Positions 1 through 59,160 of a stretch of 59,160 bases of DNA are shown here, in pieces. The translations under genes were made by a program, and so were the position numbers. The notes under the pieces are model-generated. The model saw only the letters and a list, made by a program, of their open reading frames with translations, searched no databases and was not told the DNA's origin. This stretch comes from Candidatus Parcubacteria bacterium. GTDB lineage: Bacteria; Patescibacteriota; Minisyncoccia; UBA6257; HR35. The stretch lies in the NCBI GenBank assembly GCA_026004535.1, contig BPJI01000001.1, positions 497,424 to 556,583 of the forward strand, written 5' to 3'. The stretch's first letter is position 1; each line of letters starts with the position of its first letter.

Positions 1-1605
<1,605 letters not shown>

Positions 1606-1609
<4 letters not shown>

Positions 1610-3117
1610 TTTTTATAATTTTCAAAAAAATAAAAAAGTGATTCTTTCAATTTTGATTCTATTTCCTCAGTCAAATCTTTTTGATTTATAATTTCAGTTA
1701 AAATCTCTTTCTTTTCTAATTCTAAATATTCCAAAAGTTTGACTTCAATTTCTTTTATTTCTCCAATTTCAAAATCGTCAAAAAAACCATTATTAGCGGC
1801 ATAAATTAAAATTGAGATTTTATCAAAAGTTAATGGTTTAAAATTTTCTTGTCTAAGAATCTCCATCAATATTTTACCTCGCTTTAATTTTTTAGCAATT
1901 TCTTCGGGAAGCTCAGCAGATAATTTAGCAAATTCTTCCAATTCTCTAAATTGGGCTAAATCAAGTTTTAATTTACCAGCAACTTTTTTCATTATTTTAG
2001 TTTGAGCCTTTGAACCAACACGCGAAACTGAAAGCCCGATGTTGATTGCTGGCCGAAAATTAGCCTTGAAAAGATCAGTGGCTAAATAAATCTGACCATC
2101 GGTAATAGAAATTAAGTTAGTAGGAATATAGGCCGAAACATCTCCCAATTGTGTTTCGCAAATAGGCAAAGCAGTTAGACTACCACCATTTTTTAATTTC
2201 GCTGCCCTTTCTAAAAGTCTTGAGTGAATATAAAAAATATCACCTGGATAAGCTTCTCTCCCTACAGGTCTTTTTAAAAGTAAAGAAATTTCTCTCCAAG
2301 CCCAAGCATGTTTAGTTAAATCATCATAGATTACTAAAGCATCCTCTCCTTTATCTCGAAAATATTCGCCTATACTACAACCAGCATAAGGAGCTAAATA
2401 AAGCAAAATTGGCGAATCTTCTGGTGTAGTTGCTACAATAATGGTATAATCTAAAGCTCCTTCTTTTTTTAAAATTTCGTATATTCTTCTAATTTTTGAC
2501 ATTTTCTGTCCAATAGCAACATAAATACAAATAGGGGTTCGATAAGGATCGTTTTTTTGATTCAAAATAACATCTAAGGCTATTGAAGTCTTACCAGTTT
2601 GTCTATCTCCCAAAATAAGTTCCCTTTGTCCTCTACCAATTGGTATTAAAGCGTCAATAATCTTAATACCAGTATGTAAGGGAAGATCAACTGGTTCTCT
2701 TTCAAAAACACTCGGGGCTTTTCTTTCTAAAGGCAAATAATTATTGCTATTAATTGGTGATAAATCATCCAAAGGTCTGCCCAATGGATCAATAACTCTG
2801 CCTATGATTTCCTCGCCGACTGGCACTTGAATAATATTTTTTGTTCTTTTTACTAAATCACCTTTTTGAATCTTTTCAAAATCGTTAAAAGCAACCGCAC
2901 CGATTAAGCCTTCTTCTAAATTTAAAACTAAAAGAAATATATTTTTTTCTTCAATAGTTAAAACTTCAGAAACAAAAGCATTTCTCAAACCACTAATCCA
3001 AACAACACCATCGCCAACTCTTATTATTTCTCCTATTTCTTCGATTTCTGAAAAAATTTCTAATTTTTCAATTTCCTTTTCTAATTTTTCAATTAAAAAA
3101 CTTAAATCATCTATCAT
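1606..3117 (-). CDS. atpA: F-type ATP synthase alpha subunit
   Basis: 503 aa; Walker A GDRQTGKTSIALD; long alpha-type conserved blocks (YDDLTKHAWAWREISLLLKRPVGREAYPGDIFYIHSRLLERAA). Confidence 0.97.
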
Positions 3118-3485
3118 TATTTAAAGATTTTTAAAATTAAATTTCTTAGTGAAAAATCAATCAAAAAATCATCACTTTTTATTCTGCCACCTAAAATTAA
3201 ATTCTTATCTATTACTTTCTCCTCAAACCTTATTTTAAAACCAAATTTTTCCTCTATTAATTTTTCGATTCTTTTTTCATCAAAATCAAAAGCTAAAAAT
3301 AATTTTGCTGGTTGATAACCTAATAATTGAATATTTTTTCTGAACAAGTAATCCTTCAACTGAAATAAAATAAAGAAATTTCCTTCAGCCCTAATCCTTT
3401 CTAAAAGATAATCAATCAAATTCCATTTTTTCCTTTCTAGTAGTTTAATTATAACCTCTCCTAAAACTTCAATTTTGTTTATCAT
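3117..3485 (-). CDS. atpH: probable ATP synthase delta (OSCP) subunit, short form
   Basis: 122-aa ORF between b and alpha subunits with overlapping start and stop; call rests on operon position, sequence is weakly informative. Confidence 0.55.
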   Translation of the reverse strand: MINKIEVLGEVIIKLLERKKWNLIDYLLERIRAEGNFFILFQLKDYLFRKNIQLLGYQPAKLFLAFDFDEKRIEKLIEEKFGFKIRFEEKVIDKNLILGGRIKSDDFLIDFSLRNLILKIFK

Positions 3486-3963
3486 TGTTTAGAATATTTA
3501 GAATAAATTTTTCATTTAATTCCTGCTTCCCAAAAATTTTTTCAGCTAATTTCAGCATCACCTTAGGAATATCATTTTTAAGCTGCTGATGAAATGCTTC
3601 TTGTTTTTTCATTTTATCTTCTTCCATTTCAGCTATCATTTTTTTTCTTAATTCTTCAATCTCATTTAAAATTTCAGCAATTCTTTCTTTCTTGAATTTT
3701 TCAACCTCTTCTTTGGCTTGTCTTTTTTCTTCGAGAATTCTGGTTAAATTTTTCTTCTTTAAATATTTAATTTTTAACAATAATCTTTCAGCTTCTTCTC
3801 TAAGTTTTAATCCTTCTTGAATATTTTTTCTCCTTTCTTCGATTATTTGCCCTAATGGTTTAGCAAAAAATTTATAAATAATAAAGAAAACAATAAAAAA
3901 ATTAATAACCTGAAAAATTAAAATCTTAAAATCAATACCGAAAGCTTTCAATAATTGATCCAT
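3469..3963 (-). CDS. atpF: ATP synthase F0 subunit b
   Basis: 164 aa; one N-terminal TM helix (ILIFQVINFFIVFFIIYKFF) followed by a long charged coiled coil; operon position. Confidence 0.8.
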   Translation of the reverse strand: MDQLLKAFGIDFKILIFQVINFFIVFFIIYKFFAKPLGQIIEERRKNIQEGLKLREEAERLLLKIKYLKKKNLTRILEEKRQAKEEVEKFKKERIAEILNEIEELRKKMIAEMEEDKMKKQEAFHQQLKNDIPKVMLKLAEKIFGKQELNEKFILNILNNDKQN

Positions 3964-4191
3964 TTAGGTAAATTTAAATATTAACGACATAACCAAGGCA
4001 TAAATAGCAATGGCTTCGGCGAAAGCAATTGCTAAAATCATAGCTGTTTGAATTTTTGAACTAGCCTCAGGATTGCGGCTAATTGACTTCACTGCTTCAC
4101 TTCCAATTTTACCAATAGCAAGAGCCGGACCTATTACCCCTATAGCAATAGTAAAGGAAGCAGCAATTAGTTTAAAAATTTCTGGGCTCAT
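3964..4191 (-). CDS. atpE: ATP synthase F0 subunit c (proteolipid)
   Basis: 75-aa two-helix hairpin; Gly-rich helix 1 (IGVIGPALAIG); carboxylate in helix 2 (AIAFAEAIAIYALV). Confidence 0.9.
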   Translation of the reverse strand: MSPEIFKLIAASFTIAIGVIGPALAIGKIGSEAVKSISRNPEASSKIQTAMILAIAFAEAIAIYALVMSLIFKFT

Positions 4192-4198
4192 TTTTTAA

Positions 4199-4891
4199 TT
4201 AGTGTTCACTTAATGCGACCCTTAAAAAAACACTAGTTAAAGCAAAAAATATTAAAGCTTGAACAAAACCAACAAAAATTTCCAAAAACAAAAACGGTAA
4301 AGGAGCTAAAAAGGCCATAAGAAAACTAATTGTTAAAATCAAAACTTCACCGGCAAAAATATTACCAAAAAGTCTAAAGCTAAAAGAAATAATCTTGGAA
4401 AATTCAGAAATTATTTCTAAAACACCTATTGGATTTAAAAATCTCCTAAAATAATGAAAACTTTTCTTTGATAAGGCTATTAAATTAATAGCGCCAACTG
4501 AAATTAATGCTAAAGCCAAAGCCATATTTAAATCAGAATAAGCAGTTCTTAAAAGATGAATTTTCTCTTCGTGATGTTTAAGATAGATACTCCCAAATCC
4601 TGGGAAAATTCCCAACCAATTACTAATTAAAATATAAATAAAAAAACTAAAACAAAAAGCAAAAATTTTTATATTTTTTATTCCCGTTGTTTCTTGCCAA
4701 AAATTATAAACTTTTTCAAAAATAATTTCCATTAATAATTGAATTTTTAATGGTTGTTTTTCTTTAAGGTTTTTTCTAAGAATAAAAGAAAAAACTATTA
4801 AAATCAAAACGGCTACAAAACCAGCTAAAAGAGTATTAGTCACTTTCAAAAAATTATTTTCAAAAATTACTTCTGGTTTTAAACTGATCAT
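4199..4891 (-). CDS. atpB: ATP synthase F0 subunit a
   Basis: 230-aa polytopic protein with the conserved Arg motif RLFGNIFAGE; first gene of the operon. Confidence 0.9.
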   Translation of the reverse strand: MISLKPEVIFENNFLKVTNTLLAGFVAVLILIVFSFILRKNLKEKQPLKIQLLMEIIFEKVYNFWQETTGIKNIKIFAFCFSFFIYILISNWLGIFPGFGSIYLKHHEEKIHLLRTAYSDLNMALALALISVGAINLIALSKKSFHYFRRFLNPIGVLEIISEFSKIISFSFRLFGNIFAGEVLILTISFLMAFLAPLPFLFLEIFVGFVQALIFFALTSVFLRVALSEH

Positions 4892-5502
4892 TTTAATATC
4901 TTATTTTAACAAAAATTAAAAAAATTAACAATAATTTTAACCAAGTAGCTCAGACAACCTAAAACTATAGAAAAAATAATTTTATAATGTCTTATTTATA
5001 TTATTTCTTATAAAGAAGTCGGTATTTTAACTAAAGTATCTGTTAAAAATCAATCCCCTATTTTTTCTCGGTCTAAGTTTTGCCTAATCGTGATTTACTT
5101 TATTATGAAGTTAATAAAACCCGGAAATCTTTTCGAAATAAATCTTTAACTTTTTAGGTAATTAATAAGATTAAGGTTAGATTTTATATTTTGATTGGTA
5201 TTGCTGAAAATGATAAAATTCGAGAAATATCTTAGGCGATATTTAATAGTTCTGATTTAATGGATAAAAAAGGAAAAAGAATTATTATAAAAATTAAGAA
5301 AGAAATTTAAAAAACAAGGAAAGGTAAATAAAGAAAATTAATCATGATTAATACTTTTTGATTATTCTTAATAAAAATGAATGATTTGTTTCATTCTTTT
5401 CAAGTAACTAGAAGAAATTGTTTTTGAACGAGATAGGTTTATTTTTCTCAATTATTAACAAAGTTATTGTTGCCAACCCACTAGATATAAAATCTAATAT
5501 TT

Positions 5503-5826
5503 TTAAATTTTAGCTATTAAGATCGATAAACCAAAACTAATTATAGAAACAATAAAGAGTATCAACCAACGAAAGAGAAATTTCTTCAATGACCATTTTG
5601 AATCTTTTTTGATGAAACTAAAAATAATGGCAAGGATTAAAAAGATTATGCCCAGACCAACAAAAAGAAACGGCCAAATATAAGCTAAACCCCTTAGATC
5701 GAGCCAACCAGTAGCTTGAGTTTGAGAAATTTTCACACCAATACCAAAGAAAAGAAAAATTGAAACCACCAAACTTAACAAAGAAAGAAAACTAAATATC
5801 TTTCGTAGGGTAATAAAAATTTTCAT
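5503..5826 (-). CDS. small integral membrane protein, unknown function
   Basis: 107-aa ORF with 3-4 hydrophobic helices; no family recognised. Confidence 0.4.
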   Translation of the reverse strand: MKIFITLRKIFSFLSLLSLVVSIFLFFGIGVKISQTQATGWLDLRGLAYIWPFLFVGLGIIFLILAIIFSFIKKDSKWSLKKFLFRWLILFIVSIISFGLSILIAKI

Positions 5827-5868
5827 AATTGCATTAATTTTATATTATTTTAATTTTAATTTTAATTT

Positions 5869-6135
5869 TCATTCTCTACCAAGTTTCAATATCACATCGC
5901 CGTATTCTTTCATAGCTTTTTTTACTGCTGCCTCAATTAATTTTTTCTGCTGAATAGTTAGTGTTTTACCTCTCAAATAATCAATTTCATTAGCGGGAAT
6001 ATAATATCTCCCATCAATCTTTTTGGCTCTAATTAAACCAGCCTTTATTTTCTTAAAAACAGCAACCCTACTAATTCCAAGCATCCTCGCTAATTCAGTT
6101 ATAGTTAAAAATTGTTTATTTTGCTTATTTTTCAT
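5869..6135 (-). CDS. helix-turn-helix DNA-binding protein (excisionase/MerR-type HTH)
   Basis: 88 aa; LTITELARMLGISRVAVFKKIKAGLIRAKKIDGRYYI is the typical excisionase-family HTH plus wing. Confidence 0.7.
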   Translation of the reverse strand: MKNKQNKQFLTITELARMLGISRVAVFKKIKAGLIRAKKIDGRYYIPANEIDYLRGKTLTIQQKKLIEAAVKKAMKEYGDVILKLGRE

Positions 6136-6299
6136 TATTAACCATTATGCCATACTAATTCTAATTTACCCATATCATTAAAATAGTGGAAAGTTTTCCT
6201 CCTCGAATCAATCATTATTTCGTTTATTCAATTTTTAATACCAAGCAACATTTTAATAGGGGTCAATCCTAAAAAACAAGAAGATGCGGGGGAGTGAAT

Positions 6300-6348
6300 A
6301 TACAAAACAACATTCTCACATTCTGCAGAATGTGAGAATGTTTTGTAT
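6300..6348. repeat. palindromic repeat, short form (variant with compensated arms, centre CTGCAG)
   Basis: ATACAAAACAACATTCTCACATTCTGCAGAATGTGAGAATGTTTTGTAT; member of the family also at 15109, 15831, 20361, 20772, 51465, 54183. Confidence 0.9.
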
Positions 6349-6419
6349 CGCAAAAAAGAATTTAGAAGAATATTTTAAAAAATTAAAAAGTGATTTTTAT
6401 TTTTTTAAAAATAAAACCA

Positions 6420-8429
6420 TCATCTCTCAAATATGCTTTCTTCAATTATAATTTTTTGAAGCTCTGCCTTTATTTTATTTGGATTTATTTTTTCAAGACC
6501 TTCGAGAGGATAGACTTGAGAAAAATTTTGAAAATCTTCAAAAAATTCTCTCCAAGCTTTTTCTTCTTCGCCGGCAAAGATTAAATTTAATGTCTTATTC
6601 AATAATGGTAAAAGCCAATTATCATTCTGCCAATTTTTCTTCTGAAGTTCTTCTTCGTATTTTTCTGCCTTTTCAAGATATTTAGATTTAAAATCTTGAT
6701 TACTCTTTATAAATTTACCATTGTCTATTAAGAAATATTCATCAACACATGGCGCTGTTTCATTAAAATCATAGCAAAAACATCTATATCGTGGATTTTG
6801 AGGTGTATAAAAATCTTCTTCTTTTTTCTTTATATATTCGAGATTTTCTAAAACCGAATCACAAAAATCTTCGTAACAAAAATTTTTTTCTGCCTTTAAA
6901 TACAATTTGCCATTTTTTCTCATTAATAATGGAATATGCCTTAAACTTAATTTGCTTTCAAGTATATCTTTATATACTGAATAGATTGTATTCCTTTCGA
7001 TAGGATAACAAAGACCCCTTGGTTTTGAAACGGTTCTTTCAATTAAATATAAAAAATCCATATATTTAAAAAAATAAATTTCTCCTCCATAATCAGATAT
7101 CCACAAATCTAATACTCGTGATTGATTATTACTCCCATTTTTTACTATATTTAATTCAAGGCTTTCGCCACATTGATAAGCACCACAGGATAGACCCGTT
7201 GAGTTAATAATATATTGCAAATTATTTATAATAAACATAAATCCATCTCTTAAGGTGGTTATAAACTTTCGTTCGATCGTCAATCCCCCTATTATATTTT
7301 TTCCTTCTTTCAAATCTCCTAATCGTATTTCTATAAATTTATTTACTGATGAATTATTTGTTATTGTAGAATTTTCTGATAAACGTGTCTCTTTTTTAGT
7401 TTCGGAAACATTCAAATAACAATAATCTTTATTCTTTTCATTTTGTAGTTTTTCACAAATATATTGATTCTGAGTATTTAAAGCAATGTCCCAGTAACAA
7501 TAGTCTTTTATGTCTTCATCGTCTATTTTTTCGCAAATAGATGGATTTTGCTGAAGCACGGCAATTGATCGATAACACCATCCTTTTTTTAGTTTATCTT
7601 CAATTTTATTACAAATAGATAGATTTTGAGTGATCTCGCCTACCACTTGATAACAATAGCTTTTTCCATATAAATAATTCTTAATATTTTCACAAAAAGA
7701 TATATTTTGTTTGGCTTGAGCAATGCTTTGATAACAAAAATCTTTAAAACACCAATCCCATACACTTACTTCATTACAAACAATCTTATCACAAATAGAT
7801 GAATCTTGTTTAACTTGAGCAATTCTTGAATAACAATAGTCTTTTTTGTTTGAATAATATAACTTATCACAAATAGATAAATCTTGTTTGATTACGGCGA
7901 GCAATTTATAACAATCATCTTTTACAAAAGAATCATTTATTTTGTCACAAATATATAAATCTTGTTTAGCTTGAGCAACTTTTAAATAACAATTATTTTT
8001 GAAATATTCATTGTTTTCATAATAATTTTCGTTCTCTTCGTATTGAATTTTATCGCAAATAGATAAATCCTTTTTTGTTTCAGCGATTTTTAAATAACAA
8101 TAGTACTTTTTAGTCTTATCGTTTATTCTATCACAAATAGATAAATCTTGTCTTTCTTCTGCAATATCCAAATAACAAAAGTTTTTTACCCATTCTTTTT
8201 GTATCTTGTCACAAATTAAAAAATCTTGTTCGGATTTAGCAAAATTCCAATAACAGCTATCTTTTTGTTCTTCTTGCACATTATTACAGATTTCTAAAAT
8301 GTTTTTTATTTGTAATTTAATGTTTAATTTTTCTTTAATGTTTAAAGTTCCAAAATTTCGAACTAAATATATTATTAAAAAAGATAATCCTAATAAAATT
8401 ATCAAGGATAAAAATAGCCTTTTTCTCAT
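6420..8429 (-). CDS. secreted/anchored Cys-repeat protein (about 10 tandem ~26-aa CY..IA...QD.SICDKI repeats plus ~330-aa C-terminal domain)
   Basis: 669 aa; N-terminal hydrophobic signal/anchor LFLSLIILLGLSFLIIYL; repeat read directly from the translation; no family name recognised. Confidence 0.8.
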   Translation of the reverse strand: MRKRLFLSLIILLGLSFLIIYLVRNFGTLNIKEKLNIKLQIKNILEICNNVQEEQKDSCYWNFAKSEQDFLICDKIQKEWVKNFCYLDIAEERQDLSICDRINDKTKKYYCYLKIAETKKDLSICDKIQYEENENYYENNEYFKNNCYLKVAQAKQDLYICDKINDSFVKDDCYKLLAVIKQDLSICDKLYYSNKKDYCYSRIAQVKQDSSICDKIVCNEVSVWDWCFKDFCYQSIAQAKQNISFCENIKNYLYGKSYCYQVVGEITQNLSICNKIEDKLKKGWCYRSIAVLQQNPSICEKIDDEDIKDYCYWDIALNTQNQYICEKLQNEKNKDYCYLNVSETKKETRLSENSTITNNSSVNKFIEIRLGDLKEGKNIIGGLTIERKFITTLRDGFMFIINNLQYIINSTGLSCGAYQCGESLELNIVKNGSNNQSRVLDLWISDYGGEIYFFKYMDFLYLIERTVSKPRGLCYPIERNTIYSVYKDILESKLSLRHIPLLMRKNGKLYLKAEKNFCYEDFCDSVLENLEYIKKKEEDFYTPQNPRYRCFCYDFNETAPCVDEYFLIDNGKFIKSNQDFKSKYLEKAEKYEEELQKKNWQNDNWLLPLLNKTLNLIFAGEEEKAWREFFEDFQNFSQVYPLEGLEKINPNKIKAELQKIIIEESIFER

Positions 8430-8578
8430 TTAATCTTATTGTTTAATTATATCATGACTCTCTTTATCAAATAATTGCTCTTTTATTTTTTTCATCGTAA
8501 CCTCAAAGCATCTTTCAATTTTTTAAATCGTTCATTATTTCTTAATTTCGGGAAAAATCTCGTATCAATTAGCTCGTA

Positions 8579-9043
8579 TCAATTAGGATAATCATTGTAT
8601 ATTTTAATCCTATATGCAGATAATAATCTTTGATAGTGCGAAAATTCAGGACATAATTTTTTAACCAATAGCCAAAATTCTTTGCGATGATTTCTAATTA
8701 ATAAATGACACATTTCATGAATAACAACATACTTTATCAATTCTTATGGCAAAAATTTTAATTTTTTATTCAAAATAATTTTTCCATCCAGACTACAACT
8801 TCCCCACCTTGCCTTCATCAACCTAAAAGAAACTTTATTTGGCTTAACATTCAAAATTGAACTAACTTCATCTATATATCTTTCAACAATACCCTCCAAA
8901 TCATTATGAGCATAAACTTTCAAATTCTCACTCAAACTTTTTATCTCCTCCAACAAAGCAAACTTCTTCTCCAACCACCTTTTATGCCTCTCAACAACTT
9001 CCTTAACATTTCCATCAAAATTTTCCGGCACAATCACCTTCAA
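8579..9043 (-). pseudogene. YgjP-like (DUF45/M48-type) metallopeptidase remnant with in-frame TAA before the HExxH motif
   Basis: ORF 8744..9043 ends ...LNKKLKFLP then TAA. The same frame continues ELIKYVVIHEMCHLLIRNHRKEFWLLVKKLCPEFSHYQRLL... to TGA at 8579..8581. The N-terminus also looks truncated (TTG start only). Confidence 0.7.
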
Positions 9044-9265
9044 CCTAAAATCCCTAATCTCTAAACTTAAGTATTTACTTTTCTTTTAATCACCAAGTAA
9101 TCTTTCATTATTTTCTGCTATAGCAATGAATAATGAAACATTCAGATAAACTAATTTGAAATGTGTGGTATAATATTAATGTAATCACGATGGGGGGACT
9201 ACCAAAGGGTTTCGTCCCGCGGGAATGCCCCCTGTTTTTATTTAGATATTAATTTTTTCACAAAA

Positions 9266-11497
9266 CTAAAGCGCCAATTCTAACCAATTATCAAAAGAAT
9301 TAGCTTTAAAATGTTTACTTGTTTTATTAAAATATATCCAACGTCCTCGATAATTTCGTAAATCAGTATTGGTAACTATCCCACCAAAAAGTTTTTTACC
9401 TTTCTTATTTTCGATTTGGATATACTTGTATAAGCCATCAATTTTTGGACCGGCAACCTGCTTTGTTAATCCTGCTTTAGTATCGAGTAAACCAATTCTT
9501 CCATCTTTAAGCTTTATAATAAAGTCAACATAAAAAGGCTTTATTTCATTACTTATTAAGTAAGGAATAGCAAAAAATTTTCTGTCTCTATCTTCGTTTT
9601 TAAACCACCAAACAACTTTATCAGATTTTTCTAAAAATTTTATAAATGCTTTTTCTAAGTCGGACTGAAATCTCCCATAAAATGGCTTCATTACTGATTT
9701 TTTAACATTTTCTTTCTTATACTCACCCCAATACTCAATTTTCTCTGGTATGTTCCAATTTTCTACAAATTTTATCTCTGGTTCTCTCTTTGAAACTTCT
9801 TTTATATATTCACTTTTAGCTTTATCAATAACATTTTTAAAATGATCTATGTTATTTTCACTTAATACAATTTTAATTATTTCTTCTTCATCTTCTCCCC
9901 ATTTTGTTTTAAATTCTAATTGAAAAAATTTATAAATTGATTGCTTTACTTTATCCACTGATCTATCTTCAGGATATAAAGAAACCTCACCCCCTCTTAA
10001 GCTTTCCCTTACAAAAAAATCAAATAATTTTTGATAATCATAGCTTTTCATTTTAATCGGTCTATCTCCAACTAAAACTTTACCAGTTAAAACATCAATA
10101 TCTTCAGCTTTCCAATCACTAAACACCCTCATATCCATTTTTTGCGATTTCCTATTAATTTTCTTTTTTAATCTATAATTTTTTGCTATATTTAAAAAAA
10201 TATTAATAAACAATGGCGATAATCTTGTTTTTTCTCGATGGCGCACTGAATAACAAGACAATAAATTGATTGGTTTGTATTCTGGAATTCTCTCACTTGT
10301 ATATATCGCTAAATAACCACCAGCTAAATCTTCTTTTACTTCAATATCACTTAAATTTGTATAAATATAACCATAATTTAAAATTTCACTTTTATAATGT
10401 CCATTGTCCGGCTCAGGCATTCGCATAATCCTACCAACTGTTTGAATTGAAAAAATAGGGCTGTGCCATTCTCTAAACAAAACTAAAATTTGTGCTCTCG
10501 GGCAATCCCAACCCAAAGCTATTGCTTCTTTAAAAAGTAAAACCTCAACTTCGCTATCCGGTTTTTCTACCTCTTCTTTATTAATATGCTCGCCAGATAA
10601 CCAAACTGCTAATCTACCATTAGTAGTTGTAATTTTATATTTGTCTCTTAATATTCTTATAACCAAATCTTTATGTTCTAATTCTGTTTTACCAATTTGT
10701 CTTGGTAATTGAATTAATACTAACGGATTAACTTTTGCTCCTTCTTTTTGATATGCTTTCACTAATTCTTCACGTTTTTTCAATGCCGCATCAATCACTA
10801 ATTCATCACTACTTCCACTTAACTTAGATTCGATCTTCCCTTTTTTAATGAGATTTATAAATTGATCATTAAGAATAATTGCTTTTTTAATCATCCCTTC
10901 TTTTTTAACTTCTTCAAGATCAACAGACACCATATCATCTGGATTTTTCAGAACCGGAGTCGCTGAAACCTCTATGGTTAATTTTGGTCCAATCATATTA
11001 ATCAAGCCCTGAGAAATTTCACTAGTTGCGTGATGATGTGCTTCATCAATAATCAAAATTATCTCTCTACCCTCTTCTTTGGTTCTTTCTAATACTTTAG
11101 ATAAATTAAATTCTTGCTCATTATCTCGAATATAAACGTTGTCTTTTTTATTTATACTTTCCCAGTTAAAAAATAAAATTTCATTCTCGCTAATTTTTCT
11201 ATCATCCAAGTCCTCAAAAAATGAACACTTTAACACCCGACTTGTTTCAAAATAATTTTCTAACTTTTCTCGGCTTTGAATATGAAGTTGTCTTGGCGCG
11301 GTCCAAATAAAACTAAGCGCCTGTTTAACTTCTCTATCATCAACTAATTGTTTCAAAAACTCCGCCATCATTATTGTTTTTCCCGAACCCGTCGGCGCTT
11401 TAAAAACTAATTTTTTACCACCACTTAAATTCAAAAGCCTTTTAGCTTTCGTCAATAACTCATCTATTGCGTTTTGTTGGTAAATTTTTAGTTGCAT
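9266..11497 (-). CDS. res: Type III restriction enzyme Res subunit (SF2 helicase + PD-(D/E)xK nuclease)
   Basis: 743 aa; helicase motif I APTGSGKT, motif II IIDEAHH; C-terminal YVDF...LLDTKAG nuclease-like motif; lies downstream of a Type III-like mod gene. Confidence 0.85.
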   Translation of the reverse strand: MQLKIYQQNAIDELLTKAKRLLNLSGGKKLVFKAPTGSGKTIMMAEFLKQLVDDREVKQALSFIWTAPRQLHIQSREKLENYFETSRVLKCSFFEDLDDRKISENEILFFNWESINKKDNVYIRDNEQEFNLSKVLERTKEEGREIILIIDEAHHHATSEISQGLINMIGPKLTIEVSATPVLKNPDDMVSVDLEEVKKEGMIKKAIILNDQFINLIKKGKIESKLSGSSDELVIDAALKKREELVKAYQKEGAKVNPLVLIQLPRQIGKTELEHKDLVIRILRDKYKITTTNGRLAVWLSGEHINKEEVEKPDSEVEVLLFKEAIALGWDCPRAQILVLFREWHSPIFSIQTVGRIMRMPEPDNGHYKSEILNYGYIYTNLSDIEVKEDLAGGYLAIYTSERIPEYKPINLLSCYSVRHREKTRLSPLFINIFLNIAKNYRLKKKINRKSQKMDMRVFSDWKAEDIDVLTGKVLVGDRPIKMKSYDYQKLFDFFVRESLRGGEVSLYPEDRSVDKVKQSIYKFFQLEFKTKWGEDEEEIIKIVLSENNIDHFKNVIDKAKSEYIKEVSKREPEIKFVENWNIPEKIEYWGEYKKENVKKSVMKPFYGRFQSDLEKAFIKFLEKSDKVVWWFKNEDRDRKFFAIPYLISNEIKPFYVDFIIKLKDGRIGLLDTKAGLTKQVAGPKIDGLYKYIQIENKKGKKLFGGIVTNTDLRNYRGRWIYFNKTSKHFKANSFDNWLELAL

Positions 11498-11811
11498 ATA
11501 TTTATTTCTTTTTCGCTAATCAAATCATCGATATCTGGTATTTCAAAATTTTCTATTGGTTTAATATAATTTAAAAGATAATGTTCTAAAGAAAATTCGC
11601 CTTCTTTTAAAATATTTAAAGTATCCCCGTCATCCTCTTTTTCTAATTCTTGCCATTTGCTCATATTTATTGGCCCTTCTAAATAGCTTTCTTTATCTGG
11701 AACAATGATTTTCTTATTAAGATAATCGTAAAGTCCCAAAGAAACATCTACTGGTACTATTTGGTATAAAAATTTTCTAATTAAATTCATTTTTAATGTC
11801 AAACCTTTCAA
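11488..11811 (-). CDS. hypothetical acidic protein, possibly the 3' part of a frameshifted gene
   Basis: 107-aa ORF (TTG start) overlapping the res start by 10 nt. Its frame is open up to 11850. An adjoining frame is open 11823..12098 with no ATG/GTG/TTG until near its end. Confidence 0.4.
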   Translation of the reverse strand: MKGLTLKMNLIRKFLYQIVPVDVSLGLYDYLNKKIIVPDKESYLEGPINMSKWQELEKEDDGDTLNILKEGEFSLEHYLLNYIKPIENFEIPDIDDLISEKEINICN

Positions 11812-12081
11812 AAATATTTCTAAATCATCAATAAAAAATTTTTCTGGTTTTTAAAAACACACTTAAACATTACATCACTTTTTGGATTAAGTATTAATTT
11901 ATCACTAATAAGTTGGGTTAAGATTTCTTTGGATATTTTTGATAACCAATTTATAACGGGGAGCTTATTGAGCCTTAATTGTTCTGGATCAAAATATTTT
12001 GGTATTTTACTAAAATCTTTCTCAACCGGATATATAGTTAATTGCCATTTCTCAATAGATAAGAGTTTTGCTACTATTTTT

Positions 12082-12456
12082 TTATATATTTTTAATTTTT
12101 ACATCTGAAGAGTTATTTTTTAGAGCGGAGCATAGTTTAATATTTAATCTTAGGGCTTTATTCAAAGCTTCCTTCGTAAAACCGGAATTACTAAATACAA
12201 TAACCTCGTCGGCATTTAAATCTCTACTTTTGGAATCAACAATATCTAATACACAGATGCCTACAGGTTTATTCCAATCTTTACATTCTATAAATAAAAA
12301 CTTTTTTCCATTATGTAAATTCCCTCTTACTTCCACGTCTATATCTCTACATCCATCTGGCCCTTTGATAATAGAATTAATTTTAATATCAGCCGATTGA
12401 TATAGTGCTTTCATAATACTCCCTACTAAATTTTGGTATTTAATTCCTTTTTTCAT
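12082..12456 (-). CDS. small PD-(D/E)xK (Mrr/restriction-endonuclease-like) protein
   Basis: 124 aa; CRDIDVEV...KKFLFIECKDW gives the D ... E-x-K core; sits directly downstream of mod. Confidence 0.6.
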   Translation of the reverse strand: MKKGIKYQNLVGSIMKALYQSADIKINSIIKGPDGCRDIDVEVRGNLHNGKKFLFIECKDWNKPVGICVLDIVDSKSRDLNADEVIVFSNSGFTKEALNKALRLNIKLCSALKNNSSDVKIKNI

Positions 12457-12460
12457 TTTT

Positions 12461-14218
12461 CTACTTAAAAATTCTCCTATATACCTTTAAAATTGCTTCA
12501 GGTATAGGAGATAGTTTGACTTTTTGTTTAACATCGGCAAAGTCTTCATCAAAAATTTCATCGCCCAGAGAAAAGACATAAACGTTGAATTTTCCTTTTA
12601 TACCTTTAATTGCTTTTTTGAAAGCCGGAATTGAAGTTTGATCCAAAATTATACCTGTATAATGATCTGAATTTTTGAAAATTTTAAACCTCTCATTGTT
12701 AATTACTTTTTCAAAAGTTCCCTCCTTTATACAAAGCATCTCTATTGCTTGTTTGGTAAATTTAATTTTATTTCTATCGGTTGGTTCATCAAAATCTACA
12801 AAATCAGTTTTAAAGTATTTTAAATTACCACCTAAGCCCCCAACCCATTCGCCCTTTAAATTTTTATATCCCTCAATAACTTTTTTAATCCTCGGATAAC
12901 AAACATCGGTGCAAATATTATTTTCATTATTAGTAACCAAAATAAATTGACGATTTCCGCCATCTTCTTTGTTAAGTTCTAAAACTGCCTGTCCAGTTGT
13001 ACCAGTACCAGCAAAAAAATCTAGAACAAGAATATCTTTTTTGTGCGAGTTGTTCTTCTCGTCAAAATAAAGAGAAATTAAATATCTTATCAAAGATGTC
13101 GGCTTAGGATAATCAAATATATTCTGCTTCCCAATAATCTTCTCAAGCTCACCACTTCCTTCCTCGGTTGTACCAACTTTTTTATTGAATCTATCTATTG
13201 CAACGAAAGGATTATTTATATTAGTGAAAATTATTTGTTTAGGAGAATCCCTAAAAACTTTATTCTTGCCATAAATAACCCTAATAGCGAAATTAGAACT
13301 TTTTATCCAAAATTTTGCCCCTTCTTTAATGTGTCTATTGACAGTATCTTGGGACCAACGGGATTTAAAAGACAAAATAAGATCACTAACATTTTTGCCA
13401 TTTTTAACTTCAACGGGTTTAATAAGCTTATATTTTTTATCTGTAGTATTTTTATAAATTCCATCTTTGATGTTAAAAATTACAGAATTAGCAGGAAAAA
13501 CTAATTTTTGTGTCTTGTTTGAGGCATTATACAATGGAGCATCATCAAATTCTGTTTTTAATCTTTGAACGAGTAATTCTCGGATTTTATCTTTAAAAAG
13601 ATGTCTAGCATAGGCTAATATGTATTCGCAGTTGGAGTAATAATTTACTTTTTGTCGTCCAAAATGTTGGGTCTTTTCCCATATAAACATGGTGATAAAA
13701 TTTTTCTCTCCAAATATTTCATCCATCAACAACTTCAACTGCGCTACTTCATTGTCATCAATTGATATAAAAACCACCCCTGTATCTTTCAGTAAATTTT
13801 TTGCTAACTTTAACCTTTTCTCCATAAATGACAACCATTTTGAGTGGCGGTAGGCGTCTTCTTTGTCAACATAATGATCGTTAAATCTCCATTCTTTTTT
13901 CTTCCCGGTATTATAAGGTGGATCAATATAAATCACGTCAACCTTGCCGGCATGGGTATAATTCAAAACAGAAAGTGCGTGGTAATTATCGCCTTCAATC
14001 AATAAATTCACTGGTTTATTTTTATCTGTAATTATTTCTTTGTTTTTAACTTCTTTCAGCACCGGCAATTTTTCCTTACACACTTCAACTACTTCTTCCG
14101 ATTTATCTTCCCAAACAAGACCATACTTCTTCCTTTTCTTCAACTCCCTTTTCAACCTTTCAATCTCAGTTTTTAACTTTTTGTTTTCTTCTATAATATT
14201 TTTAAATTTTGCTTTCAT
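12461..14218 (-). CDS. mod: Type III-like DNA methyltransferase Mod (beta-class N6A/N4C)
   Basis: 585 aa; motif IV VIYIDPPYNTG precedes SAM motif I LDFFAGTGTTGQAV (beta-class order). Confidence 0.9.
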   Translation of the reverse strand: MKAKFKNIIEENKKLKTEIERLKRELKKRKKYGLVWEDKSEEVVEVCKEKLPVLKEVKNKEIITDKNKPVNLLIEGDNYHALSVLNYTHAGKVDVIYIDPPYNTGKKKEWRFNDHYVDKEDAYRHSKWLSFMEKRLKLAKNLLKDTGVVFISIDDNEVAQLKLLMDEIFGEKNFITMFIWEKTQHFGRQKVNYYSNCEYILAYARHLFKDKIRELLVQRLKTEFDDAPLYNASNKTQKLVFPANSVIFNIKDGIYKNTTDKKYKLIKPVEVKNGKNVSDLILSFKSRWSQDTVNRHIKEGAKFWIKSSNFAIRVIYGKNKVFRDSPKQIIFTNINNPFVAIDRFNKKVGTTEEGSGELEKIIGKQNIFDYPKPTSLIRYLISLYFDEKNNSHKKDILVLDFFAGTGTTGQAVLELNKEDGGNRQFILVTNNENNICTDVCYPRIKKVIEGYKNLKGEWVGGLGGNLKYFKTDFVDFDEPTDRNKIKFTKQAIEMLCIKEGTFEKVINNERFKIFKNSDHYTGIILDQTSIPAFKKAIKGIKGKFNVYVFSLGDEIFDEDFADVKQKVKLSPIPEAILKVYRRIFK

Positions 14219-14236
14219 TATAATTTTCTATTTTTA

Positions 14237-14951
14237 TTATATCAATTTACTATTTTTAAAACTTAAATACGAGGTTTTTGTAATAATTATGTGATCTAAA
14301 ATTTCGATGCCTAAGAGTTTGCCTGCTTCTTGGAGGCGTTTGGTGATGGTAATATCGTCTTCTGATGGGGTTGGGTCGCCTGAGGGGTGGTTGTGAACTA
14401 AAATTATGCTGTTTGCTCTTTGTCTTATTGCTTCAGCAAAAACTTCGCGAGGATGGACTAATGATGAATTTAAAGTGCCAATTGAGATTTCGCTGATTAC
14501 ATAGTTTCTTGTATTTAAGGCAATTATATAAAAATGTTCTTTGTTGTAATCTTTGAGTTTGCTTTTAATTAATTTAAAAACATCTTCTGGAGATAAAATT
14601 TTCTTTGCTTTTGGCTGTTCTTCTATTTGAAGGTTATATCTTTTTGCTAATTCTAAAACTGCTTTAATTTGAGTTGCCTTTGCCAAACCTAATCCTTTAA
14701 TTGACATTAATTCTTCTAAACTTGCCTCTAAGTAGATTTTTAAGGTTTCCAAAATGAGATAATAATTTTTGAGATAAAACTGCTACTGATTCTCCACTTC
14801 TTCCACTTCTTAAAATTATTTGTAAGAGTTCTTGAATTGAAAGCGCTTCTGCTCCAAATTTTATTAATCTCTCTCGAGGTCTTTCATCTTTAGGAAGATC
14901 TCTCAAAGTAAAAGACTTAACTTTTTGAACTTTATATTTTTCATTTTTCAT
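14237..14951 (-). pseudogene. radC: RadC-like JAB/MPN protein split by a 1-nt frameshift
   Basis: ORF 14697..14951 (…RPRERLIKFGAEALSIQELLQIILRSG…HFGNLKNLL) and ORF 14237..14752 (…EASLEELMSIKGLGLAKATQ…HNHPSGDPTPSEDD) are the two halves of one RadC protein. Frames switch near 14727-14731. Confidence 0.8.
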
Positions 14952-15108
14952 CTTTTACAAACATATCCTTTAATATCCCATAAAATTTTTCTTTATAACT
15001 CTGCGCCATTTAATTAAATTTTAGCACATCTTGAAAAATAATAAACCTTATCTACCTTAAAAATCATCTAAATTTTTCCCATATCCTTTTTCTACTTCTC
15101 TCTTTTTG

Positions 15109-15163
15109 ATACAAAACAACATTCTAATATTCTATAGAATGTTAGAATATTTTTGTTTTGTAT
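15109..15163. repeat. palindromic repeat, short form
   Basis: ATACAAAACAACATTCTAATATTCTATAGAATGTTAGAATATTTTTGTTTTGTAT; abuts the vapC stop codon (15164). Confidence 0.9.
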
Positions 15164-15532
15164 TTATTGAGGTGCAATTATTTTAAGATTTTTTACTTTT
15201 TTAAAGTCAGAGATATTATAAGTAACGAGTATTGAATCAGTTAATATCGTTGAAGCAGATATAACAGCATCTATTGTCTTTAAATTAAATTTTCTTCTTA
15301 ATTCTCCTGCTAATTTTGCTATTTCAAAATCTAAATTAACAATCACAAAATCTTTAATTAAATCAAAAAATATTTTCTCACTTTGACTATCCAATTTAGG
15401 ATAAGATAAAAATTCAGTTATAACTACCGTGGGCACAAAGAAAACTGATTCCTTATTTTTATTGATAAAATTAAATGTTTTTTGATCACCGTTAAAGTAA
15501 AAAATTAAAATATTTGTATCTAAAGTAAACAT
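15164..15532 (-). CDS. vapC: PIN-domain toxin (VapC-like)
   Basis: 122 aa; acidic PIN residues in context (FTLDTNILI, VVITEFLSY, TIDAVISAS, YNISDF); preceded by a small overlapping ORF. Confidence 0.8.
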   Translation of the reverse strand: MFTLDTNILIFYFNGDQKTFNFINKNKESVFFVPTVVITEFLSYPKLDSQSEKIFFDLIKDFVIVNLDFEIAKLAGELRRKFNLKTIDAVISASTILTDSILVTYNISDFKKVKNLKIIAPQ

Positions 15533-15690
15533 TAATTTAATTTTCTATTTTCTCTTATCTTACTTTGCCATTTTTTAGGTTCTGGTCCTTTTTTATTTCT
15601 CCAGATACCAAAAGCTTTTAGCCATTTATCCCAGTCCTTCTTTGTTGTCAATCTTTGATTAATTGTTAAATTTAATGTTTTCTGTTTCAT
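15532..15690 (-). CDS. putative antitoxin of VapC-like toxin
   Basis: 52-aa ORF below the track cutoff: MKQKTLNLTINQRLTTKKDWDKWLKAFGIWRNKKGPEPKKWQSKIRENRKLN; its stop overlaps the vapC start (TAATG). Confidence 0.55.
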   Translation of the reverse strand: MKQKTLNLTINQRLTTKKDWDKWLKAFGIWRNKKGPEPKKWQSKIRENRKLN

Positions 15691-15830
15691 TTTATCTAAT
15701 TTTAACATATTTTTTATGAAATTTTTCTTTATAATTCTGAGGTGTTAGATTAATTAAATTTTAACAAATCTTTGAAAAAATAAATATAATTCTATCTTTT
15801 CCAAAATTATTTCACCTTCTCCTCTTTTTG

Positions 15831-15885
15831 ATACAAAACAACATTCTAATATTCTATAGAATGTTAGAATATTTTTGTTTTGTAT
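15831..15885. repeat. palindromic repeat, short form
   Basis: Identical to the copy at 15109..15163; the identical stretch is 68 bp (15822..15889 = 15100..15167). Confidence 0.9.
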
Positions 15886-16033
15886 TTATCATTAGAACTT
15901 CCTCTCTATTGGTTTATTTTAATTAATAATATTCTAAATTTACACTGGGACTAATAAATATCTTATATATTCTTCATCTAAAACTTTGTCATAGCTATCA
16001 GGAGATTATAAAATATTTAGCATATAATCAAAT

Positions 16034-18331
16034 TTAATATAAAATCTCTCCTTCAAATTTTGGGTCATAAGGAAACAGAATCTCCTCAGCTTGAATTTTG
16101 AGTCTAATAATTTCATCTTTTGTAAGCATTAATGGTTGAACAAAATCAATTGTCAGAATGGGTATGACATATTGAGGATCTACATATTTAAGCGAGAAGT
16201 CATATTCTTGAATCGGGATTTCTTCTGTTGGAACTTTTGTTAATTGTACTGAAAGATTCGTAAAAAGTAAACTATTTTGAAAATTAGCGCTTGGTGGAAA
16301 GATTATTGTTATTCTATTGACTTTAACATTATTTAAAAGTTTATACTCCCAATTAATTCCTATAGGAACAGAAACATATCCGGGCCTAAATTCTGGTTCA
16401 CGATAAATTTGCTGAAAACTACTTGTTATATCATTACAATCAATCATTTTTGTCGAGGTGGAGATTGTTTTTATTGTTTGATTGTCATTTTTTAAGTTAA
16501 GTTGAAAATAAATATCTGTGTTAGGAAGAAAATCTAATTGAAGTTGACAAATGTTTAGATTGAATTGTTGATTTGAAAGAATTGAAAAGGTTGTGGTTGC
16601 TATTAATAGATAGTCAGTTGAGGTTGATGAAGTTGAGACTTTAATTTCATAAATTAGATCTTGATCATAATAAGCTGGTGAAAACCAAGATAAAAGATAA
16701 TTTTTGTCTTCTGTTTTAATTTGAAAATCTAAAATATTCTTAATTGTTGATTTAGTGATTAATGAATTTTCTGGATTTAAAGGAGCATAAACAAAATCAT
16801 TTGAAGGATTATTAGTTGAATAAGCATTGCCTAAATTTTGATTAATTATTGTCTCAGATGATGAGGTTGATGTTTTCTTTCTTTGCAAAGATAAAGATGT
16901 TGAAGTTGGGTTGGCGACACAATCATTAAAATTAGTAATATTTCCCCAACAAACATAGTCTATTTGATTATTATCTTTGTCATATAATATTAAACCATTA
17001 TTTTTAGCTAAATTATGGGATTTGGCATAAATAAAATCTGACTGAGTTGTCATTTCTAAAGAAGTATTGTTGTTGACTAATAGAAAATAAGAAAAAGCAG
17101 GAATAATACCTTTAAATTTTGATGAAGGAATAATTGTTGTTGATGAACCTGTGCTTTTTATTCTTTCAATTCTCCAATCTGTTAAATCAATATTAAAGTC
17201 ATTAGGATTATAAAGTTCAATATATTCACCAGTTGATGTGCCTTCTTTGATATAAATTTCAGAAAATAAAATTTTTCCTGTTGAAGGTGTGGCTGTTGAA
17301 ATGTTTTGAATTAGAATTGGTTCTTGGGGGTTGCATAGATCTTGGGGCAAATCTGTTGAAGAAGTTGAAAAAGTATAGTTTTCTTCATCTAATTTGTCTT
17401 TTAAAAATAAGGCAAAATAATAGATTGTTGAAGTTGTAGGACATTTATTTATTTCAAAAAATAAGGTTGTAGTTGAATTATTAAATTGTGGTTGAGGAAA
17501 TGTTGATGAAGTACCAAAGTCTTCTAATTTAAAAGTTGAAAAATTAGTTGAAGTTGAGATTAAAAGATCGTAGAAATAATTTGTTGAAGATAGATTTAAT
17601 AATGGCTCTTGGAAAGTAATATTTAAATATATAGATTCTTCAGTTGATGTAATTTCAACAATAAAATTATCTATTTTTACTTGCGAAAGATCAATAAAGT
17701 CTTCTCTTAGTTTTCTTGATATTGATTTTGAATTTTCAGGGTTAGGATTTCTTAACCAAAAGTCTTGTGAGTTATTGTCTGTGTCTTGTAAATTTTTTCT
17801 TTGAATTGATTTATTTTCAAAATTTAAAGAAATAAATGGTTCTATTTCAGATTGATAGATTTTTTCTTTGTTGTCTCCATAACCAACTAAATCTGATATT
17901 TCTCCATTTGGTTTTCTTAAAATAATTGTATTATTTTTAGATATTGAATAGCTTTGAGCATAAGTTAGGTCTGCTTGATAGTTATCTTTAAATTCTTCAG
18001 CTGAAATTAAAAAGAATGAATAGGGTTTGATTTTGCCTTGAAATTTTGATTGAGGAATTAAAGTATAGAGATTAGGAGTTGAGGTTGAATCAGGATTTTT
18101 TGAAGAATATTTTTCTAATTTCCAGCAGGTTAAGTCTATTTCTTCGTTGTTTGGATTGTAAAGTTCAATATATTCGTCATCAGTACTTGAAGCTGATTCA
18201 GATTGAATTTCAGATATTAAGATATTAGGATATTGTTTGTTTTTGTAATTTTCACAAGGATCTTTTAGTTGAGAAAAAGAATTTGAAGTTCTTATATCTG
18301 CTCCACCTCCTATATAAGTTAAATTATTCAT
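16034..18331 (-). CDS. lamin-tail-domain (LTD) repeat surface protein; probably the 3' part of a decayed larger gene
   Basis: 765 aa; two LTD signatures (ILISEIQSES..DEYIELYNPNNEEIDLTCWKL and ILFSEIYIKEG..GEYIELYNPNDFNIDLTDWRI); Ser/Thr-rich linkers; no signal peptide at the annotated start; frame stays open upstream to 18904. Confidence 0.7.
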   Translation of the reverse strand: MNNLTYIGGGADIRTSNSFSQLKDPCENYKNKQYPNILISEIQSESASSTDDEYIELYNPNNEEIDLTCWKLEKYSSKNPDSTSTPNLYTLIPQSKFQGKIKPYSFFLISAEEFKDNYQADLTYAQSYSISKNNTIILRKPNGEISDLVGYGDNKEKIYQSEIEPFISLNFENKSIQRKNLQDTDNNSQDFWLRNPNPENSKSISRKLREDFIDLSQVKIDNFIVEITSTEESIYLNITFQEPLLNLSSTNYFYDLLISTSTNFSTFKLEDFGTSSTFPQPQFNNSTTTLFFEINKCPTTSTIYYFALFLKDKLDEENYTFSTSSTDLPQDLCNPQEPILIQNISTATPSTGKILFSEIYIKEGTSTGEYIELYNPNDFNIDLTDWRIERIKSTGSSTTIIPSSKFKGIIPAFSYFLLVNNNTSLEMTTQSDFIYAKSHNLAKNNGLILYDKDNNQIDYVCWGNITNFNDCVANPTSTSLSLQRKKTSTSSSETIINQNLGNAYSTNNPSNDFVYAPLNPENSLITKSTIKNILDFQIKTEDKNYLLSWFSPAYYDQDLIYEIKVSTSSTSTDYLLIATTTFSILSNQQFNLNICQLQLDFLPNTDIYFQLNLKNDNQTIKTISTSTKMIDCNDITSSFQQIYREPEFRPGYVSVPIGINWEYKLLNNVKVNRITIIFPPSANFQNSLLFTNLSVQLTKVPTEEIPIQEYDFSLKYVDPQYVIPILTIDFVQPLMLTKDEIIRLKIQAEEILFPYDPKFEGEILY

Positions 18332-19477
18332 TGTTGTTGGTACTATTTGTTGTCTTAAAGATGTTGTTGTTTGAGTTGAGGTTTGAATTTTAATTTGATT
18401 TGTTCTATCTGTAGTTGTTGGTAATCTTACGATTTCGTACGTCGTAAATTTGTTTATTTCTCTTTTTTCTTCTGTGTAAGTGATAATATTTTCTTTCTTT
18501 TCTTCTTTATAGGTTATTGTTTGAGTTTGAGTTTGTGGTTGAATATTTAATTGAAGTTTTGAGATTGAAGTTGAAGTTGGTTGAGAAAAAATTTGACCTA
18601 AATATGGGGGTGTTGATTCTTTGTAACCTAAGGCTATAAGTCTTATTTCTAAAGTTTGTTTTTGTTTTTCAAGATTAGCTAATTTTGTTTGTTTTTGTTT
18701 AGCTACTTCTGTTTTAAGACATTCTTTCTTTTGTTTAATTGACCAATTGTTTTCTGTACATTGAAGAAATCTATCTTTAATTACTGAAAGAGCACAAGAA
18801 TAATTATTAGTTGAACAATCATAAACAAAGATAGTATCTTGAAGTATTTGCTCCCAGTCTTGTTTTTTAGACTTATAATCATCATGAATATTCGCCGGTT
18901 TGTATCACCATTGTATTTTATTATAGCCGACGCTCTTCATTCTCATTGAATTCCATCTTTAAATAAGTTTCAAAGCTGCAGCATATAATGAATCTTCTAG
19001 ATTCCAAGGATTTTTATTTTTAAGTTCTGGATAAGATAACCAAGTTGTAGGTTGAAATTGAGTGTAACCAATACCAAAATCTGGAGAAAAAGGAACTTTG
19101 TTGATATCTAAGACCTAAATTTTTAGGTTATTTTTTCTAAAGCTGAGTATTGCTCTGTACACCAACTTGTTCGAGCTGTTGTAGAATAGCATTTTGTACC
19201 CTCAATAGGCCTGGGTCTACTTCTAAGTACATCACAATACTCTACACATCTCTGAATATTGCTTATCTTTATCGCCCAAATTGTTTCCCATAATCTTTAG
19301 TAAATCCACTCTCTTTTTCTAAAATGGTTAATAAATAGGAAGGCGTTTTAAGCCCTGATTATTTTAGTTACCTCTATCCACAGCTTCAATAATTTCTTCC
19401 CTCCAGGCAAGAGCAATTACGCCTACAATTATGACAAGAAGGTAAATTAAAATAATTAACCGCGCACTCTGCTTCAT
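18332..19477 (-). pseudogene. decayed 5' region of the LTD gene (signal anchor + lytic-transglycosylase-like segment)
   Basis: ATG at comp(19475..19477) is in frame with the LTD ORF and encodes MKQSARLIILIYLLVIIVGVIALA. I count 10 in-frame stops (TAA, TAG and TGA) in the next 190 codons. The segment VPFSPDFGIGYTQFQPTTWLSY..NPWNLEDSLYAAALKL is SLT-like. Confidence 0.7.
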
Positions 19478-19886
19478 AGTTCATTGCTAAAAATTTAAAT
19501 GTCACAATATATTTTTCTAAAGCTTCGTTAGCTATAATTTTGATAATTTTCTTATTTTTTAAAGGCTACGTGATCCCCAAAGTAGTTTCAAGAATACCAA
19601 TCTCCTCTGTCGATCATATTTTTTATAGATAATCTGATTTTATAAAAATCATAATTGTTAATTGAAATGTTTAGAAGGAACGCTAATCGTTCTCTAAAAG
19701 TGGTTATATTATCTCTTGTCCAACCTTCCTTCGCTCGATGGTAGTAGTGGCTCATAGAATTTTCTCGATAGCTTTCTAGTTCTTCATTATAAATTTCGCC
19801 ATCGTCCGAAGTCCATGATATATATAGAAATCACTGTCCACTGCCTCGTTACGTGGTGCTCCAAATCTTATTAAGCTCCAGGATCA

Positions 19887-20267
19887 TCAAAATGTAATAG
19901 CTTCAGTGTCCCTACTTTGATTCAATATCAATTCCTTAGGTATCTCTATTTGATAACCTTCAGCATGATTAATAACCAATTTTCTGTCTCCTTTATCTAT
20001 TATTTCTACTCCTTCAAGTCGGATGTCAGTTGTGGTGGAAATGTAAGATTCAAAATCTAAAGCTCTTGATACTTTTTCAGCATATTCTTCTTCATTGAAT
20101 TTCTTTGTTTTTTCTATTTCTTGTTCTATTTGTTGAAGCTGTTGTTTAGTTTGTTCTATTTTTTTATTGATTGTTAGTTTTTGATAAAGAAAATAGCCTC
20201 CAACTGATAATAAAAGAAGAAAAACTATAAATAAGGATAAAATATCTTTCTTTGTTAAACTTTGCAT
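19887..20267 (-). CDS. membrane-anchored hypothetical protein (possibly truncated)
   Basis: 126 aa; N-terminal TM helix, coiled coil; DNA downstream (19478..19886) has no ORF of 60 aa or more in any frame. Confidence 0.4.
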   Translation of the reverse strand: MQSLTKKDILSLFIVFLLLLSVGGYFLYQKLTINKKIEQTKQQLQQIEQEIEKTKKFNEEEYAEKVSRALDFESYISTTTDIRLEGVEIIDKGDRKLVINHAEGYQIEIPKELILNQSRDTEAITF

Positions 20268-20360
20268 TATTTAAATTAACGACAATTATTTCGAAAAACG
20301 ACCTAATATAATTTTATTATAAAAATTTTTTAAAAACTTCACTAGTAATATATTTCTTTT

Positions 20361-20457
20361 ATACAAAACAATATTCTAACATTCTATAGACTACAACCCA
20401 CCCTCCGCATCCTCCCGTTTTTCGAACGGCCACTGTTAGAATATTTTTATCTTGTAT
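20361..20457. repeat. palindromic repeat, long form with ~45-nt GC-rich module
   Basis: ATACAAAACAATATTCTAACATTCTATAG-ACTACAACCCACCCTCCGCATCCTCCCGTTTTTCGAACGGCCAC-TGTTAGAATATTTTTATCTTGTAT. Confidence 0.9.
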
Positions 20458-20477
20458 TTATTAGTTAAAAACGAGGT

Positions 20478-20747
20478 TTATTCGAAATTTTTTATAAATT
20501 CAATAAATTTCTTGCCGTAGGGAGATAAAAAATGGATTACGTTTCTGCCTTGATATTTTTTGTTTAAAAGTCCAGCGCGAACTAAAATGCGAGTATGTTG
20601 AGAAATGTTTTTAAAATTTCCATTAAGTTCATCAGTGATCTCTTCTACTGAAAGTCCTGGGTTTTTATCAATTAAAAGCAAAATAGATATTCGCCAATGA
20701 TTAGCTACTCCTTTAAAATATCTTTCTAATTGTTTAGGCTTTTTCAT
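20478..20747 (-). CDS. ArsR/SmtB-family winged-helix transcriptional regulator
   Basis: 89 aa; ANHWRISILLLIDKNPGLSVEEITDELNGNFKNISQHTRILVRAGLL matches the ArsR HTH pattern. Confidence 0.75.
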   Translation of the reverse strand: MKKPKQLERYFKGVANHWRISILLLIDKNPGLSVEEITDELNGNFKNISQHTRILVRAGLLNKKYQGRNVIHFLSPYGKKFIEFIKNFE

Positions 20748-20771
20748 AATTTAATTATATTGAAGATTTTG

Positions 20772-20820
20772 ATATAAAACAATATTCCAATATTCTATAG
20801 AATGTTAGAATGTTTTATAT
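20772..20820. repeat. palindromic repeat, short form (diverged)
   Basis: ATATAAAACAATATTCCAATATTCTATAGAATGTTAGAATGTTTTATAT. Confidence 0.85.
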
Positions 20821-21334
20821 CAAATAAAATTTGTTTTTAATTGGGTTATTCTTATGAATTAGAATTATTTTTATTAATTTTGTTTTAGCGAGATGATTTT
20901 TAAAGTAGCATATTCATCTTAGCTTTTGGTATTTTCTATTTTAAAAAATTTAATAAAAATTAAGGTTAATGAATAAGTTAAGCCTGAGACAATTATTAAC
21001 GTAGCTAAGTTAATTTTTGAGTAAAGAAAATAACTTAAAAGGCTTTTACTAATACTTACTAAATTAATTATTGAAGCTAAAAAAGCAAATATACTACCAG
21101 TAACCAAATTTTATGTTTTTTTGAGCAATAAAAATTAGTATTGTTAAATAACAATATATCTTCGAAGAATTTTAATTGCCCAACCCAAAATTGAGATTGC
21201 TCCGAAATAAGCTGCTTAAGTAGCAGTTAATCACTATTTATAATTTAATATTTATTTTAATTTTTACTAACTTATTATAAATATGATATAATTAATAAAA
21301 CACGGTCGAAGTTAATTTTAATATTTACCCCAAA

Positions 21335-21478
21335 ATGGAAAATCAAAACGTCTGCCAAGCTTGCCAACAACTAACTGAAGCATTATGCCAAATCTGTAAT
21401 GGTTGCCAAAATTGTTGTCAGTGCAATACACATCAAGAAACTCCCTCTGATCAACCTCAGCAAGAAAATAATCAGTAA
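21335..21478 (+). CDS. 47-aa Cys/Gln-rich peptide
   Basis: Below track cutoff: MENQNVCQACQQLTEALCQICNGCQNCCQCNTHQETPSDQPQQENNQ. Upstream TTACTA-17 nt-TATAAT (21264..21292, with TG two nt upstream of the -10) and a strong terminator follows immediately. Confidence 0.5.
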   Translation: MENQNVCQACQQLTEALCQICNGCQNCCQCNTHQETPSDQPQQENNQ

Positions 21479-21485
21479 ACACATT

Positions 21486-21519
21486 AAAAAACCTCCTCTT
21501 AAATAAGAGGAGGTTTTTT
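21486..21519. terminator. bidirectional intrinsic terminator
   Basis: AAAAAA-CCTCCTCTT-AAAT-AAGAGGAGG-TTTTTT; perfect 9-bp stem flanked by A-run and T-run between convergent genes. Confidence 0.8.
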
Positions 21520-22471
21520 AATTTCTTAATTTTGATTTAATAAAAAAAATACCGCTGATTGTAATTATCGTTACAAGCACTAAATATAAAATTAAAGCCT
21601 CCATTAAAGTAAAAGGAATACTTTTTAACCTACCCAAAATAAAAGCTAACAACCAAGATGTAATAGAAATAACTCCCATTGAGACAAAAATTTTCTCCTT
21701 ATAATTATTTAATTTTTGAAAATCAAATTCAATTAATTTAGGTGAAACAATTAAATTCATTAAAAATCCATTAATAACAATAGTCAAAACAATTATCATT
21801 TTAAACATAAACTTAACAGAATTATGATATTTATTCATATCAGAGAAATAAATAAAAACACCGGAAACAATAATTAATGCTAAAATTAACCAAATAAAAT
21901 CCGATAAATTATCTAAAATTGATTTTTCTTTATCATCAATCTTTCTATCTTTTAAAAATTTAAAGAAAAGATAATCAACCACAGAAACGATCCCTAAACC
22001 AATTCCAGCAGATAAAGCGTGAATAAAGATGCTTAATTTTTGTAACTTAATCGCTGCGTTAATTATTGTATCTTTATAAATTAAGTATGAATTAATAAAG
22101 ATCAAAAAACATAATAAAGCGGATAAAAGACACCAACTACAAAACTTTTTTAATTTAAAAAGCTGGATAAATGTTAAATAAATGGAAAAAAGAACAGCTA
22201 AAAGTGATAGATTGAAAACAAAAAACTCTAAAAAATAATTTTTAAATCTAAATATTAGAAATAATAGGTAAAAAATTAAAATAAAACCATAATAAGCAAA
22301 ACCTAAAATTGTATTTTCAATTCCTAAAAATTTAGAATATTCACTGTGAATAACTGGGTCGCATTTGGCCCTCAAGGGGCAAATCAGAGGTTTTTTACGG
22401 TATTTATATCTGTGGATATAATAAGCAATATAACAACCAGTTATAGCTGAAACTAAAATAATGAATAACAT
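21518..22471 (-). CDS. VKOR-like (vitamin K epoxide reductase family) membrane protein fused to an extra polytopic domain
   Basis: 317 aa; loop cysteines CPLRAKCDPVIHSEYSKFLGI and CxxC (CSWC) in a TM helix; ~170-aa C-terminal multi-TM extension. Confidence 0.7.
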   Translation of the reverse strand: MLFIILVSAITGCYIAYYIHRYKYRKKPLICPLRAKCDPVIHSEYSKFLGIENTILGFAYYGFILIFYLLFLIFRFKNYFLEFFVFNLSLLAVLFSIYLTFIQLFKLKKFCSWCLLSALLCFLIFINSYLIYKDTIINAAIKLQKLSIFIHALSAGIGLGIVSVVDYLFFKFLKDRKIDDKEKSILDNLSDFIWLILALIIVSGVFIYFSDMNKYHNSVKFMFKMIIVLTIVINGFLMNLIVSPKLIEFDFQKLNNYKEKIFVSMGVISITSWLLAFILGRLKSIPFTLMEALILYLVLVTIITISGIFFIKSKLRN

Positions 22472-22633
22472 ATTTTATCTTGAAAAAAATTAATTATTTT
22501 TATTTTAACATGATTTTTAATTTATAAATCAGTTATAAAATAAAATTATGACGGTTATAATTTTAATAACTTAAACTTTTTTTAAATTTTTAAGCAAACT
22601 ACGAAACTTTTAAAGCACAACGAAAATCACTCA

Positions 22634-23011
22634 TTATTTTTTAAAAATTCTTATTTTAAATTTACCTTCTCCTAAAAAGAATAAAGCTAAAGAAGCCAAA
22701 GCAAGCCCTAAATCACGAAAACCTGAAGGATTAAAACCCAAAGAAAAAAGAAAAATTGAAATAAGGTGCAAGGTAGCTAAAAGAGAAACTATTTTAATGA
22801 ACAAGCCTAAAACAAAACAAATTCCGATTAGACAATCAAAAACACCATTCATTAAGACTATCTTTTGCTTAAAAATATCATTCATATAAATAAATTTTAC
22901 TTCGGGAATTAAATCAATCCATCTTTGAGGATAAATTAACTGACTAATACCAAAATAAAGGAAAACAATTCCCAATCCAACTCGCAAAATTAATTTACCG
23001 TAGTTTTCCAT
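22634..23011 (-). CDS. DoxX-family membrane protein
   Basis: 125 aa, four TM helices; N-terminal LILRVGLGIVFLYFGISQL pattern. Confidence 0.55.
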   Translation of the reverse strand: MENYGKLILRVGLGIVFLYFGISQLIYPQRWIDLIPEVKFIYMNDIFKQKIVLMNGVFDCLIGICFVLGLFIKIVSLLATLHLISIFLFSLGFNPSGFRDLGLALASLALFFLGEGKFKIRIFKK

Positions 23012-23493
23012 TATTGTCTTAATTTTCCAATTTCAAATCGCTTTAGTGCTTCTTCTGGTTTTTCTTGTCCTCCATGTTTTCTTTCAAATACTTGAGTACC
23101 ATCTTTACCACATATTGACAAAACTTTATCTTCCCCACCCGGGTGTTTATCAATCCATTCGGTTAAATCATAAACTCTATCTCGAATGACAGTCCAGCAA
23201 CTTTCTTTAGAATTATTTTGAGATACCTCTTCTAATGTATACAGATTTTCTTGTGGCTGAGTTGAAGTTTGCTGTAATTGTTGGAAATTAATAGATTCAG
23301 TTGATGTTGGCTCAGAAATCATAAATTTTTCTAATAAATCTTCACTAACAGGTATATTTGGTACCGAAAATTGGCTAACTGCTTGATTATTGTTGGTTTG
23401 AGATTGTTTATTTGTTAATTTAAATAAAGCTAAACCTCCTATCACAATTATAAGAATAGTTATTAAGCCTATATAAACGGATTTTTTTCCCAT
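23011..23493 (-). CDS. membrane-anchored cytochrome b5-like heme-binding domain protein
   Basis: 160 aa; N-terminal TM; YTLEEVSQNNSKESCWTVIRDRVYDLTEWIDKHPGGEDKVL contains the b5 HPGG motif. Confidence 0.8.
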   Translation of the reverse strand: MGKKSVYIGLITILIIVIGGLALFKLTNKQSQTNNNQAVSQFSVPNIPVSEDLLEKFMISEPTSTESINFQQLQQTSTQPQENLYTLEEVSQNNSKESCWTVIRDRVYDLTEWIDKHPGGEDKVLSICGKDGTQVFERKHGGQEKPEEALKRFEIGKLRQ

Positions 23494-23715
23494 TTGGTCA
23501 AATATTAATTATTATTTAAAATTTCGACTTTATTTTATAAATATAAAAATTGCTATCAGATTTATAAAAATTACTCTTAAAAATAACACAATAATTTATA
23601 TTGCCGCAACAACCAAGATAGAAATCAATATTATAAACATCAACTTTCTTCAAAATATTAACGAAAGTTTCATTTATTACCCAAAACAAACTAAAAATAA
23701 TCCAGTTTATTTTTG

Positions 23716-24030
23716 TTAATGCTTCTTTTCCCATTTTTCTGCATTTTCTAAAATATCACCCTCTTGAAATAAAATTGCTCTTAAGGCTTCTCTCCACTTA
23801 GGTAATTTTCTTGTAAGCCACTCCAAATCAATAGCAAAGTGTTCAAATTCTTCCTCTTGAGCATGTTCCATAATTGCTTTAACTTCTGGGTCTTTAGTAA
23901 CAGCAATTCTTTGTTGATACCAATTTATAGCTTCTGCCTCCTCAACCAATGAAGCAATAATCCTGGCAAAATCTCTTAATTCTGAAGATAATTCCTCTGG
24001 TGGTTCATGATATTGATCAAACCCTGCCAT
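23716..24030 (-). CDS. EncFtn-like (encapsulated-ferritin family) two-helix ferritin-like protein
   Basis: 104 aa; HEPPEEL, VEEAEAINWYQQR and HAQEEEFEHFAIDLEWL match the EncFtn E-x-x-H/E-rich di-iron pattern as I recall it; TGTATAAT -10 element about 40 nt upstream. Confidence 0.65.
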   Translation of the reverse strand: MAGFDQYHEPPEELSSELRDFARIIASLVEEAEAINWYQQRIAVTKDPEVKAIMEHAQEEEFEHFAIDLEWLTRKLPKWREALRAILFQEGDILENAEKWEKKH

Positions 24031-24082
24031 TTTTATTTTTTAAAAAATTAATAACGACTTTCTTAAAATTAATTATACAACA

Positions 24083-24175
24083 TTACTCATACCTTAAAGC
24101 AACAATTGGATCTAAATTGCTTGCTCTTTTTGCTGGATAAAGCCCAAAAATCAAACCAATCAATGTTGAAACAAT
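24083..24175 (-). pseudogene. orphan 3'-terminal fragment of a macB-like permease gene (last 30 codons + stop)
   Basis: Encodes [30 protein letters not shown]; 89 bp (24087..24175) match 32247..32335 with 3 mismatches, all synonymous. Confidence 0.85.
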
Positions 24176-24392
24176 AAATTAGGCCGTTTGTTGAAAGTTT
24201 TTTACAAAATTTTTTGTGTCGTTTTTTTAATTCTTAAAATTTGTTGTGGATAAACAATGCGATTAAGAGAGGTTTCTCCGTAGGAGAAATTTGAAGCGAG
24301 TGCCGAAGGCAATAAAACCATATTAATCGCTGTTGAGCGTGCTAATCAGTCAGGAGTAAACGAATGTGAACTGAGGTTTTCTTGGGCGAGTG

Positions 24393-25121
24393 TTATTCTT
24401 TTTCAATTATTGCGATGTAATATGATTTTTCAGAGTCAATAAATTTCTTAATTCTCCAACCAGTATCTTTAAGAATTTCTTTCATTTCTTTTTTTGAAAC
24501 AATTAGATAATCAAACCAATCTCCAATATAATTTCTAAATCTAATCCTAATACGAAGTTGCCCAGGCATTCTCCCTCTTTTTCGATTGAATTTGTGATAT
24601 GATAGATGTGCTGGATCTTTTGTTTTGTAAGGGTCATTGCTTTCAGCAATTATCAAAGCTTTTTGAGTTGTTAATTTGGAGAGCTTCTTTAATAACTTTC
24701 TTGCTTTTTTAGGATTTCCAAATAAACCAAAATTATTACCAAACATAATTACAGTATCAAAAACAACAGGCCTTAATTTTTCAATTTTTTCAAAAGGTAA
24801 AACTTTTGCTTTCTTGATTCCTCTTCTTTTACAAATTTTTATTGCCAGAGGGGAATTATCAATAGCAAGAACATCAAAACCTCTTTTCTGCAAATAAAGC
24901 GAAACTCTTCCAGCCCCAGCACCAACATCAAGAACTTTGCCTTTTACAAATTTTATTGCTTCTTTCTCATGTTTTGGCCATTTCTCAAAATCAGCAAAAT
25001 AAACAGACGGACCGCCAGATAAATCAACGAATCCATCATCTCTTTCAATAATTTCATAAGATTCTTTACCTTGAAAAAAAGCCCATATTTCTTGGCCGTA
25101 AGCATCCTTTTTTGGTTCCAT
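24393..25121 (-). CDS. class I SAM-dependent methyltransferase
   Basis: 242 aa; motif I VLDVGAGAGRVSLYL, motif II-like FDTVIMFGN. Confidence 0.8.
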   Translation of the reverse strand: MEPKKDAYGQEIWAFFQGKESYEIIERDDGFVDLSGGPSVYFADFEKWPKHEKEAIKFVKGKVLDVGAGAGRVSLYLQKRGFDVLAIDNSPLAIKICKRRGIKKAKVLPFEKIEKLRPVVFDTVIMFGNNFGLFGNPKKARKLLKKLSKLTTQKALIIAESNDPYKTKDPAHLSYHKFNRKRGRMPGQLRIRIRFRNYIGDWFDYLIVSKKEMKEILKDTGWRIKKFIDSEKSYYIAIIEKE

Positions 25122-25373
25122 AATAGTAATTAAAATTTTGAATTTTATAAAACTATTTATTTAAGCGAGACAGAGAGAATTACGTCTAACATCAGGATTA
25201 TAAGAAGCGTGTGTAGCCCGATTTTGGTGGAGAAGCCTGTTCGTAATTTTAGTCGTAAAACTATTAAAACTTATCTATATTATAACAAAAAATTCTTTAT
25301 GAATATGACTATATTTACAATAAAATTTCTATAAAAATAAATTTTTATTAAAATCTTACGAAAATCTGGTTTA

Positions 25374-26747
25374 ATGTTATTAAATATTAAAATGGACAAA
25401 ACAATAAACAGTATTATTAAGTTAACCGAAAAAATAGCGGATGGCGAAAGTTTTACTGCTTCGAAAATTATTAATGCGATAAATTGTATAGAGAACTCAG
25501 ATAAAAATCTCAACGTGTATAAGGGAATTTTGATAGTATATTATTTTAGAAAATATAAAGATTTTCCTAAAAAGAATCTTAACAAACTTAAAACATATAG
25601 TAGTTTTGAAAAATGTCTTCATATCTTGAGAGGAAATATATTAAATCCTACTGAGATAGCCAATACATTTCTGGATATTCTTAAAATCCCAGACAGTGAT
25701 GGAACCATAAGGGATATCTTGATGGGGTGTTTTTACGGGGCACTGTGGCCTTTTATGAATAATCCTAAAAATTTTAATATAGCTATAGAGTATGGGCTAG
25801 CTTTGATCGAATCAGCTTTTTCATTAGACAATTTTAACATTCATAAAAAGATAAATATTATAAATGGAGACCAAGGAATAAAAATAATTAATATGGCTGG
25901 TAGTGGCAAAAAAGAGATTAAATTACTCAATTTAAGCTCAATGGCCGCTATTATTACAGCAGCGACCGGCAAAAAGATTAGAGAAAATATCGTGGTAGAA
26001 AAAACCACATCCAGAGCGACTTCCAGTATAACTGGATCGAGCGACATTTTTGAACTTGCCGGAGTAAATCTAAATTTGCCGATCCATAAGATGGCTGAGA
26101 TTTCGTTAACAACAAAACTTGGCATATTTGATATAAACGCGATTGTTCCCAGATTAAATCATGTGTATGATGGCCGTTTGTACAATGTGCAGGTTTTTGC
26201 TGGATTAGTAGGCGGGGCGGCTATAGTAAATCCGGTTGATGCTGATTTGATCAATTATGGTTTAACAAGGGGGTCAACGCAATTGTGTTTGGCTATTTTG
26301 AATAGGTTGTACCCCACTAAAAATATTCTTGTACTACAAGGGAAGGATCCGCATGGCATGCCAGTGATCGATCAAGTCTCAATAGCAGCCAATACCGAAG
26401 TTGCTCAAATTATTAAGAATAAGATAACTATTAGAGAGATAGCCCCGGAAGATTTTGGGTTTGATTTCATACCATTCAAGTATGTAGAGACTACACAGAA
26501 TCAAAGGGAGAATCTTAATGAATTTATTAAAATTTTGATTGGCAGGGGTGATAAAGCACTTAAGCAAACAGTAGCAATGGAAGTCGCTTTGAACCTTTTT
26601 GGATTAGAAGTGGTTGACAATTTAAAAACCGGAGCTGCGCTGGCACTAGAGACTATTAACTCCGGTCTCGGAATTAAGGTTCTTGAAGATTTGGTCGTTC
26701 ATTCTGACGGCGACAAACAAAGATTCAGTAGCCTAGCGAATATCTAA
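25374..26747 (+). CDS. divergent TrpD-like (glycosyltransferase family 3 / anthranilate phosphoribosyltransferase fold) protein
   Basis: 457 aa; NLSSMAAIITAATG, SSITGSSDIFELAGVNL, ILVLQGKD..MPVIDQVS, IAPEDFGF follow the TrpD order, but GTGGD is AGSGKK and KHGNR is VEKTTSR; alternative start at 25392. Confidence 0.6.
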   Translation: MLLNIKMDKTINSIIKLTEKIADGESFTASKIINAINCIENSDKNLNVYKGILIVYYFRKYKDFPKKNLNKLKTYSSFEKCLHILRGNILNPTEIANTFLDILKIPDSDGTIRDILMGCFYGALWPFMNNPKNFNIAIEYGLALIESAFSLDNFNIHKKINIINGDQGIKIINMAGSGKKEIKLLNLSSMAAIITAATGKKIRENIVVEKTTSRATSSITGSSDIFELAGVNLNLPIHKMAEISLTTKLGIFDINAIVPRLNHVYDGRLYNVQVFAGLVGGAAIVNPVDADLINYGLTRGSTQLCLAILNRLYPTKNILVLQGKDPHGMPVIDQVSIAANTEVAQIIKNKITIREIAPEDFGFDFIPFKYVETTQNQRENLNEFIKILIGRGDKALKQTVAMEVALNLFGLEVVDNLKTGAALALETINSGLGIKVLEDLVVHSDGDKQRFSSLANI

Positions 26748-26748
26748 T

Positions 26749-27726
26749 ATGCAAAAGAATTTAATAAATTATCTTATTCTACCAAAAGGAATACAAAGTA
26801 TTATCTTCAAATCCTATGTTTATTTTATCCCGTTCTTATATTCATTAACCATCGACTCAAACTATATTCGTAATTTTCTGCTGTTTATCGTTATTTTTAG
26901 TTTATTTGAATTTGTAATAAATCCATCTCGTTACCAGCTAAACGATATAGCAGATTACAAAGAAGACCAGCAAAGACATCACCACTGGCAGCGTCCAGTA
27001 AACGAAGCAAACAAATCTTTAATTTTAACTGTGGCATTATCAAGATTTGTGTTAGGGACTACAATTGCTTTCATACTTAATATGAAATTAGGCTACCTCG
27101 CAATACTGTTTATAGCGCTACAACTTTTTTATGACTATTTTGCTAAAAAACTCTCTGCCCTTTTGTCTATATTTACCGTTGCTATAGCGTATCCACTAAG
27201 ATCTTTAACAATATTTTATGGTTTGAGTATTAGTCTCAATAAAACAGTTCTTCTAATTTTGTTTACCCTATTTTTTTACTCAACTTATATGGTTATTCAA
27301 TGGCGGAAATATGAATCACTATTTATTGCAAAAAATAAGCTTTTACCAAAACCTCATTCTGAATTTTTCAGAAGTTCCAAAACAAACCTTCTTGTACATT
27401 CTGTTTTAATAGCGTTCTTTATCGTATTTATTCTACTAATAATTACATTAATGAAAATAGATACAGGTAAAAATATAATCTCTGGTGTATCCATGTTTCT
27501 GATAATTATACTTATGCTTTTGAATAAAGAAATTATCAGTCGTATTATTGCTCAATTTCATAATATATTTATTGCTTTTTTATTTATCGTTTTTACCTTG
27601 GATAAATTCCTGATCGGTCTTGCTACTGCTGTGATTACAATTTTTATTGTATTTTGGTATCACAAGGTTTATATAGATAAATTTGCCAGTCGTTATTTTA
27701 GTGAAGCCCACTATGAAAAAACATAA
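26749..27726 (+). CDS. UbiA-superfamily-like polytopic membrane protein (prenyl/phosphoribosyl-transferase-like)
   Basis: 325 aa, about 8 TM helices; first Asp-rich motif NDIADYKED present; second motif not evident. Confidence 0.55.
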   Translation: MQKNLINYLILPKGIQSIIFKSYVYFIPFLYSLTIDSNYIRNFLLFIVIFSLFEFVINPSRYQLNDIADYKEDQQRHHHWQRPVNEANKSLILTVALSRFVLGTTIAFILNMKLGYLAILFIALQLFYDYFAKKLSALLSIFTVAIAYPLRSLTIFYGLSISLNKTVLLILFTLFFYSTYMVIQWRKYESLFIAKNKLLPKPHSEFFRSSKTNLLVHSVLIAFFIVFILLIITLMKIDTGKNIISGVSMFLIIILMLLNKEIISRIIAQFHNIFIAFLFIVFTLDKFLIGLATAVITIFIVFWYHKVYIDKFASRYFSEAHYEKT

Positions 27727-28843
27727 AAAACTTCCTTTATTTAAGGCGCAAATTCCTAAAGAAAACCTAAATCACGCTCTGAAAGAGGCGAAGATGGATC
27801 AGAATTTTGTGCAAAATATTATTCTAAAAGAAGGCTACTCTCCCATAGGCAAATCTGTTGCCATTGGACCGCTCTCTGATGTTAGCTTTTTGAAAAATAA
27901 GTTTTCCTGTCATTATAATCTAAATAAATTTAACGAAGTTCCTAGATCAAAACAACATTTTGTAACAGGTTTCGGACCGACTAATGCTCCAACAGCAGGC
28001 ACTCTTTCAATAATTTTAAGAGCAGTATTTTTTGAGAAAAAAACAGGTATTGATTCTACAATTATTATCTCTAATTTAGGTGCATTCAACTCAAGAAATA
28101 TTGCGTTGGATAAGATCGAATACCTTACAGAAAGATTTGCCAAATTTATTCGTTCTTTAGGGTTTAAAGGAGAATTAAGAACTCATAACAACTTTAATCT
28201 ACTGGTAGCATCAAGTTTAACCTCCAAGGTGTTAACCATTAAAGATTTTCTAGAAAACGAAGAAGTAACTACAAATTTATATAAAAAATTAGGCATCCAG
28301 GGCAAGGATTTTCCTACTTTTATTGATGCCAATTTTACAGTTGCTGATATTCTCCTTCCTGCTATTTTAAAGAAGAAAGAAAGGATATTGGTTTTTGTAG
28401 GTATCGAGGAGTATTATTTTCCTAAACTAGCAAATTTAGTAATACAAAGATTTAACAGGGATTATCCGAAGCAATTCATATCAGAAAATACTTTGGTTGC
28501 GGCGGCGTTCGGTCATCTTATTGAGGGTTTAAATGGTTTTCCGAAAATGTCAAAGAGCATTCCGGAATCCTCTATAAATCTTGATGATTCTCCAGAAGAA
28601 TTAGAACAAAAAATTTTAAGGTGTGATCCAAGGGACGAGAAAATTATTCTCCAAATGATTAATTTAGTTTCTGACTGGGATTTGAAAAAAATTATGAAAG
28701 CAAACAAGGCTTTTAAAAAAGGCGGCAATGAATGGTTAAAATTCAAAAAGGATTATCTTCAATACTTTCTCAGTTTGAAAAAGTTGTGGGATAAAACAGA
28801 AAATAAAAAGTATAGGTTTAAAGTAGATTCGCTTTTTAAATAA
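27683..28843 (+). CDS. divergent TrpRS-like class I aminoacyl-tRNA-synthetase paralogue
   Basis: KMSKS retained (GFPKMSKSIPES) and colinear with TrpRS (FTVADILLPA, LVIQRFN), but PTAGT replaces TIGN/HIGH and GIEE replaces GEDQ. ATG at 27713 (MKKHKK...) is a likelier start, overlapping the previous stop. Confidence 0.65.
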   Translation: MPVVILVKPTMKKHKKLPLFKAQIPKENLNHALKEAKMDQNFVQNIILKEGYSPIGKSVAIGPLSDVSFLKNKFSCHYNLNKFNEVPRSKQHFVTGFGPTNAPTAGTLSIILRAVFFEKKTGIDSTIIISNLGAFNSRNIALDKIEYLTERFAKFIRSLGFKGELRTHNNFNLLVASSLTSKVLTIKDFLENEEVTTNLYKKLGIQGKDFPTFIDANFTVADILLPAILKKKERILVFVGIEEYYFPKLANLVIQRFNRDYPKQFISENTLVAAAFGHLIEGLNGFPKMSKSIPESSINLDDSPEELEQKILRCDPRDEKIILQMINLVSDWDLKKIMKANKAFKKGGNEWLKFKKDYLQYFLSLKKLWDKTENKKYRFKVDSLFK

Positions 28844-28847
28844 ATTT

Positions 28848-29987
28848 ATGGATGAGCATAAAACTGTTATCATTTTAGGTGGAACTGGGTTTGTGGGTAG
28901 GGCTGTAACAGAAAAATATTTAAAAAATAAATGGCGAGTTGTTATTCCAACAAGAAGTAGAAATTTAGCTGAGGCAAAAAATAAATTATTGTCGCACGGT
29001 TTTGATGAAAATTCCCTGGAAAACTTTTTATCAGCTAATCTTTTATTGTTTGCTCTCGATGTTGATTTATCTGAAAAAAAATGGTCCGAACCAGATAATT
29101 GGTCTCGATTATTGAGAGAAATAAATATACCAATTTTTTCTATATTGCGAGTTATCAATTTTGTCGGTGAAACATCAAAGTCAGCAGAGGAGATTTTGAA
29201 ATCCAACATTAATACCTTAGTGAGTATCTTCACCCTGGTTAGATATATAAAATCTCAAAATAAAAGCACTATTTTTGTAAATATGGGTTCTGTTGTAGAA
29301 AAAAGAAGTAATACAAATCTATCTCCTTATGAATATGCCAAAAAAGTTGCGTACCAAGAAATTAAGAAAAGTAACTTGTGCGATTTTCATTTTATAGCTG
29401 AGTACATCAAAGGTAGAGGTGAACAAAAGATGAAATCAGTTGCCCCGATATTATGGCAGAAACTTAAATTCTCCCACAGATGGTTTTTTGGTTTTAAAGT
29501 AAGCGTAATAGACGTAGATGATCTAGCAGAAGTTATCTATCATCTTATTGAGGAGACTAAAATTAAACAACAAAGATTTAAACCAATTGAAGTTTATGTG
29601 ACAAATGGAGAATTGACCTTTGGTGAAATTGTCAAAAATCTTCTTCCAGAAAGTAACCGCAGTATTCCTAAACAAATATTTCCAAATTGGCTCGCCTTTC
29701 TCTTCTTATATTTTTATTCGCTTATAATTCCACAAATAAAACCGAATGATCAATTCATTAGAAGATTGGCTAATTTTGCAGAAAGAAGTATAAAGAAAGA
29801 GAATAAAACAGATGGGTTCAAAACTGCTGAGGAAATAAAAAAAATGGCTTTAGATTCTAAAAAATATGAAATATTGGAAAAGGAACCAAGTTTAATTATC
29901 TCTGACAAACAATCTCCTGTAATTTATGTTTTAATAGAAAAAAATGAGATAGAGCTGAAATTAATAGTTCAAAAAGCACTTCTTTAA
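28848..29987 (+). CDS. NAD(P)-dependent SDR/epimerase-family protein
   Basis: 379 aa; Rossmann motif ILGGTGFVGRAV; YxxxK (SPYEYAKK). Confidence 0.7.
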   Translation: MDEHKTVIILGGTGFVGRAVTEKYLKNKWRVVIPTRSRNLAEAKNKLLSHGFDENSLENFLSANLLLFALDVDLSEKKWSEPDNWSRLLREINIPIFSILRVINFVGETSKSAEEILKSNINTLVSIFTLVRYIKSQNKSTIFVNMGSVVEKRSNTNLSPYEYAKKVAYQEIKKSNLCDFHFIAEYIKGRGEQKMKSVAPILWQKLKFSHRWFFGFKVSVIDVDDLAEVIYHLIEETKIKQQRFKPIEVYVTNGELTFGEIVKNLLPESNRSIPKQIFPNWLAFLFLYFYSLIIPQIKPNDQFIRRLANFAERSIKKENKTDGFKTAEEIKKMALDSKKYEILEKEPSLIISDKQSPVIYVLIEKNEIELKLIVQKALL

Positions 29988-29993
29988 TTCTAA

Positions 29994-30965
29994 TTAGTCC
30001 TCTATTTGTTTTTGGTATTCAGAGATGGGGAATGGACCGTTTTTGTTTCGTTTCATCGCAAAAAAAGCAACACGATATTTCATTTTGTATGGTATTGCAG
30101 AAAATCGGTGAGGTATTATTTCTAAAATATCCTCAAAACCGAAATATCTTACTAGTTTAAAAAGTGCCTTTTTGTTTGGGATTAAAACTAAACCGCCCTT
30201 ACTTGAAGCACCGATATTGTATCGTTCCGATATCGTTTTTGGAGGGTGTGGAATATAATTTTTAATAAACTCCAAATCTCTTTCGGTGTGAGGAGAAGGA
30301 GTAAACTGATTTTGTAACTTACTGTAATTAATTTTTGTTTTTTTTTCAAATTCTAAATAGTTTTTAATAGACAGTATTTTGTCACCCACAAATAAACCTT
30401 CAAAATCATTTTCGTCCATATCATTTAACATCCACCACGAAGGAATATCTTCACTTTGGTCAGAACTATAATGAACATGAGAATCAACTAGAATGGTTGA
30501 AGTTGTCACTTTAGAGATTCTTCTCATCACACCAATAGGATCTTCTAAATGGTAAAGTATTCCTGCAAGAATTGTGATGTCAAATTTTCCGAGATCCCTT
30601 TCATTGATTTCTTCAGCGGTGAGGTTTAAGAATTTGACGTTTTTTACCCCTAGATATTTCTTAATAGCGTTAGCTTGCTCTATATTCTTATTGTTCGAAT
30701 CAATACCTATTACTTCTTTTGGGCCATATTTACTTGCTTCAAAGGAGAATCCGCCGCAATTACAACCGACATCTAAAATTCTCAAGTTTCTGAGAGAGCC
30801 CCCGAATAATTTCAAAAGGGGTGGAAAGAAAAGATTAATTGCATCTCTCATTCTGTAAATCTCTGGTGCCGTATTAAAACCATTACCCAAATCAACGTCG
30901 TGAAAAAATGGGGCTAAGTGTTGTAATTCTTTTGGTATTTTTTGTTTTTTTATGTGTCTTTTCAT
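29994..30965 (-). CDS. class I SAM-dependent methyltransferase (CmoB/DUF1698-like architecture)
   Basis: 323 aa; ILDVGCNCGGFSFEA motif I, FDITILAGILYHLEDP; resemblance to the CmoB family is from memory only. Confidence 0.65.
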   Translation of the reverse strand: MKRHIKKQKIPKELQHLAPFFHDVDLGNGFNTAPEIYRMRDAINLFFPPLLKLFGGSLRNLRILDVGCNCGGFSFEASKYGPKEVIGIDSNNKNIEQANAIKKYLGVKNVKFLNLTAEEINERDLGKFDITILAGILYHLEDPIGVMRRISKVTTSTILVDSHVHYSSDQSEDIPSWWMLNDMDENDFEGLFVGDKILSIKNYLEFEKKTKINYSKLQNQFTPSPHTERDLEFIKNYIPHPPKTISERYNIGASSKGGLVLIPNKKALFKLVRYFGFEDILEIIPHRFSAIPYKMKYRVAFFAMKRNKNGPFPISEYQKQIED

Positions 30966-30970
30966 GGCTA

Positions 30971-31011
30971 TAAAAAAGGCTGGGGCTATTTTTATTATAA
31001 TGGCCCCAGCC
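30971..31011 (-). terminator. intrinsic terminator of trpS
   Basis: On the minus strand GGCTGGGGC-16 nt-GCCCCAGCC followed by TTTTTT; the stem starts at the trpS stop codon. Confidence 0.75.
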
Positions 31012-32006
31012 TATGGACCGATTTGCATGACCCTCCTGACCTCGGCAAGAGTTTCGATGGCATTTTCTCTTGCCACCTTGGCGCCCTCTTCCAGAACGGA
31101 CTGAATATACGACGGATCCCGCGTGATCTCGGCTCTTTTGGACTGAAACTCCTCGAGGAAATTCTGAACAATACGGGTCAGAATCTGCTTGAACTGACCC
31201 ATCACTGGTTTGCCTTTCTTGTGCGCCTCGATAATGGCATCAACCTCATCGCGTTCAGATCCGGTTTTTGCCAACCCCTTGGCAATCAAGATAAGACTTT
31301 CCAGTTTCTCGTTCATCACTCCCTCGAAAGCGGTCTCAGCCGCCTTGATCTTGCTGGCAACCGTCTTGGCATCATCCGTCAAGAAGATGGCACCGCCGGG
31401 ATTGGTCTTGCTCATCTTGCCTCTCCCCCGAAGGGAAAGGATACGAAGTGACTTGACCTGTAATACCTGGGGAATTGGGAAAATCTCCCCATACCTCTTG
31501 TTGAACCTGCGGGCGAGTAGGCGTGTGACCTCCATGTGAGCGAGCTGATCTTCTCCGACCGGAACCTTTTTGGCTCTGTTGAGTAAAATGTCAGCAGCCA
31601 TCATGACCGGGTAGAGAAGTAGAAGAGCGTTTGCTGTTTCCGGCCGTGCGCTGTTCTTAAGCTTATCCTTGAGAGTTGGTACCCTCAAGAGTTCAGCCAC
31701 AGAGACAAGCCTGGCCAGAAGCGCGGTAAGCGTGGTTACCTCTCCTGCTATATCAGACTGGAGATAGATTCTTGCTTTCTGCGGATCCACTCCAAGCGCG
31801 ATATAGTCAGCTACGACTCTGTAGATGTACTGCCTTACAGTAGCCGGTTCATTGTCAGTGATCGCATGAAGATCAGCAACGAAAACCACCGGAGACACGC
31901 CCTGTGCCTGAAGTTCAATAATGGGCGCAACCGCCCCCAGGTAGTTAGCGACGGTCAAGTCGCCAGTGGGCCTGATGCCTGTCAGCAACTCAACCTTGTA
32001 CTGCAT
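31011..32006 (-). CDS. trpS: tryptophan--tRNA ligase, canonical bacterial type, on a GC-rich foreign segment
   Basis: MQYKVELLTGIRPTGDLTVANYLGA..VADLHAIT..YPVMMAADILL..VPVGEDQLAHMEVTRLLARRFN..KMSKT. Start chosen at ATG comp(32004..32006), 6 nt after AGGAGGTG; the track ORF runs to 32081. Confidence 0.9.
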   Translation of the reverse strand: MQYKVELLTGIRPTGDLTVANYLGAVAPIIELQAQGVSPVVFVADLHAITDNEPATVRQYIYRVVADYIALGVDPQKARIYLQSDIAGEVTTLTALLARLVSVAELLRVPTLKDKLKNSARPETANALLLLYPVMMAADILLNRAKKVPVGEDQLAHMEVTRLLARRFNKRYGEIFPIPQVLQVKSLRILSLRGRGKMSKTNPGGAIFLTDDAKTVASKIKAAETAFEGVMNEKLESLILIAKGLAKTGSERDEVDAIIEAHKKGKPVMGQFKQILTRIVQNFLEEFQSKRAEITRDPSYIQSVLEEGAKVARENAIETLAEVRRVMQIGP

Positions 32007-32039
32007 GGCATTCACCTCCTTTTTTAGGGTTCTGAGTTC

Positions 32040-32068
32040 ATTATAACATTTTTTTTTATTTTTGTCAA
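32040..32068 (-). promoter_or_regulatory. consensus sigma70-type promoter of trpS
   Basis: Minus strand TTGACA (32063..32068) - 17 nt - TATAAT (32040..32045), with TG two nt upstream of the -10; about 33 nt upstream of the ATG. Confidence 0.7.
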
Positions 32069-32242
32069 TCCTTTTAGGCATGGTAAAAAACCTTTAAACA
32101 GTATTAATTAAACTATCTCCCTTTACATTATTAAAATTTTTTAAAATTTTTATCATATTATTTCATTTATATTTATTATTAATTATACTTTATATTTTAT
32201 TATTATACCATACCCCTAAAATTGTTTTGATTTTCAATAAAC

Positions 32243-33454
32243 CTATTCATATCTTAAAGCAACAATTGGGTCTAAATTGCTTGCTCTTTTTGCTGGATAA
32301 AGCCCAAAAATCAAACCAATCAACGTTGAAACAATTACTGAAATTAAAATTGCCTTTAGAGAAATATAAGTTGTAAGATTGGCAAATTTACTAACCCCAT
32401 AAGAAATTAAAATTCCCAACATAATTCCCAAAATCCCTCCAATTAAAGTAATAAAAGTTGATTCTAATAAAATTTGATTTAAGATATCTCTGTTTTTTGC
32501 TCCAACAGCTTTTCTTAGCCCTATTTCTTTTGTTCTTTCGGTAACGCTTGTTAGCATCATATTCATAATTCCTATTCCACCAACCAAAAGTGACACACCA
32601 GCAATAAAAGAAAGAAAAATTGTAAAAGTGTTGATGATTGAAGTTAGGGTGCTTAAAATATCTTCTTGAGAAAAAACAGTAAAATCGGGTTCATCAACTC
32701 GGTGCAAAATTGTAAGTCTATTTGTAATTTCTTCTCTTACTTTTTCAATATTTTCTTTAGAATCGACCTTAACCGCAATTGAATTAAAATATTCTGTTCC
32801 AGCTAATTGTTTTTGGGCAACTGTATAGGGAATCATTACAAAATCATCATAACTTACAAAACCAGTCGAACCCTTGGCCTTCAAAACTCCAATTACTCTA
32901 AATGTTAAATTTTTAATTTTAATTTTTTTACCAAGAGGATCAACATCGCCAAATAAATCTTTGGCAATTTGATTGCCCAAAATTGCAAATTTTGAATAAC
33001 TTCTTATTTGCTCATCAGTAAATAAATTTCCATTTTCTATTTCCATATTTCTGACTGTAAAAAAATCTACATCAACTCCCAAAATTGTTGTGTTTCTATT
33101 ATTCCCAGTTTCGGCAACAACCTGAAACCTTCTTTGAACCTCAGGAGAAATTGCAACAATATTGTCAATTTTTTTAATTTCTTTAACATCATCTTTTTTT
33201 AAGACCTGAGCCTCACCCCTTCCGCTTGAAATAAAACCTCTCCCTGGCTGAACAATACCAGGAAAAACAATTAAATTATTTGAACCTAAACTTTCAATGC
33301 TCTTTTGAATACTAATTTTTGAACCTTCACCCAAAGAAACCATCGAAATAACAGCAGCAATACCAATAACAATTCCCAAAATCGTAAGGCCTGTTCTTAA
33401 CTTATTACTTTTTAATGAATTAAAAGATTCTTGGATTAAATCAATTGTTTTCAT
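32243..33454 (-). CDS. MacB-type ABC transporter permease (MacB periplasmic domain + FtsX)
   Basis: 403 aa; N-terminal TM, large periplasmic domain, C-terminal FtsX-like 3-TM block ending [19 protein letters not shown]. Confidence 0.85.
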   Translation of the reverse strand: MKTIDLIQESFNSLKSNKLRTGLTILGIVIGIAAVISMVSLGEGSKISIQKSIESLGSNNLIVFPGIVQPGRGFISSGRGEAQVLKKDDVKEIKKIDNIVAISPEVQRRFQVVAETGNNRNTTILGVDVDFFTVRNMEIENGNLFTDEQIRSYSKFAILGNQIAKDLFGDVDPLGKKIKIKNLTFRVIGVLKAKGSTGFVSYDDFVMIPYTVAQKQLAGTEYFNSIAVKVDSKENIEKVREEITNRLTILHRVDEPDFTVFSQEDILSTLTSIINTFTIFLSFIAGVSLLVGGIGIMNMMLTSVTERTKEIGLRKAVGAKNRDILNQILLESTFITLIGGILGIMLGILISYGVSKFANLTTYISLKAILISVIVSTLIGLIFGLYPAKRASNLDPIVALRYE

Positions 33455-34166
33455 TATTGTGATATAAAATTTTTCTATTTTTAACTTTTTCTTCGTTTAT
33501 TATCTCACCATCTCTTATTCTAATTATTTTTTCTGCATGTTCAGCGACATATTCTTCGTGTGTGATCAAAACAATGGTTATTCCTTTTTCAAGATTCAAT
33601 TTTTGAAAAGTATGTAAAACTATTTCACCGGTTTTTGTATCCAAATTTCCAGTAGGTTCATCAGCTAAAATAATCTCTGGATCATTCATTAGTGCCCGAG
33701 CAATAGCAACTCTTTGCATCATTCCTCCTGAAAGCTGATTAGGATAGTGATAAATAAAATTTAAAGGAAAGGCGGATGCTTTTAAACATTCAATAGCTTT
33801 CTCTTTTCTTATGTTAATTGGTATTTCAGAATAAATTGAAGGCAGACTAACATTTTCTAAAACATTTTTTCTTGGAAGTAGAAAGAATGCTTGAAATACA
33901 AACCCTATTTTTTTACTTCTTAATCTTGCCAGCTCATCATCATTTAACTTAGAAATATCTTGTCCATCTAAAATATAAGTTCCACTTGTTGGTCTATCCA
34001 AAAGCCCTATAATATGCATAAGAGTTGATTTTCCTGAACCAGAAGGTCCCATAATTGAGACAAATTCACCTTTATTGATTTTTAAGTTTATGTTTTTTAA
34101 AGCAATAGTTTCAATCTCACCTGTCTTATAAATTTTGTTTATATTTTTAAGCTCAACCATTATCAT
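33441..34166 (-). CDS. ABC transporter ATP-binding protein (MacB/LolD type)
   Basis: Walker [10 protein letters not shown], signature [15 protein letters not shown], Walker [12 protein letters not shown]. Confidence 0.92.
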
Positions 34167-34171
34167 TGAAA

Positions 34172-35848
34172 TTATCTTTGAATGTTTTGAGGTCTTGACT
34201 GAGGAGCAAATTGTCTTGGATTAGGTAAAAATCTTTGAAAAAGTCCTTGTGATTGTTTATTATCAAAATTATTTTCAATTTTTCTAACAACAATAATGTC
34301 TCCTTCTTTTAAGCCTTCTATAACTTCAGTATTGTTGCTATCAGAAATACCTTTTTGAATAAATACTCTTTTTAAGGGATAAGTTAATTTAATAGGTCTG
34401 TCATGTATCTCTCTTAGATTTTCTTTATCATCAGGAACTTCAACATAATTTCTACTTTCAAAATTTTTAATTGCTGAATTTGGTATTATTAAAACATTTT
34501 CTTTTGATTGGGTGATAATTTCAACATTGGCAGTCATACCAATTTTGACTTCTGAATTATCCTCCAGACTAACCTTAACTAAATAATTTACAACTCCCTG
34601 TTCTACTTCTCCAACTGGTGAAATATAAAAAACTTTACCTTTTAATTCCAGCTCAGGTAAAGCATCAAAAGTTATAATCGCATCTTGACCAACCTTAACT
34701 TCAGCAGCATCTATCTCGTTTAAAGAAACTTCAATTGTTTTTTCATTTGAAAGAAGCTTAGCTAAAACAGAATTAGAAGATACAGAATCATTTGTTTTTA
34801 CATTCACATCTTGCATTATTCCGCTTATTGGAGCATAAATATAATAATCTTTTAAGTCATCTCTTAAATCTTCAAGTTTATTTTCTTTCTGTTTAATTGA
34901 AAGCTCCAAGGATTGAATATCATATTCTTTTTGTTTGAGTGAGTCTTGATAGGAATTTAAAGCATTAACCAAAGAAGAAAGATTGTTAAGATGGTCTGCA
35001 TATTTACTATAGACTAAATTTAGATCATTATAATGTCTATCAATAATTTCTTGTTTAGTATGGTAAGATTGTTGTAAGCTCAAATCTTCTTTTAATCTTC
35101 TTATTAAATCTAATCCTGATTTAATAAAATCTTGAGTCTGCAAAAGAAAATCATAGGAATCTTTAATTAAAGAATAATCAATATTTTGGTTATTAAATTT
35201 TGCTTCTTGGAGTCTTTGGGAAATTAATAAAAAATTTGTCTTTAAATTGTTATAGATTTTTTGAGAAACATCAGATGTAATTTTGACCCCAGGAAAGTAA
35301 TAAAGATAATAATCAAGGTTGTGTTTTAAATTATCAAGCTCTTTTTCAAAATAAACCTTTCTTATTTTTTCTAAATCATCAGGGTAACTAACAAAAATAT
35401 CATTTAAATTTTTAAGCAGGCTTTCGTAATTTTTTCTTAAATCATCGCCTCTTAAAATCCTTTGATAATCATCTTTGGTTTTTTGAAGGTTTAATTTTGA
35501 GCTTTCAATATCTAATTCTAAATCTCTGATTTGTCTTTTGATGTCTGAATCATCTAAAGCAAAAAGAAGCATACCTTTATTTACATACTCTCCTTCACCA
35601 ACATAAATATTAGAAATTTTTCCTGAATCAGAAGGTTTTATCTCAAAAGCATCAGTAGTTGTGACATAACCGGTTCCGGTTACAATTTTTTGAACTGAGC
35701 CTCTTTTAACTTGAGCTAAAATATAACCTTCGCTGACCTGATTTCTTTTAAATTTTGAATAACCAAAATAACTTGCTCCTCCTATTAAAAAAATTAATAA
35801 AAATATTATTTTCTTATTTTTCAAAAATTTTATAATCCGCTCTTTCAT
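34172..35848 (-). CDS. periplasmic adaptor (HlyD/MacA-like) with long coiled-coil insert
   Basis: 558 aa; N-terminal anchor, lipoyl/beta-barrel-like segments (GKISNIYVGEGEYVNKGMLLFALD; ISGIMQDVNVKTNDSV), long coiled coil; operon with MacB-type genes. Confidence 0.75.
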   Translation of the reverse strand: MKERIIKFLKNKKIIFLLIFLIGGASYFGYSKFKRNQVSEGYILAQVKRGSVQKIVTGTGYVTTTDAFEIKPSDSGKISNIYVGEGEYVNKGMLLFALDDSDIKRQIRDLELDIESSKLNLQKTKDDYQRILRGDDLRKNYESLLKNLNDIFVSYPDDLEKIRKVYFEKELDNLKHNLDYYLYYFPGVKITSDVSQKIYNNLKTNFLLISQRLQEAKFNNQNIDYSLIKDSYDFLLQTQDFIKSGLDLIRRLKEDLSLQQSYHTKQEIIDRHYNDLNLVYSKYADHLNNLSSLVNALNSYQDSLKQKEYDIQSLELSIKQKENKLEDLRDDLKDYYIYAPISGIMQDVNVKTNDSVSSNSVLAKLLSNEKTIEVSLNEIDAAEVKVGQDAIITFDALPELELKGKVFYISPVGEVEQGVVNYLVKVSLEDNSEVKIGMTANVEIITQSKENVLIIPNSAIKNFESRNYVEVPDDKENLREIHDRPIKLTYPLKRVFIQKGISDSNNTEVIEGLKEGDIIVVRKIENNFDNKQSQGLFQRFLPNPRQFAPQSRPQNIQR

Positions 35849-36090
35849 TTTTGTTTTAAGATTTTTCTAAGATCTTCCAGATGTTTTTCTAAATACGACA
35901 TTATTTTTTTGACTTCAGAAAATTTCATTAAAGTTATCATTTCTTTCATTCCAAAAACTAAAATTTTATCTCCTTTTTTAAGTTTTAAATCATCTCTTGC
36001 TTCTTTAGGAATAACAATTTGTCCTCTTTCACCAATAATCGTTGAACCATAAAATTTCTTTTCAAATTTTTTAAAATCCTTCTTAATCAT
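35845..36090 (-). CDS. AbrB/MazE/SpoVT-family DNA-binding protein
   Basis: 81 aa; GERGQIVIPKEARDDLKLKKGDKILV is the SpoVT-AbrB swapped-hairpin motif. Confidence 0.7.
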   Translation of the reverse strand: MIKKDFKKFEKKFYGSTIIGERGQIVIPKEARDDLKLKKGDKILVFGMKEMITLMKFSEVKKIMSYLEKHLEDLRKILKQK

Positions 36091-36126
36091 AATTAAAGTA
36101 TATCATACTTTTCTGAAAAGTAAGAA

Positions 36127-36987
36127 TTAAGGCTGAAAAAGATATTCAGGCTTAAATTCTACACTTTTAACCTGGCTAAATTGTTTTGCTGTTTTTTCAA
36201 TTTGAAGCCATAAAATTTTAGTCCGACAAGAACCACCTATAGTTTGATTATAGGTATCGTCAAATTCTAAAATCAAAGTACCATCTGGTTTTAAATTAGT
36301 TGACTTTAATTTAAATCCAGATAGAGGAAATTCTGTATCTATATTCATATCTATTTCTTGTTGACTGAAATTTTCTCTACCTTTTAATAAAAGTTCAATT
36401 GTATCTTGGATTGGAGTTTTGGTCAAGGGAATTTCTCTTTCAATCGAAACCAAGCCATCTTCTGAGCATTTTATATTTCCTTTTTCATCCTTATCTTTTT
36501 CTGGATTATAATAATAAAGTAAAACTTTCTGATATTTAATTTCCTCAAATTTAACAGGAACTACATAAATTTTTTGATATTCTGCTATTCCGCTTGGATT
36601 AGCTGATAAAAATAATAATTTACCAATCTTAGTTTTTGGTTGTTTAAAATTCAATTCACCTTCAAAAGGAACAAAATTTTCTGTCATCCAATCACTCTTT
36701 GCTCTTAAAATTGCCTTACCTAATAAATTATTTTCATCATCATAAAGCTCAGCATTAAATTCTGCCTCGAAAAACCAAGTTCCTCTTGCTTCCCCTTGGA
36801 TTAATAATGGCGACTTTATTTTTTGATTTTCTTTGGGATTAAAAATAATTATATCTGAAGTATTTTGAGAGATATTTCGAAAAAATTTACTATTTTCATT
36901 ATTGACAAATAAAAATATTAATAGAACAAAAACAAAAACTAAAGAAAAGCTTATTAATAAATATTTTTTATTTTTGATTAGAATCAT
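36127..36987 (-). CDS. secreted Gmad2 Ig-like + GerMN-like domain protein
   Basis: 286 aa; signal anchor; SPLLIQGEARGTWFFEAEFNAELYDDENNLLG resembles the Gmad2 Ig-like domain; the C-terminal half is GerM-like (from memory). Confidence 0.5.
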   Translation of the reverse strand: MILIKNKKYLLISFSLVFVFVLLIFLFVNNENSKFFRNISQNTSDIIIFNPKENQKIKSPLLIQGEARGTWFFEAEFNAELYDDENNLLGKAILRAKSDWMTENFVPFEGELNFKQPKTKIGKLLFLSANPSGIAEYQKIYVVPVKFEEIKYQKVLLYYYNPEKDKDEKGNIKCSEDGLVSIEREIPLTKTPIQDTIELLLKGRENFSQQEIDMNIDTEFPLSGFKLKSTNLKPDGTLILEFDDTYNQTIGGSCRTKILWLQIEKTAKQFSQVKSVEFKPEYLFQP

Positions 36988-38447
36988 TTTATTATTTCAA
37001 TTACTTTATTTACTGGCGCCGGAGAAATTAGAGTATAAATTTCTTTTGTTTTTTCAATTGAAGGTAAAAAATCTTTGCCAACAATTTTATCATCTTCTAA
37101 CCAATAAACATCTAAATCAACAAAAGTATTTTTATTCCAAAATGACCTAATTTGTTTATCAGGGAAAATAAAAATCATACCGTCAAATTTATTTTCTCTA
37201 TTAGTCTGTATGTAGTCTGAATTAGTCTGCATCTTTCTTGCAAACATCAATCCTCTTTCCCATTCTAATGACTCATCAGCGACTAAAAGTTTATAATCTT
37301 TGCCTTCTAAATTGTAATTTACAAAGTCAAAAAATATTTCAGGATTAATCTTAATTATTTTATCATCACCTTCCCTTGGATAACCTCTTCCATCTCTATT
37401 GGAAGTCGAAACATAAAAATAACCATCTGGTCCTAAAGTGATAGCCCTTAGTCTTCCAAATTTTTGAAAGAAATAGACTCTTAATTTTTTATTAACCAAA
37501 TCGTATTGATACAAACCTTCTCCCCTAAGTCCTGTAAAGAATAAAGAGTTATTATAATGAATTAAATCTGCTGGTGCCCAAGTAATATCTAAGCCTGAAT
37601 GAACAACTGGAGATTCCATTCCTTCCCTCCTTTCATCTCCTTGAATAACTGGCCAACCATAATTTTTACCTTTTTGAATTAGATTTATTTCATCCAATCC
37701 TGTTTGAATTCCTGATCTTCCATGGTCAATTGACCATAAATTACCCTCATTATCCCAAGCAATGCCTTGAGAATTTCTAATTCCATAAGCGTAAACTAGA
37801 TTTTTAAACGGATTGTCTTTGGGAATTGAACCATCATCTTTGATTCTTAAAATTTTTCCGGCTAAAGAGTTTATATTTTGAGAATTTTGAGAATCACCAG
37901 CATCTCCGGTTGTAACATACAAATAACCATCAGGGCCAAATTTTATTCTTCCTCCATTATGAAATCGATTGGCTGGAATATCATCTAAAATAATTTTGTT
38001 TTTAATTAAAGAATAATCTTTCAAAATATATCTTTCTACTCTATTAATTAAATTTCCATTTTTTACAGTCGTATAATAAAAATAAATAAAATTATTTTCT
38101 TTGAAATTTGGATGCAAAGTTGTTCCTAAAAGACCACCTTCGCCAATATGTTTTACTTCTAGGATTTGAAATTCCTTAATTAACTTTTTATCTTTTAAAT
38201 CAAAAATTTTTACTCTTCCTGGTCTTTCAGTGATTAAAACTTCATTTTCATTTAAAAAAACAATTGACCAAATAATTTCTAAATTTTCTAGAACAATTTC
38301 AAAATTCTTATCAGCTTTTCCCTGCTCCAATTTTTGAATTACAGTTATTTGAGGTTTAAAAAATAATTTTTCAATTTGTGAATCAAAAATAAAAGAAACC
38401 AATATTAATATTAACAAAAAAATAATAAAATATTTAAAATATTTCAT
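36984..38447 (-). CDS. PQQ-dependent sugar dehydrogenase-like beta-propeller fused to DUF192-like domain
   Basis: 487 aa; GLLGTTLHPNF, HNGGRIKFGPDGYLYVTTGD, GKNYGWP; C-terminal ERGLMFAR...GMIFIF...WNKNTFVDLDVYW. Confidence 0.75.
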   Translation of the reverse strand: MKYFKYFIIFLLILILVSFIFDSQIEKLFFKPQITVIQKLEQGKADKNFEIVLENLEIIWSIVFLNENEVLITERPGRVKIFDLKDKKLIKEFQILEVKHIGEGGLLGTTLHPNFKENNFIYFYYTTVKNGNLINRVERYILKDYSLIKNKIILDDIPANRFHNGGRIKFGPDGYLYVTTGDAGDSQNSQNINSLAGKILRIKDDGSIPKDNPFKNLVYAYGIRNSQGIAWDNEGNLWSIDHGRSGIQTGLDEINLIQKGKNYGWPVIQGDERREGMESPVVHSGLDITWAPADLIHYNNSLFFTGLRGEGLYQYDLVNKKLRVYFFQKFGRLRAITLGPDGYFYVSTSNRDGRGYPREGDDKIIKINPEIFFDFVNYNLEGKDYKLLVADESLEWERGLMFARKMQTNSDYIQTNRENKFDGMIFIFPDKQIRSFWNKNTFVDLDVYWLEDDKIVGKDFLPSIEKTKEIYTLISPAPVNKVIEIIK

Positions 38448-38649
38448 CTTAGGCTATTTTTTATAAATAATTACTTTATTATAAAAATTTTAATATAAAA
38501 TTTTAATATAACTAAGATTAAAGATGTAATTAAACAATAACTTTAACTTTTTATAAATAAAATTTAAACAATGTCTAACTTTGTTAAGCTTAAATGTATC
38601 CTAATTTTTTTATCATTAATAAAGATCACAAAAAATCTAGAAAAATTCA

Positions 38650-39837
38650 ATGTTTAAAAGTTTAGAATTTTATATTTCGTATAGATTTATAACTCACAGA
38701 ATTTTAAGAACTTTTTTTATTGTTTTAGCAATTTCAATCGGAGTTGCAGTTCAAATTTTTGTAGCTGTCATTATTGATAGTACTCAAGCCAATTTACTAA
38801 AAAGAACACTTGGATATAGCCCTCATATACTGATTGAACCATATGAAAACGAAAAAGTTGATATAAAAATAAAAAATCCAGAAATAATTTTAAACCAAAT
38901 TAAAGATAATTATCCATTAGAAAATTTTAAAAAGATAATTTATACCGTTGAAGGAGTTGTTTTAGCTTATAACTTTATCAATAAAGATGATTTAAATGTA
39001 AAATTGATCGGCTTTAAAGATGTTTTTGGTAAAGATATATATGGAATTGAAGAAAATTTACTAAAAGGCAAATCTAATTTATTAAAAAATGGAGAAGCTA
39101 TTATTGGTTATAATATTTATGAAAAACTTAATTTAGAAATTAACAATCTAATATCTGTTAAAAATAACTTAGGAAATTATAAATCGTTTAAGATTGTCGG
39201 AATCTTCAAAAGCGGAAATCAGAACTTAGACAATACTATTTTTATCAAAATTGAGGAAGCACAAGATTTTTTGGGTTTTAGGAGAAACGAATATAGCTCT
39301 ATTTTATTTCAAGTTAATAATGTTTTTGAATCTGATAAAATCAAAAAAATAATTTCAAATAATTTCAATTTTCCTTATGAATTAACTGAATGGAAAGAAT
39401 CAAACAAACAACTTCTAAATGGTTTGTCAGCACAATCTCAATCTAGTTTTTTTATTCAATTTTTTATTTTAATTTCAATTGCCGTTTCAATTTTAAGCAT
39501 TTTAAATATGAAGGTTGTTGAAAAATATAAGGAGATTGGAATTTTAAAGGCATTAGGAATGAATAATGATAAAATTGCTAAAATTTTTATTTTTATGAGT
39601 TTATTAATCGGTTTTTTGGGAGTATTCTTGGGCACCTTGTTTGCTTTCCTGCTTTTGAATATATTTATTAACATAACTAAAAGCCCAGAAGGAATTCCAT
39701 TATTTAATTTAGTAATAAAAACAAATTTCTTGATTGCTACAATTTTATTTAATTTACTTGCTGTAATTTTTGCTGGTTATATCTCTTCAAGAAAAGCGAT
39801 AAAATATGAACCAGCCAAAATCATAGTCGGTGTCTGA
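38650..39837 (+). CDS. ABC transporter permease, LolC/E-FtsX family
   Basis: 395 aa; N-terminal TM, periplasmic domain, C-terminal FtsX-type TM block (KEIGILKALGMNN). Confidence 0.8.
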   Translation: MFKSLEFYISYRFITHRILRTFFIVLAISIGVAVQIFVAVIIDSTQANLLKRTLGYSPHILIEPYENEKVDIKIKNPEIILNQIKDNYPLENFKKIIYTVEGVVLAYNFINKDDLNVKLIGFKDVFGKDIYGIEENLLKGKSNLLKNGEAIIGYNIYEKLNLEINNLISVKNNLGNYKSFKIVGIFKSGNQNLDNTIFIKIEEAQDFLGFRRNEYSSILFQVNNVFESDKIKKIISNNFNFPYELTEWKESNKQLLNGLSAQSQSSFFIQFFILISIAVSILSILNMKVVEKYKEIGILKALGMNNDKIAKIFIFMSLLIGFLGVFLGTLFAFLLLNIFINITKSPEGIPLFNLVIKTNFLIATILFNLLAVIFAGYISSRKAIKYEPAKIIVGV

Positions 39838-39857
39838 AAAAAAATATTAAATAAATT

Positions 39858-40553
39858 ATGAACAAAATTATAATAGTTAAAAATTTAACCAAAATATATG
39901 AAGACAAGGTTCCAACGCTCGCTCTGGATAATATTAATTTAGAAATAGAAGATGGTTATGTTTATAGTATTTATGGTCAATCGGGCAGTGGCAAAACTAC
40001 CTTGCTAAACATGCTTGGCTGCCTTGATTCGCCTACTTCAGGCGAAATCATCATTGATAATCAAAATATTAACAATCTAGATCAAAAAGAGTTAGCTGAT
40101 TTTAGAAACAAAAAAATAGGTTTTATATTTCAATTTCATTACCTAATTCCAGAATTCAATATACTAGAAAATATTTTAATGCCATTTTATATTTCAAAAA
40201 GCAAAATTAAAAATGTCAATGAGGCAAAAAGTAAAGCAATAGAATTAGCTAAAATTACTGACATTGAAGATATTTTATTTAAATATCCGGATTATGTTTC
40301 TGGGGGGCAAAGACAAAGAGCTGCAATTTGCAGAGCCTTAATCAATGAACCGAAAATAGTTTTAGCGGATGAACCAACGGGTAATTTAGATTCAAAAAAT
40401 ACTGAGATTATTATAAATTTATTCATGAAAATCAACAAAATTAAAAAAACGACTTTTCTTATTGTTACTCATAATGAAAAGATAGCAAATAACTGTAAAG
40501 AAAAAATAGAATTAAGGGATGGTAAAATATTTAATATAACAAAAAATTATTAA
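39858..40553 (+). CDS. ABC transporter ATP-binding protein (LolD-like)
   Basis: Walker A GQSGSGKTT, signature VSGGQRQRAAICRAL, Walker [12 protein letters not shown]. Confidence 0.92.
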   Translation: MNKIIIVKNLTKIYEDKVPTLALDNINLEIEDGYVYSIYGQSGSGKTTLLNMLGCLDSPTSGEIIIDNQNINNLDQKELADFRNKKIGFIFQFHYLIPEFNILENILMPFYISKSKIKNVNEAKSKAIELAKITDIEDILFKYPDYVSGGQRQRAAICRALINEPKIVLADEPTGNLDSKNTEIIINLFMKINKIKKTTFLIVTHNEKIANNCKEKIELRDGKIFNITKNY

Positions 40554-40557
40554 ATCA

Positions 40558-41586
40558 ATGATGAATATTAATAAATTTAAAAAGAATTTTGATAAAAAAT
40601 TCATTAAATTTCTTAATCAAAAATTGAAAAAGGATTTTGTTTTTATTAAAAATCTAGATCTAAAACTATATTTCGATCACATCATTTCTTTAGCAAAAGA
40701 AGGCAAACGTCTTAGACCGTTTATTTTTTATTTGATTCTAAAATCTTTAAATAAAAAAATTGATCAAAATGGTTTCAAAATAATGATTGCCCTAGAATTA
40801 ATTCATTTATTTGCCCTAATTCAAGATGATGTTATGGATAAAGCTAAAACCAGAAGAGAGATTTTAACTTTAAATGAATTTATTTTTCAAAATTCAAAAC
40901 TTTATAATCCAAAAAATAAAAGAGATTATTCAAATAATGTAAGCATTTTACTAAGCGATATTATTTTTAATATTTTTTATAATCATATCTCAAATCTGCC
41001 GCCTCAAATTAAAAATGAATTTTATATCATGATTAATGAAGTTTTGGTTGGACAATTTTTAGATTTATATTTAGCCAATGAACCCAAATTAAATTCAAAT
41101 ATTAATGATATCAAAAATAAAAATCTCCTAAAAACGGCAAGCTACACCTTTGTCAGGCCAATGACTATTGCTAGCATTTTTTGCAATCTAAATAAAAAAG
41201 AAATTGAAAAAATAAAAAAAATTGGATTTTTAATTGGTAATATTTTTCAAATTCAAGATGATTTATTTGATTATTATTTATCAAAACAAGACAAAGATAG
41301 ATTTAATGATATTAAAGAAGGCCAAAAAACTTATATTACCTATTATTTATTAAATAAAACTAAATATGGGGCAATCATGAAAAAACTCTTTTATAAAAAG
41401 CTAAACTATCAAGAAAAAAAATTTTTAAATGAATTAATTTTTAAAAATAAAGTTGATAAATATATTCAGAATGAAATTAACCTGAATCATAAAAAGGCAA
41501 AAATCTTAATTAATCAAATAAAAAATAAAAAACTCAAAAATAATTTAGATTATCTTTTAAATTTAATACATCAACGACAGCAATGA
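40558..41586 (+). CDS. polyprenyl diphosphate synthase (GGPP/FPP synthase family)
   Basis: 342 aa; first DDxxD LIQDDVMD and second QIQDDLFD. Confidence 0.85.
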   Translation: MMNINKFKKNFDKKFIKFLNQKLKKDFVFIKNLDLKLYFDHIISLAKEGKRLRPFIFYLILKSLNKKIDQNGFKIMIALELIHLFALIQDDVMDKAKTRREILTLNEFIFQNSKLYNPKNKRDYSNNVSILLSDIIFNIFYNHISNLPPQIKNEFYIMINEVLVGQFLDLYLANEPKLNSNINDIKNKNLLKTASYTFVRPMTIASIFCNLNKKEIEKIKKIGFLIGNIFQIQDDLFDYYLSKQDKDRFNDIKEGQKTYITYYLLNKTKYGAIMKKLFYKKLNYQEKKFLNELIFKNKVDKYIQNEINLNHKKAKILINQIKNKKLKNNLDYLLNLIHQRQQ

Positions 41587-42443
41587 ATCAAAAAATTGAA
41601 CAGAAACTTAAAAAGGTAATGTTTTCTTATGGAAAACATTATTATCATGCCACCTTATTTTTCCCTAAAAAAATTAGAAATCAGGTAATAATTTTATATG
41701 CTTTTGTTCGTCGGCTTGATAATATTGTTGATGATTTTAATTTAACCGTGGAAGAGAAAATAGAAAAATTTAAGGAATGGGAATCAGAATGGTTAAATGT
41801 GATAAACGGAAGAGAATCAAAGTTTGAAGAGTTAAATTTATTTTATGAAATAGTTAAAGAGAAAAATATTGATATGGAATATATTGAAGCATTTATCAGA
41901 AGTATGAGATATGATTTAAAGCCAGTAAGGATTAAAACATTTGATGAATTAAAAGAATATATATTCGGTTCGGCAGTAGTTGTTGGTTATTTTATGCTTT
42001 ACATTTTTGATTACTTTAGAGAGGAATTAAAAGAATATGCAGCTGCTTTAGCTGAAGCGATGCAATTAACAAATTTCATCAGAGATATTAAGGAAGATTT
42101 AAGATTAAACAGAATTTACATTCCTGAAGAAATCTACTCTAAATTTAATATTAATGAAAAAGATTTTTTTGATTTTAATTCTAATAAAAACTTTAAAGAT
42201 TTAGTAAAATATTTAATTGAGATTAACTTTAATATGTATCAAAAAGCAAATCAAGGTATAAAAATTTTACCGTCCAAAGTTCGTTTTCCAGTATTATATG
42301 CCTCAGAATTATATAGTTCAATTTTAGATGAAATAAAGAATAATAAATATGATGTTTTTAATTTTAGTTATAAATTAAGAACTAGAAGAAAATTTTCTAG
42401 TCTTTTAAAAACACTATTAAATTTTATCACCAACAAATACTAA
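41583..42443 (+). CDS. crtB: phytoene/squalene synthase family protein
   Basis: 286 aa; YAFVRRLDNIVDD and QLTNFIRDIKEDL Asp-rich motifs; 4-nt overlap with the upstream gene. Confidence 0.8.
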   Translation: MNQKIEQKLKKVMFSYGKHYYHATLFFPKKIRNQVIILYAFVRRLDNIVDDFNLTVEEKIEKFKEWESEWLNVINGRESKFEELNLFYEIVKEKNIDMEYIEAFIRSMRYDLKPVRIKTFDELKEYIFGSAVVVGYFMLYIFDYFREELKEYAAALAEAMQLTNFIRDIKEDLRLNRIYIPEEIYSKFNINEKDFFDFNSNKNFKDLVKYLIEINFNMYQKANQGIKILPSKVRFPVLYASELYSSILDEIKNNKYDVFNFSYKLRTRRKFSSLLKTLLNFITNKY

Positions 42444-42449
42444 ATAGCA

Positions 42450-43949
42450 ATGGAAAAGAAAAGAGCAATTATTATCGGTTCGGGGGTGGGTGGATTGTCT
42501 GCCGGAGCACTACTTGCTAAAAAAGGATTTGAGGTTTTAATTTTCGAAAAAAATCAAAATTTCGGAGGAAGAGTAAATTTTTTTAATGGCAATGGCCATC
42601 TTTTTGATATGGGGCCATCTTGGATCTTAATGGAAGATATTTTTGAAGATTTTTTCAAATTGTTCAATAAAAATTTTTACAAAGATTTAAATATCATAAA
42701 ACTAGATCCGTCATTTAAGATAGTTTTTGATGATAAAACGAGTGTGGCAATTTATTCTGGACTAGATATAAACAGAGAAACTTTTGAAAATTTAGAAAAG
42801 GGTTCTTTTAAAAAAATAAAGGAATATATAAATTTACAAGAAAAGATATATAAGATAATAAAAAACGAGTATATTTTTAATGACATCAATTCTCTGTTCG
42901 GATTAGTTAATCCAAAATTTTTCAGCATTTTTTTAAAAACCAATCCTCTTACTAGTGCTCACAATAAACTAAGGAAGATATTTAAAAACGAAAAAATTTT
43001 AAAAATATTAGAGTTTGATTTTCTATTTTTAGGAACGGACCCTAAAAAAGCGCCATCGGTGTATGGAATTATTAATTATTTTTTATTTAAACAGGGAGTC
43101 TTTTATCCACTTGGAGGAATTTATAAAATTGTTGAATCTCTACTACAGATTTTAAAAGAAAACAATGCTAAATTATTCAATAATACGCCAGTTAAGAAAA
43201 TTTTAGTTAAAGACAATGAGGTTAAGGGAGTTTTGTTAGAGAACGGCGAAACTATTTTAGCTGACTATGTTATCTCAAACGCTGATTTATTTCATACCCA
43301 AATCAATTTATTAGAGGAAAAATATCGAGATTACGATGAAAATTATTTTAAAAAATTAGAACTGGCTCCTTCTGGATTTATTCTTTATGTAGGACTTAAA
43401 GAAAAATTAGACCAATTTATTCATCATAATTTTTATTTTTCCAAAGATTGGGATTTGAATTTTAAGCAAATTTTCAACTACAACAATCTTCCAGATGATC
43501 CATCTTTTTATATTTGTTCAGCTTCAAAAAGTGACCCGACTGTCTCCCCCAAAAATAAAGATCAGCTTTTTATTTTAGTTCCAATATCTAGCGGACAATA
43601 CTTGAATAAAAAATCAATAAGTATCTTTAAAGAAAAAATTTACAAAACCATAGAAGATAAATTTGAAGTTAAAGACATCAAAGATTTGATTGAATTTGAA
43701 AGAATATATACTCCTTTTGATTTTATAAGAGATTACAATGCTCATGAAGGGACAGCTTTAGGAGTTATTCATAATTTAAAACAAACGATTTTTAGACCAA
43801 AAATTAAAAGCAGAAAGGTTAAAAATTTATATTATGTTGGTCAGTATACTTATCCGGGCATTGGGGTGCCAATGGTATTAGTTTCTGGACAGATTGTTTA
43901 TAAAAAGATTTTAAACATCAGAAAAGGCGGACCTATTTTAAAAATTTAA
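42450..43949 (+). CDS. crtI: phytoene desaturase-type FAD oxidoreductase
   Basis: 499 aa; N-terminal IIGSGVGGLSAGALLAKKGFEVLIFEKN..GGR; C-terminal YYVGQYTYPGIGVPMVLVSG. Confidence 0.85.
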   Translation: MEKKRAIIIGSGVGGLSAGALLAKKGFEVLIFEKNQNFGGRVNFFNGNGHLFDMGPSWILMEDIFEDFFKLFNKNFYKDLNIIKLDPSFKIVFDDKTSVAIYSGLDINRETFENLEKGSFKKIKEYINLQEKIYKIIKNEYIFNDINSLFGLVNPKFFSIFLKTNPLTSAHNKLRKIFKNEKILKILEFDFLFLGTDPKKAPSVYGIINYFLFKQGVFYPLGGIYKIVESLLQILKENNAKLFNNTPVKKILVKDNEVKGVLLENGETILADYVISNADLFHTQINLLEEKYRDYDENYFKKLELAPSGFILYVGLKEKLDQFIHHNFYFSKDWDLNFKQIFNYNNLPDDPSFYICSASKSDPTVSPKNKDQLFILVPISSGQYLNKKSISIFKEKIYKTIEDKFEVKDIKDLIEFERIYTPFDFIRDYNAHEGTALGVIHNLKQTIFRPKIKSRKVKNLYYVGQYTYPGIGVPMVLVSGQIVYKKILNIRKGGPILKI

Positions 43950-44843
43950 TCCTCCGAACTTAACCGTCATATAATAAATGGACCAGAGCATCGGCAAAAT
44001 AGTGTTAATGTAGGGAAAATACTTGTAAAGTTTCATTATTTTTTGATTATCATCGTAATTTTTTAAAGATAAAATCATTAGAACTAAATAAGGTACAGCT
44101 CCTAAAATAAAGATTTTTTTTATATTAGATAAAATCAAAAACGAGGAAAGATAAAGTAATAGACATAAAATTATCGTTTTTTTAGCGCCAAGAAATGTAG
44201 CAATAGTTGATACTTTTGCTTCCCTATCAAATTTTATGTCTAGAACAGCTGAATAGGCATGCATTGCCATCGCCCACAGAATACCAAAAACAAAAGCAAA
44301 AATTGGAAAGTCGATATTTTCTCTTTCTATAAGATAATATCCAAAAATACCAGTGAAAACATAGTGACTGGCTGAAAAAAATGAATCTAAAATTGGTATA
44401 GTTTTTGCTCTGATTGGCTTGGCAGAATAAAAAATAGCAAAAAATAAAAATAATAAGAAAAAGAGGTTTTGGATTAAGTTAAGATTTAAAAATGAATATA
44501 TTAGAAAAGGTAGATTAAAAATCAGAATATAAAAATAAACTTCTTTATGATATTCTGGTAAAAGTAATTTCTCATAACCAGCCTTTTTAGGGTTATTTTT
44601 ATCAGTTTCATAATCAAAGATATCATTAATTCCGTAGATTAAAAGATTCGCTGGGAAAAGAAAGTAAAAAAGAAAAACAAAAAAGTTTGGGTTTAAGAAG
44701 TCATCCAAGCTTCTTGTTGCTACTAAATAACCTATGAAAAATGTTCCCGCCTCATATATCCAAAATCGAAATCTGGAAATTTTAATCAAGAATTTAAATT
44801 TAAAAACAATTTTCGATAAAAGATTTCTTTTGATCATATCCAT
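43938..44843 (-). CDS. UbiA-family prenyltransferase (candidate lycopene elongase-type enzyme)
   Basis: 301 aa polytopic; NDIFDYETDKNNPKK Asp-rich motif; adjacent to carotenoid genes. Confidence 0.65.
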   Translation of the reverse strand: MDMIKRNLLSKIVFKFKFLIKISRFRFWIYEAGTFFIGYLVATRSLDDFLNPNFFVFLFYFLFPANLLIYGINDIFDYETDKNNPKKAGYEKLLLPEYHKEVYFYILIFNLPFLIYSFLNLNLIQNLFFLLFLFFAIFYSAKPIRAKTIPILDSFFSASHYVFTGIFGYYLIERENIDFPIFAFVFGILWAMAMHAYSAVLDIKFDREAKVSTIATFLGAKKTIILCLLLYLSSFLILSNIKKIFILGAVPYLVLMILSLKNYDDNQKIMKLYKYFPYINTILPMLWSIYYMTVKFGGLNF

Positions 44844-46132
44844 AGATTTTTAATTTTTTTAATTTGTTCATAGTGATTTACTATCGGTTTATGATAAGGT
44901 AATTTATTTTTAAGTGGATTATGAATTAATTTTGGATCGAGATTTTTTAGTTCTGGTATATAAGTTTTGATATATTTAGCTTCAGGATCAAATTTTTCAG
45001 ATTGTATCATTGGATTAAAAATTCTTAAAGGTCGTGGATCTGGGCCAACAGAAGCACACCACTGCCAATTTCCAACATTAACTATTTCATCATAATCAAT
45101 TAAATAGTCTTTAAAAAATTTTTCTCCAATTCGCCAATCAATTAATAAATCTTTAGTTAAAAAATTAGCAACAATCATTCTCACTCGATTATGCATCCAA
45201 TTTTCAGTTTTTAATTGTCTAATTCCAGCATCTATGATTGGATAACCAGTTTGAGCATTTAAAAATTTATCTAATAATTTAGAATCATTATTCCAATTTA
45301 TATTCCTTCTTTTTTCTTGAAACTCTAAATTATTAAAATAATTAAAATTATGTTTAATATGATACCAAAATTCTCTCCAAGCTAATTCTTGAACATAAGA
45401 TTGATTTAATTTTGATGTTAAGTTATAAATCTTTCTAACTGAAATTAGACCAAATCTAATATAAGGTGAAAGCTTTGATGTTCCATCCAATGAAGGGAAA
45501 TTTCGATTTTTATCATAATCTTTAAAATTAAACTCTTTTAATCTTTTAATACCAAATTCATAATTCCAGAAATTATTTTGGTAATCTATCTCTTTATTTT
45601 TAATTAACAAATCGTCAATTTTATCTAAGTTTAAATTTAAGATTTTCTTATTAAGTTCATCCAAATTTACATTCACTTCTTGATTATCAATAAAATTTAA
45701 CCACTTTTTGTAAAATGGAGTAAAAACTTTAGTGTATGGAATTAAACGAAAATCAGCTAAAAAATTATCAAAAATTTTATTAAAAGTAACTCTATATTTT
45801 AAACATACTTTTTCTATCCTTTTGTCTCTCTTTTCGCCTTGCCAAGAAAAAGATTCAGCTGTATATAAAGCATCAGGTTTATATTTTAGAAATAAAAATT
45901 CTAAAAACTCATCGTCTTCGCCATAAAAAACATATAGATTAATTTTTTCAGATAATTTTTTTACGCCATCAATGATTAAACCCAACTTTTGATTATAACT
46001 ATTGAATTCTTTCAAAATTGATTTATTAAAAATAAATATAGGTATTAATTCCTTTGAATTTTTAAAAGCTTCATATAAAACTCTGTTATCCTCTGTTCTT
46101 AAATCCCTTTTAAATAATACTATTGAGCGCAT
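44834..46132 (-). CDS. phr: deoxyribodipyrimidine photolyase
   Basis: 432 aa; LFKRDLRTEDNRVL N-terminus; WMHNRVRMIVANFLTKDLLIDWRIGEKFF..DYDEIVNVGNWQW. Confidence 0.9.
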   Translation of the reverse strand: MRSIVLFKRDLRTEDNRVLYEAFKNSKELIPIFIFNKSILKEFNSYNQKLGLIIDGVKKLSEKINLYVFYGEDDEFLEFLFLKYKPDALYTAESFSWQGEKRDKRIEKVCLKYRVTFNKIFDNFLADFRLIPYTKVFTPFYKKWLNFIDNQEVNVNLDELNKKILNLNLDKIDDLLIKNKEIDYQNNFWNYEFGIKRLKEFNFKDYDKNRNFPSLDGTSKLSPYIRFGLISVRKIYNLTSKLNQSYVQELAWREFWYHIKHNFNYFNNLEFQEKRRNINWNNDSKLLDKFLNAQTGYPIIDAGIRQLKTENWMHNRVRMIVANFLTKDLLIDWRIGEKFFKDYLIDYDEIVNVGNWQWCASVGPDPRPLRIFNPMIQSEKFDPEAKYIKTYIPELKNLDPKLIHNPLKNKLPYHKPIVNHYEQIKKIKNLWI

Positions 46133-47049
46133 TCTAAAAATCTAAATTTATTCCAGTTATTAATAAATCTTTTTATCGCTAGTTCTTTCTTTTTTGCTTC
46201 AAATAAAATATCAATCTTTATCTTTTGGGATTTAGAATTTTCGCTCAAAAAATTTAAAAAATTTAAGAAATCTTTGAAATTAACATAATCAGCATGACCA
46301 TATCTATTTATTTTTGATCCGGAAGAAATATGCATCTCTGGAATTCTATTGCCCCAAGTTTCAATTAAATCTATTAGAGAAAAAACAGAGTGATTAAGTT
46401 GATGATGAAACCAATCAAAAACAACAGGCAAAGATAATTCGTTGGCAATTTCAATTAATTCTTTAACGTGATAACACTTCTCGTCGTTCTCTATGGCTAA
46501 TCTTGATTTTAACCAATTATTTATTTTTATATTCTTTATGAAAATTTTTTTAGTTTTTTCTTTATCACCATAAATACCACCGAGATGAATAACTACGATC
46601 GAATTTTCGTCTAATCCCAATTCGTCTAAAAGCCAAAAATGATACTTTATTTCATTTAGTGATCTTTTAACAATAGATTTATTTTCTGTTGATAAAATGG
46701 TATATTGTCCAGGATGCATAGTAATTCTTATGTTAAATTTTTTTATTTCTTCTAAGTAATTATTTATCAGCTTTCTAATATCCTTTAGCCATTCTTTATT
46801 GAAATTTGGATGACTGGCAAAAGGTATAAATTGACTGCCCAATCTAAAAATACCACAGTTGAGTTTTTTGCTTAATTTGAGTAATTCGATAAAATCTTCT
46901 AAATTTTTTTCAACTGTGTTTAAAATATTTTTCTTATTTAAGTTTTTTAAACGAAATGAATGATTTGTTGATAAATAAGATTTATAGGTAGAACAAATAA
47001 ATCCATAATTGAATTTTATATTTTTAAAAGATATCATTAAGTTAATCAA
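46120..47049 (-). CDS. uvdE: UV damage endonuclease
   Basis: 309 aa; FRLGSQFIPFASHP, MHPGQYTILST, VVIHLGG, ENDE motif (AIENDEKCY). Confidence 0.8.
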   Translation of the reverse strand: MINLMISFKNIKFNYGFICSTYKSYLSTNHSFRLKNLNKKNILNTVEKNLEDFIELLKLSKKLNCGIFRLGSQFIPFASHPNFNKEWLKDIRKLINNYLEEIKKFNIRITMHPGQYTILSTENKSIVKRSLNEIKYHFWLLDELGLDENSIVVIHLGGIYGDKEKTKKIFIKNIKINNWLKSRLAIENDEKCYHVKELIEIANELSLPVVFDWFHHQLNHSVFSLIDLIETWGNRIPEMHISSGSKINRYGHADYVNFKDFLNFLNFLSENSKSQKIKIDILFEAKKKELAIKRFINNWNKFRFLECAQ

Positions 47050-47055
47050 TAAAAT

Positions 47056-47532
47056 CTATTTATTAATTAACAAGCTTAGGTCATCTAAAACTTCTTTAGC
47101 GTGAATCGCTGGTTTAACATTTTCATAAATTTTTACTATTTTACCTTGTGGATTAATTAAAAATGATGTTCTTGATATTCCTTCGTATTCTATACCCATA
47201 AATTTTTTCTTTCCCCAAACGCCATATTTTTTAACAACCTCTTTTTTATCATCAGCAAGCAAAGTGAATGGTAATTTATATTTTTGAGCAAATTTTTTAT
47301 GTGATTCAACTGTATCACTACTTATTCCTAAAACAGTAATATTTAATTTTTCGAATGCTGGAAAATTATCCCGAATAGCACATGCTTCTTTAATACAACC
47401 AGGAGTATTATCCTTTGGATAAAAATAAACTAAAACCCATTTACCTTTATAATCTGAAAGTCTATGAAAATCACCATTTTGATCTTTTAATTTAAAATCC
47501 GGTGCTGGTTGATCAATTTTTAGTTTCGTCAT
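47056..47532 (-). CDS. bcp: peroxiredoxin (Bcp-type thiol peroxidase)
   Basis: 158 aa; VLVYFYPKDNTPGCIKEAC active-site motif. Confidence 0.9.
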   Translation of the reverse strand: MTKLKIDQPAPDFKLKDQNGDFHRLSDYKGKWVLVYFYPKDNTPGCIKEACAIRDNFPAFEKLNITVLGISSDTVESHKKFAQKYKLPFTLLADDKKEVVKKYGVWGKKKFMGIEYEGISRTSFLINPQGKIVKIYENVKPAIHAKEVLDDLSLLINK

Positions 47533-47878
47533 TCCTCTTTGTTAATTTTAAATGATAGAAGAAAATTGGGATGCCGACAATTAACATTGCTAAAGAATTA
47601 GCAGCTTTTCTTTGTTTTTCAATTTCTCTTTGCTTTATTTCAAATTGCCTTTGCTCTTCTTGTTGTTTTTTAATTTCTTCTTCGGTTAGTTCTTTACCTT
47701 CGGGTCCAACTGGTTTTGGATATACAGGATAAACAATTACTTCCTCAGCTTTTTTAAAAATAAAAGTTTTTAACCCCAAATCAATCAACTGAACAGAACC
47801 AACAATTATTAAGGTTAAACCAATAAGCGTCGCTAAATAAAGATAAATATTTTTAATTAGTTCTTTTTTTTCAGTCAT
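47513..47878 (-). CDS. small two-TM membrane protein, unknown function
   Basis: 121-aa ORF, TM helices at both ends, charged central segment. Confidence 0.45.
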   Translation of the reverse strand: MTEKKELIKNIYLYLATLIGLTLIIVGSVQLIDLGLKTFIFKKAEEVIVYPVYPKPVGPEGKELTEEEIKKQQEEQRQFEIKQREIEKQRKAANSLAMLIVGIPIFFYHLKLTKRNDETKN

Positions 47879-47880
47879 TT

Positions 47881-49173
47881 TTAATATTGCCTCAATGGCA
47901 AAGTTTCCCTAATTCGACACTCTCCTTTATAAGATATATCTACTCCAGCAGCTTTTGCCATACATTCATTGGAATAAGTTTTGCCATCAGTGCCGCAAAC
48001 AGGATTCCATTCTTGGGTGCAAAAAATTGACTCTCTTTCTTGTTTTTCAAGAGGGATTGGTTCTGTTTGGGTTGCTGGTTTTGCCTTAAGTAAATCTTCA
48101 TCACTCGGAATAGAGGTTGATCTTATTGGAGGAGTTTTTCTCAAGGGAGTTCTAGGTTCTGTGGGTTCAGTATATGTCGGTACAGGTAATGTTCTTAATG
48201 GAATTTCAATTGGTTCTGTTTGAGTTACTGTTTTTGCTTCTTGAAGTTTTGTTTTTAGTTCTTTGATTGCTTCAATTTTTATTTCTGAATCAACAATAAT
48301 TGGTCTTTGAGAAACTGGTAATGGTGTTTTTGTTTTTTCTTCTAATTCTTTAATTACTTTTCCGATTGCTTGCTTTTCTACTGGTACTCCGTTAATCTCA
48401 TACCAATTTTCTGAAGATTTAGCAGCTTGCCAATTTTGAGCGCTTTGAATTTTTCCTTCTTCAATCAATCTCTTTTCAATATTTTCTTTTGCTGTTTCAA
48501 TTCCTTTTTTAGCTTCTTCTGGTAGTTTTTCTTCAATTCTAGTTAAAACTTCTAAGGCTTTTAGTTCTTTTATTCCTTCTTCATAAGGTAAATTATTTAA
48601 AGCATTCTCGATTCCTGCTTGAGCTGCTCTCCAAGATTTATCAACTTGATTAGCAGTTACAGCATCAGAAGCTTGTCTTGCTGGAATAATGTCATCTATT
48701 ATAAGTTTGTCACGCTCTTTAGCGATCAATTCATCAAATAAGATTAAGTGACGAGTGTTTCTTTCAGTAATTTTAGTAATTAATTCTTCAACCTTTGGAT
48801 TAACTTCTAAATTTTTAATTCTATTTGCCAATCTTTCTTGTGATTTAACGTAATTTTGAACTGCTTTTTGTAAAGCTTCTTTGCTTTTTGATGTTTCATA
48901 TACTTTAACTAATTCAACTAATTTTTCATCAGCAATTTGTGATTCTAAATCTACTTTTTTAACTGGATCAAAAGTAAAGAAAAGCTTAATACCTCGCCAC
49001 CATTCTTTAGCAAAATAAAATGGACTAGTGGGAAGGAGACCTACTTTATTAGTATAGCCAGTTGCCGATCCACCTGATACTAATCGTTGCGATATATTTT
49101 CCTGTTCCTGCGCCCAAACAATTTGACTTAAAATTAATATTCCTAAAATTAGAAAAATTGATATTTTCTTCAT
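47881..49173 (-). CDS. secreted protein with C-terminal Kazal-type domain
   Basis: 430 aa; signal peptide; C-terminal CTQEWNPVCGTDGKTYSNECMAKAAGVDISYKGEC fits the Kazal cysteine pattern. Confidence 0.7.
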   Translation of the reverse strand: MKKISIFLILGILILSQIVWAQEQENISQRLVSGGSATGYTNKVGLLPTSPFYFAKEWWRGIKLFFTFDPVKKVDLESQIADEKLVELVKVYETSKSKEALQKAVQNYVKSQERLANRIKNLEVNPKVEELITKITERNTRHLILFDELIAKERDKLIIDDIIPARQASDAVTANQVDKSWRAAQAGIENALNNLPYEEGIKELKALEVLTRIEEKLPEEAKKGIETAKENIEKRLIEEGKIQSAQNWQAAKSSENWYEINGVPVEKQAIGKVIKELEEKTKTPLPVSQRPIIVDSEIKIEAIKELKTKLQEAKTVTQTEPIEIPLRTLPVPTYTEPTEPRTPLRKTPPIRSTSIPSDEDLLKAKPATQTEPIPLEKQERESIFCTQEWNPVCGTDGKTYSNECMAKAAGVDISYKGECRIRETLPLRQY

Positions 49174-49278
49174 ATTTTTTTATAGTTGATTTTTTTTAAA
49201 TTCTCGATTATTTAATTAATTTAATTATACTATATAATTATTTTATAAAAATATAATAATTTTATAAATGTCAAGTTT

Positions 49279-50673
49279 TTAAAATTTTTCTAATAGTCTA
49301 TTAAGAGCCATCAATAGCGCTGAATTTCTCAATGATATTTCATATTTTTGAGATAACTCCCAAACTTTATCAAAAGTTTTGCTTAAATATTCTTCTAATT
49401 TTTGAAAAGTTTCTTCTCTGCTCCATTTTCTATTTTCCATATTTTGTAACATTTCAAAATAAGAAACAATAACTCCTCCAGCATTAGCTAAAATATCAGG
49501 AACAACAATTAATCCTTTCTGATTTAATATTTCATCTGCTTCTTCAGTTATTGGATTATTTGCCATCTCCAAAATTATCTTTGCTTTTATTTTATGAGCA
49601 TTATCTTTAGTTATTACATTTTCCAAAGCAGCCGGAATTAAAATATCAACATCAAGTTCTAAAAGCTCTTCATTAGTTAAATCTTTGCCTATAATTCCTT
49701 TTTCTTTTTTATATTCCATCACTAATTCTGGATTAAAACCTTTTTCGCTATAAATTCCTCCTTTACTATCAGAAAGAGCAACGATTTTATAATCATTTTG
49801 ATATAAGAAATTTGCAAGATTATAACCAACATTACCAAATCCCTGGATAGCAACAGTCAATTCTTTTTTATTCAAATTTAGTTTTTCTACTAATTTATTT
49901 AAAACAATTTCTCCACCTTTGCCTGTTGCTTCTTCCCTCCCTTCAATTCCTCCATTTTCAATAGATTTTCCAGTAAAAGTTGCTTTTAAAAGATGAATTT
50001 TTTGTATGTTACCCGGATATCTAGCGGATAAATCGGATAAATTACCCGGATGATTACCGGATGTATTACCCGGATAATCACCAGATAGATTGCCCGGATG
50101 ATTACCGGATTTATCCGGTTTTAATCCGGGTATATTATCCGGTGTAAATCCGGGTAGATTTTGATACGTCGCATGTCGTAAATATTCATCCACCATCCAA
50201 TCCATAATTTTAGAATTAGTATTTACATCAGGAGCAGGAATGTCTTTATCTGGCCCAATAAAATCATAAATTTTTCTTACATATTCTCTTGAAAGTTCTT
50301 CTAATTCTGTTTCAGATAAATTTTTGGGATCAACTTTAATTCCTCCTTTAGCACCACCCAATGGCAAACCAACTAATGAACACTTTAAAGTCATAAGTAA
50401 AGCCAAGGTTTTAATTTCATTTTCATCAACTTCGGGAAAATATCTAATTCCTCCTTTATATGGTCCTAAAAAATTATTATGCTGAACTCGATAACCTTCA
50501 AAGATCTCTATTTCATCATTATCTCTTTTTAAAGGAATAAAAACTTTAATAATTCTTTGAGGAAAACTTAAAACTTTTAAAAATTCTTCAATTTTTCTTT
50601 TATCGTATTCAATTTTGATTAACAAATCAGACAATTTTCGTATTTTTGCTAATGTATTTTCATAAATATTCAT
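49279..50673 (-). CDS. gdh: glutamate dehydrogenase (Glu/Leu/Phe/Val dehydrogenase family) with ~50-aa in-frame insertion
   Basis: 464 aa; catalytic PLGGAKGGIKVDP, NAD motif QGFGNVGYN; insertion between MDWMVDEY and FTGKS. Confidence 0.9.
   Translation of the reverse strand: MNIYENTLAKIRKLSDLLIKIEYDKRKIEEFLKVLSFPQRIIKVFIPLKRDNDEIEIFEGYRVQHNNFLGPYKGGIRYFPEVDENEIKTLALLMTLKCSLVGLPLGGAKGGIKVDPKNLSETELEELSREYVRKIYDFIGPDKDIPAPDVNTNSKIMDWMVDEYLRHATYQNLPGFTPDNIPGLKPDKSGNHPGNLSGDYPGNTSGNHPGNLSDLSARYPGNIQKIHLLKATFTGKSIENGGIEGREEATGKGGEIVLNKLVEKLNLNKKELTVAIQGFGNVGYNLANFLYQNDYKIVALSDSKGGIYSEKGFNPELVMEYKKEKGIIGKDLTNEELLELDVDILIPAALENVITKDNAHKIKAKIILEMANNPITEEADEILNQKGLIVVPDILANAGGVIVSYFEMLQNMENRKWSREETFQKLEEYLSKTFDKVWELSQKYEISLRNSALLMALNRLLEKF
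50008..50154. repeat. GC-rich ladder palindrome (TACCCGGAT units then ATCCGGGTA units) inside gdh
   Basis: 147 bp (49 codons): about 9 direct units spaced ~11-12 nt followed by 4 inverted units; translated as GFTPDNIPGLKPDKSGNHPGNLSGDYPGNTSGNHPGNLSDLSARYPGN. Confidence 0.8.
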
Positions 50674-50726
50674 TGTGGATTTTTTTAAATTTAGACTTAT
50701 ATTATTTTATAATTAAAAGCAATAAA

Positions 50727-51440
50727 ATGAAAGTTAAACTTTTATCAAAAAGAGAAATTGCTGAGGGAACAATGGAATTTTGTTTTGAAAAACCTGAGGG
50801 TTTAAATTTTAAAGCAGGTCAGCATTTTATCTTAACTTTAATCAACCCACCAGAAACTGATGAAAAAGGAAATGAAAGAGTATTTTCAGTTGTCTCCAGT
50901 CCTGATGAAAATAAAATTTGCTTTGCTACCAGAATGAGAGATTCTGCTTTTAAAAGAGTATTGAAAAATTTATCTGAAGGAAGCGAAATTGAACTTGATG
51001 GACCTTATGGTCAAATGGTTTTGCCAAAAGATACTAATAAAACTCTTGTTTTTATTGCTGGTGGTATTGGTATCACTCCATTTATAAGTATGATTCGCTA
51101 TGCTGTCAAAAATAATTTGCATTACAAAATTTATCTTTTTTATTCCAATCGTCGTCCCGAAGATACTGCTTATTTAGACGAACTTTTAGAATATGACAAA
51201 CAAGGAAAAATAAAATTAATTGCCACAATGACGCAAATGGAAAATTCTTCCAAACCATGGAGCGGAGAAAGAGTTTATATTAATGAAGAAATGATTAAAA
51301 AATATTTGGGCGAAGAAATTGGAAACACAACTTTCTATGTTGCTGGACCTCCGCAAATGTCTCAAGCAATGTATGAACTTTTAAACAATATGGGAGTTAA
51401 TGAAGAAAAAATCAAAGGCGAAGATTTCAGTGGCTACTAA
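50727..51440 (+). CDS. ferredoxin-NADP reductase-like FAD/NAD(P)-binding oxidoreductase
   Basis: Start trimmed to ATG 50727 (MKVKLLSKREI...). RVFSVVSSP (RxYS-type FAD motif), VFIAGGIGITPF NAD(P) motif. The track ORF from 50646 adds an implausible leader overlapping gdh. Confidence 0.8.
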   Translation: MKVKLLSKREIAEGTMEFCFEKPEGLNFKAGQHFILTLINPPETDEKGNERVFSVVSSPDENKICFATRMRDSAFKRVLKNLSEGSEIELDGPYGQMVLPKDTNKTLVFIAGGIGITPFISMIRYAVKNNLHYKIYLFYSNRRPEDTAYLDELLEYDKQGKIKLIATMTQMENSSKPWSGERVYINEEMIKKYLGEEIGNTTFYVAGPPQMSQAMYELLNNMGVNEEKIKGEDFSGY

Positions 51441-51464
51441 AAATAAACCTCCAATAAAACTTAA

Positions 51465-51558
51465 ATACAAAACATTCTAACAGGGGCCCATTCTGAAAGA
51501 ATGGGAGGATGTGGAGGGAAGGTTGTAGTCTATAGAATGTTAGAATATTGTTTTGTAT
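51465..51558. repeat. palindromic repeat, long form, inverted relative to 20361 and 54183 copies
   Basis: ATACAAAACATTCTAACAGGGGCCCATTCTGAAAGAATGGGAGGATGTGGAGGGAAGGTTGTAGTCTATAGAATGTTAGAATATTGTTTTGTAT. Confidence 0.9.
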
Positions 51559-51576
51559 AAAATTGACAATTTTTAT

Positions 51577-52593
51577 TTATCTGAGGGTTGGGGTGCAAAT
51601 ATTATTAACACATTTTATTATGAATTGGCCGGCAATTCCTGAACAAAAATCTGGACATTGTTTTGAAGTATCAATAAAATTTTTATTCCCAAAAGCACAT
51701 TTCTTTGTTTCTTTATCTACGCCACAAGCACAATCAGCATCAGATTGACAAAAAAGTTTCGAAACTTCAGAAGATGGAAGCTGAGGTATGCCAAGTGAAC
51801 CTCCTGGTAATCCTGGTATTCCTGATTCACAAGCTTTTAAATCTTCATCAGTAAAATTTGGTAAGCCTCCATCCATACCAAAATTAGTTAAAGTAATTGA
51901 ACGAGAAACACCAGATAGAGTCTCTTTATTTAAGACTAAATAAGTTGGAACCTGAGGAGAAAGCCAAAGTTCGCGAGTACCAAAACCACCTTCTGGTATT
52001 TTAAATTTATAAACTTTAATTTGCTTTCCAGACTCTAAAGTTATTTCTTCTTCGCCAACAAATTGCCACATTGATAAATCAACTTTGTATTCAGATTCAA
52101 TGCTTTTTCTATCAAAATATTCTGGTACTTCTTCATAACCTGAAATTTTTTGATTCATACATAAAGTTGGACCACGTTTTGGTTTTATTAAATAATAATT
52201 TTCCTGACCTTCTCTATTAAAAACCATAGCAAATATATAACCTTCAAAAGGCGAGCCTTCCTTACCGTCAATTTCAACTCCTTGATATTCTTTACCTTTA
52301 ATTAAGGGGGAAATAAGTTTAACTAAAATTTTTCCTACTATCTCTTCTTTGTCACCTCCTCGGAATTTCCATCCATATCCTTCCATTTTATATTCTGCCC
52401 AAGCTTCTCTTTTAAAACCTAAACCTTTAATCTTATAAACATTCTCCGTTGTTTCTATTTTTTGTGGAGCTTGATAACTTTCTGTAACTTGATAATTAGT
52501 TTTTTCTGGCTGCTTTTTAAAGAAAACAAAATACGATCCAATAACTAAAACCAAAACTATTGCCAAAGCTAAAACAATAAAATTTTTATTCAT
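51577..52593 (-). CDS. secreted hypothetical protein with Cys-rich C-terminus
   Basis: 338 aa; N-terminal anchor; C-terminal CQSDADCACGVDKETKKCAFG..CPDFCSG..KCVNNICTP. Confidence 0.55.
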   Translation of the reverse strand: MNKNFIVLALAIVLVLVIGSYFVFFKKQPEKTNYQVTESYQAPQKIETTENVYKIKGLGFKREAWAEYKMEGYGWKFRGGDKEEIVGKILVKLISPLIKGKEYQGVEIDGKEGSPFEGYIFAMVFNREGQENYYLIKPKRGPTLCMNQKISGYEEVPEYFDRKSIESEYKVDLSMWQFVGEEEITLESGKQIKVYKFKIPEGGFGTRELWLSPQVPTYLVLNKETLSGVSRSITLTNFGMDGGLPNFTDEDLKACESGIPGLPGGSLGIPQLPSSEVSKLFCQSDADCACGVDKETKKCAFGNKNFIDTSKQCPDFCSGIAGQFIIKCVNNICTPTLR

Positions 52594-52686
52594 TTTTTAA
52601 AAATTAAATAATTTTAACTTCTCGATCTTTTATTTAAATTATAATATAAATTATTGGATCGTAAAAGAAAATGGACTTAAAATGAA

Positions 52687-52995
52687 TTGCCTTGTATATC
52701 CCAATCCTACATTAGTTCGATGGAAACCGGAATCAAAAAAAATCTAAAAAATAAAAACCATTTATATTATTTAATAAAATTTAGAAAGCAAATAGTAGGA
52801 TTGGTTCATTTATTTCTAAAAAAATCTTCTGCTGATTTATTTTTGATTTATATTTTGCCAGAATTTAGAAAACAAGGTTTTGGAACTTCGGTTTTAAAGA
52901 AAATTTTTAAGAAGTTAAAAAACAAAAACATTAAAAAGTTGAAAATTGAAATTTATAAAAATAACAAAGCATCAAAAAATTCTTTACTAAATTAG
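52687..52995 (+). pseudogene. GNAT acetyltransferase fragment, possibly frameshifted at A-runs
   Basis: Motif A region LPEFRKQGFGTSVLKKIFKKL present. Only a TTG start; an ATG ORF in another frame (52682, MNCLVYPNPTLVRWKPESKKI) abuts an A8 run; the C-terminus also looks cut. Confidence 0.45.
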
Positions 52996-53259
52996 TAGCC
53001 GAGCTTTATAGTTATATTTATTATCTCAAACTTTAATTTTCTCTTTTTAAAAAGCATATAAAATATTTATATTTGATACTATCTATATAAATTTATTAAA
53101 TTAAAAAACTTTTAACTATTTTCTAAATTTCTTAAGAAATTGAGAAAATAATCATTCAATTTTTTATTTAGAAATAAAAAGGTGCATATAAGACGCTATA
53201 GCGTTTAGAATATACCTTTGATAATCTAACCGTTTAAAACGCTATAGCATCTTAAACGG

Positions 53260-54069
53260 TTAAATGAATTTTGTAATGTTTTGAGGAGTGATTATCTGGA
53301 TTTTTGATTTATCTATTTTTAAAGCTTCTAAAATTTTGGTTTCTAATTCTAAAGAGTAATCCCGAATTTCATCCATTTTAAAAAGATTTGAAGGAAACCT
53401 TTTGTAATGTGATTTATCTAAAATAAAAATTGGATAATTAGAAGGATAACTTTCGATTTCTCCATTTATGAAAACTAGATTGGGATAAACTGGTAAATGA
53501 ATATTGGAATCCTTTAAAATTTTTTCAATAATTCCTTTTTGATTTAAAAGTTGTGTCAATGGATTATATTCGAGATTCAATAATTCATAGTGTGGTTTTA
53601 ATATATTTTTATGCCATTTCTTTTTAAAAATTTCGTTGGTTGAACAAATTCTAAAAACACCATTATAATTTTTTATCTCAAAAATAAAAATTCCTTTAGG
53701 ACCAACAATTAAAAAATCAATATCTCCTGATCTTGTTTCTGGCACTTCATAATTTTGAATAACAATATAATCATCACCAATACTTTTTAATACATTAAAA
53801 AATTCATCCTCACCTTCAATGCCTTTCCCTGCTATATCTCTTCGATATAAAAAGTAATCTAATTTTGGTCCCCAGAATCGGAATAATATAATTGCCAAAA
53901 ATAAGACCATTAAAAAAGTTAAAAAACTTTTTAATTTAATCGATAAATATAATCCTATAAAAATAACTATTGATAAAAAAGCCAAAACTATAAAACCTTT
54001 AACAAATTTACTATGAAAATACTCTTCTTTCCTTTCTGCATACGACTCCTTAAATTTTATATATCGCAT
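53260..54069 (-). CDS. NERD (nuclease-related domain) protein with two N-terminal TM helices
   Basis: 269 aa; GIEGEDEFFNVLKSIGDDYIVIQNYEVP..GDIDFLIVGPKGIFIFEIKNYNG is the NERD core. Confidence 0.7.
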   Translation of the reverse strand: MRYIKFKESYAERKEEYFHSKFVKGFIVLAFLSIVIFIGLYLSIKLKSFLTFLMVLFLAIILFRFWGPKLDYFLYRRDIAGKGIEGEDEFFNVLKSIGDDYIVIQNYEVPETRSGDIDFLIVGPKGIFIFEIKNYNGVFRICSTNEIFKKKWHKNILKPHYELLNLEYNPLTQLLNQKGIIEKILKDSNIHLPVYPNLVFINGEIESYPSNYPIFILDKSHYKRFPSNLFKMDEIRDYSLELETKILEALKIDKSKIQIITPQNITKFI

Positions 54070-54182
54070 TATAATTCTGAGGCTTTTAATTAATTAAATT
54101 TTAATAATTCTTTGAAAATAAATATAATCCTATGTTTTCAAAATTATTCTATCTCTATCACCTTATCGATATCTCTTTTTTA

Positions 54183-54276
54183 ATACAAAACAATACTCTC
54201 ACATTCTACAGACCACAACCCACCCTCCACATCCTCCTATTCTTTCAGAATGGGCCCCTGTTAGAATATTTTGTAT
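54183..54276. repeat. palindromic repeat, long form
   Basis: ATACAAAACAATACTCTCACATTCTACAGACCACAACCCACCCTCCACATCCTCCTATTCTTTCAGAATGGGCCCCTGTTAGAATATTTTGTAT. Confidence 0.9.
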
Positions 54277-54490
54277 TTAGCAAAATTAACTTTTCAAAAC
54301 TTCTAATAAAATAACTCCGTTGTTTATTTTGTTATCTTTAATAGATAATGTCTTATAATAAACATTCAAATGAAAAAGATAAAAAATATTCAAAAAAACA
54401 ATTACTTTACTTTTTCAGCCAAAGACATTGACCATAATAACGCGGTGGTTTTAAAAGAAGTAATAGAGAAATAAAATTTATTTAAAATTT

Positions 54491-54841
54491 TTACTCTAAA
54501 ATCTTATCTATCTTAGCTGCTAAAATAAAATCATTTTTATGGAGTCCATTTATTGCATGAGTCCATAGTTCTATTTCAACTTTATTGTAGAAAATATGAA
54601 TATCAGGATGATGTCCTTCTTCTTCAGCTATTTCTGCAACCTTATTTACAAACTTCATCGCTTCTTTAAAATTTTTAAATTCAAATTTCTTTCTTATTTT
54701 ATGCGGTTCCCCTTTTTCTCTTATTAATTCCCAACCAGCAACTTCCTTTATATATTTTTCTTCCTCTTCATCACTCAACGCCGGAATACCTCCCTCACAC
54801 GGTATACAATGTATTTTATGAAGCTCCATATGTTTATTCAA
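54491..54841 (-). CDS. pterin-4-alpha-carbinolamine dehydratase
   Basis: 116 aa; EEEGHHPDIHIFYNKVEIELWTH is the PCD signature. Confidence 0.85.
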   Translation of the reverse strand: MNKHMELHKIHCIPCEGGIPALSDEEEEKYIKEVAGWELIREKGEPHKIRKKFEFKNFKEAMKFVNKVAEIAEEEGHHPDIHIFYNKVEIELWTHAINGLHKNDFILAAKIDKILE

Positions 54842-54881
54842 ACATATTATAGCGTAAAATAGTTATTGTCAAGTTTTTAAT

Positions 54882-55201
54882 TTATTTTCTCAAAGAAAAA
54901 ATAAGTAATATTAGTGAAATCAGAATTAAAAAACCTCTATAAAGAAAAGCATAAGTAAAATCATTAAACGAACTTACTAAACTTAAATAAAAAACATTCT
55001 TGTTCACTACCAAAATTTTCTTTTTATTCATTCTTTCTGCGCTTTTTCGAACTATCAAAAAAAATATCCCAATTGCTAAAATTAAAAGACCAATATCGCG
55101 AATAGCTATATCATTAAAAATGCCACTGTATTGAAAATTTGCTACACCCCAAAAACAAAAAACATAAATCCTAAAACAAAAGAATAAATATTTAATTTCA
55201 T
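54882..55201 (-). pseudogene. small membrane protein gene interrupted by a frameshift in a T-run
   Basis: ATG comp(55199..55201) gives MKLNIYSFVLGFMFFVFGV*. Another frame continues FWGVANFQYSGIFNDIAIRDIGLLILAIGIFFLIVRKS... to TAA at 54882..54884. Confidence 0.4.
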
Positions 55202-55211
55202 TAATTAAATT

Positions 55212-55664
55212 TTACCAATTTTTGCAGCATTCAAGAAGTTTTTGAAGTATTGATTGGAGATTTTGTTTTTTAGAAAGAATATAAATTAGACCAAAAATTA
55301 TCCACAAAAATAAAAGAAGAGATAAAACATAAAAATTAATAATTTTCATTAAGAGAAAATAACCAAAAGCAAATAGAGTTAAAATAAATGGTAGTTTAAA
55401 AATTCCAAGTTTTTCTTTTAAAAGATTAAAAATTCCCGAAACTGTTCCACCAATTAAAAGTGCTAAAATGATTTGATTTTTAAAATAACCTAAATAATAT
55501 AATGTTAAAAACAGAATCCAAGTTAAAGAAACTGCTCCACAAACAGCACAGATATTTTTCTTAAAGATTGAATTAAAAAGCAAAACAAAAACAAAAATTA
55601 TTGGAATTGAAAGAAAAATTATAAAAACTTCATCTATAAACATCTTTTCTATGTTTAATAACAT
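55212..55664 (-). CDS. polytopic membrane protein with CxxC, unknown function
   Basis: 150 aa; four TM helices, CAVCGAVS in helix 2, C-terminal CCKNW. Confidence 0.45.
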   Translation of the reverse strand: MLLNIEKMFIDEVFIIFLSIPIIFVFVLLFNSIFKKNICAVCGAVSLTWILFLTLYYLGYFKNQIILALLIGGTVSGIFNLLKEKLGIFKLPFILTLFAFGYFLLMKIINFYVLSLLLFLWIIFGLIYILSKKQNLQSILQKLLECCKNW

Positions 55665-55896
55665 AAATAATTATTTTCTTATTTTCGTAATCTAATTTAT
55701 ACAAAACTCTATAATCTCCCAAGCGCAATTTAAAAAATCCGGAAAAATTCCCGGTTAATAGGGTTAATTTAATTTTTGTTAAATTATCCTTAAGCCAATA
55801 GATCTTCTTTAAAATTTTCTTTTGTAAGTTAGGTAGAAGTCTTAAAAGATCGTCTTTGGCGCTTGGAGTAAAATATACTTCGAAATTATTTCCCAT
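55630..55896 (-). CDS. RelE/ParE-family toxin
   Basis: 88 aa; FKLRLGDYRVLYKLDYENKKIIIYVIKHRKDVY is the RelE/StbE C-terminal pattern. Confidence 0.75.
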   Translation of the reverse strand: MGNNFEVYFTPSAKDDLLRLLPNLQKKILKKIYWLKDNLTKIKLTLLTGNFSGFFKLRLGDYRVLYKLDYENKKIIIYVIKHRKDVYR

Positions 55897-56077
55897 AAAC
55901 GAATTTTCTAATTTCTTCTAAAGGAATAAGTTTTTTGGGTTTCTTTTTAAGTTTTCTAACAATCTCTGGCTTTAACTTCAATCCAAAATCAGGATCATTA
56001 AAAATTTCTCTTAATATTTCAATAACCAAAATTTTAGTTCTTAATTTTTCAGTATTTATATTTTTTGTTGATACCAT
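55886..56077 (-). CDS. putative antitoxin of RelE-like toxin
   Basis: 63-aa ORF overlapping the toxin start by 11 nt; call is positional. Confidence 0.5.
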   Translation of the reverse strand: MVSTKNINTEKLRTKILVIEILREIFNDPDFGLKLKPEIVRKLKKKPKKLIPLEEIRKFVYGK

Positions 56078-56085
56078 TATTTTTA

Positions 56086-56679
56086 TTATAACATAGATTG
56101 AAAAATTATTGAAATTAAAATCATTAAAAGAAAATTAATTATTAAACCTTGATAAGGAAAAATTTTACCTTGACGAAGTTGAATAATTTTTTTACTAATT
56201 GAGGGAGAAATTAAAATTATCATTCCACCAATAATTGAGCCGAGTAAGAATTTATCATAAACATAAGTTCGATTAAACAAACTTCCATAATCACCAAACA
56301 AATAAAGATAAAAAGAACCAGTTTCATAAAAATAAAGTTTCAAAGGAAAAACAATTGAAAAGAAAGAAATTAAAATTGAAATAGAATATACAATAAAGCG
56401 GTTTTGCCCGAGACTCATTCCGGCGGAGGTGTGTGCGTTAGCACTCCGAGGGCTGTGGGCTTCGGGGGATGAGTCGAGGGCAAACCGCTTTTGAAGTAAA
56501 TTCGCTAACCACCACCCCAACGCCACACTAAATCCTCCAATCCAAATTCCAATTACTGAAGACTTCATTCCTAATTCTTTAGCAATTAAGGCACCAATTC
56601 CTGCACCAGCAGTACATAACGGACAATGAGCAAAAACAAAAAATGGAATTATTGTTATAAGTAATAAAATAGTTTTCAT
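56086..56679 (-). CDS. membrane protein with N-terminal CPLC motif, carrying an in-frame GC-rich insert
   Basis: 197 aa; HCPLCTAGAG; central ALDSSPEAHSPRSANAHTSAGMSLGQ is encoded by the palindromic element 56398..56488. Confidence 0.55.
   Translation of the reverse strand: MKTILLLITIIPFFVFAHCPLCTAGAGIGALIAKELGMKSSVIGIWIGGFSVALGWWLANLLQKRFALDSSPEAHSPRSANAHTSAGMSLGQNRFIVYSISILISFFSIVFPLKLYFYETGSFYLYLFGDYGSLFNRTYVYDKFLLGSIIGGMIILISPSISKKIIQLRQGKIFPYQGLIINFLLMILISIIFQSML
56398..56488. repeat. GC-rich palindromic element inside a CDS
   Basis: Arms GCGGTTTTGCCCGAGACTCAT (56398..56418) and ATGAGTCGAGGGCAAACCGC (56469..56488), about 18 of 20 positions complementary; inner CGGAG..CTCCG stem. Confidence 0.75.
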
Positions 56680-56682
56680 TTT

Positions 56683-57258
56683 TCATATCTCCATAAATAT
56701 TCCTTTATCTTCTCCATTTTTGACTGAATGAATTTTGAAGGGGGAGATTTTAAAGCCTGGCATTCCAGGTGATCCTGAAGGCATTCCTGGCAAAGCAATA
56801 CCGTCAATATCTGGTTTTTCGGTTAAAAGCTTTTGAATTGCTTCAATTGGAATATGGCCTTCAATAAAATACGCGGACTTACGCGGACTGTACGCGGGCC
56901 TTCGCAGAATTTTATTATCTAAATATAAATTAACATTATTGTCTGCGTTAGTCTGCGTGTAGTCTGCATTGGTCTGCGTTATTAAAGCTGTATGACAAGA
57001 CCAAAGAGCTTGTGGAACCCCAAATTGATTTTTTATTTTTATTAATTCTTCATCAGAAACTTCATTTACCTTAACATTCGCGCCATTCATTTTTAAATAG
57101 CCAATATATTCCTTGCAACAACCACAAGTTGGTGTTTTATAAACAACAAATTCCAAATTAGATAGTTTTGATGATTTAAATGGAGTTTTCACTAAACTAT
57201 AAATAGCTCCGACAAGAACTAGGCCAATTATTATTCCCAAAATTAAATTTTTATTCAT
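56683..57258 (-). CDS. DUF411/CopG-like metal-binding protein with in-frame insertion
   Basis: Start trimmed to MNKNLILGII (ATG comp 57256..57258). TCGCCKEY, WSCHTALI and FIEGHIPIEAI..GIALPGMPSGSPGMPG fit the DUF411 pattern as I recall it. A 36-aa insertion lies between CHTALI and FIEGH. Confidence 0.65.
   Translation of the reverse strand: MNKNLILGIIIGLVLVGAIYSLVKTPFKSSKLSNLEFVVYKTPTCGCCKEYIGYLKMNGANVKVNEVSDEELIKIKNQFGVPQALWSCHTALITQTNADYTQTNADNNVNLYLDNKILRRPAYSPRKSAYFIEGHIPIEAIQKLLTEKPDIDGIALPGMPSGSPGMPGFKISPFKIHSVKNGEDKGIFMEI
56871..56979. repeat. ladder palindrome (ACGCGGAC units then GTCTGCGT units) inside a CDS
   Basis: Left: ACGCGGACTT ACGCGGACTGT ACGCGGGCC. AT-rich centre. Right: GTCTGCGTTA GTCTGCGTGTA GTCTGCATTG GTCTGCGT. 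Unit spacing 10-11 nt. Confidence 0.8.
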
Positions 57259-57262
57259 TTTT

Positions 57263-58357
57263 TTATAATCCACATCCGCTGCCGGTTGAAGGAATGTTTG
57301 GTACATTGGCTAATTTTTTCTCGACGTTTTGAATATAACCCGAAATTGAAGAAAATTTAGCTGACATAATTTCTTTTGGGTCAACATTTTGCCAGTCTTT
57401 GCCTTCAATCAATTTTTTATATAAAGCAATTTTTATATAATTTTGCGGAAACCAAAATGAATTAAGCTGTAATGCTAATTTATAAAGTTCATCTTCTGAA
57501 TAACCTTGAGAAGCAGCCAGTTCTAAAGCGCCAAGTAAAGCTGAACCATGATTACAATCTTGAGCAAATGTTGAATTATCACAACAAGGACGAAAAGTAT
57601 TTTGAGCAACTCGATAAACAATTTCTTCCTGTTCTTTTGTTAATTTTATAATTTCACATTTATTAAAATATTCAGCTCCATTTTCTTTTTTGCCCAACCA
57701 CCAGCCGCCGGTTGAAGCTAAATAAGGAAGCTCTTTTTCAGAGAAAGGAATATTTTTATTAAAATCAGTTTTATTTGAAAGTCCTAAAGGCCAAAGGAGA
57801 TTTAAAAGATAATTAGCAGTTTCTTGATTGATAATTATTGGTTCATTTGAGCCATTAATTATTTTTTGTATATACTCAGGAATTTTACCATTATATAATT
57901 TTTTCATTTTTTCTAAATCAATCACTCCACAATCAATCATTTTTTTAACTGCATCACCAAAAACTATTCTTGTTTTAAATCCTTCCTGAGGCAAAACCTG
58001 GGCAATAATTTGTTGAATTAATGTATCATTAACTCCTTTACCACTTATTTCTGATTTATTGCCTAAATTTGAAATTTTCAAATTAGACAGAAGAAAAACC
58101 AAAATTCCTCCTATCAAGATTCCAATCAAAAGTTGCTTTAAATTAAGTTTTTGTTTTGCATTATTTTCATTTAAAATGCTTTGCTTTTCTTCCTTAGATT
58201 GAAATTTAATTGCTTGTTTCACGATTTCTAAATTACAACTTTGATATTTTTGACACCAATCTTCACATTTTTTTGCTAATATCTCGTTTTCATAAATATG
58301 ATGACATTCTTCACATTGATAATAGATTTTGTTTTCTTTTTGAATTATTTTAACCAT
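57263..58357 (-). CDS. membrane-anchored protein with N-terminal zinc-ribbon-like CxxC pairs and Cys-rich C-terminal domain
   Basis: 364 aa; YYQCEECHH..AKKCEDWC; TM helix; RPCCDNSTFAQDCNHG; no family recognised. Confidence 0.5.
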   Translation of the reverse strand: MVKIIQKENKIYYQCEECHHIYENEILAKKCEDWCQKYQSCNLEIVKQAIKFQSKEEKQSILNENNAKQKLNLKQLLIGILIGGILVFLLSNLKISNLGNKSEISGKGVNDTLIQQIIAQVLPQEGFKTRIVFGDAVKKMIDCGVIDLEKMKKLYNGKIPEYIQKIINGSNEPIIINQETANYLLNLLWPLGLSNKTDFNKNIPFSEKELPYLASTGGWWLGKKENGAEYFNKCEIIKLTKEQEEIVYRVAQNTFRPCCDNSTFAQDCNHGSALLGALELAASQGYSEDELYKLALQLNSFWFPQNYIKIALYKKLIEGKDWQNVDPKEIMSAKFSSISGYIQNVEKKLANVPNIPSTGSGCGL

Positions 58358-58358
58358 T

Positions 58359-59027
58359 TTATTCTTTTTTAATCTCGCTTCTTAATTTTTTAAGCATATA
58401 AATTATACCCAAAATAAGCAAAATTAACACTAAAACCGGAAAAGATAAAATTATTAAAAGCCATAAAAAGCCTAAAATTCCAAAAATTGGCGCTAAAACA
58501 TTCCAGCCTCTCCAATTAGCAAAATTCCACCATCCTTGCCAATAACCCATGCCCGAACTAGGATTCATCCAGTACGGACTAAACATTGGAAAATTTGAAC
58601 CCCACATATGCATCGGCATCATAAAGAAATTATTTGCATTAGTTCGCGTGGAGTTCGAAGATGTTAGCACATCACAGCCCAAAAATCTTTTCCCCATATT
58701 TATATGCATCAACTCTTCTCCTTCTTTGCCATGCATTTGTTCAATCATTTTATTCATTGTTAAATGATCACTCCCGCCAACCATCTGTTCCATTACATAT
58801 TCACCAACTGAATGAAAATCTTCATTAGTTAAATTTTGACATTTAATTTCACCGCGAGAAAATTTCTCAACCAATTCTCTACCCTTCTGAATTTCAGCAT
58901 TAAGTTCAGCGTCTTCAGTATGAGCAAAAGTAAAATTTAAAGAAAAGAGAATTAAAAAACTTAAAAATAATATCTTAATTATTTGTTGCCGTTCGTAATA
59001 TATTCGTTGCAATTTGTGTTTATTCAT
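58359..59027 (-). CDS. Met/His-rich secreted/anchored protein (candidate Cu-binding)
   Basis: 222 aa; HLTMNKMIEQMHGKEGEELMHINMG, MMPMHMW; C-terminal TM. Confidence 0.45.
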   Translation of the reverse strand: MNKHKLQRIYYERQQIIKILFLSFLILFSLNFTFAHTEDAELNAEIQKGRELVEKFSRGEIKCQNLTNEDFHSVGEYVMEQMVGGSDHLTMNKMIEQMHGKEGEELMHINMGKRFLGCDVLTSSNSTRTNANNFFMMPMHMWGSNFPMFSPYWMNPSSGMGYWQGWWNFANWRGWNVLAPIFGILGFLWLLIILSFPVLVLILLILGIIYMLKKLRSEIKKE

Positions 59028-59160
59028 TTTCTTTTTGCTAATTTATAAATTTTTACTAATTCTTTAACTGCGACCTTTTCTTTTTTATTTTTAAATTGTT
59101 CTTTAACATGAGTCTTTAAATGATTTTCTAAAATTAAATCTTCAATTCCTGATAAAGCAT
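59024..59160 (-). CDS. C-terminal part of a CsoR/RcnR-like metal-sensing repressor (partial)
   Basis: Minus-strand translation ...ALSGIEDLILENHLKTHVKEQFKNKKEKVAVKELVKIYKLAKRK*; ATGA overlap with the next gene; assignment tentative. Confidence 0.4.
   Translation of the reverse strand, partial: ALSGIEDLILENHLKTHVKEQFKNKKEKVAVKELVKIYKLAKRK

Follow-up and report, generated by a model that had tools for sequence, protein, structure and literature searches.

A horizontally acquired trpS-bearing island behind macB in a Parcubacteria genome, bracketed by duplicated ends of the host gene

An 8,160-bp island (24083-32242) lying directly behind a MacB-type permease gene in a Candidatus Parcubacteria genome is a recent horizontal acquisition and foreign to its flanks. 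All positions refer to the window, the whole 59,160-nucleotide stretch of DNA that was analysed (BPJI01000001.1:497424-556583). Comparison of the sequences indicates that the gene set of the island is a conserved accessory cassette circulating among Patescibacteria, and we lean towards the view that the recently acquired copy in the window was inserted by a crossover in the macB tail, using homology that the incoming DNA itself had carried.

Results

The target gene, an intact MacB-type ABC permease (32243..33454, minus strand), closes an operon of HlyD (34172-35848), ATPase (33441-34166) and MacB; a second, divergent MacB-type permease is also present in the window, at 38650-39837. The last 30 codons and the TAG of the intact gene (32243..32335, minus strand), forming an attL-like direct repeat, recur at the distal end of the island as an orphan macB 3' end of 30 codons plus TAA, with no start codon (24083..24175, minus strand; attR-like). 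The first-pass annotation had matched 24087-24175 to 32247-32335 with three synonymous mismatches in 89 nt, which is exact, and the true repeat runs on to the stop codon: the gapless alignment of 24083-24175 with 32243-32335 is identical at 88 of 93 positions. The five differences (24164, 24110 and 24092, plus GAG/GAA at 24086 and TAA/TAG at 24083) are all silent, and translation and alignment agree with the annotation that both copies encode the same 30 residues on the minus strand and differ in the stop, TAA versus TAG. Similarity breaks off abruptly at 24175/24176, where in-frame stops precede the orphan, and its other limit is the stop codon. The chance expectation for such a pair in the window is about 4e-32, and the preservation of all five codon meanings has a P of 0.0002 under random substitution and of 0.004 if only transitions are allowed. 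Because the copies differ only silently, the pair is best seen as two functional alleles joined together rather than as the in-place decay of one.

Next to the orphan, and part of the island, is a spacer of 217 nt (24176..24392), identical in the sister genome described below. It had been taken for a GC-rich, structured element, which did not hold up: its GC content is only 36%, it folds no better than shuffled sequences (z of -1.3 and -0.3), and it has no Rfam match and no homologue in cassette loci other than the sister's. The following gene, MT1 (24393..25121, minus strand), encodes a class-I SAM methyltransferase (TehB-like, by Pfam and NCBIfam); its GC3 of 0.18 resembles that of host genes, and as an accessory gene it is confined to the island version of these two genomes, with no homologue in the remaining cassette loci.

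The cassette proper consists of two operons in convergent orientation, each with an outward promoter: TrpD-like, UbiA (where present), TrpRS-like and SDR on one strand and trpS and MT2 on the other. The rightward operon is opened, behind a conserved promoter and 5'UTR, by the TrpD-like gene (25374..26747, plus strand), whose product has the anthranilate-PRT/GT3 fold, an N-terminal extension of about 170 aa and altered canonical motifs (GTGGD to GSGKK, KHGN to KTTS). As a true anthranilate phosphoribosyltransferase (TrpD) this protein was rejected, its 97.4 bits lying below the cut-off of 199.05. Then come a UbiA-family membrane transferase (26749..27726, plus strand), with a weak best match to decaprenyl-phosphate phosphoribosyltransferase and limited to the UbiA variant of the cassette (the window, its sister, L172 and L173), and the signature gene of the cassette, a TrpRS/TyrRS-like class Ic paralogue of 376 aa (27713..28843, plus strand). 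The latter retains KMSKS, is divergent, scores under every trpS cut-off and belongs to a small family (250 proteins with E<=1e-5 among 5.8 billion). The operon ends with an NAD-dependent epimerase/SDR-fold protein (28848..29987, plus strand), present in all cassette copies.

On the minus strand, MT2 (29994..30965), a SAM methyltransferase (TIGR04290/CmoB-like), lies downstream of trpS, an adjacency conserved across cassette copies. The trpS gene (31011..32006, minus strand), with 50.6% GC in a genome of 28% GC, encodes a bacterial tryptophan-tRNA ligase which passes TIGR00233 (263.5 bits against a cut-off of 176.75) and matches the solved TrpRS 6ncr_A (PDB) over residues 4-324 with an E of 3e-52. 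Its true start is probably Met26 of the ORF 31011-32081, judging from the conserved promoter, a perfect sigma-70 sequence (TTGACA-17-TATAAT with TG; 32040..32068, minus strand) that is predicted to drive trpS-MT2, is kept in every copy of the cassette, whose conserved end it marks. The AT-rich proximal island end (32082..32242), 99-100% identical to the sister copy, adjoins the macB stop codon. Profile matches bear out the island genes as originally listed: two class-I SAM methyltransferases, the TrpD-like/UbiA-like/TrpRS-like/SDR series and trpS.

The same island occupies the same site behind macB in a sister Parcubacteria genome (BPJH01000003.1, locus L177). The two islands are 99.6% identical (32 differences in 8160 positions), whereas the backbone is 92.4% identical in macB (92 differences in 1212), 85-90% in the ATPase gene, 47-79% in HlyD and 77% in VKOR. 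Identity changes in sharp steps, one at the stop codon of macB and one at that of the orphan; beyond the block of operon and island, the flanking sequences are unrelated on either side. As is usual for a genomic island, it resembles its counterpart in the other genome much more closely than the two backbones resemble each other, and its limits are sharp; this identity profile, together with the recurrence at other loci, upholds the original reading of an island-like insertion at the macB 3' end with att-like repeats. Divergence within the island is mosaic, 0.9% in the trpS half, including a patch of 14 SNPs, against 0.02% in the other half, with a single difference in 24083-28825; such a pattern is typical of homologous-recombination tracts and suggests them here. 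Differing at 32 sites, some of them in a clustered patch, the two copies are distinct molecules.

Between the two genomes the orphan shows no change in 93 nt, whereas the functional macB tail shows four (repeat positions 11, 26, 32 and 65); the two gene-attached copies share A83, A89 and G92, where the orphans carry G, G and A. With no difference between the genomes and no break between it and the island, the orphan derives from the incoming DNA over at least its first 66 nt. The idea that the element supplies a replacement gene end thus stands for at most the last nine macB codons and the stop, and falls for the remainder, because most of the orphan is incoming DNA.

The distant relatives KatS3mg097 (MacB 71% identical in aa to that of the window) and L016/L086 are without the island; in them, macB is followed after 0.6-1.5 kb by VKOR-like or Cytb5/DoxX genes. 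In the close relatives bacterium HR35, BPJG01000001, P0245 and P0247, macB is 88-92% identical. In none of the relatives examined was a complete second macB found at this position together with the genes that lie in between here, which is one of the grounds for rejecting the earlier alternative, that the orphan is the remnant of a lost second paralogue.

The core cassette (TrpD-like, UbiA in some, TrpRS-like, SDR, methyltransferase and GC-rich trpS) recurs at other loci in Falkowbacteria, Komeilibacteria-like and other Patescibacteria, with 57-89% aa identity. It is usually bracketed by duplicates of a host-gene 3' end of 90-480 nt or longer, the gene differing, or by inverted copies of its own promoter region; comparable repeat pairs were rare where the cassette is absent (four in 99 cassette-free loci, 1.68 Mb). 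In the Falkowbacteria locus L162 it lies between direct repeats of a T4SS pilin 3' end (about 255-300 nt), whose 13 differences alter one codon (K>R) and which carry an in-frame 30-nt indel (P<0.0002), and three independent assemblies of the Falkowbacteria locus have the repeat-flanked architecture. Direct repeats of a histidine kinase 3' end measure 238 nt in L167 and at least 391 nt in L168, where the orphan is a 161-aa kinase-like ORF diverged at the protein level; the cassettes of these two loci are 92% identical against 72% for the flank, and their repeats fall outside the highly similar unit. The inverted repeats of L161, L165 and L173 are duplicated promoter regions, and outside the two promoters no sequence is conserved between cassette copies. 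The cassette has decayed down to trpS alone in two lineages (L161 and L175), where MT2 or the TrpD-like gene survives only as a stub. In every host trpS is GC-richer than the remaining cassette genes, and it belongs to the cassette as such, rather than forming the separate foreign trpS cassette proposed at first.

Profile searches agree with the first-pass annotation that there is no integrase inside the island, and, across all ORFs of 90 aa or more in the 59-kb window, found no integrase or recombinase either; the eight other cassette loci are likewise devoid of an integrase, and the window and L177 contain no HTH_17 or recombinase remnants. L161 has, between tRNA-Ser and trpS, a frameshifted gene with Resolvase, Recombinase and Zn_ribbon_recom domains (large serine recombinase); L165 and L173 have a small gene of the HTH_17/excisionase family (Xis-like) upstream of trpS, and tRNA-Ser(GGA) or a 3' fragment of it adjoins trpS in L161, L175 and L173. 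The decayed serine recombinase and the Xis-like gene in these relatives suggest that at some stage mobility was driven by a recombinase.

Several classes of element were considered for the island. Of an integrase-dependent element it has the direct repeats including the target-gene 3' end, but not the recombinase gene, of which there is none in the island, the window or the eight other loci. An attB/attP shared by all members does not agree with targets as different as macB, T4SS pilin and histidine kinase. For a DNA transposon or IS composite there is no transposase, and the window copy is without terminal inverted repeats; for a target-site duplication, the 93-nt repeats, with their five silent differences, are two alleles rather than short identical copies. 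Because the host genes vary and there are no shared att arms, recombination through carried homology explains the pattern no worse than a dedicated integrase would.

Discussion

According to the reading that we favour, the incoming DNA would have brought along the 3' end of macB from an earlier, related host, and this tail would have recombined with the resident macB tail by a Campbell-type single crossover or, by an equivalent route, by a double crossover with macB and the orphan as two homology arms. The exchange would have taken place between the 10th-last and the 4th-last macB codons, in an interval that we infer to be 32253-32269 (orphan 24093-24109; repeat positions 66-82), and the shared A83, A89 and G92 together with the identical orphans are what a single crossover between positions 66 and 82 predicts. 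macB would thereby have remained intact, with its last nine or so codons and TAG derived from the island, and the 5'-truncated orphan would have come to lie beside the old downstream DNA. As the agent we prefer, by a narrow judgement, host homologous recombination after DNA uptake to a site-specific recombinase acting in trans; comEC-type competence genes, reportedly common in Patescibacteria (PMC12102498), count in favour of uptake. Several points weigh against this explanation: for RecA, 93 nt at 95% identity make a short substrate; natural transformation brings in linear single strands, so that a true Campbell circle would have to arise by another route; whenever the tail of a new host gene (macB, pilin, kinase) was first captured, an illegitimate event would have been required; and the decayed serine recombinase and Xis-like gene of cassette relatives speak for recombinase-driven mobility at an earlier stage.

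Insertion-duplication (Campbell-like) integration by way of one cloned segment of homology is in use in transformable bacteria, and there, as is proposed for the window, homology to a gene 3' end yields an intact gene, the insert and a 5'-truncated duplicate with no need for a site-specific enzyme. That procedure is a laboratory construct on a circular plasmid, and we know of no description of a natural, recurrent insertion-duplication carrying a conserved cassette. A further parallel is the e14/phage 21-type integration into icd of E. coli K-12, which leaves the icdC pseudogene (PMC13626634, citing Hill et al. 1989): there, too, the element sits directly behind an intact gene, with a 5'-truncated C-terminal coding copy at its far side, and the two tails differ mostly by silent or conservative changes. 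Yet e14 has integrase and excisionase genes of its own and invariably targets icd, whereas the window island has neither and its relatives use other genes; moreover, unlike in e14, most of the window orphan is incoming DNA and not host DNA. A CIME (PMC5704250) is similarly flanked by repeats, integrase-less, located at a gene 3' end and laden with metabolic cargo only, and the likeness extends to the decayed recombinase and Xis-like gene adjoining cassette relatives. The cassette differs from a CIME in that no cognate ICE/IME or integrase was found for it, and in that its repeats, candidate recombinase substrates, are long, variable in length and specific to the host gene.

A CIME-like remnant is accordingly the explanation that competes most seriously with insertion through carried homology, and we regard it as possible and still rather doubtful. 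Its repeats would be true attL and attR sites of a tyrosine or other recombinase, the element would carry the tail of the target gene in its attP, and the recombinase gene, lost from the island, would act, if at all, from elsewhere in the genome. Besides the geometry of e14 in icd/icdC (PMC13626634) and the very definition of a CIME (PMC5704250), it can draw on the overlap of the inferred crossover intervals (66-82 in the window, 33-82 in L177), as a fixed core predicts, on the excisionase-family gene of L165 and L173, the nearest cassette relatives, and on the broken recombinase gene and the tRNA-Ser(GGA) sequences beside trpS. Set against these are the lack of an integrase in nine cassette loci and the 59-kb window and of remnants in the window and L177, the use of three target genes in three lineages, with repeats of 93 to at least 480 nt that track the host's own allele, and the lack of any conserved att-arm sequence outside the promoters. 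In addition, large serine recombinases leave repeats of about 2 bp, not of 93-480 nt. The data fit equally an insertion placed precisely at the stop codon of macB, whether through one-sided homology and an illegitimate join or by an end-specific mechanism, with the whole orphan as a passenger from an earlier host: the block of high identity starts right after the macB stop and finishes with the orphan's stop, the orphan is the same in both genomes, and only 'TA' is common at the junction between mismatches 89 and 92. We nevertheless consider such an event improbable, for both hosts must then share A83, A89 and TAG by descent, the recurrent duplicated gene tails at other loci are left unexplained, and the repeats of L167 and L168 are not within the highly similar unit.

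An assembly or binning artefact, by which the same 8-kb sequence was built into both MAG contigs via the 93-nt repeat, appears very improbable. The two contigs may stem from one study, and the orphan and a hypothetical island-free macB tail of L177 would share about 60 nt, enough for a distal k-mer join, but the proximal junction would share only 17 nt, the two island copies with their 32 differences are distinct molecules, and the repeat-flanked architecture recurs in unrelated assemblies. We can give hardly any credence to ancient duplication and decay, by which the orphan is the last trace of a macB paralogue once present in tandem and the genes in between have long been resident. The divergent MacB-type permease elsewhere in the window, the frequent paralogues of pilin and kinase families and the protein-level divergence of the L168 orphan speak for it; they are confronted with an orphan unchanged although functional macB differs by 7.6% between the two species, an island 99.6% identical on a backbone of 47-92%, purely silent differences between the repeats, the same cassette bracketed by tails of three unrelated genes, and relatives without a full second macB at this position.

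As to why the cassette persists, the host may need its trpS, be it because no other TrpRS is present or because this one is insensitive to an inhibitor, and the remaining genes may form a pathway linked to tRNA-Trp or tryptophan. Biosynthetic clusters may carry an extra inhibitor-insensitive aaRS as self-resistance, e.g., a TrpRS with indolmycin. As in such clusters, a bona fide aaRS is here linked to, and moves with, methyltransferases, an SDR and transferases; unlike them, the cassette has no recognisable core biosynthetic enzyme, and trpS is kept alone after the loss of the other genes (for general background on aaRS self-resistance, see PMC6804068). The TrpRS-A/ORF1 operons of CPR Microgenomates, which combine an archaeal-type TrpRS with a class-I-aaRS-like partner ORF and sometimes tRNA-Trp (PMC5370408), likewise link an unusual CPR TrpRS gene to a class-I-aaRS-like partner, but the cassette trpS is bacterial-type (TIGR00233) and its partners are the TrpRS/TyrRS-like paralogue, TrpD-like, SDR and methyltransferase.

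We put forward, tentatively and as a conjecture more apt to fail than to hold, that the trpS cassette is a recombinase-free mobile island which uses the tail of a neighbouring gene as a portable homology arm, so that RecA suffices to install it, and which is retained because its conserved, GC-rich TrpRS replaces or protects the host enzyme. If this is true, related cells taking up DNA could install the island behind their own copy of the same gene, and the cassette would represent a selfish module built on an aaRS and peculiar to the ultra-small Patescibacteria, which depend on transformation.

Duplicated macB tail

The macB gene (32243-33454, minus strand), final gene of a HlyD-ATPase-MacB operon, shares its 3' end with an orphan copy at the far end of the island (24083-32242). 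The 89-nt repeat reported by the first-pass annotation (24087-24175 versus 32247-32335, gapless, with three mismatches at 24164, 24110 and 24092) holds as a core, and only its end point had to be moved, since the stop codon is included and the pair thus covers 24083-24175 and 32243-32335, with 88 of 93 positions identical. Both copies encode, on the minus strand, one identical 30-residue C-terminal peptide, the four sense-codon differences are each a third-position transition, and the stop codons do differ as described (TAA in the orphan, TAG in the gene). The similarity ends sharply at 24175/24176, with in-frame stops preceding the orphan, and its other boundary is the stop codon. Such a pair is expected by chance at ~4e-32, and the probability that five changes leave every codon synonymous is 0.0002 with random substitution and 0.004 if only transitions are considered; the silent-only differences therefore indicate that the two copies diverged while both were under coding selection. 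The macB tail of Candidatus Parcubacteria KatS3mg097 is too distant to inform the comparison with the two copies.

Comparison with a sister genome

No close relative of MacB was found in genome contigs (best KatS3mg097, 71% amino acid identity) or metagenome contigs (best 58%); a large protein search returned relatives at 95, 92, 90, 89 and 88%. Our close-relative locus comparison covers one genome, BPJH01000003.1 (sister locus L177), the closest by MacB, which carries the same island at the same site with the same repeat. Identity to this locus is 47-79% for HlyD, 85-90% for the ATPase and 92.4% for macB (92/1212 differences), and reaches 99.6% for the island (32/8160 differences); of these 32, 14 are concentrated at 31392-31521 and a single one lies in 24083-28825. 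The two genomes are unrelated past the orphan's stop codon, and the block of operon plus island has different neighbours on both sides: EncFtn, Cytb5 and DoxX are absent from the sister locus (window 21518-24030 versus L177 2-896), and VKOR (77% identical), which in the window is found 1.6 kb beyond the island on the downstream side, immediately precedes the HlyD operon in L177.

So near-identical an island in so diverged a backbone rules out vertical inheritance, and judging from these sequences the island appears to have been recently exchanged between the two lineages or delivered to both. The claim of an island-like insertion at the macB 3' end is thereby supported (99.6% against 47-92% in the backbone), and it is preferred to the alternative that the orphan is the remnant of a decayed second macB paralogue, which we reject. 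A parallel is offered by two further loci, L167 and L168, whose cassettes are 92% identical and whose kinases are 72% identical, with the identity stepping at the repeats.

Content of the island and of the window

The island lies in a window of 28% GC and contains a TehB-like methyltransferase gene (MT1, 24393-25121, minus); a TrpD-like gene (25374-26747, plus), scoring 97 bits against a cut-off of 199 and with GTGGD replaced by GSGKK and KHGN by KTTS; a UbiA-family gene (26749-27726, plus); a TrpRS/TyrRS-like paralogue (27713-28843, plus) that keeps KMSKS and falls far under the trpS cut-offs; an SDR/epimerase gene (28848-29987, plus); a CmoB/TIGR04290-like methyltransferase gene (MT2, 29994-30965, minus); and trpS (ORF 31011-32081, minus; TIGR00233, 263.5 bits). 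The start of trpS is likely Met26, at 32006, the long ORF beginning 75 nt too early, and the first 25 codons of that ORF overlie a perfect sigma-70 promoter (TTGACA-17-TATAAT, 32068-32040) which is kept in all cassette copies. Long antisense ORFs within the trpS region (30942-31451 and 31210-31539) are spurious and arise because of its high GC.

The absence of an integrase from the island, claimed on first reading, is borne out, as no recombinase or transposase was found among ORFs of at least 90 aa across the 59-kb window; tRNA scans and Rfam searches at gathering and E-value thresholds likewise yielded no tRNA gene or Rfam family in it. Two other readings of the first-pass annotation did not survive. 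The "GC-rich structured spacer" at 24176-24392 has a GC content of only 36% and no folding advantage over shuffled sequence, and is not demonstrably structured. The "foreign trpS cassette" is not a separate acquisition: trpS is richer in GC (40-52%) than its neighbours (30-36%) in every host, which makes its composition a property of the cassette, of which trpS is an integral part.

Elsewhere in the window, palindromic intergenic repeats of ~40-68 nt with the core AACATTCTAATATTCTATAGAATGTTAGAATATT occur at 6291-6358, 15100-15167, 15822-15889, 20763-20830 and 51526-51552; two copies, 100% identical and 722 nt apart, flank a PIN-domain gene region, and a similar palindrome is present in a relative (L175, 10761-10796). 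The family could represent an operator, a terminator or a MITE-like element. A second repeat of 66-101 nt, with three copies 86-92% identical in both orientations (20354-20422, 51462-51562, 54176-54279), combines the palindrome motif with a GC-rich segment (CCACAACCCACCCTCC...), and its inverted pair 51462-51562/54179-54279 brackets 2.6 kb including a NERD nuclease gene. The stretch 38650-47049 opens with a second MacB-type permease/ABC ATPase pair (38650-40553), followed by polyprenyl synthase, phytoene/squalene synthase, amine-oxidase-type desaturase, UbiA prenyltransferase, photolyase and UvdE UV endonuclease genes, and looks like a carotenoid and UV-repair cluster, unusual in an ultra-small Patescibacteria genome. 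Additionally, a defence-like stretch (9266-15532) encodes a type III restriction helicase (ResIII), an N6/N4 DNA methylase, RadC and a PIN-domain protein, and a 669-aa ORF with no Pfam match (6420-8429, minus) contains about nine tandem repeats of 78 nt (26 aa) at 7368-8229.

The cassette in other genomes

TrpS homologues with 70-90% amino acid identity occur in many Patescibacteria bins, and the family of the TrpRS-like paralogue is small (250 proteins in 5.8 billion). The core cassette, in which TrpD-like, TrpRS-like and SDR genes in this order converge with MT2 and trpS on the opposite strand, with UbiA in part of the copies, was found in Falkowbacteria GW2011_GWC2_38_22 (L162-L164), in Komeilibacteria-like contigs (L165, L166), in L167 and L168, in L172, and in L173 and L174, with a distant co-directional variant in L169 and L170. 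L173 and L165 hold the closest relatives of the window's version, L173 sharing 73% identity in UbiA, 81.5% in the TrpRS-like protein and 85.6% in TrpS. IMG/VR scans gave no viral contig carrying the TrpRS-like protein or TrpS. A conserved promoter/5'UTR of its own precedes the TrpD-like gene, and beyond this and the trpS promoter, which both face inward, no sequence is conserved between cassette copies, which means that they share no att arms; when the island's intergenic pieces were compared by BLAST with all loci, shared ends or att-like arms were not found either.

Self-comparison of each cassette locus identified two kinds of flanking repeat. Direct repeats duplicate the 3' end of a host gene: a T4SS pilin gene, with ~115 nt of following sequence, in L162 (~255-300 nt), and a histidine kinase gene in L167 (238 nt, 93%) and L168 (391 nt, 86%, with an orphan ORF of 161 aa). 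Inverted repeats consisting of the cassette's own promoter region bracket L165 (314 nt), L173 (204 nt) and L161 (224 nt). No long bracketing repeat was seen at L172 or L169/L170. The L162 orphan has stayed in frame: ~11 of its differences are silent, a single codon is changed (K>R), and a 30-nt indel leaves the frame intact (P<0.0002 under neutrality). Repeat pairs of comparable size and spacing number only four in 99 cassette-free CPR loci (1.68 Mb), so that the association of cassette and repeats is not background.

Several peculiarities accompany these repeats. A third partial copy of the histidine-kinase tail (L168, 18319-18404, ~90% identical) lies 3.3 kb beyond the orphan, and a 1,281-bp tandem duplication (L162, 7714-9330; 336 nt repeated, 99.7%) lies just upstream of the target pilin gene. 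L165 and L166, from two samples, share one host flank (103-aa gene, LAGLIDADG gene, tRNA-Leu), which abuts one end of the cassette in L165 and the other end in L166, and each contig terminates within the inverted repeat of 314 nt; the cause is either inversion of the cassette between its repeats or ambiguous assembly at this point.

Route of insertion

The orphans are identical in the window and L177. The gene-attached copies of the two genomes differ at repeat positions 11, 26, 32 and 65, and agree with each other against the orphans at 83, 89 and 92 (A, A and G in the gene-attached copies; G, G and A in the orphans). These junctions would be most simply explained by a crossover between positions 66 and 82: incoming DNA with its own macB-tail allele (A11 T26 G32 T65 ... 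A83 A89 TAG) would have recombined with each host's macB tail, in the window within 32253-32269 of the intact copy and 24093-24109 of the orphan, and the host's last nine macB codons and TAA would have passed into the orphan, beside the host's old downstream DNA. The geometry is that of Campbell insertion, the same as for e14 in icd/icdC (PMC13626634). The first-pass proposal of a replacement end for macB needs one correction, in that most of the orphan itself belongs to the island. The data also allow insertion exactly at the macB stop codon, with the whole orphan as passenger.

As to what carried out the crossover, we lean slightly towards host homologous recombination over a recombinase acting in trans. 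A recombinase in trans, leaving a CIME-like state (PMC5704250), would agree with the att-like geometry of the repeats, with the overlap of the crossover intervals in the window and L177, and with an Xis-like gene and a dead serine recombinase in cassette relatives. The former precedes trpS in both L173 and L165 and encodes a 60-aa protein of the HTH_17/MerR (excisionase) family. The latter, in L161 (BPJG01000001, 7755-9590), is a frameshifted large serine recombinase (Resolvase, Recombinase and Zn_ribbon_recom domains) between tRNA-Ser(GGA) and a trpS remnant, bracketed by its own 135-nt inverted repeats (7839-7973/9453-9587). No remnant of either was detected by tblastn in the window or L177. 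In L172 a tRNA-Trp(CCA) gene (7454-7527) lies directly upstream of the TrpD-like gene, and a repeat (7520-7550/16610-16640; 16 nt exact, ~33 nt imperfect) that includes the last 8 nt of this tRNA brackets the cassette and three further genes, its copies 9.1 kb apart; it may be a tRNA-type att pair, in a genome full of short intergenic repeats. For host homologous recombination speak the lack of a recombinase in any cassette copy, the use of three host genes in three lineages, repeats of 93 to 480 nt or more that track each host's own allele, the lack of conserved arms between copies, the mosaic divergence within the island, and the competence genes reported in Patescibacteria (PMC12102498). 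By such recombination a repeat-flanked island could also be transferred in linear form, with the gene and the orphan as its two arms, both mapping to one recipient gene.

Two further routes were discarded: transposon-type target-site duplication, in view of the excessive repeat length, of copies that are non-identical and differ only silently, and of the lack of a transposase, and rolling-circle (IS91/Helitron-like) capture, for which there is no Rep gene. The element is of a known kind, a genomic island with gene-tail repeats; unusual are the missing integrase, the host-gene tail switched between lineages, the aaRS-centred cargo and the CPR host.

Cargo and significance

The cargo comprises one genuine bacterial TrpRS, one divergent class Ic paralogue and a TrpD-fold protein without canonical PRPP/anthranilate motifs. 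These are invariably accompanied by the SDR and the CmoB-like methyltransferase; some cassettes add a UbiA-type membrane transferase, and in one locus tRNA-Trp stands beside the cassette. We predict a pathway centred on tRNA-Trp or tryptophan. Selection is probably strongest on trpS, because it alone survives in L161, flanked by inverted repeats and with only a 41-aa stub of MT2, and in L175, behind tRNA-Ser, where 20 codons of the TrpD-like gene are left as a stub. From the 59 kb read, it could be either a replacement of the host trpS or an inhibitor-insensitive extra copy. Its product is a bacterial TrpRS, unlike the CPR TrpRS-A, a different, archaeal-type enzyme (PMC5370408).

The locus exemplifies a transfer between species that is concrete and datable (99.6% against a 47-92% backbone), and the recurrent footprint of duplicated host-gene tails does not fit the standard integrase model. 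Patescibacteria (CPR) have genomes of 0.5-0.7 Mb and competence genes; to our knowledge, they have few recognisable integrases or relaxases, their mobile DNA is poorly described, and they are thought to have almost no secondary metabolism. If the homology-arm mechanism is true, it would account for the spread of islands in the absence of classical mobile-element machinery and would also provide a simple search rule for further islands. That an essential translation enzyme is paired with its own paralogue and with TrpD-like, SDR and methyltransferase proteins suggests, moreover, that these bacteria possess either a tRNA-Trp/tryptophan pathway so far unrecognised or a system of inhibitor plus immunity.

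Follow-up and report, generated by a model that had tools for sequence, protein, structure and literature searches.

A tRNA synthetase-like and TrpD-like gene pair from Parcubacteria as the core of a candidate uncharacterised pathway

In a 59,160-nt stretch of a Candidatus Parcubacteria genome (contig BPJI01000001.1, positions 497,424 to 556,583; the window), four tightly packed genes encode very divergent relatives of TrpD, UbiA, TrpRS and SDR proteins. Do they form an uncharacterised pathway, as a first-pass annotation of the sequence had proposed, or is this an accident of gene order around a housekeeping synthetase? A candidate pathway is supported, with a conserved unit other than the four genes. 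We found the TrpRS-like and TrpD-like genes side by side in approximately 80 further genomes, whose hosts range from tiny groundwater bacteria to Streptomyces, and a normal TrpRS (or TyrRS) gene adjoins the pair almost always. The amino acid is probably linked to a partner derived from a sugar, and the neighbouring synthetase may be the target of the pathway.

Gene layout and protein families of the window locus

The features of the locus are listed below in window coordinates.

25374..26747, + strand: TrpD-like protein (457 aa), anthranilate phosphoribosyltransferase (PRT) fold with a remodelled active site
26749..27726, + strand: UbiA-superfamily membrane protein (325 aa), accessory component
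27713..28843, + strand: TrpRS-like paralogue of type PAR1 (376 aa), probable ATP-dependent Trp-activating ligase
28848..29987, + strand: atypical extended SDR (379 aa) with Rossmann GGTGFVG motif and YxxxK
29994..30965, - strand: SAM-dependent methyltransferase (TIGR04290/CmoB-like), belongs to the window-type cassette
30020..30045, + strand: terminator-like hairpin, nine-pair stem followed by a T-rich tail
31011..32006, - strand: canonical TrpRS, the partner aaRS (TIGR00233, 263 bits, cutoff 177)
32040..32068, - strand: consensus sigma-70-type promoter for trpS and the methyltransferase gene (sequence match at 12/12 positions)

The junctions were read from the sequence. TAA, 1 nt and ATG separate the TrpD-like and UbiA-like genes; the ATG of the TrpRS-like gene (27713) lies inside the end of the UbiA-like gene, with a 14-nt overlap with its stop; and TAA, 4 nt and ATG lead into the SDR gene. 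These spacings (1, -14 and 4 nt) agree with the four overlapping or nearly abutting ORFs (gaps of 4 nt or less) originally described, and to judge by spacing the genes are probably co-transcribed. The hairpin, a pattern match, is found 33 nt 3' of the SDR stop. The database start of the TrpD-like ORF is 25392 (451 aa), and an alternative TTG start at 27683 would extend the TrpRS-like protein to 386 aa. The trpS promoter (TTGACA, 17 nt, TATAAT, with TG upstream) is located ~34 nt 5' of the ATG at 32006, which is probably the true trpS start (MQYKVELLTG). The mechanically listed trpS ORF reaches 32081, and the promoter falls within it. All motifs reported in the first-pass annotation are present in the translations (AGSGKK, VEKTTSR, NDIADYKED, PTAGT, GAFN, GIEE, KMSKS, GGTGFVG and Y-E-Y-A-K). 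The locus as observed is thus confirmed, and its interpretation as a whole is partly supported.

The TrpD-like protein scored 71 bits with Pfam Glycos_transf_3 and 97 bits with TIGR01245 (trpD, cutoff 199), well below the orthologue level. The family profile matched AnPRT 9ucw (121 bits). The AF2 model (pLDDT 92.9) retrieved anthranilate PRTs in Foldseek at TM (TMt) ~0.8, in agreement with the fold assigned earlier from sequence. The two-domain fold is shared with TrpD and its relatives, and the positions contacting ribose phosphate and metal are kept: N-x-S-T, S-x3-G-x-x-D (S-x3-GS-x-D) and D333, the Asp of DE. In contrast, GTGGD is changed to (A/G)SGK(K) and KHGNR to KTTSR, conservation does not extend to the anthranilate Asn and Arg, the window subtype carries an N-terminal extension of ~100 aa, and the trp operon context is missing. 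Since the anthranilate-binding residues are lost, an anthranilate-derived product, one of the earlier suggestions, is unlikely.

The TrpRS-like protein belongs to a paralogue family (PAR) with two types, PAR1 (TGFGPTNxPTxGT, as in the window) and PAR2 (GLSGxPHxGT). It scored 35 bits with PF00579 (tRNA-synt_1b) and 52 bits with TIGR00233 (trpS, cutoff 177), again well below the orthologue level, and shares 25% identity with the window's own TrpRS. Its model (pLDDT 83.6) matched archaeal/eukaryal TrpRS over the full length. PAR1 proteins show invariant TGFGPTNxPTxGTLS, SxLGAxxSR, G(I/L)EE and KMSKSI motifs, mean column identity of the family across phyla is 53%, and 245 members were found among 1.84 billion representatives. 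A distinct, strongly constrained paralogue family, not a housekeeping enzyme, is supported. The earlier reading of the motifs holds for the retained KMSKS and for PTAGT, GAFN and GIEE; the loss of HIGH is softer than was stated, as PAR1 has T-A-G-T at this position (compare TIGN, the bacterial TrpRS motif) and PAR2 retains H-(M/L)-G-T.

The SDR assignment of the fourth gene stands, with a PF01370 (Epimerase/SDR) match of 38 bits (cutoff 20.9) and both expected motifs. A PDB sequence match was not found for it; in actinomycete and myxobacterial loci, the SDR-like gene after PAR1 is a homologue (hhalign probability 98.2%, E 5e-14). The methyltransferase, which the first-pass annotation omitted, matched Methyltransf_31 (64 bits), TIGR04290 (81 bits, under the cutoff) and, as best PDB match, the sugar O-methyltransferase EvdMO1 (41 bits). 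Homologues with 38-79% identity occur in cassettes L004-L009, L013-L016, L018, L027, L039 and L088, and the window's SDR and downstream methyltransferase are found again in Myxococcota and Rhizobiales. This gene is part of the cassette in the window subtype. The UbiA-like protein scored 38.9 bits with PF01040 (cutoff 34.2); its NDIADYKED motif is present and, as noted earlier, a second Asp-rich motif is not evident in the translation.

A recurrent cassette across phyla

We collected 82 non-redundant loci, 53 of which (42 PAR1 and 11 PAR2) are flanked by 4 kb or more on either side and are termed well-flanked; taxon labels are doubtful for some MAG contigs. A TrpD-like homologue is present in 52 of the 53 (41/42 PAR1, 11/11 PAR2). 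All 42 well-flanked PAR1 loci encode a bona fide TrpRS at most 8 kb from the PAR1 gene, and 10 of the 11 PAR2 loci have TyrRS within 8 kb in its place. The association between PAR type and partner aaRS gave a Fisher p of 5.6e-10, which overstates the evidence because the loci are phylogenetically non-independent. Sequence identities of PAR, the TrpD-like protein and the partner aaRS co-vary (r 0.83-0.88).

The conserved unit is not the four genes first proposed. The core consists of TrpD-like and PAR genes, adjacent in most loci and accompanied by genes for a cognate aaRS and a reductase, and this pair recurs across many phyla, Patescibacteria and other MAGs included. The UbiA-like gene was found in just 6 of the 82 loci (the window, L004, L007, L010, L018 and L038), and cassettes closely related to that of the window do without it (L008, L009, L015 and L088); it is an accessory, lineage-specific extra. 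TrpD-like and PAR domains are joined in a single polypeptide in the Rhizobiales isolate AFS063751 (746 aa), a Polyangia MAG, P0111, P0363 (717 aa) and P0373 (736 aa). HAD phosphatase is fused to PAR in P0381 and probably to the TrpD-like protein in L024.

The gene set is rounded out by an NAD(P) reductase, which may be an SDR, AKR or ADH, and in many cases by a phosphatase; 27 of the 42 PAR1 loci have an SDR, and another 10 loci have an AKR. The recurrent accessory genes (SDR, AKR, ADH, FAD oxidoreductase, HAD phosphatases, GT4, APH kinase and methyltransferase) are tailoring enzymes of the sugar type. The window-type cassette lacks the HAD phosphatase present in other subtypes. Exporters of the ABC or MFS type are limited to some loci; none is conserved with the window-type cassette, the MacB/ABC/HlyD genes at 32243-35848 being non-syntenic in relatives. 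Bacillus thuringiensis plasmid pBMB172 carries an IS-flanked 6.4-kb set of PAR2, TrpD-like (AGSGKK), Zn-ADH, HAD, MFS transporter and tyrS genes, in which PAR2 and the TrpD-like protein are annotated as "hypothetical protein" in RefSeq. This tyrS, adjoining an exporter, is unlikely to be a housekeeping gene.

The hosts are patchy: Streptomyces, Micromonospora, Salinispora, Kitasatospora, Actinoplanes, Myxococcota, gut Firmicutes MAGs, Patescibacteria and DPANN. This range is rich in secondary-metabolite producers. Genes for trp biosynthesis were found in none of the loci examined. A description of the PAR/TrpD-like cassette family was not found in the literature searched.

Proposed pathway and competing explanations

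On balance we favour the reading that the locus belongs to a mobile specialised-metabolism cassette, in which a Trp ligase acts on a PRPP-derived acceptor and the partner aaRS is functionally tied to the pathway. The TrpD-fold enzyme would handle a phosphoribosyl (PRPP-type) substrate, anthranilate binding having been lost. PAR1 is proposed to activate tryptophan with ATP because the KMSKS loop is intact and the T-x-G-T signature is present, and may then move Trp onto the ribose-derived acceptor from its TrpD-like partner in place of tRNA. The NAD(P) oxidoreductase (SDR in the window) and, in the window subtype, the methyltransferase would modify the sugar part; in other subtypes the HAD phosphatase would strip the 5-phosphate. 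Observation covers the gene association, the fusions, the pairing of PAR type with partner aaRS, the folds and the conserved motifs, and the ligase chemistry, the acceptor, antibiotic activity and immunity are inferred from these. The lack of a HAD phosphatase and of a conserved exporter in the window-type cassette counts against this reading. The proposed mechanism is that of MshC, a class I CysRS-like ligase of mycothiol synthesis in which cysteine is ATP-activated and transferred to a sugar-derived amine (GlcN-Ins) and not to tRNA (PMC9437257). MshC differs in that it descended from CysRS, has no PRT-fold partner or dedicated cognate aaRS gene, and serves primary metabolism in Actinobacteria. 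As to the expected type of molecule, SB-219383 from Micromonospora is a "dipeptide" inhibitor of bacterial TyrRS, the cognate class Ic synthetase, that combines tyrosine with a sugar-like bridged N,O-acetal unit (PMC9054317, PMC3940080, PMC13271063). Micromonospora carries the cassette, but its cassettes here are of the Trp type, and the link is a lead only.

PAR could instead be an aminoacyl-tRNA-dependent transferase resembling AcmF or SbzA, which would move Trp from Trp-tRNA to the product of the TrpD-like enzyme; the neighbouring TrpRS would then serve mainly as a dedicated source of Trp-tRNA. We judge this rather unlikely. In the ascamycin (AcmF/AcmD) and SB-203208 (SbzA) systems, an aaRS-like enzyme attaches an amino acid to a small molecule and an extra cognate aaRS is encoded in the cluster; both characterised aaRS-like enzymes use aa-tRNA, made by a cluster-encoded or housekeeping aaRS (PMC12945691). 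The extra aaRS supplies aa-tRNA and/or resists an aaRS-inhibiting product, as is proposed for the cassette. The strict PAR1-TrpRS/PAR2-TyrRS pairing is exactly what supply predicts, the PAR model aligns with full-length archaeal TrpRS including the C-terminal helical domain, and PAR residues W341, K345, Y348 and W359 are invariant. Two cassettes directly adjoin a gene for the cognate tRNA (tRNA-Trp for L029, tRNA-Tyr for L074); tRNA genes are, however, missing from 58 of the 60 loci scanned. AcmF and SbzA are AlaRS-like (class II) and IleRS-like, whereas the cassette enzyme is TrpRS/TyrRS-like with a TrpD-fold partner. The invariant KMSKS loop and PKMSKSIPES block argue for ATP chemistry, and since every cell already holds cognate aa-tRNA, there is little reason for a plasmid or a ~0.6 Mb genome to keep an aaRS copy for supply only. 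KMSKS retention is in itself compatible with an aa-tRNA-dependent mechanism.

For the Patescibacteria subtype, a lipid-linked pentose for the cell's own envelope appears improbable. In this scheme the UbiA-like and TrpD-like proteins would make a polyprenyl-phosphate-linked pentose from PRPP, to be epimerised or reduced by the SDR and aminoacylated by PAR1. The sole PDB match of the UbiA-like protein is decaprenyl-phosphate phosphoribosyltransferase (8j8j, E 4.4e-7), its best NCBIfam match is the DPPR-synthase model NF008978 (26.7 bits, far below the cutoff of 207), and there is a polyprenyl synthase gene at a distance of 10 kb (40558-41586). The actinomycete subtype (PRT-like enzyme, HAD, FAD oxidoreductase and SDR) also resembles the logic of DPPR phosphatase with DprE1/DprE2. 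But with the UbiA-like gene so rare and absent even from close relatives, the prenylated or lipid-linked product suggested earlier cannot be the general chemistry; nor would it explain the obligatory cognate aaRS, the TyrRS switch or a plasmid cassette with MFS exporter, and the missing second Asp-rich motif also counts against it.

A resistance or detoxification island, combining a drug-insensitive TrpRS or TyrRS with enzymes that modify an incoming aaRS inhibitor by ribosylation, reduction or methylation, and sometimes with an efflux pump, would suit the mobilisable, IS-flanked plasmid set with MFS pump and tyrS, as well as the spread of GC-rich trpS in AT-rich Parcubacteria even without a cassette (L090). 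We consider it quite improbable: four to six conserved anabolic-type enzymes, PRT::ligase fusions and an amino-acid-activating enzyme are atypical of such islands. PADLOC gave no defence family for the core proteins (two methyltransferases had generic matches only), and no NCBIfam resistance family matched.

There is a striking parallel with HisZ, a regulatory, non-catalytic HisRS paralogue that partners HisG (ATP-PRT). PAR might likewise be a silent subunit sensing Trp or Tyr for the TrpD-like PRT, an aaRS paralogue combined with a PRPP-dependent transferase fold that belongs to the pathway of the same amino acid, and the two genes are adjacent and sometimes fused. This is very improbable, as PAR has invariant catalytic signatures, the anthranilate residues are gone from the TrpD-like protein, the loci examined contain no trp biosynthesis genes, PAR2 pairs with TyrRS though tyrosine synthesis uses no PRT, HAD::PAR fusions exist too, and the cassette contains tailoring enzymes and a cognate aaRS. 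A fast-evolving housekeeping TrpRS in chance gene order, despite the tRNA-synt_1b domain and KMSKS, is ruled out by the canonical TrpRS beside every well-flanked PAR1, the low identity to that of the window, the sharply delimited family, the synteny elsewhere, the occurrence of PAR in Streptomyces and on a plasmid of Bacillus, and its fusions with TrpD-like or HAD domains.

The partner TrpRS and producer immunity

In the favoured reading of a specialised-metabolism cassette, the neighbouring canonical TrpRS most likely protects the producer as a copy insensitive to the product, with supply of Trp-tRNA, like that by AcmD in ascamycin biosynthesis, as a possible further role. That producers gain immunity from a second aaRS is a general pattern (PMC7916415; PMC9437257). 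The target-copy resistance role proposed earlier for the adjacent foreign trpS gains support from the cognate aaRS found across phyla, the switch to TyrRS with PAR type, and pBMB172 with its MFS exporter. Known immunity enzymes (indolmycin-resistant TrpRS1, AgnB2, MupM and albomycin SerRS2) and the auxiliary TrpRS II are likewise second, divergent aaRSs near a pathway; for the cassette, resistance is a proposal, and in Patescibacteria its TrpRS may be a replacement and not a duplication.

The window trpS is compositionally foreign (GC 0.51; GC3 0.58 vs 0.24-0.33 for the other cluster genes). Its relatives show 75-91% identity across Parcubacteria, with and without the cassette. As the same clade occurs in Parcubacteria with no cassette within 8 kb (L090 and L091; L090 trpS GC3 0.56 vs 0.11-0.17), these small genomes may have no other TrpRS, in which case it is not an extra copy. 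In the gut-Bacilli/Ignavibacteria subtype, the partner TrpRS is closest to D. radiodurans TrpRS II (384 bits).

The window operon and its core proteins

The four plus-strand ORFs reported in the first-pass annotation are present, and all the motifs it cited are legible in their translations. With two genes on the opposite strand the region reads as follows:

25374-26747, plus strand, TrpD-like protein
26749-27726, plus strand, UbiA-like protein
27713-28843, plus strand, TrpRS-like paralogue (PAR, of the PAR1 type)
28848-29987, plus strand, short-chain dehydrogenase/reductase (SDR)
29994-30965, minus strand, methyltransferase facing the operon
31011-32006, minus strand, canonical trpS facing the operon (TIGR00233, 263.5 bits)

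In the sequence, the first two genes are 1 nt apart, the second and third overlap by 14 nt (taking the ATG at 27713, where the database protein P0001 also starts) and the third and fourth are separated by 4 nt; the four genes are predicted to be co-transcribed. The Pfam scores of the four proteins are 71 bits (Glycos_transf_3), 38.9 bits (UbiA, PF01040; gathering threshold 34.2), 35 bits (tRNA-synt_1b) and 38.2 bits (Epimerase/SDR, PF01370; threshold 20.9). Curated equivalog models were all missed widely: 97.4 vs 199.05 for trpD, 51.7 vs 176.75 for trpS and 26.7 vs 207 for DPPR synthase (NF008978). The Pfam scan took 43 of the 50 window ORFs of at least 120 aa. No trp biosynthesis gene was found among these 43, nor among the recurrent gene families of about 88 related loci. 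The window has no detected tRNA gene, and Rfam at gathering thresholds gave no family in its 59 kb, hence no T-box or other leader for trpS.

The anthranilate phosphoribosyltransferase (AnPRT) fold proposed earlier for the TrpD-like protein was confirmed by an AF2 model (pLDDT 92.9) and Foldseek (TMt 0.79-0.84 vs 1kgz, 1zyk and 9ucw). The family profile scores 121 bits against AnPRT 9ucw. The protein keeps N-x-S-T, K, S-x3-GS-x-D and the Asp of DE, which are the AnPRT contacts to ribose-5-phosphate and metal. In place of GTGGD the family has (A/G)SGK(K), with SGK conserved throughout, and in place of KHGNR it has KTTSR; the window protein reads AGSGKK and EKTTSR. The anthranilate-binding Asn and Arg, including the Arg of the P-x-R motif, are unconserved. 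We infer that the substrate is of phosphoribosyl type and the nucleophile a different one. The protein has the two-domain AnPRT fold, but it differs from TrpD (TIGR01245) in its sub-cutoff score, its altered GTGGD/KHGN(R) motifs and the lack of a trp-operon context.

A 5.8-billion-cluster database contains 250 PAR relatives, the most distant at about 40% identity. When 1.84 billion representatives were searched with a profile, there were only 245 matches at E <= 1e-3 and 87 at <= 1e-30. TGFGPTNxPTxGTLS, SxLGAxxSR, G(I/L)EE and KMSKSI are invariant in 19 diverse members. The PAR1 signature is TGFGPTN..T-x-G-T; a second type found elsewhere, PAR2, carries TG(I/V/F)GLSG.PH(M/L)GT. Among the aaRS signatures, KMSKS is invariant, the HIGH/TIGN site reads T-A-G-T (PAR1) or H-(M/L)-G-T (PAR2), and GxDQ is G(I/L)EE. 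The window PAR shows 25% identity to the window TrpRS, and the whole of its AF2 model (pLDDT 83.6) can be superposed on the archaeal/eukaryal TrpRS structures 3jxe and 3a04 (TM 0.61-0.67). By sequence alignment, Asp212 of the pocket is kept and the Tyr/Gln positions of archaeal-type enzymes are altered. In the open full-text literature searched, a TrpRS/TyrRS-like paralogue with a TrpD-like partner is undescribed. Among the aaRS duplications surveyed by a 2022 review (PMC9437257), neither TrpRS nor TyrRS is given any paralogue function, a gap that the PAR family would fill. The family would also be the second case, after HisZ/HisG, of an aaRS fold with a phosphoribosyltransferase fold as partner, here apparently a catalytic pair.

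Distribution and gene content of the cassette

Scanning one genome for each species yielded 80 loci. The cassette (PAR, the TrpD-like gene and associated genes) is found in Patescibacteria, uncultured gut Bacilli and Clostridia, Ignavibacteria, Elusimicrobia, Chloroflexi, Myxococcota, one Rhizobiales isolate and DPANN archaea. Many actinomycete isolates also carry it (Streptomyces, Micromonospora, Salinispora fenicalii, Kitasatospora, Nocardioides, Pilimelia, Actinoplanes and Kribbella). The Micromonospora/Pilimelia set consists of TrpD-like, PAR1, SDR, FAD, trpS and HAD genes. Carriers include the complete genomes of Kribbella sp. CA-253562 (NZ_CP192049.1) and Actinoplanes sp. CA-015351 (NZ_CP192102.1) and the Bacilli MAG OZ007038.1. 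Thermotogota and Pseudomonadota labels on low-GC MAG contigs with near-identical cassettes are probably binning errors. The conserved unit was defined by clustering all ORFs, followed by a census with family HMMs in 53 non-redundant loci flanked on both sides by 4 kb or more.

Genes counted within 8 kb in the census loci
Gene; PAR1 loci (n = 42); PAR2 loci (n = 11)
TrpD-like; 41/42; 11/11
TrpRS; 42/42; 1/11 (an archaeon)
TyrRS; 1/42; 10/11

The partner aaRS follows the PAR type (Fisher p = 5.6e-10, a value that shared ancestry inflates). In 32 of the 53 loci PAR and the TrpD-like gene are no more than 150 nt apart, and the pairwise identities of PAR, TrpD-like protein and partner aaRS co-vary (r 0.83-0.88). 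By their scores the partners are true synthetases (TIGR00233, 258-266 bits; PRK12556, 517 vs 479; TIGR00234, 267 vs 114); that of the gut-Bacilli subtype has D. radiodurans TrpRS II as its closest match (384 bits). PAR1 was rejected as the housekeeping TrpRS, since a canonical TrpRS stands beside it in all 42 PAR1 loci of the census, and this genomic context argues against PAR1 as the cell's tRNA-Trp charging enzyme.

TrpD-like protein and PAR form a single polypeptide in Rhizobiales AFS063751 (746 aa), in a Polyangia MAG and in the database proteins P0111, P0363 (717 aa) and P0373 (736 aa). P0381 is a Hydrolase_3 (HAD)::PAR fusion, and locus L024 appears to encode a HAD::TrpD-like fusion. These fusions argue that the phosphoribosyltransferase-fold enzyme, the phosphatase and the aaRS-fold enzyme share one substrate chain. 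In P0395 (911 aa) and P0427 (885 aa) the PAR domain is C-terminal, preceded by about 570 residues that match no Pfam family and are dissimilar to the TrpD-like profile (hhalign probability 0.5% for P0395).

The four genes had been proposed as a unit. This did not hold, as the UbiA-like gene is confined to six of 82 loci. The protein has the first Asp-rich motif (NDxxDxxxD, as NDIADYKED), and no second one (DxxxD) is evident in its translation. Its sole PDB match is 8j8j, a decaprenyl-phosphate phosphoribosyltransferase; the window subtype therefore has two PRPP-type folds, which is not general among cassettes. The window SDR has GGTGFVG and Y-E-Y-A-K, with Y161 and K165 invariant in its family (A3). 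It is homologous to the SDR-like gene 3' of PAR1 in actinomycetes and myxobacteria (hhalign probability 98.2%). An NAD(P) oxidoreductase belongs to every cassette subtype, but its fold varies: it is an SDR in 27/42 and an AKR in 10/42 PAR1 loci, and an MDR-ADH on a Bacillus thuringiensis plasmid. HAD phosphatases are found in 22/42 PAR1 and 7/11 PAR2 loci, and a DAO-type FAD oxidoreductase in 17 loci, actinomycete without exception. GT4, APH kinase, radical-SAM enzymes, NTP_transf_5 with an unknown P-loop-like protein, and ABC exporters are subtype-specific. Homologues of the downstream methyltransferase, whose nearest structure by sequence is the sugar O-methyltransferase EvdMO1, accompany the cassette in Hyalangium, Polyangia, Rhizobiales and Chloroflexi. 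No related locus has a homologue of the upstream methyltransferase (24393-25121) or of an encapsulated-ferritin-like gene (EncFtn).

Some loci show unusual arrangements. L026 and L019 are mosaics with TrpD-like (57-71% identity) and TrpRS (75-85%) genes of the window type and a PAR of the distant gut-Bacilli/Ignavibacteria subtype (39-41%), together with AKR, NTP_transf_5 and F11 genes; module shuffling between cassette subtypes is therefore implied. In three uncultured gut Bacilli/Firmicutes MAGs (L072, L074 and L085) the PAR2 cassette is followed, 3-4.6 kb downstream, by a tandem pair of full-length TyrRS genes, which in L074 directly precede a tRNA-Tyr gene. A tRNA-Trp gene abuts the PAR1 cassette of L029. 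On a Berkelbacteria-labelled contig (L010), a TyrRS with KMSSS for KMSKS (6388-7575) lies just upstream of a PAR1 cassette having TrpRS; both synthetase types occur at a PAR1 locus in L010 and L025 only.

The partner synthetase genes

The longest trpS ORF in the window (31011-32081, minus strand) contains a perfect extended sigma-70 promoter at 32040-32068 on the same strand (TTGACA, 17 nt, TG-n-TATAAT). The true start is therefore probably the ATG at 32006, and the annotated 356-aa ORF would be 25 codons too long. The gene has a GC content of 0.51 and a GC3 of 0.58 vs GC3 of 0.24-0.33 in the other five cassette genes. The same contrast is found at L007, L008, L010 and L026. With these four, the window and L090, trpS GC3 is 0.52-0.60; AT-rich Patescibacteria neighbours have 0.11-0.33. 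Third-position identity among the trpS copies of the window, L007, L008, L010 and L026 (0.68-0.71) is somewhat above that of their neighbours (0.53-0.59). The window trpS clade (75-91% identity) is widespread in Parcubacteria. It occurs with the cassette in Falkowbacteria GW2011_GWC2_38_22 and without a cassette within 8 kb in L090 (trpS GC3 0.56 vs 0.11-0.17 in neighbours, recombinase gene nearby) and L091. A natively GC-rich relative (75-79% identical) is found on a 61%-GC contig carrying another cassette subtype (L019). The GC contrast, the distribution and this relative mark window-type trpS, from sequence, as a xenologue moving among AT-rich genomes, and suggest recent horizontal spread of a GC-rich TrpRS allele. 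It may be the sole TrpRS of its host cells. One explanation of the spread would be that the allele is drug-insensitive. P0353 (424 aa, 74% identical to the window TrpRS) is a window-clade TrpRS with MerR/HTH_17 DNA-binding domains in precomputed Pfam matches, if real an unusual fusion of regulator and synthetase. L005 also has a MerR gene close to its cassette.

On the B. thuringiensis C15 plasmid pBMB172 a cassette of about 6.4 kb (110240-116636) is flanked by IS6/recombinase genes on one side and by an IS4 element on the other, with its genes in the order PAR2 (347 aa), TrpD-like (353 aa), Zn-ADH, HAD, MFS transporter and tyrS. Its TrpD-like motif is AGSGKK, as in the window; RefSeq names both this protein and PAR2 'hypothetical protein'. 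The tyrS is very unlikely to be the housekeeping copy because it is on a mobilisable plasmid and adjoins an exporter; presumably it is additional to that copy. L022 has two TrpRS genes within the locus.

Proposed function

PAR most likely still forms an aminoacyl-adenylate, because KMSKS and the T/H-x-G-T signature are kept. Its physical coupling to a phosphoribosyltransferase-fold enzyme and a phosphatase suggests that the amino acid would then be transferred to a ribose-derived acceptor, for which MshC, which transfers an amino acid to an amino sugar, is a model (PMC9437257). The sugar would be tailored by the reductase and methyltransferase and, elsewhere, by the FAD oxidase and phosphatase. 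The cognate aaRS would most likely serve in immunity and may also supply aminoacyl-tRNA. Producers of aaRS inhibitors generally carry a second, insensitive synthetase (PMC7916415; PMC9437257), and the cassette's cognate aaRS fits this rule. It also fits the precedents of ascamycin (AcmF with the resistant supplier AcmD) and SB-203208 (SbzA) (PMC12945691), as the cassette joins an aaRS-derived enzyme, predicted to be non-translational, with a canonical aaRS of matching specificity. SB-219383, a tyrosine 'dipeptide' from Micromonospora sp. NCIMB 40684 whose sugar-like unit is a bridged N,O-acetal, inhibits TyrRS (PMC9054317, PMC3940080, PMC13271063). It demonstrates the existence of such molecules and is a lead, not evidence, for the cassette product.

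We tentatively propose, as a possibility, that the cassettes specify a hitherto unrecognised class of class Ic synthetase inhibitors, pan-phylum in distribution and aminoacyl-(aza)sugar or aminoacyl-ribosyl in nature, with ultra-small producers and a trpS resistance allele. PAR1 cassettes would target TrpRS and PAR2 cassettes TyrRS, SB-219383 possibly being a member. The ligase assembling these compounds would be bifunctional, with a phosphoribosyltransferase fold and an aaRS fold, and would be the first TrpRS/TyrRS paralogue with a non-translational role. Antibiotic producers would then include Patescibacteria and DPANN archaea, and the compositionally foreign trpS spreading in AT-rich Parcubacteria, whether the cassette is there or not, would be the corresponding resistance allele. 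To our knowledge there are few natural-product leads against TrpRS and TyrRS (indolmycin, chuangxinmycin and SB-219383). If the immunity role is true, the cassette is a compact 5-6-gene route to new inhibitors of both, and it is easy to mine because it is strictly paired with a cognate synthetase gene. The idea is directly testable since the cassette is found in cultured Streptomyces, Micromonospora, Salinispora and Kitasatospora and on the B. thuringiensis plasmid. In Patescibacteria, with a genome of about 0.6 Mb, it would be one of few cases of specialised metabolism, and it would give a reason why an essential synthetase gene is replaced horizontally.

Among the alternatives, an aa-tRNA-dependent transferase activity of PAR is rather unlikely. 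An envelope or lipid-linked role, which would concern the UbiA-bearing subtype with its decaprenyl-phosphate-type relative, is given a smaller chance still. That the cassette is a detoxification island is very improbable, and we give hardly any weight to PAR and TrpD-like protein as a HisZ/HisG-type regulatory pair. An orthogonal aaRS/tRNA pair for a non-canonical amino acid is unsupported, as cognate tRNAs are present in 2 of 60 loci scanned. An anti-phage defence system was rejected: PADLOC models gave no match for the window TrpD-like, UbiA-like, PAR1, SDR and TrpRS proteins and only generic methyltransferase matches for the two methyltransferases.

The window has two MacB-type ABC efflux sets, 32243-35848 (minus strand) and 38650-40553 (plus strand). 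The first (HlyD, ABC ATPase and MacB permease) is immediately upstream of trpS in the same direction; as pathway exporter it was rejected for lack of synteny in relatives. At 9266-15532 (minus strand) lie genes for a type III-like RM (ResIII helicase/restriction subunit with an N6/N4 DNA methylase), for RadC and for a PIN-domain protein; a lamin-tail-domain protein is encoded at 16034-18331, and a VKOR, DoxX and cytochrome b5 cluster at 21518-23493. The EncFtn gene (23716-24030, minus strand; 106 bits) has no recognised encapsulin shell gene among its annotated neighbours. At 40558-44843 lies a carotenoid-type set (polyprenyl synthase, phytoene/squalene synthase, amine-oxidase-type desaturase and a second UbiA prenyltransferase). 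Next come genes for photolyase (44834-46132) and for UvdE, a UV endonuclease (46120-47049). For a small Patescibacteria genome this light-protection module is notable.
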